Below, piece by piece: positions 1 through 43,701 of a stretch of DNA of 43,701 bases; within the stretch, counting starts at the first letter, position 1; each line of letters begins with the position of its first letter. The notes under the pieces are model-generated. The model worked only from the letters and a program-made list of their open reading frames with translations. It ran no database searches and was not told the origin of the DNA. Source of the DNA: an uncultured Ignavibacteriales bacterium (lineage in GTDB: Bacteria > Zixibacteria > MSB-5A5 > GN15 > FEB-12). A program made the translations under genes and the position numbers. Location of the stretch: contig CAYXJN010000006.1 of the NCBI GenBank assembly GCA_964464605.1, forward strand, positions 275,981-319,681. The letters run 5' to 3'.

Positions 1-1
1 G

Positions 2-331
2 ATTATCAGCCCGTACACAGTGCTGGTACAGGCTGCTGATGCTATCTCCGGGTCCCGTCCCGGCGCGCGTCGAGAACCGCTGGAATCATATGTCAAACGC
101 TTACAGCAGCTGGAAACGCTGGCTGATTCGTTTAAGGGCGTTTCCAAATCATACGCGATTCAGGCCGGCCGTGAAGTCCGTGTGATTGTGGAACATGATC
201 AGGTCGATGATCTGGCCGCAGAAATTCTGGCCTCAGATATCGCCGCGAAGATAGAAGAGGAAATGCAGTATCCGGGTCAGATTAAAGTAACCGTTATTCG
301 GGAACTGCGCGCCACGGAATACGCCAAGTAA
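2..331 (+). CDS. rny: Ribonuclease Y, C-terminal part (5' truncated by window edge)
   Basis: [26 protein letters not shown] and [12 protein letters not shown] are RNase Y C-terminal motifs; followed by ymdB as in the conserved rny-ymdB pair. Confidence 0.95.
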
Positions 332-474
332 TTTTGTTTTTTCGATTTCGCAGACAAACGGGCAGGCATATATTAGCGCCTGCCCGTTCTGCATTGTACG
401 GGGAACCTTTACTTCGATCGAGGTGGAATCGAAGATAAAGGCAACAACGTTGCCTCCGCCTTAGAAAGATCTCC

Positions 475-1302
475 ATGTCACTGTTCTCGATTCTTTTCGT
501 CGCCGATATCTGCGGGCGTCCGGGGCGACAAGCGGCTGCGCATATGATTAAGCCGCTCAGGGAAAAATACGGCATTGATTATGTCATCGCCAATATCGAA
601 AACGCCGCCGGCGGATTCGGTGTTACTCCCGAAATGTCACGCAAAGCCTTCAGTTACGGCATTGATCTGCAAACCTCCGGAAATCATATCTGGGACCGGA
701 TGGATATTCTGCGCTATATCGATGAAACCCCCAAACTGCTTCGTCCGGCCAATTTTCCGGAAGAAGTACCGGGAGAAGGGTCATACCTCGATGTCGTCGG
801 TACGAACAAAATCGCAGTGATAAATCTGATGGGGCGCACCTACATGAAAGATATCGACTGCCCCTTCAAAGCCGCGGACAAATTGCTGAAATATCTTTCG
901 ACCGAAACGAATATCATCTTTGTCGATTTTCACGCCGAAGCGACTTCGGAAAAACAGGCGCTGTTGTATTATCTCGACGGTCGCGTTTCAACGATCGTCG
1001 GAACGCATACGCATGTGCAAACAGCCGATGAACACGTAACCCCGCGCGGCACGGCGTATATCACCGATGTCGGTATGACCGGCCCGCATGACTCCATTAT
1101 CGGGATGCAGAAAAAGCCGTCTCTTGATCGCTTCCTGACCGGATTACCGGCGCGGATGAGCGTTGCGGTGAATGATGTAAGAATAAGCGGCGTGGTGGTA
1201 CGTATCGAACCGGATACTGGACGCGCTGTCAGTATCGAGCGGATCCGTGAAGATTTCGATATCACGAAAGTTTCCGGCAGCCAGATGGATGAAGAGGACT
1301 GA
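475..1302 (+). CDS. ymdB: YmdB-like (TIGR00282) metallophosphoesterase
   Basis: [36 protein letters not shown] and TDVGMTG motifs. Confidence 0.93.
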
Positions 1303-2186
1303 TGTCAGCAGTAATCCTTGACGGCAAAGTGACTGCAGCGGCGGTGTTAGCGGAACTTACACCACGTATCGAAAAACTGAAATCACGCGGTGTTGTTCCT
1401 GGTCTTGCGGCTGTGTTAGTGGGGGATAACCCGGCTTCGTCTACCTATGTAAACAGCAAAGCAAAAGCCTGCGAAAAACTCGGATTGTATTCCGAGGTAA
1501 TCAAAAAACCGGGAACGATTTCTCAGGGCGAACTGGTCGATATTGTCCGCTCGCTGAATACCAATCCGCGCATCCATGGTATTCTTGTTCAATCGCCGCT
1601 TCCATCGCATATGGATGAGTTAACCGTGACACTGGCGATCAACCCCGCAAAAGATGTAGATGGGTTCCATCCCCACAATGTCGGGATGATGCTAATCGGC
1701 CGTCCCACTTTGCTGCCTTGTACTCCTGCCGGGATCATTCGTTTGCTGTCTCATTACAACATCGAAACCGCCGGTAAAGAAGCGGTCGTTATCGGTCGTT
1801 CCAATATCGTCGGCAAACCGATAGCAGCGCTCTTGATGCAAAAAGGGAAGACCGCCGATGCAACGGTTACTGTTGCCCACTCTCGCACGCCGAGTTTGAA
1901 AGAAGTCACCAAACGCGCAGATATCATTATTGCCGCGATCGGCAAACCAAACACCGTTACGGCAGATATGGTGAAGGCTGGCGTTGTGGTAATCGATGTC
2001 GGTATTAACCGGATCGATGATGCTTCATCGGCCAAAGGATATCGTATCGTCGGTGATGTCGACTACGATGCTGTTGCCAAAAAGTCATCGGCTATTACCC
2101 CCGTTCCCGGTGGTGTCGGACAGATGACGATCGCATTGCTGATGGAGAACACCGTTGTGGCGGCGGAAAATCAATCAGCGCGATAA
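1302..2186 (+). CDS. folD: Bifunctional methylenetetrahydrofolate dehydrogenase/cyclohydrolase
   Basis: [31 protein letters not shown] and PVPGGVG motifs; ATG overlaps the ymdB stop (TGATG). Confidence 0.97.
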
Positions 2187-2306
2187 GCAATCCGACCTGC
2201 AAGAGAAGTCACATTTTTTCACTCCAAAGTACACGCCGTTTTGACCGGATTTGTGGATAACCGACTGGTCGAACTCCCACCAGAAAATACTATTGATAGA
2301 CATTTG

Positions 2307-2319
2307 TAATCGTTTGATT
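2307..2319 (-). promoter_or_regulatory. Candidate IHF-type binding site
   Basis: Reverse strand AATCAAACGATTA matches WATCAANNNNTTR, in an AT-rich patch about 80 bp upstream of a sigma54-like promoter. Confidence 0.35.
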
Positions 2320-2399
2320 TATAATTGATTACCATGAGCCACTTCAAGCATCACCTCGCTTCTGATGTGTCCAAATCTGTCACGCGCTACCGCGAGTCA

Positions 2400-2415
2400 G
2401 GGCACAGACTTTGCT
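2400..2415 (+). promoter_or_regulatory. Candidate sigma54 (-24/-12) promoter
   Basis: GGGCAC-AGACT-TTGCT versus consensus TGGCAC-N5-TTGCW; exact GG-N10-GC spacing; about 50 nt before ATG 2466. Confidence 0.6.
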
Positions 2416-2465
2416 TACCAGTCGATGGGTTAACATGCCCATTGAAAAGGAGTTACGAAAGCGCG

Positions 2466-4766
2466 ATGAGCATAGGAAGCAAGTCGAGGGTGCTTCGGTT
2501 TTTAGGGTATCTGGCAGTCCTCAGTCTTTTGGTCATTATCATCCCCCAAAAATCACAGGGTGCAGTTTCGGTAGTACCGAATTCATTCCAGCCCGATACC
2601 GTCTTTCGGGAGTTTCCATATACACTGAGCTTTACCGCGGTTTCGGACGTACCGCTCGGCAGTGTCGACAGTGCTTTTGCTGTTATTCAGGTATTACGCT
2701 CATCGGATAGCCTTATCATTGGCACCCTTTTCAATAGTTCGGTAACCCATACATCTCTCTCCGGCGATACCCTTCGCTATACCGGTCTTTCTCCGCAATC
2801 GATCAGTTGGCCGTCATCCGGCACCTACGCCGTTCGCTGCAACTATACGTTACATTCGGGCGATAGCGCCTATACCATCGATACGATTCTTACTTCTGCC
2901 CTTTCAGTCATGGCTCCGATAGCGATCACGTATCAAACAGGTACGCTGACGCCGACAACCGTTGAGCCGGGAACCCAGCGTTCATTCTCGTTCGATGTTA
3001 TCTCGCAAGCACCGTATGCGCTCTTGGTTGATAAATCGCAATCATCGCTTTTCTTGAACGGAACATCCTTTATCGATACAGCAGCGCTTTCATTTAACTA
3101 CGACTCCCTCTTGCCGGCTTTACAAACGTTCACGACCGCGAACGTAACATTTCCCGGCGGCTTACCGAATGATTCGTTAACCACTTCAGCCACAATTGCT
3201 GTCATACCGGCGGCGTTGGCGGGGCAGGTTGTTACACCATACCAGTACCTGCTTTCGTTCGGTTCGGCAAAAGTTGCCGTTGAAACAGTTCCGGACGTCA
3301 CGGTGCAGATTGTCAGTCTGGCGGTTGAATCACCCAATTCACCGAAAGTAAATACCGGACAACAATTCGTTATCCACGCCAAAGTAGCGAACCGCTCTAA
3401 TTTTCCGATCGGCCCGATAAGTTTCGAACTGACCAGCGACGGGCAATCATCGTTTACCGAAAAAGCGGTCGTGCAGTTTATCGCCGCGAATGCTGAGGCA
3501 GATTTGGCAATCGATGTCACCGCCGATCTGTTCCCCAGCAATGGAGAGATATTCCGTTTGTCGGTTGCATCCCCGGATGTCGTCGTGCTTCCTGCTATCG
3601 ATGATATCGCCTTTATCATTATCGAGCAGCCTGCCAATCTTAAATTCACCGCCTCATTGTTTGGCGCACCGACAGGAGTAGTCGGGTATGGACAGGCATT
3701 CAGCGTCAACATCAGCCTCGCCAACATCGGTGATGCCGATGCCTTTGAAACGACATACTTATTGACGACAGGGGATATCAGTCTCGGAACGCCGGATAGT
3801 ATCGGCGGTTCTATTCAACCCGGGCAAAATATTACGTTTAATTTCCGCGCCCCTGCTTTAGATACGCAGACGGTGATCATCATAAAATTGCTGTCGCACC
3901 CGATAGACGCTAACAGCGGTGAACCGGCGCCGCTTGATTTCGACAGTTTGTCTTTCGCTATTACTATTCGCGCCCCCGGTGGTGAATTGCTCATTGAACC
4001 GGAGAAAACATCATACAGTGTACTTACACCGGGACAACTAACCGATATGTTTTCACTGATGGTCACCAACCGGGTGACGGTATCAAGTGCGCGAATCCGT
4101 CTGTTGACCATGACCGTCGACTTCGGACCGATTGGCAACAAAGAAATCGATCCCGCTGAGTTTATCGATTGGACCGTTTCCGGAATTTATCGAAACGATA
4201 TCTTGATATCGGTGCCAACACCTTCAGGTACTCGCGTCATTATGGCGCTTGACGGCGTCTCGCTCAGCCCGCAGGAAAGTACGACCTTGGTTATCAAACT
4301 GAAGTTAAAGCCGAACGCACCAAGCCAGTTTACCTTTTTACAGGCGCTTTCCGATGTGTTAGCGATTTTAGTCGAAGGTTCCACCAGCCGTCAGGCGCAG
4401 GTAGTTACCTCGATGCCCAGTACGTTCCTGTTTTCTGAATCCTACGCAGTCGTCGGGAAAACACTTGAATCATCATTTATTATCAATACCAACCCGTATG
4501 ATCCCACAAACGGTGAAGCCCTGTTTGCCTATCAACTCGAGTCGGCCACAGAAATTCTCTTCAAGCTCTACTCGATTACGGGAGAGATAGTGCTTGAAAA
4601 GCGTTACCCCGAAGGGGACAACCACACCAGCGCGGGAAGCCATGTGATCGAGTGGGATGGCAAAAACGGGGAAGGGGATATTGTCTTAAACGGCGTGTAT
4701 ATCGCCGTTATTACTAATATCTCAAGCGGTGAATCGGCCCGCATAAAAGTGGCGGTGGTACGATGA
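2466..4766 (+). CDS. Secreted beta-rich protein with tandem Ig-like/CARDB-like domains and a C-terminal FlgD-Ig/T9SS-like sorting domain
   Basis: Start moved from 2325 to ATG 2466 (AAGGAG upstream, signal-peptide-like segment follows). S/T/V-rich body. C-terminus NPYDP...LYSITGEIV...WDGKNGEGDIVLNGVYIA...KVAVVR. Confidence 0.75.
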   Translation: MSIGSKSRVLRFLGYLAVLSLLVIIIPQKSQGAVSVVPNSFQPDTVFREFPYTLSFTAVSDVPLGSVDSAFAVIQVLRSSDSLIIGTLFNSSVTHTSLSGDTLRYTGLSPQSISWPSSGTYAVRCNYTLHSGDSAYTIDTILTSALSVMAPIAITYQTGTLTPTTVEPGTQRSFSFDVISQAPYALLVDKSQSSLFLNGTSFIDTAALSFNYDSLLPALQTFTTANVTFPGGLPNDSLTTSATIAVIPAALAGQVVTPYQYLLSFGSAKVAVETVPDVTVQIVSLAVESPNSPKVNTGQQFVIHAKVANRSNFPIGPISFELTSDGQSSFTEKAVVQFIAANAEADLAIDVTADLFPSNGEIFRLSVASPDVVVLPAIDDIAFIIIEQPANLKFTASLFGAPTGVVGYGQAFSVNISLANIGDADAFETTYLLTTGDISLGTPDSIGGSIQPGQNITFNFRAPALDTQTVIIIKLLSHPIDANSGEPAPLDFDSLSFAITIRAPGGELLIEPEKTSYSVLTPGQLTDMFSLMVTNRVTVSSARIRLLTMTVDFGPIGNKEIDPAEFIDWTVSGIYRNDILISVPTPSGTRVIMALDGVSLSPQESTTLVIKLKLKPNAPSQFTFLQALSDVLAILVEGSTSRQAQVVTSMPSTFLFSESYAVVGKTLESSFIINTNPYDPTNGEALFAYQLESATEILFKLYSITGEIVLEKRYPEGDNHTSAGSHVIEWDGKNGEGDIVLNGVYIAVITNISSGESARIKVAVVR

Positions 4767-6589
4767 AACAGACGTTCTGCATCTTTATGCTTCTGCTTGC
4801 CGTGTGTGCGAACTTGCTTGCCTCACAGGATGCTGGTCAGGAATCTCCGTTTGCTGTCGGCGTGGGAGCCCGTGCCCTGGGTATGGGGGGAGGGTTTACT
4901 TCCCTTGCTGATGATGCTACCGCCGTTTACTACAACCCGGCCGGTTTGCAAAGTCTGCCGTACCAGCAATTTTCATTTATGCATATGCGGTTGTTTGAAG
5001 GCACAACGCTCAACTATGCCACGTGGGCGTTGCCGACCCTTAGCTACGGCGGTTTGGGAATCAGCTATACCAGAATCGGTACCGATGATTTGATTCGCCG
5101 TTCCGATTTTATCGAAACCGGCACCTTCAGCTACGCACAGTCGCAATTCCAATTTTCCTACGGACAAAATCTCTTTTCCCGTGTTAACGTAGGCGCCTCG
5201 CTCAAAGTCATTCGCCAGACTATCGATAATTTTGCGGATAACGGCATCGGACTTGATGCTGGCGTGCTCATCCCGATCTACAAAGAGTTTCGCTTCTCCG
5301 CGGTCGTTCGAAACGCCATTCAGGCGACCCTGCGTTTAAGATCTACCGATGAAAAACTCCCGCTTAACGTTATCAGCGGATTTGGCTTACGTGAGATCCG
5401 TTTGAATAAGCAATTCATGTTCAGTGGTGCGGTTGAAGCTGAAAAATGGGAAAAGCGCTCCTTTAAATTCCACGCCGGCGGTGAACTGATTATCGATAGC
5501 ATGTATGCGTTGCGCACCGGATACGACCGGGATAACTTTACCTTCGGGGCCGGATTCAAGTATCACCGTGTCTCTATTGACTATGCCTACAAGCTCGTTG
5601 ACGATCTTGAAGACAGTCACCGTTTCTCCTTGTCGATAGCGGTGGGAACATCGATAAAAGATCAGGAACGGCGCCGAGAAATTGTCCGTCAGCAGGAAGG
5701 CAGCAAGCTGATCGCCGGTGACCGCAAACGGCAGTTTGAATTTTTCCGCACGCGCGCCGAAAGTTACTATCAACAGTTCGAATTGGATTCGGCGCTGCAA
5801 AATTATGAACGTGCGCTCGCTTTTGATCCGGATAATCAGGAGATTGTCGGAACGATTGCCGCTATTCAGGATGCGTTAGAAACTAAGCGGGTTCGCGAAC
5901 AGCAGATTGCCGAAACGGCCAGAGATCAGGAGAAGTCGGTTATTAATCTGCTGGGACAGGCGGAGTCTTTGTTTAAACGGGAAGAATACGGCGCGGCACG
6001 CGATGTTATCCGGCAACTGGAAGAGATCCAGCCGGGCAATGACGATGCCCGAAAGCTTCGTTCGCAAATAGACAATGCCATTCAGGAGCGAATAGCAACC
6101 GCAACGCAAAAGGCGCAGGAAGCAAATGCCAATGGCGATTTACTCGCCGCTATAGAGGAATATAGCCAGATACTGTTCTTGGATTCCGCAAACGCCTCCG
6201 TTCGCAGTGCCCGACAATTGGCGGTCGACAAGCTGAATCGCGCGCAGTTGCTGAATAACGGACTCGATCTCTACAAGTTAGGACAGTACGACGAATCCCG
6301 TGAGCGATTCAAGCGCCTTTTGGCGATAGATGCCGGTAACCCGGTTGCTATCGAGTATATCAGTAAGATAGACCGGGCGCTTGCCAAACCGCCGACGCTT
6401 GAAGAGTTGCAGCAGGATAAAGAAATCTGGCCGTTCTATCTGGAAGGCTTGCGTTTTATGCGCGAAAAGGATTACAAGCGGGCAATAGAGATGTGGGAAA
6501 AGGTACTCGAGAAGTATCCGAACAATCCGAACACGCTTGATAATATCGAACAGGCACGTCTTCGCTTGCAGTCTGAAGGAGGAAAATAA
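4763..6589 (+). CDS. PorV/PorQ (UPF0164)-like outer-membrane beta-barrel fused to a C-terminal TPR region
   Basis: Signal peptide, GARALGMGG...DDATAVYYNPAGL family signature, alternating beta strands ending IDYAY...SHRFSL, then helical TPR repeats; ATGA overlap with upstream gene. Confidence 0.8.
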   Translation: MKQTFCIFMLLLAVCANLLASQDAGQESPFAVGVGARALGMGGGFTSLADDATAVYYNPAGLQSLPYQQFSFMHMRLFEGTTLNYATWALPTLSYGGLGISYTRIGTDDLIRRSDFIETGTFSYAQSQFQFSYGQNLFSRVNVGASLKVIRQTIDNFADNGIGLDAGVLIPIYKEFRFSAVVRNAIQATLRLRSTDEKLPLNVISGFGLREIRLNKQFMFSGAVEAEKWEKRSFKFHAGGELIIDSMYALRTGYDRDNFTFGAGFKYHRVSIDYAYKLVDDLEDSHRFSLSIAVGTSIKDQERRREIVRQQEGSKLIAGDRKRQFEFFRTRAESYYQQFELDSALQNYERALAFDPDNQEIVGTIAAIQDALETKRVREQQIAETARDQEKSVINLLGQAESLFKREEYGAARDVIRQLEEIQPGNDDARKLRSQIDNAIQERIATATQKAQEANANGDLLAAIEEYSQILFLDSANASVRSARQLAVDKLNRAQLLNNGLDLYKLGQYDESRERFKRLLAIDAGNPVAIEYISKIDRALAKPPTLEELQQDKEIWPFYLEGLRFMREKDYKRAIEMWEKVLEKYPNNPNTLDNIEQARLRLQSEGGK

Positions 6590-6591
6590 CT

Positions 6592-6618
6592 TCATGCTGC
6601 CCGCGCTTTTGCCGATGC
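6592..6618 (+). promoter_or_regulatory. Candidate sigma28-family promoter 1
   Basis: TCAT-N15-GCCGATGC in the 37-bp gap before the kinase/phosphatase gene. Confidence 0.45.
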
Positions 6619-6626
6619 TTTCATAG

Positions 6627-8675
6627 ATGGGGTCTATGTTCCAGCGCTCAGTGAAGGAAGTCAACGCGGAGTATCCCGCTGAAGACCGCTTTTTAGACAG
6701 TATTCAGCGAACAGTACGTGATACCTGTGTCGCAGCCGGTATGTCCCGCAAGGAAGCATCCGCAGTTCTGCTTGCAGTTGAAGAGGGAGCGACGAATATC
6801 ATTCGCCACGCATACCTGTATTCCAAGGGCACCATCCGCGTCCGTCTTGTTGTCTATGCAAACCAGATCGTTATTTCTCTTTTTGATACCGGCCGTTCCT
6901 TTCAGCCGGATATGTCCTCGCCGATTAATTTAGACCGCTTGGTTGAGTCAGGCCGCAAGGGAGGGCTTGGTTTTTACATGATGCGCAAGATCATGGATTC
7001 GGTGGAGTATATCAGCACCGCCGATTTCAACGAACTACGCATGATCAAGCGGCTGCAAAAACCGAAAGATGCCGCGCTGCCTTTGTTCAGCCGCTTCTCA
7101 ACGCTGCGCGCCAAGTTTTCACTATTCACGTTTCTTGTCGTGTTGGTCATCGTCGGCGGTTCCTACTACTACATTGACCGTCGCACCCGCTCGCTGCTGG
7201 GAGAACGGCTTGAGCAAACCGTCATTGCTCTGGCGAACACGGTAGCGGATCAGGCCGCCGGATATATGATTAACAGCCGCTCCGACGTGGAATTCGATGA
7301 ACTAATCGTTTCCTATCTTCGCGCCAATCCGGAATTGCGCTCGGTCATTATTGTCGATTCGACTTCATTGATCGTCGCTCACTCGCAGGATATTCGCAAT
7401 ATTCGCAAACCGCTCATTGTTCCCCGGCAGCTCAATCCGAATATCCGCAACATGGCGCAGGTTTTCGATTCCGGACAGCAGGTGTTCAACTATCTCATCG
7501 TGCCGGTCAACGCCGGCCTTCGTGAGATGGGAGAGGTGCATATTGTCTATTCAACCGGACTCATTACCGAAGAAATCGCCGAACAGCGCAGCCGGGTTGT
7601 TTATCTCACTTTACTTTGGTTGGGTGTCGGTATCGTTTCGATTTATTTGCTCTCTAATTATTTCGTCGGCCCGATTGCCCGCATTACCGGGCGAATTCGC
7701 CGCTTTGCTTCCGGTGACATGGAAACCGAACTGCCGCTTGAAGGAGCTGAAGAGTTTTTTGAAATTTCAAAAGCCTTCAATGAAATGATGACCCGTGTCA
7801 ATCAGGACCGAAAAACTATCGCCGCCCGTGAAAAGATGGCCAAAGAGGTTGAAGTCGCGTCCCATATTCAAAAAACACTGCTTCCATCCAAGCTCCCTAA
7901 CATCACGGGGCTCGATGTCGACGCCTATTACCGGGCGGCATCGATTGTCGGCGGCGATTTGTACGATATTTTCCAGATCGGCCCGTCCCGGTATTGTATG
8001 ACGGTTGCCGATGTCTCCGGAAAAGGGGTGCCGGCATCGTTAGTTATGTCGATGCTTCGCACCGTTATCCAGATTCAAGCGGAGGGGAGTGAATCGGCCC
8101 GCGATATTTTAGTAAAAGTTAACAGTTATATTGAGCGCAATATCCCGCCCGGCATGTTCGTGACGGTGTTGATGATCGTTTACGATTCCGAACACTCGCA
8201 CCTGTCTTGTGTTTCCGCCGGTCATACGCCGCTGTTATTTTATCGGGTAGCGACGCGAAGTTTGGCACAAATCAATCCGGCAGGTATGCCTATTGGTATG
8301 CCGGTTACGCTGGGTGAAGGATTCGCCGGAAAACTGGAGGAATTCACAGCTATTTTGGAAGAGGGGGATCTGTTCTTTGCTTTTACCGACGGTGTAACCG
8401 AAGCGGGTAACCGCGCCGGAGAACAATATGGCCTGAATCGGCTGGAAGCATTTTTCAAAAAATACTTGTCGGAACAAAAAGAAGTGAATGCGAACATGCT
8501 CAGTATCGAATTATTGAAAGATATTGATGCCTTTACCGGCTCTGCCAATCCCGCTGATGATTTGACGTTCATTGTCGCCAGTCGCACCGAGCATCGCACT
8601 GCAAAAACGCCGGAAAAAGCATCGCTCGATTTGCCGGTTATTCAGGTTCCGGAGCAAAAAACTGAGGCTGAATAA
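6627..8675 (+). CDS. Membrane protein: RsbW-like HATPase Ser kinase - TM - periplasmic sensor - TM - HAMP - SpoIIE/PP2C phosphatase
   Basis: Kinase motifs LAVEEGATNIIRHAY, DTG, GGLGFYMM; two hydrophobic segments; HAMP (PIARIT...EISKAFNEM); PP2C motifs VGGDLYD, VADVSGKG, SAGH, FTDGVTE, DDLT. Start may be ATG 6636. Confidence 0.9.
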   Translation: MGSMFQRSVKEVNAEYPAEDRFLDSIQRTVRDTCVAAGMSRKEASAVLLAVEEGATNIIRHAYLYSKGTIRVRLVVYANQIVISLFDTGRSFQPDMSSPINLDRLVESGRKGGLGFYMMRKIMDSVEYISTADFNELRMIKRLQKPKDAALPLFSRFSTLRAKFSLFTFLVVLVIVGGSYYYIDRRTRSLLGERLEQTVIALANTVADQAAGYMINSRSDVEFDELIVSYLRANPELRSVIIVDSTSLIVAHSQDIRNIRKPLIVPRQLNPNIRNMAQVFDSGQQVFNYLIVPVNAGLREMGEVHIVYSTGLITEEIAEQRSRVVYLTLLWLGVGIVSIYLLSNYFVGPIARITGRIRRFASGDMETELPLEGAEEFFEISKAFNEMMTRVNQDRKTIAAREKMAKEVEVASHIQKTLLPSKLPNITGLDVDAYYRAASIVGGDLYDIFQIGPSRYCMTVADVSGKGVPASLVMSMLRTVIQIQAEGSESARDILVKVNSYIERNIPPGMFVTVLMIVYDSEHSHLSCVSAGHTPLLFYRVATRSLAQINPAGMPIGMPVTLGEGFAGKLEEFTAILEEGDLFFAFTDGVTEAGNRAGEQYGLNRLEAFFKKYLSEQKEVNANMLSIELLKDIDAFTGSANPADDLTFIVASRTEHRTAKTPEKASLDLPVIQVPEQKTEAE

Positions 8676-8698
8676 CCGTTTCTTTTTTCCAATTTTTC

Positions 8699-8727
8699 TT
8701 GCCTTGTCAGATAACGTTACGTATTTT
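8699..8727 (+). promoter_or_regulatory. Candidate sigma70 promoter for the STAS gene
   Basis: TTGCCT-N17-TATTTT in the AT-rich intergenic gap. Confidence 0.3.
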
Positions 8728-8765
8728 TTTACTATAGCACGTATAGTGTGAGGGAATTTTTCATC

Positions 8766-9152
8766 GTGGATAACATCAGTATATCTCTGTCTGAAGGAAA
8801 TCAGGAAGACGTCTCGGAAATCCGGGTCGATGGCGTTATTGATACTATCACCGCCAGCGAACTTGAGCAAGTTATCGATTCCCTGATGCGCCGTCAGCGC
8901 TACAAAATTCTCATAGACTTAGCCGGAGTCGATTATATCTCTTCGGCGGGGTGGGGAATTTTTATTTCGCACATCAAAGATGTCCGTGCCAATCGCGGCG
9001 ATATCAAGCTGGCCAATATGATTCCGAATGTTCGCGAGATATACCAGTTGCTTGAATTCGATAATGTTTTGAAAAGTTACGGTTCAATTGATGATGCCCG
9101 CCGGGATTTCGGCGGTTCCGAAAAAGTTGAGCAAAAAAAAAAGAACCGATAG
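8766..9152 (+). CDS. STAS-domain anti-sigma-factor antagonist (RsbV/SpoIIAA-like), 128 aa
   Basis: RVDGVIDT, IDLAGVDYISSAGWG (phosphoacceptor Ser motif), GDIKLAN; GTG 8766 follows SD GAGGGA. Confidence 0.9.
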   Translation: MDNISISLSEGNQEDVSEIRVDGVIDTITASELEQVIDSLMRRQRYKILIDLAGVDYISSAGWGIFISHIKDVRANRGDIKLANMIPNVREIYQLLEFDNVLKSYGSIDDARRDFGGSEKVEQKKKNR

Positions 9153-9436
9153 TAAGTAATGTCACGCTCATGGAACCGGTAATGGCTCCGTCATACTCCC
9201 ATTCACAGACTATCCTGCAAACGCCGGCAACGGTGTATCAGGCGGCATCGTTCGAAGACGCGGTCCTGCGATTGGTAAAACATGACCCGTTTGCCACTAT
9301 CGGAGAACTGGCCGATGAACTCTCGCAGTCCGGTCAGTATGAAAAGACAGGCTGGTGGCCGGTTTTTTTGGTTCTCCGCCGTCACAGTCTTGTAAGAAAG
9401 AGGTCCCGGTTCAATTTCGCCCGGGGGCGACGGTAG
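9131..9436 (+). CDS. Helix-turn-helix-like domain, probably expressed as a -1 extension of the STAS protein rather than from ATG 9170
   Basis: The -1 frame is open from 9131 to TAG 9434-9436; no SD before ATG 9170 or 9182; FEDAVLRLVKHDPFATIGELADEL...VFLVLRRHSL resembles a three-helix HTH. Confidence 0.6.
   Translation, partial: AKKKEPIVSNVTLMEPVMAPSYSHSQTILQTPATVYQAASFEDAVLRLVKHDPFATIGELADELSQSGQYEKTGWWPVFLVLRRHSLVRKRSRFNFARGRR
9133..9143 (+). other. Slippery site: A10 run ending in in-frame A_AAA_AAG
   Basis: Frame-0 codons CAA AAA AAA AAG AAC CGA TAG; heptamer 9137-9143 is in correct phase for -1 tandem slippage. Confidence 0.6.
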
Positions 9437-9450
9437 TAAAACGATATGGT

Positions 9451-9477
9451 TCAGAACACGGCTTCTGACGCCGATAC
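9451..9477 (+). promoter_or_regulatory. Candidate sigma28-family promoter 2
   Basis: TCAG-N15-GCCGATAC upstream of the GGDEF gene. Confidence 0.5.
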
Positions 9478-9498
9478 GAACGGCGTACGGGGCAATGT

Positions 9499-11112
9499 AT
9501 GCAGTTAACAGCGGTCGCGCTTATCATCGCTATTTTAGCCGGGGCATCGGCATTAGTCTGGCTGTTCTACTACACCTGGAAACAACGGGAAGCTGCCTTA
9601 CATGCGGAACCGTTACCGCAGCTATTACGACGCGGCACACAGGGAAGGAATACCGCGCAAGTAATACCGGAATTTTCCGCTTTGCTGGTTTCTGCGCTTT
9701 CATTGGACCAGCTCTGGTATTTCGAGTTCCGAAAAGAACAGCTCATACTCAGACACAGCCATTCCGGAAAATCGGGAACCGAATTTCCCGAATGGAAAAC
9801 ATCCAAAGCATTAGAAGAACTGCTTGATGCCGAATATGATCTATTCCCGGTCGATGCATTGACGCCCCATATTTCAGAAAATTTCAAAGATTCGATTCGC
9901 ACAAAAAATATCAGCTGGTGGCTTCCGGTATTTTCCGAAGGGACAGTTCATGGTCTTTTTTTGCTGCCGCTTACTTCTTTACCGCAGGACGCGCCCAAAC
10001 GTCAAGCATCGCTGATTGCGCAGTTGTTATCCCTTGTCTATCGGGCGGAAGCAGTCCCGCCTGTTAAAACCGCAACCTCACCGGATGATAGACGGGTGGT
10101 GGCTTCAACCAGACAGCCGCTTGAAATGGGTGATTCGTTAACACCGAATATGTTCAAGCTCGCTCTCAGGCGCGGCCCTGAATCAGTGGTTCCGGTGCTT
10201 ATTAATACCTTGAAAAAGGATTTAGGGGTGGAACAGCTTTCATTGTTGTTCGAGCATGAAAATAAAGAACGAGTCTGGAACAACAGCGGCGATTCCGATG
10301 CCGTTTCGAATCAGATGCTGCTGCCGCGTATTCTTGGCGCGCTTTCGAAATCACAGCAGGGTGCAAACATCTCCGAATTATCCAGGCGGGACCCGGAGCT
10401 TTCCGGCTGGGTGAATGAGATGAACAAACAGGGGTATAGCTGGGCAGTACCATTTTCAATCAGCCAGGAACAGAAGGGTGTGCTATTAGGCAGCGATACG
10501 CCGTCAGTCGCGGGAGCGCAGGAGCGTTTTAGCCGCGCGGCCGGACAAGCCGCGCATATTGTCGAAGTCGCCGAGTATTCACGTCAGCTGCATGAAATGT
10601 CCTATACCGATGCGCTTACGGGTCTGGCGAATCATCGCTATTTGATGCGCCGTCTTGACGAAGAAATCAGCCGCGCCCGCCGCTATCGCCGTCAGTTAGC
10701 CTTGATCATGTTCGATGTCGATGACCTGAAATCGATGAACGACGCTAACGGGCACCTTGCCGGAGACGAACTGCTCAAGCAGATTGCCGCCAAAGTTCGC
10801 AACTGTATCCGGGGAATTGATCTTTTGGCCCGGTACGGTGGGGATGAATTTTGTATTGTCATGCCGGAAGCGGACGAGCAGACTTGCTATCGCTTTATGG
10901 AGCGGCTTCACCGGGATTTAGCGGTAACCGCAATCCAAGTCGAGGGTGTTGCCAATCCGTACCCAGCCTCTATCTCTCAAGGTGGGGCGATTTTCCCCAC
11001 CGCCGGCGAGGATAGCCGGACGCTCTTGCATCATGCCGATATGGCGATGATTAAGGCAAAAAATGCCGGTCGAAACTCCTATTTGCTCTATTCGGCCGAT
11101 TTACACGCGTAA
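9499..11112 (+). CDS. Membrane-anchored diguanylate cyclase with degenerate GAF-like region
   Basis: N-terminal TM; TDALTGLAN, DVDDLKSMND..GH..GD, intact RYGGDEF with RxxD I-site (RGID). Confidence 0.9.
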   Translation: MQLTAVALIIAILAGASALVWLFYYTWKQREAALHAEPLPQLLRRGTQGRNTAQVIPEFSALLVSALSLDQLWYFEFRKEQLILRHSHSGKSGTEFPEWKTSKALEELLDAEYDLFPVDALTPHISENFKDSIRTKNISWWLPVFSEGTVHGLFLLPLTSLPQDAPKRQASLIAQLLSLVYRAEAVPPVKTATSPDDRRVVASTRQPLEMGDSLTPNMFKLALRRGPESVVPVLINTLKKDLGVEQLSLLFEHENKERVWNNSGDSDAVSNQMLLPRILGALSKSQQGANISELSRRDPELSGWVNEMNKQGYSWAVPFSISQEQKGVLLGSDTPSVAGAQERFSRAAGQAAHIVEVAEYSRQLHEMSYTDALTGLANHRYLMRRLDEEISRARRYRRQLALIMFDVDDLKSMNDANGHLAGDELLKQIAAKVRNCIRGIDLLARYGGDEFCIVMPEADEQTCYRFMERLHRDLAVTAIQVEGVANPYPASISQGGAIFPTAGEDSRTLLHHADMAMIKAKNAGRNSYLLYSADLHA

Positions 11113-11164
11113 GAGCATTTTTTAACCTTTACACTCAGTCCGACGTATCATTTACTATGGTAAG

Positions 11165-11191
11165 TAACGTGTTTTCAAAATATGCCGATTT
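11165..11191 (+). promoter_or_regulatory. Candidate sigma28-family promoter 3
   Basis: TAAC-N15-GCCGATTT upstream of the polysaccharide export gene. Confidence 0.45.
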
Positions 11192-11223
11192 AGTATAAAC
11201 CTATTGGAGGATTGCGGTTAGCC

Positions 11224-12195
11224 ATGAAAGTGCACATACGTCTGTTAGTTCTTTTCAGCCTCTGTATGGCTGTTTGCCTTTTGTCCGGCTCTCTGTTGGC
11301 TCAAACTGACGGATACAAAATCGGTCCGGAGGATGTGCTTGAGGTAAAGTTCTGGCAAGAGAAGGAACTCAACAGCACCGTCCGTGTAAATACTGATGGA
11401 AAAATCAGTCTTGATATCGTCGGTACGTTGGATGCCGCCGGCAAAACCGTGGAAGAATTGGAAAATCTGATCGTTCGTCAAATGTCCCGCTTAAACCGGA
11501 ATGTCTCACAGGTAGTCGTCCGGGTTGTTGCCTATAACTATCAGGCGGTCTTCGTTACCGGTCAGGTGAAAACACCCGGGAAGAAAACATTCGAAGTCAT
11601 TCCCGATCTCTGGACTATTATCAACGAAGCGGGTGGTGTTGCCGAAACCGGTGATTTAAGCCGTGTGACGATTATTCGCGGCGGGGAAGATGCCGGTCAG
11701 GTGGAACAGGTAAACGTATCTAAAGCAATTTCCGAAGGAAAAATAAACAAACTCCCCAAAGTCCGCCGTTTGGATACAATCGAAATTCCAAGAACGCCGG
11801 GCGGATTGCCCTCTGCTAATCTGGGTGCTCCGGTAGAACAGCGGAATATTATTTACGCCATTGGCGCCGTGAATGTTCCGGGCGAGAAATCATTCGAAGA
11901 AAATATCGACATCATGGAAGCACTTGCCAAAGCAGGCGGCCCGACGACCAACGCGGATTTAAAACGGGTACAGATTATCACCAAGGATGGCGCCTACGCG
12001 CAGTCGCTGACACTGAACCTCGAAAAATATGCCAAAACCGGAACCCCGGCCCGCTACATCATGCGCAAGGAAGACACCTTTGTCGTGCCGGAGAAAAAGT
12101 CCGGATTTTTGGGACTGGGAACTGCCAGCACCGTATTAGGTTTGATAACCTCGTCGTTGCTTATTTACACAACCGTAGACCAGATTAGAAATTAA
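11224..12195 (+). CDS. Polysaccharide export protein (Wza/OPX-like; Poly_export plus SLBB domains)
   Basis: YKIGPEDVLEV...DGKISLDIVG..AAGKT, VTGQVKTPG, ALAKAGG; signal peptide; GGAGGA upstream of ATG 11224. Confidence 0.9.
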   Translation: MKVHIRLLVLFSLCMAVCLLSGSLLAQTDGYKIGPEDVLEVKFWQEKELNSTVRVNTDGKISLDIVGTLDAAGKTVEELENLIVRQMSRLNRNVSQVVVRVVAYNYQAVFVTGQVKTPGKKTFEVIPDLWTIINEAGGVAETGDLSRVTIIRGGEDAGQVEQVNVSKAISEGKINKLPKVRRLDTIEIPRTPGGLPSANLGAPVEQRNIIYAIGAVNVPGEKSFEENIDIMEALAKAGGPTTNADLKRVQIITKDGAYAQSLTLNLEKYAKTGTPARYIMRKEDTFVVPEKKSGFLGLGTASTVLGLITSSLLIYTTVDQIRN

Positions 12196-12205
12196 TACAC
12201 GAAAT

Positions 12206-13720
12206 ATGTCCGCACCGTCACCGCATCATCCCAAAGCAGTCGATATCCGCGATGTCATCGCCGTCATTGTCAGGAGAAAATGGCTTCTCATTCTTCCGCT
12301 GATATTGGTTGCCGGTGTTGCCTATGGTATTACCTATATGCTGACGCCGTTATATCGCTCTTGGACTATTGTCTGGATCGATAAACCGAGCAACGTCTCG
12401 CAGGAATTGGCTCGTATTATTGGAACCGATCGGTATGAACGGGATAGCCGGGAGGACCGAGCGCGGCAGTTACAGGCGCTGCAGAACAAAGTTACCTCGC
12501 AAGCGTATCTTATCCATCTTATTCGTGATCTCAAACTCGACAGCGATCCGGAAATTATCAAAGCGGCTGCCCAGATGCGGGAAGGGAACAACAATGTTCC
12601 GCTCGATGATCTCAAACTGGGACTGCTTCGGGATAAATTAAAAGACTGCATTGATGTTCAGTTTGTCGGGACGGATCAGATTCAGCTGATGGTCGAATGG
12701 GATGATGCCCAGCTGGCCAAAGATATGGTAACGCGTTTAGCCGGAATTTTGGAGCAGGAAGAATCCCGCAACGAACTCGACCGTATTTTGGGAAATCAGG
12801 ATTTTGCGGATAACCAGTTAAGCGAGGCGGAATTCAATTACAAACAGGCGCTCGACTCCTTGACCAACGCTAAAACGCAACTGACCCGGATGACTTTACC
12901 GGAAAATATCTCCTCAGAATCGAACCGCCGGGATATCACCGCCGATATCGATCGCACCAATTTGGAGATTCAGGATTACCAGCAGGAACTCTCCAAATTA
13001 GAAGCACAGCTTTCCTCGCTCGACTTGGACCGCACACGGTTGAAATTCTCCGATTCTCTCGTTGCCCTTCGCGCCGAAATCGACGGACAGGTGGTGAGCG
13101 TTTCCGAAATGATGGAGCGCTACGCCTGGAACGAACAAAACGTCATTAACGTCAATATCCGTTTGAACACGAACGTTCGCCTGTTGGAAGAAGAGATTAC
13201 CCATGCCGTCGACCAGCAGTTTGCCGCCTATCCCGAAAATCAGCGGAAGCTTTTAGCCCGCTATTTCGTGGTGCATGAAAATATCGACATCTTGAATTCA
13301 AAAGTAGGACAACTACAGTTGTCGTCTCAAAAAATTAATTCCCGAATCAACCAGATTCCGCGTATTCAGGCGCAGGTGGATGAACTTAACCGCCGCGTGG
13401 AGGATCTGCGAAAATACAAAGATGCTTTCCAGGCAGAAGAAACAACGGTTGGTATTTTGTCCGAGCGCGTTAAAGAACGGACTCGCTACAAAGTAATCGA
13501 ACCGGCGCAGATTCCGCTTGCTCCCTATTTCCCTGATCGCAAAAAAATCGTTTTCATGGGCGTACTGCTTGGTCTTGTTATCGGCGGTGGCGTACTCTTG
13601 TTAGTCGAAATCATGGATAATTCATTCAAGCGGGTTGAAGATATCGAAGCCGCCACACAACTCCGTGTTTTGGCGGCAATTCCTAAAATTGAAGCATTGT
13701 CGGTAACGAGTCGAAAATAA
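12206..13720 (+). CDS. Polysaccharide co-polymerase/chain-length determinant (Wzz/GumC, Wzc N-terminal-like)
   Basis: DIRDVIAVIVRRKW plus TM, long coiled coil, VIEPAQIP..P..P, second TM, LRVLAAIP kinase-activating tail. Confidence 0.88.
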   Translation: MSAPSPHHPKAVDIRDVIAVIVRRKWLLILPLILVAGVAYGITYMLTPLYRSWTIVWIDKPSNVSQELARIIGTDRYERDSREDRARQLQALQNKVTSQAYLIHLIRDLKLDSDPEIIKAAAQMREGNNNVPLDDLKLGLLRDKLKDCIDVQFVGTDQIQLMVEWDDAQLAKDMVTRLAGILEQEESRNELDRILGNQDFADNQLSEAEFNYKQALDSLTNAKTQLTRMTLPENISSESNRRDITADIDRTNLEIQDYQQELSKLEAQLSSLDLDRTRLKFSDSLVALRAEIDGQVVSVSEMMERYAWNEQNVINVNIRLNTNVRLLEEEITHAVDQQFAAYPENQRKLLARYFVVHENIDILNSKVGQLQLSSQKINSRINQIPRIQAQVDELNRRVEDLRKYKDAFQAEETTVGILSERVKERTRYKVIEPAQIPLAPYFPDRKKIVFMGVLLGLVIGGGVLLLVEIMDNSFKRVEDIEAATQLRVLAAIPKIEALSVTSRK

Positions 13721-13725
13721 GCAGT

Positions 13726-14847
13726 ATGGAAACCTACCGACTGAATAGCCGTCTGCAGGATCGCGGAAGTGAATTCGTGATTCAAACGATCAATGACCCG
13801 GACAGCGGAGCCGTCACCTCGGCAATCTTCGTGAACGGCGCGCTTTGTGAATCCTCGCGCTACCCTCACCCGACTGAAATTAATCCCGAAGAAGTCATGT
13901 CGTTGGTCAAGATCAAGCATCTGGAAAAAAAACAGGAACTTGAAGCCCTGATTGCCGCAGCACGCAACGTACTCCTGACCAAAAATGTCGAATCGATGTG
14001 CCAGCTCGGAACCGCCTTCTTTTATAAGTCACTCTATACCCAGGCCAAGGAATTGTTCATGGCCGCAATAACAGCAGATTCCGAATGCCATCAGGGATAT
14101 CATTATCTTGGCCAGACTGAACTGGCAATGGGAGATGTGAAAGCCGCGGTTGATGCCGGTGTGCTGGCGATTCGCAAGCGTCCCGGTTACGCCGATTACC
14201 ACAATGCGCTTGGTGAAGCGTATATGGCAGCGGGACATTTCCGCCAAGCCGTCGAAGGATTCGAAGAGGCGATTCGCATCAATCTCTATTACAGCGACGC
14301 CTATTTCAATCTTGGTCTTGCAATGCTTTCCGGCGTGACGGATGAACGTGACCCCGCTTTTTTCTCCAATGCCGTAAGCAAAGCGATGGATTCCTTCCAG
14401 AAAGCGGCTTTGATTTATCCGGAATACAATAATAGAAACTTCGAAGACGGCATTCAGGCGATCCGAACCTCCGCCGCACGGGAAGCTTTGCAGATGATGA
14501 AAACCGTACGGGAAGAAAAACGGGAACGCCGCCGTAATGAGTTTGCGCCGTTTCATATGCGCTTTGTCTTATCGCCCGAATGGATTTCCGACGAAGCGTT
14601 GACCGAACGCATTCAATACTTGCAGTCGCAATTGTCACGAAACCCCACCTATGTCGACTTGCATGCCGAATTAGCCCGCTGCTATCTGGAGCAGGCGAAA
14701 ATTTTCTGGGGGAAAGGTGTGCAGCAATTAAAGCGTACGCTGGAAGTGAACCCGGCGTTGACCAAAACCAGAATTGCCCAGGAAGCCACCGAACGTGAGT
14801 ATGAAACAATGTGCTCGGTGCTTTCACGAATCGTAGAAAAAGGATAA
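13726..14847 (+). CDS. Cytoplasmic TPR protein with an unassigned N-terminal alpha/beta domain
   Basis: Multiple TPRs (YADYHNALGEAY, YSDAYFNLGLA, YVDLHAELARCY); no signal peptide. Confidence 0.75.
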   Translation: METYRLNSRLQDRGSEFVIQTINDPDSGAVTSAIFVNGALCESSRYPHPTEINPEEVMSLVKIKHLEKKQELEALIAAARNVLLTKNVESMCQLGTAFFYKSLYTQAKELFMAAITADSECHQGYHYLGQTELAMGDVKAAVDAGVLAIRKRPGYADYHNALGEAYMAAGHFRQAVEGFEEAIRINLYYSDAYFNLGLAMLSGVTDERDPAFFSNAVSKAMDSFQKAALIYPEYNNRNFEDGIQAIRTSAAREALQMMKTVREEKRERRRNEFAPFHMRFVLSPEWISDEALTERIQYLQSQLSRNPTYVDLHAELARCYLEQAKIFWGKGVQQLKRTLEVNPALTKTRIAQEATEREYETMCSVLSRIVEKG

Positions 14848-14852
14848 ATTGC

Positions 14853-15659
14853 GTGAGCCGTCGCGAAATACCTATTACTGATGTTTTCAATCCGGAAGAC
14901 CCGTACACTACCGAGTTTCGCCGTTTGCTAAATCGCGTCTCCGGCAAAAATGCGACCAGCGATATCAAAACGCTGATGCTCACATCGGCGATGCTGTCTG
15001 AAGGAAAGTCCACTATCGCCGCCTTTTTGGCGATGACCGCCGCGCGGAACAAAAATCTGAAAACGCTTTTGATCGATTGCGATATTCGCCGTCCCACTAT
15101 GCACAAACTGTTCGCCATCCAGCGTGAACGGGGAGTGAGCGATGTATTGCTTGAAGGGATGACGCTCAAAGATGCCGTCCGCAAAAGCAATATGGACAAA
15201 CTCGATCTGATGACCGCCGGACGCGCCGTGCCGAATCCGACCGATGTGTTCGATGCCGACGGTATCAGCAAGATGCTCGATGAACTGAAATTCTATTATG
15301 ACCTGATTATTCTTGATTCCGCCCCGGTGCTGCCGGTCTCGGACCCGATGCTTTTAGGCGCAAAAGTTGACGGCATTTTGTTGGTCGTCAAAGCCGGTGT
15401 TACGCAAAAGGAGATCGTCCAGCGCTCACTTGAAATTATGGGAGGCAGCCGGGATAAATTTCTGGGGATCGTCATGAACAATGTCGATCATTCGCTTCCG
15501 TATTACTATGATTATGGGTATTACGGCTATGAATACCGTGACAATACCAGGCCGCCCAAAGGGCAGGATAAAAAAGGGAATCCACAGCCGGGTAAAAAAC
15601 CGGAATCATCTGGCGGCATGAACAGCCAACACGGCGCTAATCCGGCCCGCAAGGGATAA
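14853..15659 (+). CDS. CpsD/CapB-family BY tyrosine kinase
   Basis: SAMLSEGKST Walker A, LIDCDIRRP, IILDSAP, tyrosine cluster YYYDYGYYGYEY; GTG 14853 after AAGGA. Confidence 0.92.
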   Translation: MSRREIPITDVFNPEDPYTTEFRRLLNRVSGKNATSDIKTLMLTSAMLSEGKSTIAAFLAMTAARNKNLKTLLIDCDIRRPTMHKLFAIQRERGVSDVLLEGMTLKDAVRKSNMDKLDLMTAGRAVPNPTDVFDADGISKMLDELKFYYDLIILDSAPVLPVSDPMLLGAKVDGILLVVKAGVTQKEIVQRSLEIMGGSRDKFLGIVMNNVDHSLPYYYDYGYYGYEYRDNTRPPKGQDKKGNPQPGKKPESSGGMNSQHGANPARKG

Positions 15660-15686
15660 ACCGGCTCGTGTCGGGTACCGTTATCT

Positions 15687-16553
15687 ATGCAGCCCGATCT
15701 CAACATTCTCACTGTTGATTTGGAAGAGTGGTATGTTGCCGAAGCGCTCACTGCGCTTTTGTCCCGTGATGAATGGGAGTCGCTTCCGTCCACTGTCGAA
15801 AAAAACACCCGCATTCTGCTTGATCTGTTTGACCACAAAAATGTCTCAGCGACTTTCTTTATTCTCGGCTGGTGTGCCGATCAACATCCGGAACTGATGC
15901 GTGAAATCGCGGATCGCGGCCATGAAATTGCCTGTCACAGTTATTATCACCGCCGCGTCAGTACCTTAAATGCCGAAGTCTTTCGGGAAGATACCGTCAA
16001 AGCGGTCACTGCGCTGGTGAATGCGACCGGAATAAAGCCGAAAGGGTACCGCGCCCCGAGTTGGTCGATGAACGACTCGACGCCGTGGGCCTTTCAAACT
16101 CTGGCGGAACTTGGTTTTGAATATGACAGCTCGATATTTCCGATCAAACATGACATCTACGGCATGCCGCACGGACCGCGCCACATGTTCCGCATGCAGT
16201 TCGATGAAAACAAAATTCTCTATGAAATCCCGGCTTCGACGATACGATTGATGGGGAAAAATCTCCCGATCGGCGGCGGCGGGTTTTTACGTCATTCCCC
16301 ATACTGGTACACTCGCCAACAGATCCGCAAGCTGAACAAAGCAGGGCATCCGGTGATTGTCTACATTCATCCATGGGAAGTAGACAACAATCCGCCGCGC
16401 GTTGACAATCTTTCGGCATTGCAAAAGTTTCGTTCCTACGGTTCGACTGCCCATGTCGTTTCCAAGCTAGCCCGGCTTTTGGATGACTTTGAATTCACGA
16501 CTATGCACACCTATATTCAACAGCACAGACGTGTACAAATCGGATTTCGTTAA
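15687..16553 (+). CDS. Polysaccharide deacetylase (CE4, DUF3473/PEP-CTERM-locus-associated type)
   Basis: TVDLEEW, ATFFILGW, GHEIACHSYYH, GYRAPSW, YDSS, PIGGGGFLR, YIHPWE. Confidence 0.88.
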   Translation: MQPDLNILTVDLEEWYVAEALTALLSRDEWESLPSTVEKNTRILLDLFDHKNVSATFFILGWCADQHPELMREIADRGHEIACHSYYHRRVSTLNAEVFREDTVKAVTALVNATGIKPKGYRAPSWSMNDSTPWAFQTLAELGFEYDSSIFPIKHDIYGMPHGPRHMFRMQFDENKILYEIPASTIRLMGKNLPIGGGGFLRHSPYWYTRQQIRKLNKAGHPVIVYIHPWEVDNNPPRVDNLSALQKFRSYGSTAHVVSKLARLLDDFEFTTMHTYIQQHRRVQIGFR

Positions 16554-16737
16554 GCCCTTGATTCTCTGGTAGTTTCCGTAAACAAAAAAACTTGACTTTG
16601 CATTGTTACGGGGCAAATTTGACTCCCGGTAAAGCTCATGAACGGCTATCCGCGCATGGCTTGATAAACGGCAATACACGTAGGACGTAATAGATGTTCT
16701 CTCGTTTGACGAGAGAAAAGAACTGCAAGGAGGACTT

Positions 16738-17277
16738 GTGAAATCAATCAAAGTATTAGCTGCTGCGGCATTAATGACCCTGGCAGTTGGTGCAACCACC
16801 AGCGCGGCAAAACTTGAAATTACACCGGCGGTCAATTTGTCATTGCCGATGGGAGATTTCGGTGATTTTGCCAAGCTTGGTTTTGGCGGTTCAGGCGCGC
16901 TTGATTACTTTGTCGCGCCGACCTTTTCAATCGGCGGACTGGTAAGCTATACGACATACAGCTCTGAGTTCGACGGCGTCGACGCAGTCGGCGTAATGGA
17001 ATTCGGCGGTCGCGGCCGTTATCATTTGGGACAGAACGTGGCCGAAGCATTTTTCCTTGAAGGAACGGCCGGTATTCACAGCTACAGCGGCAGCGGTGAC
17101 GGCAGTGATTTCGGTTTTGGTTTCGGCGCCGGCAAGCGTTTCCCGATGGGAGCCTCTGGTAAAACGACCTTAGTTCCCGAAGTACTGTACTACATTGTTC
17201 CGGGGGATGAAGCCGATGCGACCTTTATCATGTTCCGTTTAGGTCTGGCTTTCGGTGCTGGTTCTTCCGCTGAATAA
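16738..17277 (+). CDS. Small outer-membrane beta-barrel protein (OmpA-like transmembrane domain)
   Basis: Signal peptide, G/F-rich alternating strands, PMGDFGD..GFG; strong SD AAGGAGG. Confidence 0.8.
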   Translation: MKSIKVLAAAALMTLAVGATTSAAKLEITPAVNLSLPMGDFGDFAKLGFGGSGALDYFVAPTFSIGGLVSYTTYSSEFDGVDAVGVMEFGGRGRYHLGQNVAEAFFLEGTAGIHSYSGSGDGSDFGFGFGAGKRFPMGASGKTTLVPEVLYYIVPGDEADATFIMFRLGLAFGAGSSAE

Positions 17278-17300
17278 GCAAACGATGAACTGACGATGTC

Positions 17301-17332
17301 AACGCCGTTTCACAAGGAACGGCGTTTTTTTT
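17301..17332 (+). terminator. Intrinsic terminator
   Basis: AACGCCGTT / AACGGCGTT stem followed by T-run. Confidence 0.85.
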
Positions 17333-17444
17333 ATGTGCAGGAATACCATGTAGATAAGACAAAATTCTCGGGATTGCCGAGACCGTTTATGTGTATTATA
17401 TATGGAACATCGACATATGTAAGAAAGCAAAGGAGAAGTACTGT

Positions 17445-18164
17445 ATGTTTCGTGTGTGCCTCATCAGTATTTGCCTTGCCCTGATGGTTACGACTGCCTG
17501 GGCCGGACGAAAAAAGGATAAAGCTGGATCGGTAGAGAACGGTGTTTATACCGATGATTCCTACAGTTTTTCGCTGACTCTTCCGCAAAACTGGAAAAGT
17601 AAAATCTACAACGATAAAGATAATATCCGTTTGTCGATGACCCAGTCGAACTTCGAAGTTCCCAACGATTATATCAAAACGCCGGAACATACCAAAGTCC
17701 CTCGCATTACCGTCTTTTCCGACACGACCAGCATGTCGCTGATGGACTTTATCGATTCACTTGTGAGCTCCTCATACAAGTCCGGTCAGAAAAAAGAGAT
17801 GCTCAAGGAATTCGAGATACTTCATTCCGGGCCGCTTGGTGATGCCAATGTCCAGCCGGTGTCCCCGCGCCGTCGCAGTCCGATAACGGTGGGAGAACAG
17901 CAGGGAGTAATCTGGAGCGGACAGTCCAAGTACATCAAAGAAATCAGCGTTTCGGCTTCCTCAGTCGGCGGTAAACGGGTCGATGCAGCCTACGGCGGTT
18001 CGATTTTGGCACTGAAAAAAGACCGCACGATTGTGGTATTTCATCTGATTTGCGAATGGTTATATTTCCCGGCGCTGGATAAAGATTTACAGGCAGTTGC
18101 CGGTACGCTCAAATGGAACCGCGTCCCAAGCGAAGCAGAAAAGGAAAGCGGAAACGGCGGATGA
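17445..18164 (+). CDS. Exported protein, possibly PsbP/DcrB-like fold
   Basis: ATG 17445 after AAGGAG; signal peptide; YTDDSYSFSLTLPQNW pattern typical of PsbP/Mog1-like N-termini. Confidence 0.6.
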   Translation: MFRVCLISICLALMVTTAWAGRKKDKAGSVENGVYTDDSYSFSLTLPQNWKSKIYNDKDNIRLSMTQSNFEVPNDYIKTPEHTKVPRITVFSDTTSMSLMDFIDSLVSSSYKSGQKKEMLKEFEILHSGPLGDANVQPVSPRRRSPITVGEQQGVIWSGQSKYIKEISVSASSVGGKRVDAAYGGSILALKKDRTIVVFHLICEWLYFPALDKDLQAVAGTLKWNRVPSEAEKESGNGG

Positions 18165-18206
18165 CAGCGAAACGCTGTTAGCCCGTTTTCATAAGGAGAA
18201 CATACC

Positions 18207-18566
18207 ATGTGGATCATACGAATTGTCCTGTTGGCCTTAGTCGTGGTCTGTTTCCTTGCTTTTATTACGTACAATATAGATACCAGCCAGAAAGTAGATA
18301 TCAATCTTATCTATGCAGCCTACCTTGATGTCCCGCTTATCACCGTCGTCTTCTGGTCATTTTTAGCCGGCGGGCTGGTGACACTGGCGCTGATGGTTGT
18401 CTCTTACCTAAAACTTTCCTTCGATTTGCAGGCGGCGAACCGGAAAATCAAAGCGCTCGAATCTGAAGCGGCAATTTTGCGTAACCGTCCGATTGAAGAA
18501 GCCGCCGGCTTGTTTACCCAGACATCGACAAGCGGTGATATCAGCCTGTTCGGAGACAGCAAATGA
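18207..18566 (+). CDS. lapA: LapA-family membrane protein
   Basis: Two TM helices around N...V.I.L...PL...F..G, C-terminal coiled coil; directly upstream of a LapB-like gene. Confidence 0.8.
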   Translation: MWIIRIVLLALVVVCFLAFITYNIDTSQKVDINLIYAAYLDVPLITVVFWSFLAGGLVTLALMVVSYLKLSFDLQAANRKIKALESEAAILRNRPIEEAAGLFTQTSTSGDISLFGDSK

Positions 18567-19666
18567 TAGAATATCTTGCCGCGTTTCTTATTCTGTTGGT
18601 CGCTGCGCTGTTGGTCTACATGTTCTATGAGCGGTTGTACCGTCAGGAGACCAAAGAGGGCTCCACGCTGTATTCAGAAGCGCTTGCGGATCTTTTAAAC
18701 GGACGGATGGAAAAAGCATTCTCGAAGCTTCGTCAGGTCGTTTCGGAAGATTCCGCCAATGTCGATGCCTATTTGCGCCTCGGTCAAATTCTGCGTGAAT
18801 ACCGCCAGCCGGAGCGCGCGTTGCAGATTCATCGTGATCTGACCCTTCGTGCCGGACTGAACGCCGATCAAAAAGCCTCGATTTTAGAACAACTCGCCAG
18901 CGATTACTTAGTCATGAACAATCATGACATGGCGGAAGCGGCCTTGAAAGAACTGCGTGTACTCGAACCACGCAACCGATGGGCGGCCGACACGCTGTTG
19001 ACCTTGTTGCAGCGACAAAAAAAATGGGAAGAAGCGCTTGAGATGGCCTCTGCTGTTATCAAACAGGAAGGCAGCAAATCGAAAAAGCCGCTTGCCGTGT
19101 TCAAATATCAAATGGGTGATGATCTCTACAAAAAACGTGATTACCATAAAGCGAGAGTGCTGTTCAAAGAAGCGATTGGATTTGATTCGCAGTATGTCGA
19201 AGCGTATCTCGCGGTCGGGGATTCCTACCATGATGAACGCCGCTACGAGGATGCGGTCGGATTCTGGAGCAAGCTGATTGAAGCGGTCCCGTCTCAGGGG
19301 CATATCGTTATCGGCCGTTTGAAAACGACGCTTTTCGAACTCGGTCGCTACGGCGATCTTGTGGGAATCTGCGAGCAGATAATCCAGCACGCGCCGGAAA
19401 ATGTCGATGCCCGTTTAACCCTTGCCGACATCCACGCTAAAAAAGGGGATTTGTCGCAAGCCGCCGAAATTTTGTCCCGTGTGGTCGATGAACACCCGGA
19501 ACATCAGCGGGCGATGGTGCAGCTTATCCGGTTGTATTTAGAAAAAGGGGACCGCCATCGTTTGGACTCACTCTTCCGTACGCTTGAACGAAGCTGGGAA
19601 AAAGCGAGCAAAGCAAAACCGGAACCGGCCAAATCCGACTCTGTCCCGGTCAGTAGTCTGGCCTAA
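18563..19666 (+). CDS. lapB: LapB/YciM-like membrane-anchored TPR protein lacking the rubredoxin domain
   Basis: N-terminal TM; AYLRLGQILR...ERALQIHRDL and QLASDY match LapB TPRs; no CxxC pairs. Confidence 0.75.
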   Translation: MIEYLAAFLILLVAALLVYMFYERLYRQETKEGSTLYSEALADLLNGRMEKAFSKLRQVVSEDSANVDAYLRLGQILREYRQPERALQIHRDLTLRAGLNADQKASILEQLASDYLVMNNHDMAEAALKELRVLEPRNRWAADTLLTLLQRQKKWEEALEMASAVIKQEGSKSKKPLAVFKYQMGDDLYKKRDYHKARVLFKEAIGFDSQYVEAYLAVGDSYHDERRYEDAVGFWSKLIEAVPSQGHIVIGRLKTTLFELGRYGDLVGICEQIIQHAPENVDARLTLADIHAKKGDLSQAAEILSRVVDEHPEHQRAMVQLIRLYLEKGDRHRLDSLFRTLERSWEKASKAKPEPAKSDSVPVSSLA

Positions 19667-19674
19667 TCCCGTAC

Positions 19675-19704
19675 TTGCCGTCCTGCGCCCCCGCGCACTA
19701 TCTT
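19675..19704 (+). promoter_or_regulatory. Candidate sigma70 promoter (near-leaderless) for the SPOR-mutS-mutL-miaA operon
   Basis: TTGCCG-N18-TATCTT, 8 nt before ATG 19713. Confidence 0.4.
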
Positions 19705-19712
19705 CACGGTAT

Positions 19713-20744
19713 ATGATTCAAACAATTACCAAACAGGTCATTTTCTCATTCTGTATTCTCGTTACCGTTTCGGTGTCTGTGTTCGCTGACACCTTTTGCG
19801 ACATGCTATTGGCGGGAAAGATAGCGGAAGCCAAAAAGCAGTTTCAGGAACGGATGGAAGACCCGGCCATGGCCAAACTCTATCTGGGATTGGGCAATCC
19901 GGATGCCGCAAAGAGCATCGGCAGCTTTGAGCAGATACAAAATCCGGGGCCAGTCGAGAAATTGTGTCCAAATGTGATATACAATCGCCTCGCTGGATAT
20001 ACCTTTCTGACAGGGGCGTTAAAAAATTGGCATGACCAGGGTACCTTAGTTCCCGTTACGTGGGAAAAGGGAGCTTATTCGTACTACGATGCATTTACAA
20101 AACGTCTGCTTTTGGTATCGGGTCAGCAAATGGAGCGGGTGCGAGAGGGGAAATCGCCAACGATAAAAGAGTACGATGCCATAGCCAAAGAAGTCGGCAA
20201 AGAGGATTCCCTTTGGCTGATGCTCGACAAAGCGCAGATGTTACTTGATGCAAAAAAAGAGAAGGATGCGGCAAAAATCCTGAAAGCGATTTCTAATCGT
20301 GATGACGGTGAACAGGTACCGGCTGCATTGTATATCCAAATTAGAACCGCCTTTCAGAACAAGAAAAGTGATGAAGCGTTACGGTTATTGGGCATCATGC
20401 AGGAAGCATATCCATATGCAATCGGTCTTGACGCCTTAAGCGCGACCCTCGTCGGTGATGCGGATGAAACAGGAGAAGAAACAGCCGAACCGGAAGCAGA
20501 GCGGTTAACCAAGACTGTCTATTCCGTACAGATGGGTGTCTTCTCAAGTAAAGCGAACGCGCAGGTGTTAGTGAAAGAGCTTGAATCCTACAAACAGAAA
20601 GTGGAAATCACGCCGCGGCTGATTTCAGGAAAAGAATATTATGTCGTCTATGCCGGAAAGTTCAGCCGCTACGATGATGCCACCGCTTTCAAACAGAGAC
20701 TGGAAACGGCGCGCAAAGAAAGCTATCAGGTAATCGCGCGATGA
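19713..20744 (+). CDS. Exported helical/TPR-like protein with C-terminal SPOR domain
   Basis: Signal peptide after ATG 19713; YSVQMGVFSSKANA...YVVYAGKF SPOR signature. Confidence 0.8.
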   Translation: MIQTITKQVIFSFCILVTVSVSVFADTFCDMLLAGKIAEAKKQFQERMEDPAMAKLYLGLGNPDAAKSIGSFEQIQNPGPVEKLCPNVIYNRLAGYTFLTGALKNWHDQGTLVPVTWEKGAYSYYDAFTKRLLLVSGQQMERVREGKSPTIKEYDAIAKEVGKEDSLWLMLDKAQMLLDAKKEKDAAKILKAISNRDDGEQVPAALYIQIRTAFQNKKSDEALRLLGIMQEAYPYAIGLDALSATLVGDADETGEETAEPEAERLTKTVYSVQMGVFSSKANAQVLVKELESYKQKVEITPRLISGKEYYVVYAGKFSRYDDATAFKQRLETARKESYQVIAR

Positions 20745-23344
20745 CTCAGGCCGCAGTTTCAACGAATGCCACTCCGGCGATGCGTCAGTATTTCGCCGTC
20801 AAAGAAAAACATCCCGATAAAATCATCTTTTTTCGCATGGGGGATTTTTACGAAATGTTCGGCGAGGATGCTGAGAAAGCATCATCCCTTTTAGGCATCG
20901 CACTCACTTCCCGCGCGCACGGGCAAGGAGACAAAATCCCCTTAGCGGGTGTGCCGCACCATCAGGCGGAAAAATATCTCGGACGACTGCTTGAAGCGGG
21001 CGAACGGGTGGTGGTTGTCGAACAGGTCGAAGATCCAAAAACCGCCAAGGGAGTAGTCAAGCGGGAGATAACCGAAATTCTCACTCCCGGCACTGCGCCA
21101 TCGGTACAAAAAGAGACTGATCCGAATCCGCGCTGGCTCGCAGCCTTAATGCCGAATGGTTCCGGAATGGGGATGGCGGCGTTAGATTTGTCGACCGGAC
21201 AGTTTTTAGTCGATGAAGGGGAAGCAAACGCACTGGTCAGCCGCTTGAAATTATTGGAACCGGCAGAAATTCTTATCGACTCAGGCGATGACCGCAAGGG
21301 TGTGATCAAAGAATTCGGATTATCGCAATGGGAAAAACAGTTTACTTCGGTTGACGGCTGGACATTTGAGTTCAATGCCGCACAGGGGGAATTGAATCGG
21401 TTGTTCGGAACCGTCACGCTTGATGGTTTCGGGGTTGGTGATTTAAAGCTCGGTATCGGTGCGGCGGGTGCGATTGTCCGCTACCTGCGCGATACCAATC
21501 GGGACAAACCGGCCCATATCAACCGCGTTATCCGTTTCGACCAGCTCGAATGTATGACCCTCGATTACAGCACAGTGCGAAATTTAGAGTTAGTCAAGGG
21601 GATCGCATCGGGGACATTCGAAGGATCACTCTTAAACGAAATCAATTACTGCGTTACCCAGCCGGGCGTACGAAGACTGCATGCCGCTCTTTTGCGTCCG
21701 TTCCGTACGAAAGTTCGCATCGAACGACGGCTATCCGGTGTTTCCGCGCTCGTGCATGATTCCAAACTGCGTAATCAAACTCGTGAACTGTTAAAAGAGC
21801 TTCCTGACTTGGAACGTTTAGCCGGACGGCTCGGGCTTCGCAAACTTTCCCCCCGCGCAGCAGGGAATATTCGGGATGGGCTTTCGATCGCCCGTAAAAT
21901 AAAAGAGCAGTTGAGCGTATCGACCTCACCGCTTTTATCCGAAATTGCCCGTGCATTGCCGAACTGCGATGAGCTAATAACTAAATTGCAAACCGCCTTA
22001 GCCGAGGACTTACCGCTTGTCGCGAACAAAGGGAATATTTTCAAACGCGGTTTCTCAACCGAACTTGATTCGCTGAATGATTCGATCAAGGATGCCCGTC
22101 AGTACATCGCCTCGCTCCAAGCAACCGAGCGGGAACGCACCGGCATCAACACGCTCAAAGTCGGCTACAATCAGGTTTTCGGCTATTATTTAGAAACCAC
22201 CCGCGCCACCGCTAACATGGTGCCCTCGCATTACATTCGCAAACAAACGCTCGTCAACGCCGAGCGCTATATCACCGGTGAACTGAAAGAAAAAGAGGAT
22301 CTGATTTTAGGAGCAGAAGAAAAAATCTTCGCACTGGAAACCAGGCTCTTTGAAACGCTGGTCAATGAACTCGATAATTGGATTGCCAATATATCACTCA
22401 CCGGCGATTTGCTTGCTGAACTTGATTTAGTTGCCGCATTGGCTGAAGTCGCTACAATCAAAGGATACAAACGGCCGGAACTATACGAGGATGGGCGTTT
22501 GGAAATCAGCGACGGCCGTCACCCGGTCGTCGAATCGGTATTGCCGCCGGGTAGTTTCGTCGCCAATTCGATTACGATTAACGCCGATACCGACCGTATC
22601 CATATTCTCACCGGCCCGAACATGGCCGGTAAATCAACCTATCTCAGGCAAATTGGGCTCATTGTTATTCTCGCACAAATTGGTTCATTCGTACCGGCGA
22701 CGGGAGCATCAGTTGGCATAGTCGACCGTGTCTTCACCCGTGTCGGTGCGAGTGATAATTTGGTCGGGGGGCAGTCGACGTTCTTAGTCGAGATGGTGGA
22801 AGCGGCGAATATTCTGCACAATGCTACCGGCCGTTCGCTGATTCTGCTCGATGAAGTCGGACGGGGAACCTCCACTTACGATGGTCTCTCGGTGGCATGG
22901 GCTGTTGTCGAATATATCAACGAACAGATCAAAGCCCGTACCGTCTTCGCAACCCATTACCATGAACTCACCGGGATGGCAGCACTTGATTCGCACGTGC
23001 ATAATTATCAGGTGACGGTAAAAAAGTGGCAGGATGAGCTAATCTTTTTGCACCAGATCGTTCCCGGCGGATGTGATGATTCCTACGGTATCGAAGCCGC
23101 CCGTTTGGCCGGTCTGCCCAAAGCTGCCATTACCCGTGCGCGTCAGTTGCTGCGGCTTTTGGAAACCGGGAAATTTGTCAAACAGGAACTGAGCCAAAAA
23201 GCGTATCAGGAAAAACATCAGCCGAGCCTCTTTGAGGCACCACCGTCCGTTATCGAAGAGGAATTGCGTAATCTCGATCTCAACAATCTTACACCTGTTG
23301 CCGCGTTGAATCTCTTGGAAAAATGGAAGGCGGAGCTGTCATGA
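20741..23344 (+). CDS. mutS: DNA mismatch repair protein MutS
   Basis: TPAMRQY, GDFYEMF, TGPNMAGKST, STFLVEM, DEVGRGT, FATHYHEL, C-terminal QPSLF clamp motif. Confidence 0.98.
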   Translation: MTQAAVSTNATPAMRQYFAVKEKHPDKIIFFRMGDFYEMFGEDAEKASSLLGIALTSRAHGQGDKIPLAGVPHHQAEKYLGRLLEAGERVVVVEQVEDPKTAKGVVKREITEILTPGTAPSVQKETDPNPRWLAALMPNGSGMGMAALDLSTGQFLVDEGEANALVSRLKLLEPAEILIDSGDDRKGVIKEFGLSQWEKQFTSVDGWTFEFNAAQGELNRLFGTVTLDGFGVGDLKLGIGAAGAIVRYLRDTNRDKPAHINRVIRFDQLECMTLDYSTVRNLELVKGIASGTFEGSLLNEINYCVTQPGVRRLHAALLRPFRTKVRIERRLSGVSALVHDSKLRNQTRELLKELPDLERLAGRLGLRKLSPRAAGNIRDGLSIARKIKEQLSVSTSPLLSEIARALPNCDELITKLQTALAEDLPLVANKGNIFKRGFSTELDSLNDSIKDARQYIASLQATERERTGINTLKVGYNQVFGYYLETTRATANMVPSHYIRKQTLVNAERYITGELKEKEDLILGAEEKIFALETRLFETLVNELDNWIANISLTGDLLAELDLVAALAEVATIKGYKRPELYEDGRLEISDGRHPVVESVLPPGSFVANSITINADTDRIHILTGPNMAGKSTYLRQIGLIVILAQIGSFVPATGASVGIVDRVFTRVGASDNLVGGQSTFLVEMVEAANILHNATGRSLILLDEVGRGTSTYDGLSVAWAVVEYINEQIKARTVFATHYHELTGMAALDSHVHNYQVTVKKWQDELIFLHQIVPGGCDDSYGIEAARLAGLPKAAITRARQLLRLLETGKFVKQELSQKAYQEKHQPSLFEAPPSVIEEELRNLDLNNLTPVAALNLLEKWKAELS

Positions 23345-25191
23345 CCACCGTTGCCGAATCCAAACTGACCAAACGGCATATCCGTCCGCTGCCGAAAGTC
23401 GTGATTAACAAAATCGCCGCCGGGGAAGTGGTCGAACGTCCGTCAGCGGTGGTGAAGGAATTAGTCGAAAACGCCCTTGATGCCGGCGCCGATACGATTG
23501 CGATCGCCATCAAAAAAGGTGGCGCGCAGTTGATTCGCATCGTCGACAACGGATGCGGGATCGATGACGAGCAGATCGAAATCGCTTTCTCCCGACACGC
23601 GACCTCAAAAATAAGCGGCTTTGCCGATCTCGACTCACTGCACACCTATGGTTTCCGCGGGGAAGCGCTCCCGTCGATTGCGTCTGTCTCGCGGATGCGG
23701 ATGGTGTCCCGCACCTGGAACGCGCAGGCCGGAACAGAAATTTTGTATGAGGGTGGAATTCTTGTTTCCAAAAAACCGACCGCCGCGCCCCCCGGCACAA
23801 CGGTCGAAGTCGAAAATCTGTTTTACAACACACCGGCTCGGTTGAAATTTCTGAAAGCGGAAACGACCGAGGCCCGTTTGTTAGCCCGCACCGTTACCGC
23901 GCTTGCTATCGGTAAATATGAAATCGGATTTTCCTTTACGGTTAATGACAAACTGGTCTTTTCCGTTCCGACGGGACAAACTCTCGGTGAGCGAATCGCG
24001 GGAGTGCTTGGTGAAAAGAAAAAATATGTTTCCGTCAGCGGTGATTCCGGTTTTTTGAAAGTGGAAGGGTTTGTCGGTCTGCCGGAAAGCGCTGCCAATA
24101 ACCGGAACGGACAATATCTGTTCATTAACGGCCGCTTTATTCAATCACCGCTCTTGTCCCATGCTTTCGCCGCTGGCTACAAAGAACTGCTGCACCCAGG
24201 ACAATACCCGGTCGGTGCACTGTTATTGACGGTACCGTCTGATGAGGTCGATGTGAACGTTCACCCCGCCAAAACGGAGGTCCGTTTATCCCGTGAGCGG
24301 GAGATCCACGATGCTTTGTATTCTTTTATCAAAGAATCACTTCGTGCAACCGGCGCAACTACCGGATTGCAGGGGATGCGTTTCACGCCATCCGCCGTTC
24401 CCGGTCGCACAGCGACGCCGAATATGAACACCCGGTTGACCTTCACTGCACCGCCTGTACCATCATCCTCAGTTATTCCAGGCGTGACCGGCCCGAAACC
24501 GATCAGCGAATCGCAGATGCGCGCGCTCTTCGCCACAAATCAACCACCAACGATGGAAGTTGTCGATACCACAACCGGTGAAATTGTTTCAACTGATCAA
24601 TCGGAAAATGAGTTATCGCCGACTGATGCGCGATATATCGGCCGCTATTCCGATGTGTACTTACTCATGGAAAAGAATAATGAACTGTTGATTATCGATC
24701 AGCATGCAGCGCATGAACGGATCCGTTACGAAGAAGTCCTCAAATCATTCGAGCAGCATGCCGGAGCAGGGCAGCATCTGTTGTTTCCCGTTACCGTCGA
24801 GCTTTCTCCGGAACAACTCGCGGTGTTTGAGTCGGCATCGGAGTTTTTCACCAAAGCCGGATTCGCTATCGCACCCTTCGGTGGAAGAACAGTGAATATC
24901 GAAACGGTCCCGATCTGGTTGTCGCATCGCTCACCGGAAAAACTGTTGCTTGCGATTCTCGATGATATCATGTCGCTTCGCAAAGAAGGGCATGACCTCA
25001 TCAAGTCGATCGCGCAATCGATGGCCTGTCGTTCCTCGGTGATGGCCGGTGATAAACTCGCCGAGCGCGAAGCACAGGCGCTACTCTATCGATTACTCCA
25101 CTGCGAACAGCCGTTTGCCTGTCCACATGGCCGTCCAACCTTAATCAAACTGACTCGTGCCGATCTTGATCGGCAATTCGGACGTGACTGA
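23341..25191 (+). CDS. mutL: DNA mismatch repair endonuclease MutL
   Basis: IAAGEVVERP, KELVENALDAG, GFRGEAL, VDVNVHP; endonuclease motifs DQHAAHERIRYE, ACR, CPHGRP; ATG overlaps mutS stop. Confidence 0.98.
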   Translation: MTTVAESKLTKRHIRPLPKVVINKIAAGEVVERPSAVVKELVENALDAGADTIAIAIKKGGAQLIRIVDNGCGIDDEQIEIAFSRHATSKISGFADLDSLHTYGFRGEALPSIASVSRMRMVSRTWNAQAGTEILYEGGILVSKKPTAAPPGTTVEVENLFYNTPARLKFLKAETTEARLLARTVTALAIGKYEIGFSFTVNDKLVFSVPTGQTLGERIAGVLGEKKKYVSVSGDSGFLKVEGFVGLPESAANNRNGQYLFINGRFIQSPLLSHAFAAGYKELLHPGQYPVGALLLTVPSDEVDVNVHPAKTEVRLSREREIHDALYSFIKESLRATGATTGLQGMRFTPSAVPGRTATPNMNTRLTFTAPPVPSSSVIPGVTGPKPISESQMRALFATNQPPTMEVVDTTTGEIVSTDQSENELSPTDARYIGRYSDVYLLMEKNNELLIIDQHAAHERIRYEEVLKSFEQHAGAGQHLLFPVTVELSPEQLAVFESASEFFTKAGFAIAPFGGRTVNIETVPIWLSHRSPEKLLLAILDDIMSLRKEGHDLIKSIAQSMACRSSVMAGDKLAEREAQALLYRLLHCEQPFACPHGRPTLIKLTRADLDRQFGRD

Positions 25192-26113
25192 TATTTTCCC
25201 CATCCCGATTCTCTGCGGTCCGACCGGATCGGGGAAATCCTCACTCGCTCATGAACTCGCGAAGCATTACCCGATAGAAATTATCGTCGCCGATTCCCGC
25301 CAGGTAATCCACCATCTTGATATAGGCACCGAAAAACCAACCGAGCAGGAACAACGCGAGGTGCGCTACCATCTGATTGATCTGGTCGAGCCCGGAGAAA
25401 GTTATACCGCATATCGCTTCGTCGAGGATGCTGAGCATGCGATAACCGATATTCTTTCACGTAAAAAGATCCCGATGGTGGTGGGTGGAACCGGGATGTA
25501 TATCCGTTCACTCGTGCGCGGTATCTCGGCAGTGGCAAGTAGTGATGAAATCAGAGAACAAATCGCATCGGAGATCGTAGAAAAAGGGGAAGATGCGGTA
25601 TACCATGAGTTAACAGTGATAGATCCAACAGCAGCCAAACAGATTCATCCGAAAAATCATGTCCGTCTTATTCGCGCATTGGAGATATACAGACTGACCG
25701 GACAACCGAAAACCGTTTGGGAGAAAACCGGACAACAGATTGGGGGGAAGTTCCCATATCATGCAGTCTGTTTCCTGCCTGACCGGGCGGAACTCTATGA
25801 ACGAATTGATGCTCGCACCCGTTACCAACTGGCAAAGGGTTTGCTTGAGGAGGTACGAGGGTTAGTCAAAACAGTGGGGGAGCAGAAGGTCAGAGCGGCC
25901 AACGTTATCTGTTATAACGAATTATTAGACTGTATTAACGGGACCTTGAGCTTGGATGATAGTGTTTCGCTCATACAACAGAATTGCCGCCATTTGGCCA
26001 AACGGCAATACACCTGGTTCAAAAAGGAGCCTGATTTTCAACAGGTTACAGAATTTTCGATTTTACAGGCAGAGCTTACCAAACTGGTAAGCCATTGGCA
26101 GTCAAGGCATTGA
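25184..26113 (+). CDS. miaA: tRNA dimethylallyltransferase
   Basis: GPTGSGKS, DSRQV, DIGTEKP, VGGTGMY, RALE, AKRQYTW; GTG 25184 overlaps mutL end. Confidence 0.96.
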   Translation: MTDIFPIPILCGPTGSGKSSLAHELAKHYPIEIIVADSRQVIHHLDIGTEKPTEQEQREVRYHLIDLVEPGESYTAYRFVEDAEHAITDILSRKKIPMVVGGTGMYIRSLVRGISAVASSDEIREQIASEIVEKGEDAVYHELTVIDPTAAKQIHPKNHVRLIRALEIYRLTGQPKTVWEKTGQQIGGKFPYHAVCFLPDRAELYERIDARTRYQLAKGLLEEVRGLVKTVGEQKVRAANVICYNELLDCINGTLSLDDSVSLIQQNCRHLAKRQYTWFKKEPDFQQVTEFSILQAELTKLVSHWQSRH

Positions 26114-26119
26114 AAAACC

Positions 26120-26149
26120 TTGACTTTGATTTACGGACTTAGGTATTCT
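26120..26149 (+). promoter_or_regulatory. Candidate sigma70 promoter
   Basis: TTGACT-N18-TATTCT upstream of the transglycosylase gene. Confidence 0.5.
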
Positions 26150-26236
26150 CCGAAAAGAGGGTTCGGGATGAAGTCTTAAAAGCCTCATTCCGATAATAAG
26201 TTAGATACAAAAACACTGCGTATAAGGATTTCAGCA

Positions 26237-28501
26237 ATGACCAAACTCGCATACACAAATTTATTCCGGATGTCAGGCGGCGTCCTATTGGTAGCTGCTT
26301 TGACTCTGGGTGCAGGGTGTGGGGGCGGGAAATCTCATACTGATTCGCTGACCGGAGAGGAACAGGCTTCTCAAAAGTCCTCCGGCCAGACAGCGACAGC
26401 TGATGCGTCTTCCGGCAAAACAACCGAGAAAAACACTCCCGTAACTGAAACAGCCGACCAAAAAGAGAAAACCAGAACGTCTCCATTTGACCGTGGCGCC
26501 TTATTTACCGAATTCGACGATTCAGCCTATACCGATTCAGAGGAAGCATGGGATGAATCGGAAATGCCGGAAGACCCGGATGCCGCAACCGCAGTGGACG
26601 ATGATATCTGGCGTCAGTTTGATCTTGCTGAAGAATATCATTCCTTAGGCGTTATCGCTAACCGGGAAGGAAGCTGGGAAGAAGCCCAGTACTATTTCGA
26701 AAAGACGCTTTCTATTTTAGCGGATATGGATATCGAAACCGATTCCGTCTTTACGCCGGAAGCGGTCAAATACACGACTATTCTCAATAACACCATCGCC
26801 GACTACCAGGTCTCACTCCGTTCGTCGGGGCGGTTGTCTGAAGATGTATCATCTTCCGTAATCTTGGATCGCTTTTATGCCTTAAGCGATAAACTAAAAG
26901 GTGACACGATTGTCACCAAAATGGAAGTCGGGGACGGCGGCAAAGAACCGACCTATGATCTCCCGATCGTAATGAATGACCGCGTAAAAAGCTCGATTGT
27001 CTATTTCCAGACAGTCGCGCGCGGCGCGTTCACGCGCTACCTGAGTCGTACCACCAAGTATGGCCCGATGATGAAAAAGATTATTAAAGAATACAAAATG
27101 CCGGAAGACTTAGTCTATTTGTCACTCGTTGAATCCGGCTACAACCCGCACGCCTATTCATGGGCGCGTGCGATGGGACTTTGGCAGTTTATCGCCTCAA
27201 CTGGCCGCTTGTATGACCTTGACCGTGACTGGTGGATGGATGAACGGAAAGACCCGATCAAGTCGACCCACGCCGCCATGCAGTTTTTGCGCGATCTCTA
27301 CACCCAGTTCGGTGACTGGGAGTTAGCGATGGCTGCCTATAACGGCGGTCCCGGTCGTGTCAGCCGCACTATCAAATCACAGAATACCCGTGATTTCTGG
27401 AAGATGCGTCTGCGCAAGCAGACGATGGATTACGTTCCGCTCATCATGGCGGCGACCATTATCTGTAAGAATCCGGAAAAATACGGCTTCACTGATATCG
27501 TCTATGAACCGGAACTGACGTGGGATGAAGTATTGGTCAACAAACCGGTTGAACTTCGCACCGTCGCCGATGCGCTTGGTGTTTCAACCGAAGCGCTCGT
27601 TGAACTGAATCCGGAACTGCTTCGCAAAACGACCCCGCCCGGACAGACCGATTACAAATTGAAAGTCCCGAAAGGGTACAGCGAACAGTTCTATGCTTCG
27701 TACGAAGCGATGGCTGCTTCCACCGCCGCCAGCATGGTTCGCCACCGGATTAAAAAAGGGGAGACGCTGTCTTCGATCGCTGCCAAGTACGGCGTTTCAC
27801 GCTATGCTATTCAGGAAACGAACAAGCTGAAATCGAAATCGTTACTTATCGCCGGACGTGAACTGACTATTCCGGTTCCTTCCAATTACGCCGCGAGTAA
27901 AAACAATGCGACGACCAAGACGCGTGAATACACCGCCAAGAGTTCCGTCTACACCGTTCAGCGCGGTGACAATCTTTGGGCAATTGCCAATGCGTTCGGT
28001 ACCTCGATCGATCAACTGCGCCGTGAAAACTATATGGAAGCCAGCGCCCGTATTTATGTCGGCCAGAAGCTGAAAATTCCGGCTGATGCTTCCAAGTTAG
28101 AAGATAAGAATACGTATGCAGCCACTCCGGCGCCTGCTTCCAAGGATAACAAGCCGAGTGAAGCAAAACAGAAATCGACAACAGCTTCCGCGCCGGCGAC
28201 CCATACGGTTCGTTCCGGTGAAACGCTGTCGACGATCGCCCGCAAGTACGGCACCACTGTTTCCACCCTCAGAAAGTGGAACGATATGGGCAGTTCCAAC
28301 CGTATTCGGGCCGGTCAGGTCCTGCAGGTTCGCGGCGATGCGACCGCCGAGTATGTCGTGCACCAGATCCGGCGCGGCGAAAATCTCTCCACTATCGCCA
28401 AGAAATACAGCACGACCGTTGACAAAATTATTTCTTCGAACAAGATTGCCAATCCGAATGAACTGGTCACCGGACAAAAGTTGACCATCTATCTCGAGTA
28501 G
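26237..28501 (+). CDS. mltD: MltD-like lytic transglycosylase lipoprotein with LysM repeats
   Basis: Lipobox-like LGAGC; SLT motifs VESGYNP, AMGLWQF, AAYNGG; four clear LysM domains plus one degenerate. Confidence 0.9.
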   Translation: MTKLAYTNLFRMSGGVLLVAALTLGAGCGGGKSHTDSLTGEEQASQKSSGQTATADASSGKTTEKNTPVTETADQKEKTRTSPFDRGALFTEFDDSAYTDSEEAWDESEMPEDPDAATAVDDDIWRQFDLAEEYHSLGVIANREGSWEEAQYYFEKTLSILADMDIETDSVFTPEAVKYTTILNNTIADYQVSLRSSGRLSEDVSSSVILDRFYALSDKLKGDTIVTKMEVGDGGKEPTYDLPIVMNDRVKSSIVYFQTVARGAFTRYLSRTTKYGPMMKKIIKEYKMPEDLVYLSLVESGYNPHAYSWARAMGLWQFIASTGRLYDLDRDWWMDERKDPIKSTHAAMQFLRDLYTQFGDWELAMAAYNGGPGRVSRTIKSQNTRDFWKMRLRKQTMDYVPLIMAATIICKNPEKYGFTDIVYEPELTWDEVLVNKPVELRTVADALGVSTEALVELNPELLRKTTPPGQTDYKLKVPKGYSEQFYASYEAMAASTAASMVRHRIKKGETLSSIAAKYGVSRYAIQETNKLKSKSLLIAGRELTIPVPSNYAASKNNATTKTREYTAKSSVYTVQRGDNLWAIANAFGTSIDQLRRENYMEASARIYVGQKLKIPADASKLEDKNTYAATPAPASKDNKPSEAKQKSTTASAPATHTVRSGETLSTIARKYGTTVSTLRKWNDMGSSNRIRAGQVLQVRGDATAEYVVHQIRRGENLSTIAKKYSTTVDKIISSNKIANPNELVTGQKLTIYLE

Positions 28502-28540
28502 TAAACGAAGAGAAACAGTTAGGAAAGGATTCCAACTACC

Positions 28541-29443
28541 GTGGCAGCACGACGGGACATTATCATCGGCGGATTTATCATCTTTATTTTCATCGGTTTT
28601 TTGATCGTTGCTGCGCTCATGTTCAGCGGCTTGGGGTCAACCGACGGCGAAGTCGGCAGTACCTTTACTTCCGGTAACATAGGCTTAGTCGAAGTAGACG
28701 GCGTTCTCAATGAAGAAACCGGCCGTCCCATCATTAAGCTTTTAGATCGCTGGAAGGATAATCACTCCATTAAGGCTATTATTCTGCATGTAAACTCTCC
28801 CGGTGGAGGTGTCGCCATTTCACAGGAAGTTTACGATGCGGTCCTGCGCGCTAAAGAGGAAAAACCGGTAGTTGCCTCACTGGCCTCCGTTGCAGCATCC
28901 GGCGGGTATTATATCTCCTGTGGAGCGGATCGGATCATGGCGAACCCGGGAACAATAACCGGTTCAATCGGAGTCATTTTCCAGTTCCATACGGCAACCG
29001 GCCTGCTTGAAAAAATCGGGGTCGGAACCGAGACAGTGAAATCCGGGGATCTCAAAGATGTCGGAACCTACGCCCGTCCGATGAGTGAGGCGGAAGGGCT
29101 GATGCTTCGTTCGGTCGTTATGGATTCCTATGAACAGTTCGTCGATGTCGTCGCCAACGGCCGCGGCCTTGAAAAAGACCAGGTTTACCCCCTGGCCGAC
29201 GGATCGGTGTTTACCGGGCTGCAGGCCAAAAATCTTGGCCTTGTCGATACCCTGGGCGGCCTCTATGAGGCGGTTTATCTGGCCGCTGAGCTCGCCAAAG
29301 TGGAGGGGGAACCCAAGGTCGTCCGGCCAATTGAAAAGTCTCAAGTCGACGTCTGGGACCTCTTAGGCGGCATAGTCCACCAGTCCGTGACCGGCATCAC
29401 CAATGCATCCTTAGAGCCTCAGCTTCAGTATATCTTCAAGTAA
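28541..29443 (+). CDS. sppA: Signal peptide peptidase A, short (36K) type
   Basis: N-terminal TM, VNSPGG, AASGGYY, TGSIGV, KSGDLKD, GLVDTLG. Confidence 0.93.
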   Translation: MAARRDIIIGGFIIFIFIGFLIVAALMFSGLGSTDGEVGSTFTSGNIGLVEVDGVLNEETGRPIIKLLDRWKDNHSIKAIILHVNSPGGGVAISQEVYDAVLRAKEEKPVVASLASVAASGGYYISCGADRIMANPGTITGSIGVIFQFHTATGLLEKIGVGTETVKSGDLKDVGTYARPMSEAEGLMLRSVVMDSYEQFVDVVANGRGLEKDQVYPLADGSVFTGLQAKNLGLVDTLGGLYEAVYLAAELAKVEGEPKVVRPIEKSQVDVWDLLGGIVHQSVTGITNASLEPQLQYIFK

Positions 29444-29490
29444 CTCTGCCCCTTACCTCAAAAAAAGTCCTGTTTTTTGCATTTTTTCCT

Positions 29491-29518
29491 TTGCATCGTA
29501 TACCCCCAACTGTATCTT
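29491..29518 (+). promoter_or_regulatory. Candidate sigma70 promoter for hup-bS22
   Basis: TTGCAT-N16-TATCTT preceded by A/T tracts (UP-element-like). Confidence 0.4.
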
Positions 29519-29635
29519 GACCTGCCGCAATGAGTTATCGAAAGACTCCGGCAATACAGGTGCTGCGTCGTAGTGAGCGGCACAAAAGAAGGGATAGAAA
29601 GTAGATGAACAGATACTCTTATGAGGGAGGATGCT

Positions 29636-29920
29636 GTGACTAAAGCTGATCTGGTCGAAAAGGTCGCCGAAAAAACAGGTCTCACCCGGACAGACGTGGC
29701 GGTGGTAGTGGATTCATTTCTGGATACCATCCGTAAAGCGCTCGAAACCGGGCACAACATTGAAATTCGTGGATTCGGAACGTTCAAAGTCAAGGTGCGT
29801 AAAGCTCGCAAGGCGAGAAACCCGCGTACCGGCGATGTCGTCCCGGTTCCGGATCGTAAAGTGCCGGTCTTTAAGCCGTCCAATGAATTCAAGAGCATGA
29901 TCACGAAGCTGTCCCTCTAA
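29636..29920 (+). CDS. hup: HU/IHF-family DNA-binding protein
   Basis: TKADLVEKVA, IEIRGFGTF, ARNPRTG, PVFKPS; GTG 29636 after GGGAGGA. Confidence 0.93.
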   Translation: MTKADLVEKVAEKTGLTRTDVAVVVDSFLDTIRKALETGHNIEIRGFGTFKVKVRKARKARNPRTGDVVPVPDRKVPVFKPSNEFKSMITKLSL

Positions 29921-29959
29921 GTCGTACAACAGGTGATATAAAAGAAGATAGGGAGTCCA

Positions 29960-30049
29960 ATGCCGAGCGGAAAAAAACGCAAACGGATGAAAATTAAGAC
30001 GCATAAGCGTAAAAAAAGAAGAAGAGCCAATCGCCATAAAAAGAAATAA
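29960..30049 (+). CDS. Small basic ribosomal protein bS22-like (mS38/COX24/AURKAIP1 family), 29 aa; absent from the ORF track
   Basis: Translated by hand: MPSGKKRKRMKIKTHKRKKRRRANRHKKK*; SD AGGGAG upstream; matches the Bacteroidota-type MPSGKKRKR..THKRKKR.R.NRHKKK pattern. Confidence 0.88.
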   Translation: MPSGKKRKRMKIKTHKRKKRRRANRHKKK

Positions 30050-30055
30050 GGCGTA

Positions 30056-30220
30056 TCGAACCTAACGTGCGAACAGCGCGAAGGCGGAACGAACTGCTTG
30101 ATCTGCACGGAAAAGGCTTCCGGAAAACTGACAACGTGATTGTCGATTCTACTTGAAGCGAAAAAACAGGTTTTCCGTACAGGATATTGAAAACCAATCA
30201 GTTGGTTCGAAAGCTAACAG
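30056..30220 (+). ncRNA. Candidate structured RNA in the 3' UTR of hup-bS22
   Basis: Five nested complementary segments found by eye between the bS22 stop and the terminator; no family recognised. Confidence 0.3.
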
Positions 30221-30228
30221 ATATAGAG

Positions 30229-30258
30229 ATGCCCACCCGACCGGTGGGCATTTTTATT
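30229..30258 (+). terminator. Intrinsic terminator
   Basis: ATGCCCACC-cgacc-GGTGGGCAT followed by TTTTATT. Confidence 0.85.
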
Positions 30259-30272
30259 GCAATACGATCGGT

Positions 30273-33146
30273 GTGAAAAACCGTTTAACCCGATTTGTAA
30301 TGCTATTCGTATCGCTCAGTGTGATCGCTGTGTCGTACGGTCACAGTCGCGAACGTACTGATTTTAGGGTGAACACCGATGGCGGTACGGCCGAGCAGAA
30401 TGCTCCCCGCATCGCGGTCGCATCGGACGGCTCATTCGTTATTACCTGGGTCGATTGGCGGGAGGGGACAAGCGATGTCTACGTCCAGAAATTCGATACA
30501 GCCGGACAGCCGGTAGGGGCGAATCAGAAAATCAATGATGAGTCTCCAGCATCCTATCAGTTCGAGCCGTCGATTGCGATGGATCGTAACAATGCTGTTT
30601 CCCTTATCTGGAAAGATTACCGGAATAATCAGTATCCGTCGGGTGCCGATGTATTCCTGCAATCCTATAGTGCATCACTCAGTAAAAGTGGCACAAATCG
30701 AAATTTATCAACAGAAGCACCGGATTCAGCGCATGAATCTCCCGATATCGCGTTCGGGCAATGGGGAACGGCGCTTGTCACATGGGCGGATTACCGTAAT
30801 CTCAACTGGGATATCTACGGCCAGATTGTCACACCGAACGGAACGCTTGTCGGCGGGAATTTCCGGATCAATGATGATCAGGGAACGATGCCGCAAAGTG
30901 CACCGCGAGTCGCCGCCTCGGGCTCAGGATGGTATGTAGTCGTATGGACTGATCAACGCTTCAGTAATTATGATATCTACGCGCAGCGATTCGATTCGAC
31001 CGGAACCAAGCTCGGACCGAATGTTAAAATTAATACCGACGGCAACACGTTCCGTCAGGCCTTCGCCGATGTCGCCACCGATGGCGCCGGACATTTTACG
31101 GTCGTATGGGTCGATTGGCGCAACGGCAGTTATCCAACCAATCCGGATATTTATTTGTCAAAACTTGATACCAATATGGTTTCATTGACCGGAAATATTC
31201 GGCTCAATACCGATGTCTCCACCCGCGCCCAGCGTGATCCGTCTATTTCAGCGGATAGATTAGGCAACATAGCAATTGTCTGGTCAGACTCTACTGCATC
31301 CGCCGATGAATCATGGGAAGTTTCCGGGCAGATGATCGACGTCGACGGAAAAACACAGGAAGCGAATTTCCGCGCAAATACGTTTTCCGACAGCGCACAG
31401 TTGCGACCGGATGTCGCCTTGGATGGCCGCTACCGTTATGTCACTTGGGTCGATAAACGAAACGGGAACTTCGATATTTATGCCGCGGTGCATCAGTATC
31501 ATAACCCTGGCCTTGCCGCGCAGCCATCAACCATGATCTTTATGATGGATAAGGGAGGGGAGTTACCTCGTTCACAATCGGCAACGATTCAGCATACCGG
31601 GTACAACCGTCTTGATTTCGTCGCCACGCCGGACGTGTCGTGGTTAAATGTGACACCGTCATCAGGAAAATCACCCGACTCATTCGTAGTTTCTATAAAC
31701 ACGAATAGTCTTGATTACGGTGAACATACCGGAACGATTCATGTTGAAGACATCAACAACCCGGAAAATGCGACAACTATCTCTGTTCGTTTACGGGTCA
31801 CGCCGCCGGAATTGAGCGTGTCATCTGATACGGTTCGATTTACCCGCATTCCCTTTTCACCAGATACCCAAACAGTCGCTGTCACCATTCAAAACAGCGG
31901 CGCAGGAACACTGGGCTGGCAAGTTCAGGAATCCGCCGATTGGCTTTCAGTTGCATCTGTCTTAGGTGTCGCTCCGTCGACATTACAGATTTCCGCAACT
32001 GCCGAGCTATTACCTGTCGGAGAATATATCGCAGAACTTGTCGTAACCTCATCAGGTGCGACGAATTCACCGGATACGATTGTCTGTCTCCTGCGTGTCG
32101 ATGCTGTTTATCCTGTTCCGTCACTCTCGTCGAATCAAGTATATATCAAAACCACGCAGCCGGGCGTCGTCGATACGACGCTAACAATACGAAACAATGG
32201 ACAGGGAGTAATGTACTGGAATGCATCGGTGCAGTCCTCATGGCTTTCCGTTTCACCCAACTTCGGTACTGATTCATCACCCGTGCATATTTCACTGCTG
32301 AATTTCCCGACTTCGCCGGGATTGTATATCGACACGATTACGATTGCCGATACGCTGTTTCATACGAACACAAAAACGGCAGTCTTAGTAAATTTCTATG
32401 AGCATTCGAATGACAGTATCCGTATCGGCGATCTCTCTGTTACCGCCGGAGATACCGGTCGCATTCCGGTTTCGGTCACATTGACCCAACCGGTGTCACG
32501 TGTCCGTTTGTTTGCGAAATACAACGATCGTTATTTGAGCCTTGAAAGTTTCGCATTGTCCCCTGTAAATCCGACAATGGCAACGCATAGTTTTGTCGTC
32601 GATTCAATCACCGGCACATTTAGTCTTGTTGTTGAAACGGCAAATATTGACAGTCTTATCCCGGTTGGTAGTTGGGAATTGGGAACCGTTGCCGTTCGCG
32701 CAAAACAGGAAGTCAGCAGCACCTCGTTTTCATCTGCCGATATCGACACGCTCTATACCGATATGCTGACCGGTGCAGGCCGCCGCGTTGCACCCGCTTT
32801 TCGTTCCGGCACGATCACGGTCGATCGCACAACACCGGCGAAAGAGGATGAATCTCCAATCTTGCCGACAACGGTCATTCTCGATCAGAATTATCCGAAT
32901 CCTTTTAATTTAGAAACCGTCATACCGTTCTCCGTTCCGTCACGCGGCCACTATCGCTTGGAGATATTTAACATCCTGGGCAGTTCGGTGGTCACGCTTT
33001 TGGATGAGCAGCTTTCCGCCGGTGAGTACAGTATCCCGTGGAACGGGCTTTTGGGTTCCGGGCGAATCGCTCCATCCGGTATCTATTTCTACCGCCTGAA
33101 AAGTGCCTCTGGGACCCATATCCGCAAAATGGTCCTGTTGAAGTAA
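30273..33146 (+). CDS. Secreted multidomain protein: beta-propeller-like repeats, three BACON-like domains, cohesin-like domain, T9SS type-A-like C-terminal domain
   Basis: Repeats N.KIN..Q..P.IA...W.D.R....DIY; SWLNVTP, DWLSVA and SWLSVSP BACON-like motifs; LDQNYPNPFN...IFNILG...SGIYFYRL...KMVLLK tail. Start uncertain (GTG 30273 or ATG 30300); the 30153 start lies upstream of a terminator. Confidence 0.8.
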   Translation: MKNRLTRFVMLFVSLSVIAVSYGHSRERTDFRVNTDGGTAEQNAPRIAVASDGSFVITWVDWREGTSDVYVQKFDTAGQPVGANQKINDESPASYQFEPSIAMDRNNAVSLIWKDYRNNQYPSGADVFLQSYSASLSKSGTNRNLSTEAPDSAHESPDIAFGQWGTALVTWADYRNLNWDIYGQIVTPNGTLVGGNFRINDDQGTMPQSAPRVAASGSGWYVVVWTDQRFSNYDIYAQRFDSTGTKLGPNVKINTDGNTFRQAFADVATDGAGHFTVVWVDWRNGSYPTNPDIYLSKLDTNMVSLTGNIRLNTDVSTRAQRDPSISADRLGNIAIVWSDSTASADESWEVSGQMIDVDGKTQEANFRANTFSDSAQLRPDVALDGRYRYVTWVDKRNGNFDIYAAVHQYHNPGLAAQPSTMIFMMDKGGELPRSQSATIQHTGYNRLDFVATPDVSWLNVTPSSGKSPDSFVVSINTNSLDYGEHTGTIHVEDINNPENATTISVRLRVTPPELSVSSDTVRFTRIPFSPDTQTVAVTIQNSGAGTLGWQVQESADWLSVASVLGVAPSTLQISATAELLPVGEYIAELVVTSSGATNSPDTIVCLLRVDAVYPVPSLSSNQVYIKTTQPGVVDTTLTIRNNGQGVMYWNASVQSSWLSVSPNFGTDSSPVHISLLNFPTSPGLYIDTITIADTLFHTNTKTAVLVNFYEHSNDSIRIGDLSVTAGDTGRIPVSVTLTQPVSRVRLFAKYNDRYLSLESFALSPVNPTMATHSFVVDSITGTFSLVVETANIDSLIPVGSWELGTVAVRAKQEVSSTSFSSADIDTLYTDMLTGAGRRVAPAFRSGTITVDRTTPAKEDESPILPTTVILDQNYPNPFNLETVIPFSVPSRGHYRLEIFNILGSSVVTLLDEQLSAGEYSIPWNGLLGSGRIAPSGIYFYRLKSASGTHIRKMVLLK

Positions 33147-33190
33147 CTTTCGCTCTCTTTGTAGCTTGTCGCCAATCCTCTGTATTTCCG

Positions 33191-33218
33191 GGTAACTTTT
33201 TCCTGATATTCCCGTATA
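33191..33218 (+). promoter_or_regulatory. Candidate ECF-sigma promoter
   Basis: GGTAAC-N16-CGTATA (AAC/CGT signature of ECF promoters). Confidence 0.5.
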
Positions 33219-33275
33219 GATTCCAAAAGGACTATGTCCGGCCAACGTGCCGGTTGACTTGAGTTTGGAGGATAT

Positions 33276-34499
33276 ATGCAACTACGAATCGTGCTCGCAC
33301 TGCTTATAGCAGCAGTATGCGTTTCGAGTGTTTCCGCGTCAGATGAATCAATGAAGCTGTATGGACGAATTACCACCGTACAAGGAGATGTTTTTGAAGG
33401 ATTCATCCGCTGGGACAAGAACGAATCTACCTGGCTGGACATTCTCGACGGCACAAAGGAACGGGTCCCGTCGCAGACGAACAGCAACCGCCGTCGCTAC
33501 CGCGGGTCACGCTCCGATCGGAATACCTTTTTTGCCAATAACTGGTCATGGGATAATTATGCTGCCGAATCCGGTATCCGGTTCGGTCATATTAAAACGC
33601 TGACGGTAATCGGGGATGACCGTGTTGAGTTAACGCTCAAATCCGGCGAAACGATGGAGTACGAAGCCGGCTCGACCGATATCGGCACTGATATCCGTGA
33701 ATTGATTATTGAAGATAAAGATGAAGGGGAGCTTGAACTGGTCTGGGAAGATCTGGACAAAGTCGAGTTCATGGCTGCGCCGTCATCGGCGACTTCCAAT
33801 TCCGGCGACCGTCTGTACGGTACATTGACTACCCGCCGCGGCGATACCTACACCGGTTTTATTACCTGGGATATGGATGAAGTATTGAGCAAAGATGTTA
33901 TCGACGGGGAAGAGCGCGGTAAAACCCGCAAACTGCCGTTTAGCCGTATCACGGCTATTGAGCGTTACAGCTCCTCCGGTTCGGAAATCACATTGAACAA
34001 CGGTGAGAAAATCATCATGCGCGGCACGAACGATGTCGATGAAAGCAATCAGGGTATAATCGTCTCCGACCGTGCGCTCGGCGATGTTCGCGTCGATTGG
34101 GATGATTTCGATAAAGTCGAATTCAAAACCTCGCGTGGTTCATTTTCCTATAACGATTTCAACGGCGGCAGCGCGTTACAAGGCACTGTTCTCACCGAAG
34201 ACGGTGACAGTTTCACCGGCACGATCAAATGGGATGATGATGAAGAGAAGACATGGGAGCTTTTGAACGGCGAATCACGTGGTACGACGTTTCGTATCGA
34301 TTTCGGTAATATCGCCTCTATCGAACGGGGCGGTTCGCGGGCGGTCGAAGTGAAGCTCAAAGATGGCCGTGTGCTGAGATTGTCAGATTCCAATGATGTC
34401 GATGACACTAACAAAGGTATTTTTGTTACCTCGAAATCCGGTTCGGTCGATGAAGTCGATTGGGATAATTTTGCGCGAATGGAGCTTACCGGTAAGTAG
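33276..34499 (+). CDS. Exported acidic hypothetical protein with three internal repeats
   Basis: SD GGAGG, signal peptide, three G.(I/L/V).T..GD.(F/Y).G.I.WD..E units. Confidence 0.8.
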   Translation: MQLRIVLALLIAAVCVSSVSASDESMKLYGRITTVQGDVFEGFIRWDKNESTWLDILDGTKERVPSQTNSNRRRYRGSRSDRNTFFANNWSWDNYAAESGIRFGHIKTLTVIGDDRVELTLKSGETMEYEAGSTDIGTDIRELIIEDKDEGELELVWEDLDKVEFMAAPSSATSNSGDRLYGTLTTRRGDTYTGFITWDMDEVLSKDVIDGEERGKTRKLPFSRITAIERYSSSGSEITLNNGEKIIMRGTNDVDESNQGIIVSDRALGDVRVDWDDFDKVEFKTSRGSFSYNDFNGGSALQGTVLTEDGDSFTGTIKWDDDEEKTWELLNGESRGTTFRIDFGNIASIERGGSRAVEVKLKDGRVLRLSDSNDVDDTNKGIFVTSKSGSVDEVDWDNFARMELTGK

Positions 34500-34501
34500 G
34501 C

Positions 34502-34534
34502 AAAAAAAGACCCCGTTTAGCGGGGTCTTTTTTT
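34502..34534. terminator. Bidirectional intrinsic terminator
   Basis: AAAAAAAGACCCCG...CGGGGTCTTTTTTT between convergent genes. Confidence 0.9.
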
Positions 34535-34550
34535 ATCTCTATGAAATCGA

Positions 34551-35450
34551 TTACATGCCCTTAGCGGCGAGCGCATCTTTCATTTCTTTGATATGCGCTT
34601 CAGCGGTTGCGATATTGGTTTTGGCCAGCGGGTCATTCTTGAACAATCTCACGAATTCTTCCCACGCAACTAAATTGGTCTTGGTATCTTCCGGAGACAT
34701 CGATTCCTTGGCGATCGCATAGTTGAACGCCGCCAGATGTTTCTTCGGATTCGCTTTCATCGCTGCGCGAAAGGCGGTAGCGGCATCACCGTATTTTTCC
34801 TGACTCAGGTAAATCTGTCCGAGTTCGAAAAAAGCGCCGTATTGTTTTGGATCAAGTTCGGTCGCTTTCTTCAATGCTGTAACAGCCTCGGTTGATTTGT
34901 CGGTCTTGCTGTACGCGCGACCCAACATATACCAGGTTTCATCGTCACCACCGCCGGAACTGTGGATCTGTTCGACGCTTTTAATGACGTTTGTGTAGTC
35001 ATTTTTTCGGTTATAAAGTTTCGCGATTTCCTTTTGCAGTTCTTTATCCCCCGGTTTAAGCGCGAGCGCTTTGTTGAAGCTGACTTCCGCTTCTGCGAAC
35101 TGCTTTAAAGATGATTGTATTTTGCCGAGGTTGGTGAAGGCGTCAACATTTTTCGCATCTTTTTCAGTCACCGATTTGTACAGCTTCAGCGCGTTATCTA
35201 ATTTCCCTTGTTTGAAATAGATCGCAGCGAGGTTCATCTGCGGGTCGATAAATGCCGCATCCTGCCCGATTGCGGCTTCGTACGCAGTGACGGCTGTTGC
35301 TAAGTCCCCTTTTTTCTCTGCGTCGAGACCTTCATTAAATAGTTCTTTAGCTTTCTGCGGATCTGCCAAAGCGGCGGATGCCAACAGCGCTACGATACAG
35401 AAAACAGAGGTGAGTGCTCGTTTCATTACGGATAAAGCCTCATGTTTCAT
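34551..35450 (-). CDS. Exported TPR protein
   Basis: Signal peptide and about 6 TPRs; AAGGAG upstream; start could be 35456, 35450 or 35426. Confidence 0.8.
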   Translation of the reverse strand: MKHEALSVMKRALTSVFCIVALLASAALADPQKAKELFNEGLDAEKKGDLATAVTAYEAAIGQDAAFIDPQMNLAAIYFKQGKLDNALKLYKSVTEKDAKNVDAFTNLGKIQSSLKQFAEAEVSFNKALALKPGDKELQKEIAKLYNRKNDYTNVIKSVEQIHSSGGGDDETWYMLGRAYSKTDKSTEAVTALKKATELDPKQYGAFFELGQIYLSQEKYGDAATAFRAAMKANPKKHLAAFNYAIAKESMSPEDTKTNLVAWEEFVRLFKNDPLAKTNIATAEAHIKEMKDALAAKGM

Positions 35451-35560
35451 TGCCAAATTGCTCCTTCTGCGGGGATTATATACACGATTTTATATTTCAT
35501 CTTCGTCTGTACTTAATTCTACACTTGTTTTAACCGTCGGTTCCAGCGAGAACCTGCCCT

Positions 35561-36883
35561 TCAAGCGGAGGGCTGCTGCGGCTGGGTCGGTTCACTCGGT
35601 GTGGCAGGCGGCTGCGGAATCGGTTTACTCGTACGCCCGATATCACGGCGGAACTGCGCACCGTTAAAGCGAATCTTTTCAATCGCCTGATAGGCTCGCT
35701 TGAGCGCAGCAGAAAGTGATTTATCTGTTGCCGTCACCGCCACCACACGGCCACCGCTTGTTATCAAACGGTTATTTTTAAGCGCTGTGCCGGCATGGAA
35801 AACCGTTACATTGCTATCATTCACCTGCTGCAAGCCGCCGATAGGAAGTCCGGTTTTGTATTTACCCGGATACCCGCGGGAGGCCATCACGACACACGCG
35901 GAAGTATCTTTACTCCAGTCCAGTTTCACGCCGGCTAATGAACCATTGACGGTTGCCTTGAGCAGATCGCTGAAATCATTTTTCAATAGCGGCAGCACCG
36001 CCTGTGTTTCCGGGTCGCCGAAACGACAATTGTATTCTAAAACCTTTGGACCGCTTTCGGTAAGCATGAGACCAAAATAGAGAATCCCTTTGTACTTGAA
36101 TCCCTCTTCGTTCAATCCTTTCAGAGTTGGTACGAGAATGTGGTCGTTGATCTCTTCCATCAGTTCTGCGGAAATGAGATCAGTCGGGCAGTATGCACCC
36201 ATCCCGCCGGTGTTTGGTCCTTTATCACCGTCAAAGGCTCGCTTGTGATCCTGACTTGATAGTAACGGCAGAATCGTTTTGCCGTCAGTGACGGTTAACA
36301 GTGAAACTTCCGGGCCGGTTTGACATGCTTCTATAACAATTTTGTCACCCGCCGAACCGAGCACACCCTTGAACATAATGCGCTCGATAGCCGCGACGGC
36401 TTCATCGTAGGAGTGCGCAATCACGACACCTTTTCCGGCGGCTAAACCATCCGCTTTAATAACGGTCGGGAATTGTAACACGCGACAAAACCCGATTGCC
36501 TCGGCAGCACTGCTAAATGAACGAAAGGGAGCAGTCGGAATATGATACTTTCGCATGAATTCTTTTGAGTAACATTTGCTGCTTTCAAGCCGTGCTGCTT
36601 TTTTGTCCGGTCCAAAGATTTTCAATTTGCGGCGGTTGAATTCATCGACTACTCCGGCAGCCAACGAAGACTCCGGTCCGATAACGGTCAAGTCGATCCT
36701 GTTCCGGTGAGCAAATTCGCTTAAGGCACGGATATTGGTTGGCTCAATTGGAACACACTTGGCAATCTGAGCAATACCACCGTTCCCGGGAGCACAAAAG
36801 AGTTTCTGAACTTTTTTTGAGGCCTTGAGTTTCCAGAGTATGGCGTGCTCACGACCACCTGAACCAACGACTAAAATTTTCAT
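35561..36883 (-). CDS. purD: Phosphoribosylamine--glycine ligase
   Basis: MKILVVGSGGREHA, APGNGG, KADGLAAGKGV, QDHKR, GPNTGGMG, RFGDPE, TSGGRV. Confidence 0.98.
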   Translation of the reverse strand: MKILVVGSGGREHAILWKLKASKKVQKLFCAPGNGGIAQIAKCVPIEPTNIRALSEFAHRNRIDLTVIGPESSLAAGVVDEFNRRKLKIFGPDKKAARLESSKCYSKEFMRKYHIPTAPFRSFSSAAEAIGFCRVLQFPTVIKADGLAAGKGVVIAHSYDEAVAAIERIMFKGVLGSAGDKIVIEACQTGPEVSLLTVTDGKTILPLLSSQDHKRAFDGDKGPNTGGMGAYCPTDLISAELMEEINDHILVPTLKGLNEEGFKYKGILYFGLMLTESGPKVLEYNCRFGDPETQAVLPLLKNDFSDLLKATVNGSLAGVKLDWSKDTSACVVMASRGYPGKYKTGLPIGGLQQVNDSNVTVFHAGTALKNNRLITSGGRVVAVTATDKSLSAALKRAYQAIEKIRFNGAQFRRDIGRTSKPIPQPPATPSEPTQPQQPSA

Positions 36884-36892
36884 GTGGTCACA

Positions 36893-36922
36893 AATTTACC
36901 GGATTTTAGGCTACAAATTCAA
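36893..36922 (-). promoter_or_regulatory. Candidate sigma70 promoter (near-leaderless) for purD
   Basis: TTGAAT-N18-TAAATT, 9 nt before the purD ATG; no SD. Confidence 0.35.
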
Positions 36923-36947
36923 GCGGAATTTACAGTGTTGTATATGG

Positions 36948-36975
36948 TTGACTTATTTGCCTTTGGCCGTATATT
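36948..36975 (+). promoter_or_regulatory. Candidate sigma70 promoter for the carboxypeptidase gene
   Basis: TTGACT-N16-TATATT. Confidence 0.45.
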
Positions 36976-37059
36976 TACGTTCAACCTCACTCACCAAACG
37001 TGCCGACGGTCATATCTGCCGGCATATGAGATTTAAGAAACATAAAAAGGATACACACC

Positions 37060-39219
37060 ATGCGCCTCTCAGGCATTCTTGCGGCTGTATGTGTCGTTAT
37101 CGCGGCCGGAATTACTCAGGCTGAAACGTACACGCAAATCAAGCTCGACAAGCTCACCAAACAGCAGTACCTGCAGATTCAGCAAAAGGGGCTTGATCGC
37201 CTTGAAAGTGAGGGGGACGTTATCGAAATTCTCGCCAAATCGGAAGACCTGATCTGGCTGCAGGAAACCGGAATCGGGTATGAGGTTACTATTCCCGATG
37301 TTGTCCGGTTTTATCAGGATCGAATCGGGCCGGATAAACTCATGGGCGGATTTCGTACCTTTTCTGAAATCGTTGCCTATTTGGACAGTCTGCACACTGC
37401 ATATCCGACATTAACCACTGCAAAATTTTCTATCGGTAATTCTCTTTTGGGGAATCCGATCTGGGCGCTGAAAATTTCCGATAATCCGAACGTTGACGAA
37501 AATGAAGCCGAACTCCTGTACATTTCGGTCATTCATGCCCGTGAACCCGCCGCCGGTGCAGCGGTGTTGAATCTGATGAATCATTTTCTCTCCAACTATG
37601 GCAGCAATTCAGAGATTACCAATCTGGTCAATAACCGTGAATTGTACTTTATCCCGATTCAAAATCCGGATGGATACTTACACAATCAATCAACCAACCC
37701 GAGTGGCGGAGGTCTCTGGCGCAAGAACCGGAGAAACAACGGTGACGGGACCTTTGGCGTCGATTTGAATCGCAACTATGGCGCGGATTGGGGTTTTGAT
37801 GATCTCGGTTCATCCGCACAAACAAATTCTGAAACGTACCGCGGAACATCTGCGTTTTCAGAACCGGAAACACAAGTAGTTCGTGATTTCACTATCAGCC
37901 GTAATTTTGTAATCGTCCACAATTATCACTGCTATTCAAATTTAGTGCTCTGGCCTCCGGGTAACGTGCGTGATTACACGCTGCAGGAAGATTTCTTCAG
38001 AAATCTCGGCGACTCGATGACTCAATTTAACGGCTATTCTCCACAGCCGGGATGGGCATTGTATCCAACCAATGGCGCCGCTGATGACTGGCATTGGAGT
38101 GACACGATTTTGAAACCGCGTCAGATTTCTTTGACCACCGAAATCGGAAATAGTGGGGATGGATTCTGGCCCTCTCCGGCACGTATCCCGACGCTTGTTT
38201 CCGAAAACGTGTTCCCCGGTGTATTCCTCGCGAGAATTGCTGACAATCCGTATATCATCGGACCGCCGGTTACGCCGGTCTTGTCGGCACCGGATTCATC
38301 CGGCAAAGACTTTGCAATCAATTGGACCTGTACAGATTCTATCAATCAGCCGGTATCCTACAGGATTTTAGAAATGACCGGCAAGACTACCAAAACCGAT
38401 TCTGCAGAAACGGATAATGGTTATTGGGAAACTGTCCGGATGACTATTAGCGGAACCCGGGCGCATACCGGTGTTTCGTCGTGGGTTTCACAGAGCGCCA
38501 ATCAGTCGAATCATTGGCTGATTTCGAAAGTGCCGTATCAGGTGAAAGCGAATGATTCACTCGTGTTCTGGATGTGGTATGATATCGAGCAGGATTTCGA
38601 TTATTTTTACGCGCAGGTTTCCACCGACGGTGGCTATTCATTTACTAATTTAGCAAATAATCTGACTACCAATAGCGATCCGAACAACATCAATTTAGGT
38701 AATGGCATTACCGGGTCATCGAGCAATCTGTGGCGTCGCGCCGCCTTTAATTTGGCTCCGTATGTCGGTCAACAGGTCTATTTCCGTTTATCGTATTTCA
38801 CCGATGGCTTCGTGCTTGGCAGCGGTGTCTTTATCGATGATATCGAAAAAGTAGAATTTTTTGCTGACACCACCGAAGTCACGCCGGCTGCGCTTGGCTT
38901 TACCTATAACTTTACCAACAAACCGAACGGCCAGTATTGGTACCGTGTTACCGGAACCGATGCGCAAGGGCAGGAGAGCCGCTTGTCGAATATCGAAGGA
39001 GTAAAAGTTCAGGGCTTGTTGGTGGGTGACTGCAACAATAGCGGTTCAATCTCCGTTGCCGATCTAACCTATCTTGTGCAGTTTCTGTTTAACGGGGGGG
39101 CAGCGCCTAATCCGACCGCATTGGCCGATGTCAATTGCTCCAATTCGATTACTGTTGCTGATCTGGTCATGCTGGTTCAGTACCTGTTTAACAGCGGTCC
39201 GACACCGAATTGTCCGTAA
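37060..39219 (+). CDS. Secreted M14 zinc carboxypeptidase (carboxypeptidase T-like) with beta-sandwich/Fn3-like domains and C-terminal dockerin
   Basis: HARE, NPDG, WRKNRR, GVDLNRNY, SEPE, NYHCYS, TTEIG; duplicated GDCNNSGSISVADLTYLVQFLF / ADVNCSNSITVADLVMLVQYLF. Confidence 0.92.
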   Translation: MRLSGILAAVCVVIAAGITQAETYTQIKLDKLTKQQYLQIQQKGLDRLESEGDVIEILAKSEDLIWLQETGIGYEVTIPDVVRFYQDRIGPDKLMGGFRTFSEIVAYLDSLHTAYPTLTTAKFSIGNSLLGNPIWALKISDNPNVDENEAELLYISVIHAREPAAGAAVLNLMNHFLSNYGSNSEITNLVNNRELYFIPIQNPDGYLHNQSTNPSGGGLWRKNRRNNGDGTFGVDLNRNYGADWGFDDLGSSAQTNSETYRGTSAFSEPETQVVRDFTISRNFVIVHNYHCYSNLVLWPPGNVRDYTLQEDFFRNLGDSMTQFNGYSPQPGWALYPTNGAADDWHWSDTILKPRQISLTTEIGNSGDGFWPSPARIPTLVSENVFPGVFLARIADNPYIIGPPVTPVLSAPDSSGKDFAINWTCTDSINQPVSYRILEMTGKTTKTDSAETDNGYWETVRMTISGTRAHTGVSSWVSQSANQSNHWLISKVPYQVKANDSLVFWMWYDIEQDFDYFYAQVSTDGGYSFTNLANNLTTNSDPNNINLGNGITGSSSNLWRRAAFNLAPYVGQQVYFRLSYFTDGFVLGSGVFIDDIEKVEFFADTTEVTPAALGFTYNFTNKPNGQYWYRVTGTDAQGQESRLSNIEGVKVQGLLVGDCNNSGSISVADLTYLVQFLFNGGAAPNPTALADVNCSNSITVADLVMLVQYLFNSGPTPNCP

Positions 39220-39236
39220 TCATTAACTGTATTTCT

Positions 39237-39267
39237 AAGCCGCTCTTATCAAAGGAGCGGCTTTTTT
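39237..39267 (+). terminator. Intrinsic terminator
   Basis: AAGCCGCTC...GAGCGGCTT followed by T-run. Confidence 0.88.
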
Positions 39268-39319
39268 ATTCACGCTGGTGACTTGTGTATATATGAAAAT
39301 AGCTGTTCCTTATTCTCCT

Positions 39320-39919
39320 ATGAGTTTTGCAAAAAAACAAGGCAGACCGCATCAGAAAGAGAAACAGCAGCGGGATCGGTTTCGCCATGCGGACATGACC
39401 AGTTTTGTCAGACTCCGTGAGGAAGAAGAGCTATATGAATTGCTCGACAAGCTTTCTCAACCGCCGTTACTCTTGATTCTTGACGGTCTCACTGATCCGC
39501 ACAATTTCGGGGCCTGTTTGCGAACAGCAGAAACTGCGGGAGTGCATGCGGTCATTATTCCGAAAGACCGCTCTGCTCCGGTTACCCGTGTGGTAAAAGA
39601 GGTCGCATCTGGCGCTGCGGAACGGGTACCGATCATTCAAATCACCAATCTTGCCCGATGCATGAAAAAACTGAAAGATCGGAATGTCTGGTTGGTCGGG
39701 ACAAGTCATCGGGCTTCAAAAAGTCTTTATGATATCGATTTCCGCGGGGCGACTGCGTTGGTCGTCGGCTCTGAAGGTGCAGGTATGCGGCGCTTAACCG
39801 AAGAGGAATGCGATTTCACCTGCCGGATACCGATGCAGGGATCGGTCGAATGTCTGAATGTCTCTGTTGCCACCGGAGTCTGCCTTTTTGAAGCGGTTCG
39901 ACAGCGGATAACGCGGTAA
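39320..39919 (+). CDS. rlmB: SPOUT 2'-O-methyltransferase, RlmB-like, with short N-terminus
   Basis: [46 protein letters not shown]; start uncertain (39293 or 39320). Confidence 0.85.
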
Positions 39920-40009
39920 ACAGGCGCGGGAACTTGTTCGGGAGAGTTCTGGTTATACGTCGGTATAAAGAAAAACAATTGTGTACAGACACTATTATCT
40001 GGAGGACCT

Positions 40010-40615
40010 GTGTTCAAAAAGCTCTCACTCGCCGCGTTAACCGTTGTTGCGTTCGCCTTTGCCGCTCAGGCGCAAACCTGGACTGTCGATCATGCCCATT
40101 CTAAAATCAACTTTACTGTCAAGCATCTTGTGCTGACCAATGTCTACGGCCAATTCAAGGATTTTGAGGGAACAGTCGTTTTCGACGGAACGAATGTCGG
40201 CAAAGCGACTGCCGAATTTACGATTCAGGCGGCTTCGATTGACACGGACAACGAAAAGCGTGATGGTCACCTACGCAGTGCAGACTTCTTTGAAGTGGAA
40301 AAACATCCGACGATTACCTTCAAATCCAAAAAGGTCATTAAGGGAGAAGGAAGCAAGTTTCAGTTAGTCGGTGATCTTACGATCAAAGATGTCACTAAAG
40401 AAGTTACCTTTGACTGTGAATTCGCCGGTATCCTGCCGGGAAAAGATGGCGCCGATAAAGCCGGATTCTCTGCGCACACAACGATTAACCGTCAGGATTA
40501 TCACGTTAGCTGGAGCCGTACGCTCGATAACGGCGGTTTGGTTGCCGGTGATGATATCAAAATAGCCGTTGATCTTGAATTGAATAAACAAGTTGAAGAA
40601 GCGGCCAAACAGTAA
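40010..40615 (+). CDS. yceI: YceI-family periplasmic lipid-binding protein
   Basis: WTVDHAHS..F.VKH, SIDT...RDGHLRSADFF, GDLTIK, INRQDY; SD GGAGG. Confidence 0.93.
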   Translation: MFKKLSLAALTVVAFAFAAQAQTWTVDHAHSKINFTVKHLVLTNVYGQFKDFEGTVVFDGTNVGKATAEFTIQAASIDTDNEKRDGHLRSADFFEVEKHPTITFKSKKVIKGEGSKFQLVGDLTIKDVTKEVTFDCEFAGILPGKDGADKAGFSAHTTINRQDYHVSWSRTLDNGGLVAGDDIKIAVDLELNKQVEEAAKQ

Positions 40616-40634
40616 CCGCGTTTTTGCCATATGC

Positions 40635-40661
40635 AAAAGGTCGGCATTGCCGGCCTTTTTT
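40635..40661. terminator. Bidirectional intrinsic terminator between yceI and lexA
   Basis: AAAAGGTCGGC-att-GCCGGCCTTTTTT. Confidence 0.8.
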
Positions 40662-40683
40662 ATTTCTAACCCTTTTCAGTTCA

Positions 40684-41295
40684 CTAAGCGAACTGTCGAA
40701 TCAGCCCGACTACTTTTCCGGCGATACGAAATTCCGGAGATGCCGCATTCACGACAATAGGCTTGAAGGCATCATTTTCCGGCTGGAGGATTATCTGTTT
40801 GCCGCTCGGCATATACCGTTTCACTGTTGCCTCGCCGCCGACTAAAGCCACAACGATATCACCCTTTTGGGCGGTCTCCTGTTTTCTTACGATGACGATA
40901 TCCCCATCATAAATTCCGGCATCCCGCATCGAATCACCGGTAACCTGTAATGAAAAGCTGTCCCCTTTGGGTAGGAAAGACTGATCTAACACCAATTCGG
41001 TTTCCCTGTTTTCAATCGCATCAATAGGTACGCCGGCCGGCACAGAGCCGACTAAAGGAATGCGTCGAACCGGAGTTCGCTGGCTTTTTGGAAATTGAAG
41101 TCCACGAGCAAGATAGTCATCTTTTCTTAAGTATCCCTTTCGGATAAGTGAGGAAAGATGTTGGTGTACTCCGTTAGTTGAAGTTATACCGAAAGCCCGG
41201 CCGATTTCCCGAAGGGTCGGCGCCGTTCCACGCTCATCGAGACTTTGACGTATATACTCTAAAATTTGACGTTGTCGTTCGGTCAATTGACTCAA
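40684..41295 (-). CDS. lexA: SOS repressor LexA
   Basis: LTERQRQIL, PTLREIG, VPAG cleavage site, GDSM (catalytic Ser), ATVK (catalytic Lys); TTG start with GGAG. Confidence 0.96.
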   Translation of the reverse strand: MSQLTERQRQILEYIRQSLDERGTAPTLREIGRAFGITSTNGVHQHLSSLIRKGYLRKDDYLARGLQFPKSQRTPVRRIPLVGSVPAGVPIDAIENRETELVLDQSFLPKGDSFSLQVTGDSMRDAGIYDGDIVIVRKQETAQKGDIVVALVGGEATVKRYMPSGKQIILQPENDAFKPIVVNAASPEFRIAGKVVGLIRQFA

Positions 41296-41377
41296 ACACA
41301 GGCTCCGTTTGTTTCACATGAATGACACATCACACACAATAATACGGAAGTTCATTATCTTCCTGTATCACATTATG

Positions 41378-41409
41378 AAAAAAAAACGGCGAATGTATTC
41401 GCCGTTTTT
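41378..41409 (-). terminator. Intrinsic terminator after the EF-G gene
   Basis: AAAAACGGCGAA-tgta-TTCGCCGTTTTT with a 9-T tail on the minus strand. Confidence 0.88.
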
Positions 41410-41429
41410 CTGGGGTATAACCAATATGC

Positions 41430-43523
41430 TTAGTGCTCCAGTTGGGCTGCTTCCCGCAAGTGGCGCGTTTCCTCGATAATCTTCTGAGCAACTTCGTGCG
41501 GAACCTCTTCGTAGTGCGAGAAGGTCATTGTATACACGCCTTGTCCCTGTGTCATTGACCGCAGATCGACGGCGTATTGATACAATTCCGCCTGGGGCAC
41601 GGTAGCACGGATAATCTGATCAGAGCCGTCAGGGTCCATACCGGCGATTCGACCGCGACGGGAGGAAAGATCCCCCATGACATCACCGGCATAATCTTCC
41701 GGAACATGTATTTCGACTGAATAAATCGGTTCAAGGATTACCGGTTTGCAGTTCATAAATCCTTCTTTAAAGGCCATCAATCCGGCGATTTTGAACGCCA
41801 TATCGGAGGAGTCGACATCATGGTAGGAACCATAGAACAGAGCAACGCGTACATCGACTACCGGTGCATGAGCCAGGCCGCCATGTAGCATCTGCTCGAC
41901 CACACCTTTTTCAACGGCCGGTATATATTTAGCTGGAATCGCGCCACCGGTAACTTCGTTTAGAAATTCAAACCCACCACCACGCTTGTTCGGTTCGATA
42001 CGAATATGTACATCGCCGAATTGTCCCCGTCCGCCCGATTGTTTTTTGTGGCGGTAATGATGTTCAGTTTTTGAGGTGATAGTTTCACGATAAGGGATTT
42101 TCGGTTTGGTAAGTTCGACATCGACACCAAACCGTTTCTTCAATTTATCGACAAGGATTTCAATATGGGTTGAACCTTGTCCCCAAAGTACCATCTGATG
42201 AAGCGCCGGGTCGGATATTAGTTTGAAGCTTGGATCCTCTTCATGCAGTTTATGCAGCCCGGTTCCGATTTTTTCCTCATCCCCTTTATTCTTTGGCTTG
42301 AGCGCGACGTCCATAACCGGATTCGGCAACTTCGGCGGCGCTATCGTAACGCCAAACGCGGCATCCGTCAGAGTATTTCCGGTATGCGTGTTTTTTAGTT
42401 TAACCAGAACACCCATATCTCCGGCCGTCGCTGCCGGCAGATCGATTCGGTTTTTTCCCTGCATAGTATAGACCTGTGAGGCGCGCTCTTGTACTTCCGT
42501 TGCCTGATTTTTTAGATCTATACCCTGTTTAATTGTTCCCTGAAATACGCGGAAGTAGGACATTTCACCAAGGTGACCTTCCGAGGCTGTTTTGAAAATA
42601 TAGGCAACGGTTGGGGCAGAGGAGTCGACTTTGAGTTCGACTTCATTTGTCGTTCCGGTTTTCAATCCTTTCGGATTCCCCATCTCTTTCGGTGAGGGGA
42701 GATATTCGACGATAAAATCCAACAATACTAAGCTGCCAACGCCGCGTAAGGCGGAGCCAAAAAAGACCGGATACAAACGACCAGTGTCGATACCGAGCGC
42801 GAGTCCTTTATGAAATTCATCTTCGGTGAGCGTGCCTTCGGAAAAGAATTTTTCGATGAGTGTGTCGTCCGCTTCGGCTGCTACTTCGACCAGTTTTTCC
42901 CGCTCAGCTTCGGCAATCGCTTTCATGTCGGCGGGAATCGGAATTTCCGAACGTTTACCGTCCTTTTCGAAGGTGTAGGCTTTCATGTGCAGTAAATCGA
43001 TAAGGCCGGTGAATTTGTCCCCTTCGCCGATCGGTATTTCTACTGCGACTGCCTGCTTGCCGAAGGCTTCCTTTAATGATTCAAGGTTGGTCTGCCATTT
43101 GACATTTTCCATTTCCATCTTGTTCACGAAAAAGAAATGGGCGAGGTTGAATGATTCAAGCGCCTTCCACTGCAGCTTGGTGCCGATTTCGACGCCGGCC
43201 GTTCCGTTGATAATGAATCCGACAGATTCGACCACGCGCGCGCAGTTCATCAATTCGCCTGCAAAATCAAGATGTCCCGGGCAATCGAGAATATTCAGTT
43301 TGACGTTTTGCCATTCACAGGCTAAAAGAGATGCGCTGATACTGGTTTTGCGGGCTATTTCATAATCATGAAAGTCTAAAAGGGAGGATCCCTCGTCAAC
43401 TCGTCCGATTCGTGTGGTAACTCCGGTGTGGAATGCGAAGGTATCGGCTAAACTCGTTTTGCCGCTGCTTCGTTGTCCGGCAAGGCAGACATTGCGGATT
43501 TTGTCGGTTGCATATTCTTTCAC
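41430..43523 (-). CDS. fusA: Elongation factor G paralog (EF-G2/EFG II), stand-alone
   Basis: Full five-domain EF-G layout (EEDPSF, YRETI, KKQSGGRGQFG, YHDVDSS, LRSMTQG) with divergent G motifs; not in an rpsL-rpsG-fusA-tuf context. Confidence 0.92.
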   Translation of the reverse strand: MKEYATDKIRNVCLAGQRSSGKTSLADTFAFHTGVTTRIGRVDEGSSLLDFHDYEIARKTSISASLLACEWQNVKLNILDCPGHLDFAGELMNCARVVESVGFIINGTAGVEIGTKLQWKALESFNLAHFFFVNKMEMENVKWQTNLESLKEAFGKQAVAVEIPIGEGDKFTGLIDLLHMKAYTFEKDGKRSEIPIPADMKAIAEAEREKLVEVAAEADDTLIEKFFSEGTLTEDEFHKGLALGIDTGRLYPVFFGSALRGVGSLVLLDFIVEYLPSPKEMGNPKGLKTGTTNEVELKVDSSAPTVAYIFKTASEGHLGEMSYFRVFQGTIKQGIDLKNQATEVQERASQVYTMQGKNRIDLPAATAGDMGVLVKLKNTHTGNTLTDAAFGVTIAPPKLPNPVMDVALKPKNKGDEEKIGTGLHKLHEEDPSFKLISDPALHQMVLWGQGSTHIEILVDKLKKRFGVDVELTKPKIPYRETITSKTEHHYRHKKQSGGRGQFGDVHIRIEPNKRGGGFEFLNEVTGGAIPAKYIPAVEKGVVEQMLHGGLAHAPVVDVRVALFYGSYHDVDSSDMAFKIAGLMAFKEGFMNCKPVILEPIYSVEIHVPEDYAGDVMGDLSSRRGRIAGMDPDGSDQIIRATVPQAELYQYAVDLRSMTQGQGVYTMTFSHYEEVPHEVAQKIIEETRHLREAAQLEH

Positions 43524-43585
43524 TCAAGCTCCTCCAGTGGGATATATAGCCACAAGTATGCTTATACGTTCAGAACTGAGTGATT

Positions 43586-43614
43586 AGAATATCGTTCGAA
43601 GCGGTTTCTGTCAA
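43586..43614 (-). promoter_or_regulatory. Sigma70 promoter for EF-G2
   Basis: TTGACA-N17-TATTCT, about 60 nt upstream of the GTG with GGAGG SD. Confidence 0.65.
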
Positions 43615-43701
43615 TACACCCCCAATGCGAACGTTCCCTCGGCACTTTTCCTTCCTAAAAAAAATATCCCCCTGCGAGGTGATTCCGGGTCACCTTTGTT
43701 C

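Follow-up and report, generated by a model that had tools for sequence, protein, structure and literature searches.

Can events at the bacterial surface feed a partner switch at the inner membrane, and through which proteins? The question is raised by a run of genes in which a secreted protein and an outer-membrane barrel are encoded directly before a STAS-type switch, a diguanylate cyclase and exopolysaccharide (EPS) export genes. The window, the whole stretch of DNA that was analysed, comprises 43,701 nucleotides of contig CAYXJN010000006.1 (GCA_964464605.1). Genome searches indicated that the organism is a Zixibacteria MAG carrying a type IX secretion system (T9SS), with SprA at 563.6 bits, PorU at 711.7 bits and 28 matches to the T9SS C-terminal domain (CTD). 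A preliminary description had reported an uninterrupted same-strand run without a clear terminator, and this was borne out: g1 to g11 all lie on the + strand, no terminator-like hairpin on that strand within the run has a stem longer than 7 pairs, and all ten earlier domain assignments held in profile searches. The features are as follows.

2297-2325, +, best sigma-70-like promoter match, upstream of g1 (TAGACA-17-TATAAT, 11/12)
2466-4766, +, g1, secreted protein with about seven Ig-like beta-sandwich domains and a divergent CTD of T9SS type A (signal peptide, predicted fold, tail homology)
4763-6589, +, g2, PorV/PorQ-family outer-membrane barrel with a C-terminal TPR arm (NF033709, 116.8 bits, cut-off 90)
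6627-8675, +, g3, inner-membrane bifunctional switch enzyme (profile matches and hydrophobic segments)
8748-9152, +, g4, anti-sigma-antagonist-type STAS protein (STAS 57.9 bits; TIGR00377 62.8, cut-off 53.45)
9133-9142, +, A10 run in the STAS-HTH linker, a candidate slippage site towards a STAS-HTH fusion
9170-9436, +, g5, small HTH-like domain of four helices plus a basic tail (sub-threshold HTH matches only)
9499-11112, +, g6, membrane-anchored diguanylate cyclase (GGDEF 151.8 bits)
11212-12195, +, g7, Wza-type outer-membrane polysaccharide export protein (Poly_export 70.8 bits, SLBB)
12206-13720, +, g8, chain-length co-polymerase of the Wzz/PCP type, two TM segments (Wzz 27.8 bits, cut-off 25.5)
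13726-14847, +, g9, TPR protein lacking a signal peptide, its place between PCP and BY-kinase conserved
14811-15659, +, g10, separate BY-kinase, a Wzc-type tyrosine autokinase (TIGR01007 161.1, cut-off 108.05)
15687-16553, +, g11, XrtA-system-type polysaccharide deacetylase (TIGR03006 326.9, cut-off 276.2)
16738-17277, +, g12, small OMP_b-brl-like protein, just sub-threshold (27.3, cut-off 28.7), the last gene before the terminator
17301-17326, +, intrinsic-terminator-like hairpin with an 11-pair stem and T-run, the sole strong one, 3' of g12

Intergenic distances in the run are -4 to 99 nt. Because the only strong terminator lies at 17301-17326 and the best promoter-like site at 2297-2325, the transcription unit probably extends from about 2297 to 17326, a little past the end given earlier. 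Terminator-like matches across positions 1-20000 show no excess over shuffled sequence (27 versus 23.3 +/- 5.0), and promoter-like sites in the region are no more numerous than in shuffles, the site at 2297-2325 being a consensus match only. Contigs from four studies cover 2200-17400 with zero indels, although the window may itself derive from some of the sequencing runs concerned. The terminal gene, g12, has no counterpart in any of 40 related loci.

The g1 reading frame is open from 2325, and its likely start is the ATG at 2466, followed by a signal peptide with a hydrophobic segment at residues 7-30. Its structure model is all-beta (pLDDT 87.4), and Foldseek returned generic tandem Ig/MG-domain proteins and nothing else. 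The divergent CTD spans approximately residues 672-766. As a single sequence g1 has only weak matches (FlgD_ig, E 0.0025; PorZ C-terminus, E 0.0017), and g1 alone falls below the TIGR04183 cut-off and is absent from the genome's 28 TIGR04183 matches. Aligned as a family against 25 of those 28 canonical CTDs, the tail gave an hhalign probability of 99.5% (E 9.4e-23); on this profile comparison, it is a homologue of the genome's T9SS CTDs.

The second gene shares its first 4 nt with the end of g1 and encodes a barrel (about residues 1-295) followed by a TPR arm of 313 residues (296-608), which would lie in the periplasm. Proteins of its family measure about 608 aa, and NCBI calls those of Zixibacteria MAGs PorV/PorQ. 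Among 13 barrel-HMM matches in the genome (E <= 1e-3), only g2 bears this TPR and the other 12 are without it. The arrangement of a CTD-protein gene followed by a PorV-like barrel gene recurs at two other places in the genome and at PorU. In Porphyromonas gingivalis, T9SS-secreted proteins are described as held at the surface by PorV/PorQ-family barrels in the PorZ:PorQ and PorU:PorV pairs (PMC5562754), and the g1-g2 gene order resembles these pairs. Unlike PorV and PorQ, g2 is neither equivalog (24 versus a cut-off of 250 for PorV; 72.9 versus 220 for PorQ) and bears the TPR arm; the comparison is not meant to assign it a role in cargo attachment. Across related loci, g1 is found in 34/35 that bear the barrel versus 0/4 that are TPR-only. 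Given this co-occurrence and the P. gingivalis precedent, g1 is probably held at the surface on the g2 barrel through an uncleaved divergent CTD.

The switch enzyme g3 comprises an RsbW-type Ser kinase (residues 17-141; HATPase_c_2 77.7 bits), TM1, a Cache-like domain (185-324), TM2, HAMP (341-392; 35.4 bits) and PP2C (454-653; SpoIIE/PP2C 136.3 bits). Its two hydrophobic segments are at 157-184 and 323-347, and the TM-Cache-like-TM-HAMP centre points to periplasmic input. The periplasmic domain matched sCache_3_2 below threshold (20.4 and 24.8 versus 28.4).

The STAS protein g4 resembles SpoIIAA/RsbV in fold (E ~1e-8) and has a conserved DYISSAGWG motif that presumably holds the phosphorylated serine and in which S60 and S61 are at least 90% conserved in A3. 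Of the 29 loci where a STAS ORF was mapped, 21 have the equivalent of g5 as the C-terminal part of the STAS protein itself, and in a fused orthologue the HTH-like domain is modelled at pLDDT >90; HTH_Tnp_Tc3_2 matched 13/22 g5 family members below threshold (best E 3.5e-4). In the window, the -1 frame becomes open 2 nt ahead of the A10 run and continues into g5, and the 0 frame stops 3 codons past the run. Within families f1 and f4, all 15 loci with STAS contain an A10 or A11 run, as does the window; in the other families, the 14 loci with STAS have no run of eight or more. The run shows no indel across the contigs of the four studies and is a candidate slippage site that may give a STAS-HTH fusion. 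In addition, g3 and STAS form a single ORF in loci L078 and L081, and both kinds of fusion support the proposed partnerships.

These genes form a conserved core: the T9SS-tail Ig-repeat protein g1, the barrel-TPR protein g2, the kinase/sensor/PP2C protein g3 and a STAS protein with an HTH-like domain. In 39/40 Zixibacteria loci from 15 coded families, the gene immediately preceding g3 encodes a g2-type TPR, and this adjacency stays in distant loci in which the FolD and MutS flanks are lost. In further pairs inspected by eye, a TPR match was immediately 5' of g3 in 36/36. The g3 orthologue was detected in 129/151 sampled genomes of the phylum: 106 had TPR and g3, 23 had g3 only, one had TPR only (at a contig end) and 21 had neither, and related genomes in these counts are not independent samples. 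The four-gene core was also found in nine records labelled KSB1, Latescibacterota, Eisenbacteria, Omnitrophota, Calditrichota (three), FCPU426 or unlabelled; these labels are the submitters' and can be wrong, because two 58%-identical records are labelled Ignavibacteriales. The earlier view of the outer-membrane pair and partner switch as one unit is thus upheld by the 39/40 loci and the nine records elsewhere. Exceptions are L057, without g1 and g2, four loci (f7, f15) without barrel and g1, and L032 without g1; STAS adjoining g3 was not found in 10/40 loci. In f7 and f15, the TPR-only proteins start with a signal peptide and retain the same C-terminal TPR unit.

This last TPR unit is where docking placed the contact with g3. 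Complex predictions of g2 296-608 with g3 185-324 scored 0.66, 0.67 and 0.67 versus 0.00 for the best of three controls, on a scale whose mark is passed by 116/157 solved complexes and 2/215 mismatched pairs, the score being the model's own confidence and its calibration made without these custom alignments. The sensor domain was entered as a monomer, although HAMP receptors are dimers. The runs share at least 96% of contacts, with partner pLDDT of at least 84. On g2, the predicted surface is residues 546-598, the most conserved part, including invariant N594 and Q597/A598; on g3 it lies on S219-D224. Interface conservation exceeds that of the whole domain in both partners (g2, 0.73 versus 0.47; g3, 0.56 versus 0.42). 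This controlled prediction supports binding of the g2 TPR arm to the g3 periplasmic sensor, as the preliminary description had proposed.

The same genes could be read as co-regulated cargo rather than input, with g1 and g2 being a biofilm adhesin and its anchor, g3 sensing a small molecule, and the TPR contact wrong or structural. A Cache-like fold typically binds ligands, and that of g3, sub-threshold as it is, could do so by itself; genes for adhesins, EPS and c-di-GMP are often outputs under joint control; and L057 retains g3-STAS-GGDEF-EPS without g1 and g2. We nevertheless consider this unlikely: the TPR-g3 link (39/40) is tighter than that of g3 to GGDEF or EPS (30/40), it outlasts barrel loss in f7 and f15 and crosses phylum labels without EPS genes, and the docking falls on conserved residues. 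Less probable still is inside-out control, in which g3 relays a cytoplasmic state to the TPR arm and governs surface retention or release of g1, a logic resembling that of LapD/LapG/LapA. The same predicted physical chain could run either way, and g6 places a membrane-anchored cyclase beside the switch. However, profile searches recognised no c-di-GMP receptor domain in g3, on the cytoplasmic side it has enzymes that would act on STAS, as fits an outside-in transducer, and the cassette encodes no periplasmic protease. Finally, that g2 is an export porin or scaffold of the PgaA, BcsC, PelB or AlgK/AlgE kind, serving the EPS genes of the same run and not signalling, is very improbable: like PgaA, BcsC and PelB it unites a TPR array and barrel in one chain beside polysaccharide genes, with a weak TIGR03939 PgaA match on the TPR part, but that match (33 bits) is far under the cut-off of 366.65, the barrel is of the PorV/PorQ family and N-terminal to the TPR where that of PgaA/BcsC is C-terminal, a Wza exporter is already encoded, and g2 is kept without nearby EPS genes in L051, L052, L061, L062 and most other-phylum records.

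Returning to outside-in signalling through the TPR arm, the c-di-GMP/EPS output proposed earlier stands in part. GGDEF and EPS export genes follow in 30/40 Zixibacteria loci (GGDEF and Wza are each missing from 10/40), but mostly none were seen within the 4 kb fetched from other-phylum records. Since they are present in 30/40 loci only, GGDEF/EPS is a frequent but not universal output; and because an HTH-like domain belongs to the STAS protein itself, c-di-GMP/EPS need not be its primary output. The cyclase g6 has an N-terminal TM, a cytoplasmic region of about 330 aa with zero Pfam matches at residues 28-360, and a GGDEF domain with intact motif and RxxD I-site (RGID-LLARY-GGDEF). About half of close relatives lack g8. 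An exosortase and three PEP-CTERM matches are located elsewhere in the genome.

Of the analogues suggested earlier, SypE/SypA is closer than SiaABCD, and so is HsbR/HsbA/HsbD, a further system. In Vibrio fischeri, SypE is described as joining an RsbW-type kinase and PP2C in one polypeptide that acts on the single-domain STAS protein SypA, an account that involves no sigma factor and in which the syp locus controls biofilm polysaccharide (PMC10120452). Like SypE, g3 has an N-terminal kinase and C-terminal PP2C; the SypE centre is, in that account, a cytoplasmic receiver fed by a phosphorelay, in place of the membrane sensor of g3. Unlike SypA, the cassette STAS has an HTH-like domain or can gain one, and unlike in syp, barrel-TPR and T9SS cargo genes precede the switch enzyme. 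In Pseudomonas aeruginosa, the STAS protein HsbA is reported to interact with the diguanylate cyclase HsbD, controlling biofilm and motility (PMC5085249). By gene content, the cassette's STAS-cyclase pair may be likened to HsbA-HsbD. HsbR consists of a receiver domain followed by PP2C and kinase; unlike the g3 cassette, it is soluble and HptB-driven, without a membrane sensor or outer-membrane module. In SiaABCD of the same species, a membrane HAMP-PP2C, kinase, switch protein and diguanylate cyclase are described as controlling biofilm (PMC7647112, PMC8457831). Its kinase is a separate protein, whereas that of g3 is fused to PP2C, and the SiaA and SiaD equivalogs scored far below cut-off (61.7 versus 700; 144.9 versus 290). 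The SiaC switch protein is not known to be a STAS protein.

The claim that no described system has such an outer-membrane input module has to be set beside the enterobacterial Rcs system (RcsF-OMP-IgaA-RcsCDB), in which a barrel-associated, surface-exposed sensor is described as signalling to an inner-membrane protein and controlling capsule synthesis (PMC7553776, PMC5978795). No Rcs component is homologous to the cassette; Rcs works through a lipoprotein and a His-Asp phosphorelay, and the cassette has T9SS cargo, a barrel-fused TPR arm and, putatively, Ser phosphorylation of STAS. Our verdict is that the cassette represents a form of partner switching whose outer-membrane input is undescribed.

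In the mechanism we propose, g1 would be exported by the T9SS and kept at the surface by its CTD on the dedicated g2 barrel, as PorZ is on PorQ. The TPR arm would hang into the periplasm, its last unit docking on the acidic SDVEFDE motif of the g3 Cache-like domain, and the HAMP-coupled kinase and PP2C would set the STAS phosphorylation state by SypE/SypA logic. The STAS protein may exist in two forms, with or without the HTH-like domain, split here by the slippage-prone A10 run; when unphosphorylated, it could act on the neighbouring membrane cyclase and/or DNA, raising c-di-GMP and Wza/Wzc-type EPS export. We infer the direction and output, and also the nature of the signal, which may be contact, ligand, cargo load or envelope stress; surface sensing is conjecture. 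Together, these data lead us to favour, somewhat more than we doubt, that the locus is a conserved envelope-spanning signalling cassette of FCB-group phyla, which would bring outer-membrane input to a STAS switch.

Twelve genes on the + strand (g1 to g12), separated by intergenic gaps of -4 to 184 nt, lie between a promoter-like site and a strong terminator:

2297-2325, promoter-like site, upstream end of the twelve-gene run
2466-4766, + strand, g1, protein with a signal peptide, all-beta
+ strand, g2, PorV/PorQ-family barrel followed by TPRs
+ strand, g3, kinase, Cache-like domain, HAMP and PP2C
+ strand, g4, STAS protein
9133-9142, A10 run, splitting STAS from the HTH-like ORF g5
+ strand, g5, small ORF
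+ strand, g6, GGDEF protein
+ strand, g7, Wza
+ strand, g8, Wzz/PCP
+ strand, g9, TPR protein
+ strand, g10, BY-kinase
+ strand, g11, deacetylase
16738-17277, + strand, g12, small OMP_b-brl-like gene, before the terminator
17301-17326, strong terminator, downstream end of the twelve-gene run

The host genome comprises 2.8 Mb in 18 contigs, with the window at C6:275981-319681, and homologues of the window's proteins are labelled Candidatus Zixiibacteriota by their sources. All domains named in the preliminary description were recovered with Pfam and NCBIfam models, and the observation as a whole was confirmed. The term Ig-like for g1 holds at the level of fold, as the model (pLDDT 87.4) gave tandem Ig/MG-domain matches; the HTH assigned to g5 fared less well, with sub-threshold matches only (HTH_Tnp_Tc3_2 in 13 of 22 family members, best E 3.5e-4). 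Pfam gave no match at E <= 1 in the N-terminal 333 aa of g6 or the N-terminal 100 aa of g9, and g12 had no counterpart in any of 40 related loci. Contigs from four studies, some of whose runs are possibly the window's source, carry positions 2200-17400 without an indel, a comparison to which rare length variants are invisible. Elsewhere in the window, 30153-33146 encodes a second T9SS cargo of 997 aa with BACON_2 and Por_Secre_tail domains (27.2 bits against 27), and 37060-39219 an M14 carboxypeptidase that also carries InhA-like MAM and type I dockerin domains.

A full-length g3 orthologue was present in 30/30 relatives of the order and in 129/151 sampled genomes of the phylum, and the 20 kb around g3 was compared in 40 genomes from 15 coded families; the resulting counts are descriptive, related genomes being non-independent. 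Within the order, synteny extends over the whole neighborhood from FolD to MutS, and gene order is therefore poorly informative there. In 20 distant loci the flanks differ, and g1, g2 and g3 are still adjacent in 15. The gene-neighborhood comparison within Zixibacteria that the preliminary description had proposed bore out the link between TPR and switch enzyme: HMMs of both g2 halves placed a g2-type TPR ORF directly upstream of g3 in 39/40 loci, with flanks changing in the distant ones. The TPRs were fused to a barrel in 34 of these loci, barrel and TPR were two ORFs in one (L037), and TPRs stood alone in four; L057 had neither g1 nor g2. Across the 151 genomes, 106 carried both the TPR half and g3, 23 carried g3 only, one the TPR half only (at a contig end) and 21 neither, and the TPR half adjoined g3 in all 36 pairs compared by eye. 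STAS follows g3 in 30/40 loci, a GGDEF gene occurs in 30/40 and Wza in 30/40; the EPS block is inverted in L067, still adjacent.

The four loci with TPRs alone (L053, L054, L066 and L068, families f7 and f15) encode a signal-peptide TPR protein, 255-292 aa as ORF-called, that keeps the C-terminal motif of g2, and its ORF overlaps the start of g3 in 3/4 loci. A Big_5 Ig-like lipoprotein replaces g1 before the TPR gene. HrcA-GrpE-DnaK follow g3 in place of STAS at such loci (checked in L053 and L066). In a close relative, L048 (G010:C1:1-17900), the genes after g1-g2-g3 are unrelated ones (on the opposite strand an enoyl-CoA hydratase and a GNAT gene, then a Na/H exchanger and an ABC ATPase), without STAS, GGDEF or EPS genes there.

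The preliminary description had the TPRs reaching across the periplasm to the sensor, and controlled complex prediction supported this step on conserved residues. Predictions with g2 296-608 and g3 185-324, each with its own alignment, scored 0.66, 0.67 and 0.67, against 0.00 for the best of three controls; the runs share at least 96% of contacts, with a pLDDT of at least 84 for the partner. The calibration mark, obtained without user-made alignments, was passed by 116/157 solved complexes and 2/215 mismatched pairs. Contacts are predicted between g2 546-598, the last TPR unit, and S219-D224 (motif SDVEFDE) plus 256-260 of g3. Conservation at the interface exceeds that of the domain on both sides (0.73 vs 0.47 for g2; 0.56 vs 0.42 for g3); N594 of g2 is invariant, and Q597 and A598 reach at least 0.95. 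The contacting TPR unit is also the one kept by the barrel-less families. We know of no solved look-alike of this complex. In silico, these data support binding of the g2 TPR arm to the periplasmic sensor of g3. A mirror-tree comparison of 23 taxa, in which the g3 periplasmic domain gave r = 0.857 with the TPRs and 0.708 with the barrel (0.51 and 0.14 after removing the cytoplasmic-g3 distance), was given no weight, as its pairs are non-independent and its values are without a significance test.

Species-representative genomes were scanned with the g3 alignment, yielding 80 loci, followed by local HMM and tblastn searches. The order g1-tail protein, barrel plus TPR, g3 was found in nine records with g3 identity of 26-33%, labelled KSB1, Latescibacterota, Eisenbacteria, Omnitrophota, Calditrichota (three) and FCPU426, with one unlabelled; the phylum labels are those of the submitters, and two 58%-identical records carry the label Ignavibacteriales. 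STAS comes next in 8/9, the KSB1 contig ending earlier. At L078:3956-8218 and L081:3977-8383, g3 and STAS form a single ORF of 1420-1468 aa, an enzyme-substrate fusion. At g3 matches with the label Planctomycetota, Verrucomicrobiota or Firmicutes, neither barrel nor TPR was present. The 4 kb examined around the other-phylum g3 loci mostly showed no GGDEF or EPS genes, so the conserved core is a four-gene cassette of g1, g2, g3 and STAS with or without the HTH-like domain, to which Zixibacteria frequently add the cyclase and EPS genes. The one linked block originally proposed stands for the outer-membrane module and the switch, which are conserved together, and holds more weakly for the GGDEF and EPS genes, found in 30/40 loci and mostly unseen within the 4 kb examined outside the phylum.

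The genome carries a T9SS (SprA 563.6 bits, PorU 711.7 bits, both over cut-off) and 28 type-A CTD matches over cut-off. The N-terminus of g1 has a Sec signal peptide, hydrophobic at 7-30 and ending QGA. On its own, g1 had no match to TIGR04183 or PF18962 at E <= 0.01 and is absent from the 28 CTD matches; its tail as a single sequence gave weak matches only, and the orthologue in the related locus L049 had a CTD score of 20.3 against a cut-off of 23. A profile of 27 g1-family tails nevertheless matched, with 99.5% probability (E 9.4e-23, 74 columns), 25 of the 28 canonical CTDs in the genome, which argues that the g1 tail is homologous to CTDs yet divergent. At 766 aa, g1 of the window is shorter than its counterparts of 848-1390 aa from 34 relatives, with variation in the N-terminal region, and its identity of 19-32%, the lowest among the cassette genes, fits an exposed protein.

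The barrel of g2 (residues 32-293) scored over the cut-off of the PorV/PorQ family model NF033709 (116.8 bits vs 90), but g2 is not PorV or PorQ proper (NF033710, 24 vs 250; NF033711, 72.9 vs 220). Judged by these profiles, g2 is a PorV/PorQ paralogue with an added TPR arm. The barrel HMM had 13 matches in the genome at E <= 1e-3, with the TPR arm in g2 only. A PgaA/BcsC-type EPS porin was rejected as an identity for g2, since TIGR03939 scored 33 against 366.65 and in the TPR part only; g2 reached the cut-off of neither TIGR03939 nor NF008520. A CTD protein gene followed by a barrel gene is also found on contigs C9 and C3 of the genome and at PorU. Downstream of the PorU sortase, at G000:C4:13725-19683, lies an ORF of 886 aa that contains a PorV-like barrel, more residues than is usual for PorV. 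PorV and PorQ keep PorU and PorZ on the cell surface of P. gingivalis, according to an excerpt of the source (PMC5562754), and by analogy we infer that g1 may be retained on the g2 barrel. This retention is backed by the co-occurrence of g1 and barrel: g1 is present in 34/35 barrel-bearing loci versus 0/4 TPR-only loci.

On the cytoplasmic side, g3 holds a HATPase_c_2 kinase (77.7 vs a cut-off of 27.4, residues 17-141) and a SpoIIE phosphatase (136.3 vs 25, residues 454-653) in one chain, and its periplasmic module sits between the kinase and PP2C domains. SypE, in the portion of text available (PMC10120452), likewise has kinase and PP2C in one chain, but its receiver is replaced in g3: no REC domain match was found there, and two hydrophobic segments, a Cache-like domain and HAMP are present instead. 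Distant families (L049, L050, L056-L058, L064, L065, L067 and L074) have g3 orthologues of 944-1041 aa that are extended by HTH_28/HTH_23 at the C-terminus, and a ParA/BcsQ-like ATPase gene lies between g3 and STAS in distant Zixibacteria families with long g3 (checked in L049).

The STAS protein g4 (PF01740, 57.9 vs 22.6; TIGR00377, 62.8 vs 53.45) has a fold that matches SpoIIAA/RsbV. Its serine motif DYISSAGWG is kept, with S60 and S61 at least 90% conserved, and this serine is presumed to be the phosphorylatable site. STAS and g5 form a single ORF of 214-282 aa in 21/29 loci with a mapped STAS ORF, and the added domain is modelled as a confident four-helix bundle. Foldseek matches with the STAS-HTH model were dominated by the STAS half and gave no structural identification of the small domain's fold; in a profile search, no PDB sequence matched this domain better than E of about 0.5, and an Atlas search with g5 returned only unnamed clusters, at 0.91. 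The two frames share a narrow overlap window at the A10 run: frame -1 becomes open 2 nt upstream of it and reads on into g5, and frame 0 terminates three codons past it. In families f1 and f4, 15/15 STAS-bearing loci have A10 or A11, with the downstream domain out of frame in 8 and in frame in 7, versus no run of at least 8 in 14 STAS-bearing loci of other families.

The membrane-anchored g6 (PF00990, 151.8 vs 23.8) has an intact GGDEF motif and RxxD I-site (RGID-LLARY-GGDEF) and by its active-site motif is a predicted diguanylate cyclase. Identity with SiaABCD was not found (SiaA NF038263, 61.7 vs 700; SiaD NF038266, 144.9 vs 290). Contact between STAS and the g6 cyclase is plausible because HsbA-HsbD, in the accessible part of the source (PMC5085249), offers a precedent. 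The genes g7-g11 resemble the export genes of an XrtA/PEP-CTERM EPS locus, with the deacetylase alone over cut-off (TIGR03006, 326.9 vs 276.2) and the other pepcterm_* models below it (export 106 vs 180; chain length 96.6 vs 278.85; Tyr kinase 143 vs 230.65). An exosortase (TIGR02602, 193.7 vs 105.55) and three PEP-CTERM matches occur elsewhere in the genome; the exosortase locus, on C10, shows that the remainder of an EPS system is encoded elsewhere, and it had no bearing on the question of signalling.

Together, these data partly support the interpretation in the preliminary description: the outer-membrane module is part of the partner switch, and the step from TPR to sensor is backed computationally by a controlled prediction; the g1-barrel step, the signal, the signalling direction and the c-di-GMP/EPS output may be as the preliminary description proposed. 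We tentatively put forward, as a possibility that we consider rather doubtful as a whole, that the cassette is an undescribed trans-envelope signalling system of the FCB superphylum, running from T9SS-displayed g1 on its own barrel through TPR and kinase/phosphatase to STAS in two slippage-made forms. The Ig-repeat protein, seated in a PorV-like barrel of its own, would report surface events (contact, ligand or cargo load), and this report would pass via the barrel-fused periplasmic TPR arm to the inner-membrane kinase/phosphatase, which would toggle STAS, whose forms with and without the HTH-like domain would arise by slippage at the conserved A10 run.

Partner switching and the T9SS are each well studied, and our literature search found no paper linking PorV/T9SS with partner switching or with Zixibacteria. 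If true, the T9SS would supply sensors besides secreted cargo, and PorV/PorQ paralogues would act as sensor docking sites, beyond secretion. The model would also give a residue-level hypothesis connecting an outer-membrane event to a cytoplasmic Ser-phosphorylation switch. The SypA target is still sought in Vibrio, according to the excerpted text of PMC10120452, and the cassette suggests candidates for partners that act downstream of SypA-like STAS proteins. The uncultured phyla bearing the cassette are common in sludge and sediments, settings in which the control of biofilm and EPS is important, and if the model holds it would provide a function for a cassette conserved in several of these phyla.

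Follow-up and report, generated by a model that had tools for sequence, protein, structure and literature searches.

To our knowledge, few bacterial chromosomal genes use programmed slippage or -1 frameshifting; dnaX, mxiE and some others do so, beside the cases in mobile elements and phages. The shift sites of Escherichia coli dnaX and of the IS3 family use an upstream SD-like element together with a downstream hairpin or pseudoknot. In Thermus thermophilus dnaX, transcriptional slippage on a run of nine A's gives both tau and gamma, with stop codons nearby in each of the other two frames (Atkins 2016 review, PMC5009743; here and below, citations refer to the sections of each paper that were drawn upon). 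The same review links the two tRNA-Lys species of Thermus to slippage instead of frameshifting, and gives E. coli a single tRNA-Lys (PMC5009743). In Chlorobi, dnaX consists of two ORFs with an A10 run, and tau needs recoding (Antonov et al. 2013, PMC3711429). In Shigella flexneri mxiE, slippage on T9 joins two ORFs into a transcription activator (PMC1088944).

Here we analyse a gene from an uncultured bacterium of the Zixibacteria lineage, contained in a 43,701-nt stretch of DNA that is referred to throughout as the window. Taking all of the evidence together, the best explanation is that this one gene probably gives rise to two proteins through a programmed slippery site. The preliminary description of the locus had proposed such an arrangement, with STAS and STAS-HTH-like products made from a slippery A-run in a new recoded gene family, and the comparative evidence presented below supports it, with the recoding event itself being the part that we infer. 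The mechanism is already known and the recoded gene family is new. Among the matches listed by a literature search and judged by title and abstract, no recoded STAS or partner-switching gene was found. Likewise, no such case was found in the consulted sections of the Atkins 2016 review (PMC5009743) and of Antonov 2013 (PMC3711429).

Organization of the locus

The zero-frame STAS ORF lies on the forward strand and extends from a GTG at 8766 to a TAG at 9150-9152 (8766..9152), encoding a short isoform of 128 aa. A GAGG motif is located about 10 nt upstream of the GTG, and homologues begin at the aligned position. This ORF consists of the STAS domain, a run-encoded KKK and a two-codon tail (NR) before the TAG. 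The A10 homopolymer that is the proposed recoding site occupies positions 9133..9142 of the forward strand, at the junction between the STAS ORF and the -1 frame. Around it, the zero frame reads CAA AAA AAA AAG AAC CGA TAG, with the heptamer A_AAA_AAG in zero-frame phase at 9137-9143 and two further codons before the stop. The -1 frame is shut by a TGA at 9128-9130 and open from 9131; at its opening it reads AKKKEPIVSNVTLMEPVMAPS and it continues stop-free down to a TAG at 9434-9436. The resulting -1 frame extension (9143..9436, forward strand) has 97 codons plus the TAG and, together with STAS, would form a long isoform of 223 aa. Within the extension, a disordered linker, in which the motif xxxVT(K/R)LTVVD is conserved, is followed by a basic, HTH-like domain of four helices (approximately 9224-9424), referred to below as the CTD. 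On re-reading, everything that had been stated earlier about the STAS ORF, the A10 run, the in-phase heptamer and the limits of the -1 frame was correct.

The STAS domain matches Pfam PF01740 (8.4e-16; 58.1 bits against a cut-off of 22.6) and NCBIfam TIGR00377 (63 bits against 53.45), and it does not reach the SpoIIAA equivalog TIGR02886 (42.9 against 114.75). By these matches, the protein is classified as the anti-sigma-factor-antagonist type, the substrate domain of partner-switching modules. Two serines in its motif DYISSAGWG are invariant in the alignment, and we take this serine site to be the phosphorylation site. The gene directly upstream (6627..8675, forward strand) encodes 682 aa with an RsbW/SpoIIAB-like kinase domain (HATPase_c_2, 1e-21), a HAMP domain (1.4e-08) and a PP2C phosphatase domain (SpoIIE, 1.6e-39), all matched in Pfam. 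A single-Cache match in the same protein is weak (sCache_3_2, 5.9e-4; 20.4 bits, below the 28.4-bit cut-off). From its domain content, this neighbour is presumed to be the kinase and phosphatase of the STAS domain. The gene downstream (9499..11112, forward strand) encodes a protein of 537 aa whose C-terminal domain is a GGDEF diguanylate cyclase (Pfam GGDEF, 1.8e-44). Among the 36 loci with wide flanks, a homologue of the 682-aa gene lies upstream of the STAS gene in 27, and a homologue of the GGDEF gene lies downstream in 30.

An AlphaFold2 model of window positions 9134-9433 contains four helices at residues 31-97, with pLDDT mostly of about 80-92. The best Pfam match of the CTD is weak (PF01498 HTH_Tnp_Tc3_2, E 0.007, 17 bits against a cut-off of 31.5), and no curated HTH family in Pfam or NCBIfam matches it above cut-off. 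More distant profile matches, at E 1e-4 to 1e-3, are to proteins bearing HTH_32 or HTH_Tnp_Tc3_2. In a VIA-align comparison of the model, the top rows were the ArgR N-domain, Fur, PadR, the sigma-54 DNA-binding domain and Z-alpha, with Z of 5.2-6.6, values that the tool describes as common, and Foldseek against the PDB gave no match at E <= 0.001. These weak similarities hint that the CTD may be a DNA-binding, HTH-like domain.

Conservation of the run and of the second frame

The A10 run of the window is not an assembly slip. It is the same in four assemblies from four studies (one contig per run), with 0 differences and 0 gaps over 8700-9500, although one of these assemblies may be the source of the window DNA and contigs hide rare variants. 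The four were taken, one per study, from 20 sequencing runs listed as containing the locus, and no RNA run was among those listed. An A11 run, which would have made the gene a plain fusion, had been considered as a sign of assembly error; the independent assemblies show A10. In addition, the run is more than chance, because long A/T runs are rare in the genome (two runs of 10 and eleven runs of 9 in 2.8 Mb) and because the run is kept in 125 of 153 related loci. The 13 A/T runs of at least 9 include this locus and dnaX. The other runs clearly within long open frames, in the genes for biotin carboxylase, a Vut_1 transporter and an unknown 478-aa ORF, are either in frame or at the extreme C-terminal ends of the genes, and no further two-ORF case is evident among the 13.

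Querying genome contigs with the STAS protein identified 37 related loci, and the same search with the CTD found no relative. The full comparison set comprises 153 related Zixibacteria loci in which both domains are present. An A9-A11 run occurs at exactly the same junction in 125 of these, as A10 in 104, A9 in 18 and A11 in three; all compared genomes are metagenome-assembled, and homopolymer lengths in some, possibly long-read, assemblies may be wrong. None of the 153 loci has a run of 7 or 8 A's at the junction. Of the run-bearing loci, 72 have the CTD in the -1 frame, 47 have it in frame and six have it in the +1 frame, whereas all 28 run-less loci are plain in-frame fusions. Thus, the CTD is out of frame in 78/125 loci with the run and in 0/28 without it. 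Because the same A10 is also found in the 47 in-frame and six +1 orthologues, the conserved feature is the slippery run and not the -1 arrangement. This corrects the earlier proposal on one point.

Selection on the run acts at the nucleotide level, beyond what the protein sequence needs, since only A is used at the run, while elsewhere in these genes Lys is encoded by AAA in 474 of 900 cases (53%) and A occupies 17% of third codon positions. The codon preceding the run always ends in A regardless of the amino acid (TTA 10, CTA 7, TCA 5, GTA 4, CCA 3 and others, eight codons in total). In the first set of loci, 33/33 in-frame loci with the run have exactly A10. Whatever the arrangement, both frames other than that of the CTD close soon after the run (medians of 4 and 10 codons, maximum 37), and the positions of their stops are fixed relative to the CTD frame.

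The -1 frame itself is coding sequence. Starting at the run, conceptual -1 products can be aligned with in-frame orthologues, and the alignment spans KKK and the motif VT(K/R)LTVVD. All 67 -1 loci of the first set have a CTD frame free of stops for 94-105 codons. For pairs in which both members are -1 forms, dN/dS of the CTD frame is 0.05-0.30 (median 0.14), a rough estimate because many dS values are saturated; the five pairs with dS <1.3 give 0.125-0.287. These ratios indicate that the CTD frame is under purifying selection in -1 forms. The preliminary description had also noted that the HTH-like ORF has no SD of its own, and the two ATGs of the -1 frame in the window, at 9170 and 9182, both lack an SD-like motif. 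Of the 73 out-of-frame loci, 33 lack any ATG, GTG or TTG in the CTD frame ahead of the helical domain, 59 lack an ATG there, and 71 lack a start with an SD-like motif. The A-run is kept in homologues, in which the second ORF shows no conserved start of its own; this check, like the one for A11, favours the earlier proposal.

On a tree built from 112 rows, the state of the run changes once and the frame arrangement about 18 times; for the -1 label, at least nine changes are forced by strongly supported branches. Close relatives agree in arrangement, as seen in four near-identical in-frame genomes (L063, L068, L072 and L081), four near-identical -1 genomes (L056, L065, L067 and L089) and three pairs (L018/L082, L034/L036 and L075/L078). 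The six +1 forms are all single tips and may be errors or short-lived mutants. We suggest that the ancestral gene was a plain in-frame fusion, and that the A-run would have arisen once, in the ancestor of two Zixibacteria families, and been retained since. Only the default product would have flipped, repeatedly, between the fusion in in-frame forms and STAS alone in -1 forms. The flips could also indicate that losing the fusion is temporarily tolerated.

Proposed route of recoding and rival explanations

Standard decoding of the window gene would produce the 128-aa STAS protein, and a fraction of expression events at A10 would enter the -1 frame to produce the 223-aa protein, made up of STAS, the disordered linker and the basic four-helix HTH-like domain. 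Both STAS and STAS-CTD are most likely made, because the A10 between the two halves of the gene has been kept for very long in this Zixibacteria group. The main route is most likely RNA polymerase slippage on the ten A's, in which one extra A in the mRNA would join the frames. A smaller contribution from -1 ribosomal slippage on A_AAA_AAG is possible and would yield the identical protein. Slippage is favoured because the run is 9-11 and never 7-8 A's long, because no stimulators are conserved and because both tRNA-Lys species are present. The comparative data favour slippage over ribosomal frameshifting without separating the two, which would make the same protein. The run lengths at the junction match the published slippage threshold of nine (PMC1088944; PMC5009743), and Aragorn detected both tRNA-Lys(UUU) and tRNA-Lys(CUU) in the genome. 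Of the two mechanisms that had originally been offered as alternatives, these observations leave transcriptional slippage in favour and make dnaX-type frameshifting the less favoured.

We also examined the flanks of the run for stimulatory elements. Across 106 loci, no conserved or unusually stable RNA structure flanks the run. The median folding z is 0.08 for the 45 nt upstream and -0.19 for the 60 nt downstream, and z falls below -2 in just 9% and 7% of loci, respectively. A comparison of 8600-9600 with Rfam gave nothing at E <= 1, frameshift elements included, and no conserved upstream SD-like stimulator was seen by eye. The 7-bp GC hairpin to which attention had been drawn earlier does exist (9098..9115, forward strand; six Watson-Crick pairs and one G-U) and forms when the 45 nt preceding the run are folded (-12.2 kcal/mol, z = -0.49). 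Its 3' end is 17 nt away from the run, and it overlaps the codons of a conserved ARxDF motif. Since its stability is ordinary and it is not conserved, we rejected this hairpin as a slippage stimulator.

The dnaX gene of the same genomes provides a within-lineage comparison. In the source genome, dnaX carries an A9 in frame behind domain III, followed two codons on by a -1 stop. In relatives, A9-A10 is found at the same place in 22/30 loci, 21 of which have a -1 stop no more than four codons away. By its layout, we classify dnaX of these genomes as a Thermus-type slippage cassette, and it serves as a control within the lineage.

It is also conceivable, if unlikely, that the isoforms arise mainly by -1 ribosomal frameshifting (of the dnaX/IS3 type on A_AAA_AAG or A_AAA_AAA, or by sliding on poly(A)), with polymerase slippage playing a minor part. 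The heptamer is in phase in the window, and any run of 9-11 A's contains one. The stable out-of-frame arrangement is -1, with 72 loci grouped in clades against six single +1 tips, and sliding of E. coli ribosomes on iterated AAA codons has been reported (PMC4363877). However, a heptamer would suffice for frameshifting, yet runs of 7 or 8 A's occur in no locus. The flanks carry neither conserved or unusually stable structure (median z about 0) nor an Rfam frameshift element, the presence of both Lys tRNAs is expected to lower slippage on AAG (PMC5009743), and the 47 in-frame forms retain an equal run length, as does the Thermus-type dnaX of these genomes. A DNA-level contingency locus, in which replication slippage heritably toggles the fusion and no meaningful recoding by polymerase or ribosome takes place, is improbable. 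A10 runs are hypermutable, poly-A can act at the level of replication (PMC3711429; PMC1088944), the arrangement changes about 18 times on the tree, and there are sister pairs such as L012 (A9, -1) and L069 (A10, in frame) with equal flanks that differ in run length alone. Nevertheless, the two near-identical quartets and three pairs agree in arrangement; in 4/4 assemblies of the window's organism the run is A10, with the reservation about rare variants given above. Moreover, in -1 lineages so old that dS is saturated, the CTD frame has stayed open and remains under purifying selection. In these old lineages, the CTD must therefore be expressed in the "off" state. The protein is also a cytoplasmic regulator, not a surface antigen.

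That the locus holds two ordinary adjacent genes, with the CTD translated from an internal start or by termination-reinitiation and KKK a mere lysine-rich linker, is very improbable. This reading would agree with the gene callers, which predict the CTD here as a separate 84-aa protein, with the many 56-153-aa proteins in the representative library that match the CTD, and with the ATGs at 9170 and 9182. It fits poorly with the 33/73 out-of-frame loci that have no start codon before the helical domain and the 71/73 that have no SD-linked start, and with a conserved linker motif that precedes every possible start and can be aligned with in-frame orthologues. It also has to contend with run-less loci that are in-frame fusions in 28/28 cases, and a need for Lys at the protein level leaves the strict A-only codons unexplained. 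We give the least credence of all to a sequencing artefact or to decay, that is, a homopolymer error or a recent frameshift mutation that left the CTD as a pseudogene remnant. Homopolymers are error-prone, all of the genomes are metagenome-assembled and the six +1 forms are isolated tips, but the identical A10 in four assemblies, a -1 arrangement common to 72 loci in clades, a CTD frame open for 94-105 codons in all 67 first-set -1 loci and a dN/dS well below 1 argue against both. Programmed slippage on a conserved run remains our preferred reading.

A proposed partner-switching circuit and known recoded genes

If both isoforms are made, the neighbouring kinase-HAMP-PP2C protein would phosphorylate and dephosphorylate the STAS domain, and the long isoform may couple the phosphorylation state of STAS to DNA binding. 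The short isoform would compete for the same enzyme, with the run setting the ratio of the isoforms. A STAS-HTH-like fusion, as the probable actual product, would suggest a direct route from partner switching to DNA. Like SpoIIAA and RsbV, the STAS gene adjoins a gene with RsbW-like kinase and PP2C phosphatase domains. Unlike in those systems, the kinase and phosphatase are fused in one sensor protein, STAS carries, or is able to carry, a C-terminal HTH-like domain, and the gene is, on our reading, recoded.

We tentatively raise the possibility that the A-run is a built-in ratio setter of a partner-switching circuit that bypasses sigma factors, with the long isoform as transcription factor, the short isoform as decoy and slippage frequency as input. 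Were this true, the DNA-binding domain of the long isoform would respond directly to whether the STAS domain of the same protein is phosphorylated, and the short isoform would be a decoy for the kinase/phosphatase. The frequency of polymerase slippage would act as a regulatory input, perhaps dependent on growth rate, nucleotide pools or temperature, and the set point would have been retuned at least nine times by flipping the default isoform. This would be the first recoded signalling module of its kind, and a rare example of a slippage cassette that occurs in nature in all three frame arrangements.

With this gene, a regulatory family would join the recoded bacterial genes with unusually clear comparative support (125 loci). 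It also offers a natural experiment, in which the run was kept and the default product flipped many times, and thereby a handle on the selection of isoform ratios. For annotation, the consequence is that across two Zixibacteria families the CTD is called as an orphan ORF of 56-153 aa or missed.

Compared with known recoded genes, the heptamer A_AAA_AAG in phase and the two-product logic are shared with E. coli dnaX and IS3-family orfAB. Unlike those sites, the STAS-CTD run has no conserved stimulators, and the source genome, unlike E. coli, has two tRNA-Lys. As in mxiE, the product is a cellular regulatory protein whose functional long form would need polymerase slippage at a run of at least nine. 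However, mxiE encodes an AraC-type activator of a type III secretion system, and for STAS-CTD we propose that the short product has a role of its own. Further parallels are found in dnaX. T. thermophilus dnaX likewise has 9-10 A's at a domain boundary, a long product encoded in a single frame, nearby stops in the other two frames and a shared N-terminal part, and its arrangement corresponds to that of the 47 in-frame STAS-CTD loci. The differences are that STAS-CTD is a signalling protein and not a clamp-loader subunit, that in the window the default is the short product, and that slippage here is proposed from comparison. Chlorobi dnaX, with A10 between two ORFs, a shift needed for the long product and in-frame orthologues elsewhere, corresponds to the window and to the 72 -1 loci. 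It belongs to another gene family, and STAS-CTD, unlike it, shows all three frame arrangements within one bacterial family and flips repeatedly between them. By analogy, the two default products of the STAS-CTD gene would thus mirror the two known arrangements of dnaX.

The STAS gene, its A10 run and its homologues

The STAS ORF (8766–9152, 128 aa) begins with GTG at 8766, about 10 nt downstream of GAGG, and ends ...GAG CAA AAA AAA AAG AAC CGA TAG, with the stop at 9150–9152. Its product scores above the Pfam and NCBIfam cut-offs for the STAS/anti-sigma-factor-antagonist superfamily. At the 3' end of the ORF lies the A10 run (9133–9142). The -1 frame is closed upstream by TGA (9128–9130), is then open as AKKKEPIVSNVTLMEPVMAPS... 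and ends at TAG (9434–9436); it encodes the C-terminal HTH-like domain (CTD). The preliminary description of these elements, including a hairpin at 9098–9115, matches the sequence throughout. A/T homopolymers are scarce in this 2.8-Mb genome, where a whole-genome count found only two of length 10 and 11 of length 9.

Twenty public runs, each kept as contigs and none recorded as RNA, contain the whole or a part of the stretch, and one run per study was compared for four studies. Between 8700 and 9500, each of the four contigs had 0 differences and 0 gaps, with the reservation that one may be the window's own source and that contigs hide minor variants. The same A10 in four assemblies from four studies shows that the run is not an assembly error. 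Artefact or decay, whether sequencing error or a CTD pseudogene, is excluded by this agreement, by conservation of the CTD frame among -1 loci and by purifying selection. In 21 locus pairs where both members are -1 forms, many with saturated dS, CTD-frame dN/dS was 0.05–0.30 (median 0.14) for pairs with estimable dS and 0.125–0.287 in the five pairs with dS <1.3; the STAS median was 0.05.

The CTD is present in 36/41 near relatives, 102/108 genomes of family f1 and, by profile search, 228/285 genomes of the phylum, all genomes compared being metagenome-assembled. Neither protein nor profile query found a CTD match in six f1 genomes (G006, G007, G054, G105, G111 and G122; completeness 56–96%). 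Both genomes of genus g8 are without the CTD; as they are near-complete (95% and 96%), this may be a real loss.

STAS lies immediately 5' of the CTD on the same strand in 153 of 154 loci fetched, the exception (L167) lacking STAS because the locus begins at a contig end. These 153 loci comprise 115 from the first set and 38/39 from the second. The proposal of recoding raised the question of whether homologues share the run and frame break or are in-frame fusions; a run of A9–A11 was found at 125/153 junctions (A10 in 104, A9 in 18, A11 in 3), namely in every f1 and f4 locus. Relative to STAS, the CTD of these 125 loci is in the -1 frame in 72, in frame in 47 and in the +1 frame in 6. The 28 loci without a run of at least 9 (14 from outside the order, the others from families f2 and f3) all have the CTD in frame, and no run of 7 or 8 occurs at any of the 153 junctions. 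As run-less loci are all in frame and out-of-frame CTDs are confined to run-bearing loci, we conclude that the plain fusion is the ancestral gene and that the frame break is tied to the run.

Proposed reading through the run and selection on its nucleotides

Comparison of homologues indicates that the -1 frame is translated via the run, not from a start of its own. Conceptual -1 products match in-frame orthologues across the run-encoded KKK and the adjoining xxxVT(K/R)LTVVD (consensus of the homologue alignment A1), a motif positioned 5' of any start codon. In the first set, 73 loci have an out-of-frame CTD. Of these, 33 lack any ATG, GTG or TTG in that frame 5' of the helical domain, 59 lack ATG there, and in 71 no start in the frame is accompanied by an SD-like motif. 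This bears out the earlier remark that the second ORF has no SD of its own, and excludes separate initiation of the CTD for most loci.

The A-run is also under selection at the nucleotide level. Elsewhere in these genes AAA accounts for 474/900 Lys codons, and A fills just 17% of third positions. In the first set, all 33 in-frame run-bearing loci carry exactly A10. The codon giving the first A of the run varies (TTA 10, CTA 7, TCA 5, GTA 4, CCA 3, otherwise GGA, GAA or ATA), so that the residue before the run is variable and the final A of its codon invariant. A maximum-likelihood tree was built from 112 rows, with the run excluded and three truncated-STAS rows left out; on it, one change suffices for run presence and 18 are required for frame arrangement. 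Strongly supported branches force at least nine changes for the -1 label and six for the in-frame label. All six +1 forms are isolated single tips; single-tip variants, these in particular, may be errors.

Probable polymerase slippage and its alternatives

Taken together, the comparative evidence argues that the cassette is real, strongly conserved and, as had been proposed, a case of recoding in a new gene family. One extra A in the mRNA or a -1 ribosomal shift would give the same predicted 223-aa protein (...VEQKKKEPIVSNV...), so the two routes are not separable by sequence analysis. Polymerase slippage is favoured because the threshold of 9 at the STAS run agrees with the length at which slippage is reported to turn efficient; runs from this length are also described as counter-selected in many genomes (PMC5009743, PMC1088944). 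A -1 shift on the heptamer is less favoured: the heptamer alone would suffice, yet runs of 7–8 are absent. Ribosomes sliding on poly(A) have a reported precedent (PMC4363877), and the stable out-of-frame state, -1, is compatible with either route. However, the flanks of the run have no unusual or conserved structure (median folding z over 106 loci, 0.08 upstream and -0.19 downstream). The hairpin at 9098–9115 is present but of ordinary stability (z = -0.49), and no Rfam element matched at the locus. Furthermore, the genome encodes both tRNA-Lys(UUU) and tRNA-Lys(CUU), a situation linked in Thermus to slippage rather than frameshifting (PMC5009743). DNA-level phase variation would account for the frame flips but fits poorly, as near-identical genomes have identical arrangements, A10 is unchanged in four assemblies and the CTD is under purifying selection in old -1 lineages.

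We used dnaX as a control. The genome's own dnaX (560-aa ORF, 437 bits on TIGR02397) has an in-frame A9 just 3' of domain III (L196:2639–2647; G000:C9:126850–126858, outside the window), with a -1 stop 2 codons on and a +1 stop 9 codons on. Among 30 loci of relatives, own genome counted in, 22 have the junction run (A9 in 6, A10 in 16) and eight do not (L212, L218, L220, L227, L229–L232). Past the run, tau continues in frame for a further 155–199 codons, and the -1 stop lies at most 4 codons away in 21/22 run-bearing loci. By its layout, the Zixibacteria dnaX run is a Thermus-type slippage cassette; the classic poly-A cassette thus already exists in these bacteria, in the gene for which it is best understood.

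It should also be noted that the window holds an A9 at 41378–41386 (ATG AAA AAA AAA CGG), between minus-strand ORFs 40684–41295 and 41430–43523, which may be intergenic or a small-ORF start. A/T runs of 9–10 occur at the extreme C-terminal ends of three genes: an unknown 478-aa ORF with a stop immediately 3' of the run (A9 then GTAA), a biotin carboxylase and a Vut_1 transporter (L154, G000:C3:313481–313489; L155, G000:C7:28123–28131; L156, G000:C6:212548–212557). Slippage there would alter only short tails.

The CTD, its neighbours and known slippage systems

The proposed HTH-like nature of the CTD is plausible but not established, as all matches are weak. Pfam gives only HTH_Tnp_Tc3_2 (E 0.007), and Foldseek against PDB found no match at E <= 0.001. 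The top rows of VIA-align are winged-helix DNA-binding domains (ArgR N-domain, Fur, PadR, sigma-54 DNA-binding domain, Z-alpha) at Z 5.2–6.6, a range the tool calls common. Against 1.84 billion representatives, the CTD profile reached E <= 0.001 for no more than 107 proteins, the majority of 56–153 aa (CTD as its own ORF) or 215–266 aa (fusions); the weakest matches carry HTH_32 or HTH_Tnp_Tc3_2 domains. One matched protein, P0007 (3274 aa), has 36 separate stretches matching profile positions 45–80 (E 1.6e-58) and nothing meaningful in Pfam; it may be a repeat protein of DPF...helix units or a compositional artefact.

With 40 natural in-frame fusions as AlphaFold2 input, STAS residues 1–115 are confident, the linker (119–162) is disordered (pLDDT <50) and four C-terminal helices mostly reach pLDDT ~90; the window's own CTD has the same predicted fold. 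For the conserved linker motif VT(K/R)LTVVD, immediately following KKK, the model shows a short beta strand at low confidence (pLDDT ~30; TRLSV, residues 132–136 of the L015 fusion; window ~9152–9175, -1 frame); the motif may pack against the STAS sheet or against a partner.

The gene lies in a three-gene module (6627–11112). The upstream product is a single chain that unites an RsbW-like kinase domain with HAMP and PP2C phosphatase domains and has a weak, sub-threshold Cache match; the downstream neighbour encodes a GGDEF protein. These neighbours are conserved in 27/36 and 30/36 loci, respectively, and six f3 loci have neither (L008, L011, L016, L028, L031, L035). We propose that STAS is a putative substrate of the upstream kinase/phosphatase, that the long isoform would couple its phosphorylation state to putative DNA binding, and that the short isoform would compete for the same kinase/phosphatase, the A-run setting the short:long ratio.

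The mechanism proposed for STAS-CTD recoding is of an already known kind. In all three arrangements both non-CTD frames close shortly 3' of the run (medians 4 and 10 codons, maximum 37), at positions constant relative to the CTD frame. The same placement of stops is on record for Thermus thermophilus dnaX, whose A9 is reported to yield gamma by slippage (PMC5009743). In the window, where the long product requires a shift, the gene resembles mxiE, as described in PMC1088944, and the two-ORF dnaX with A10 reported for Chlorobi (PMC3711429).
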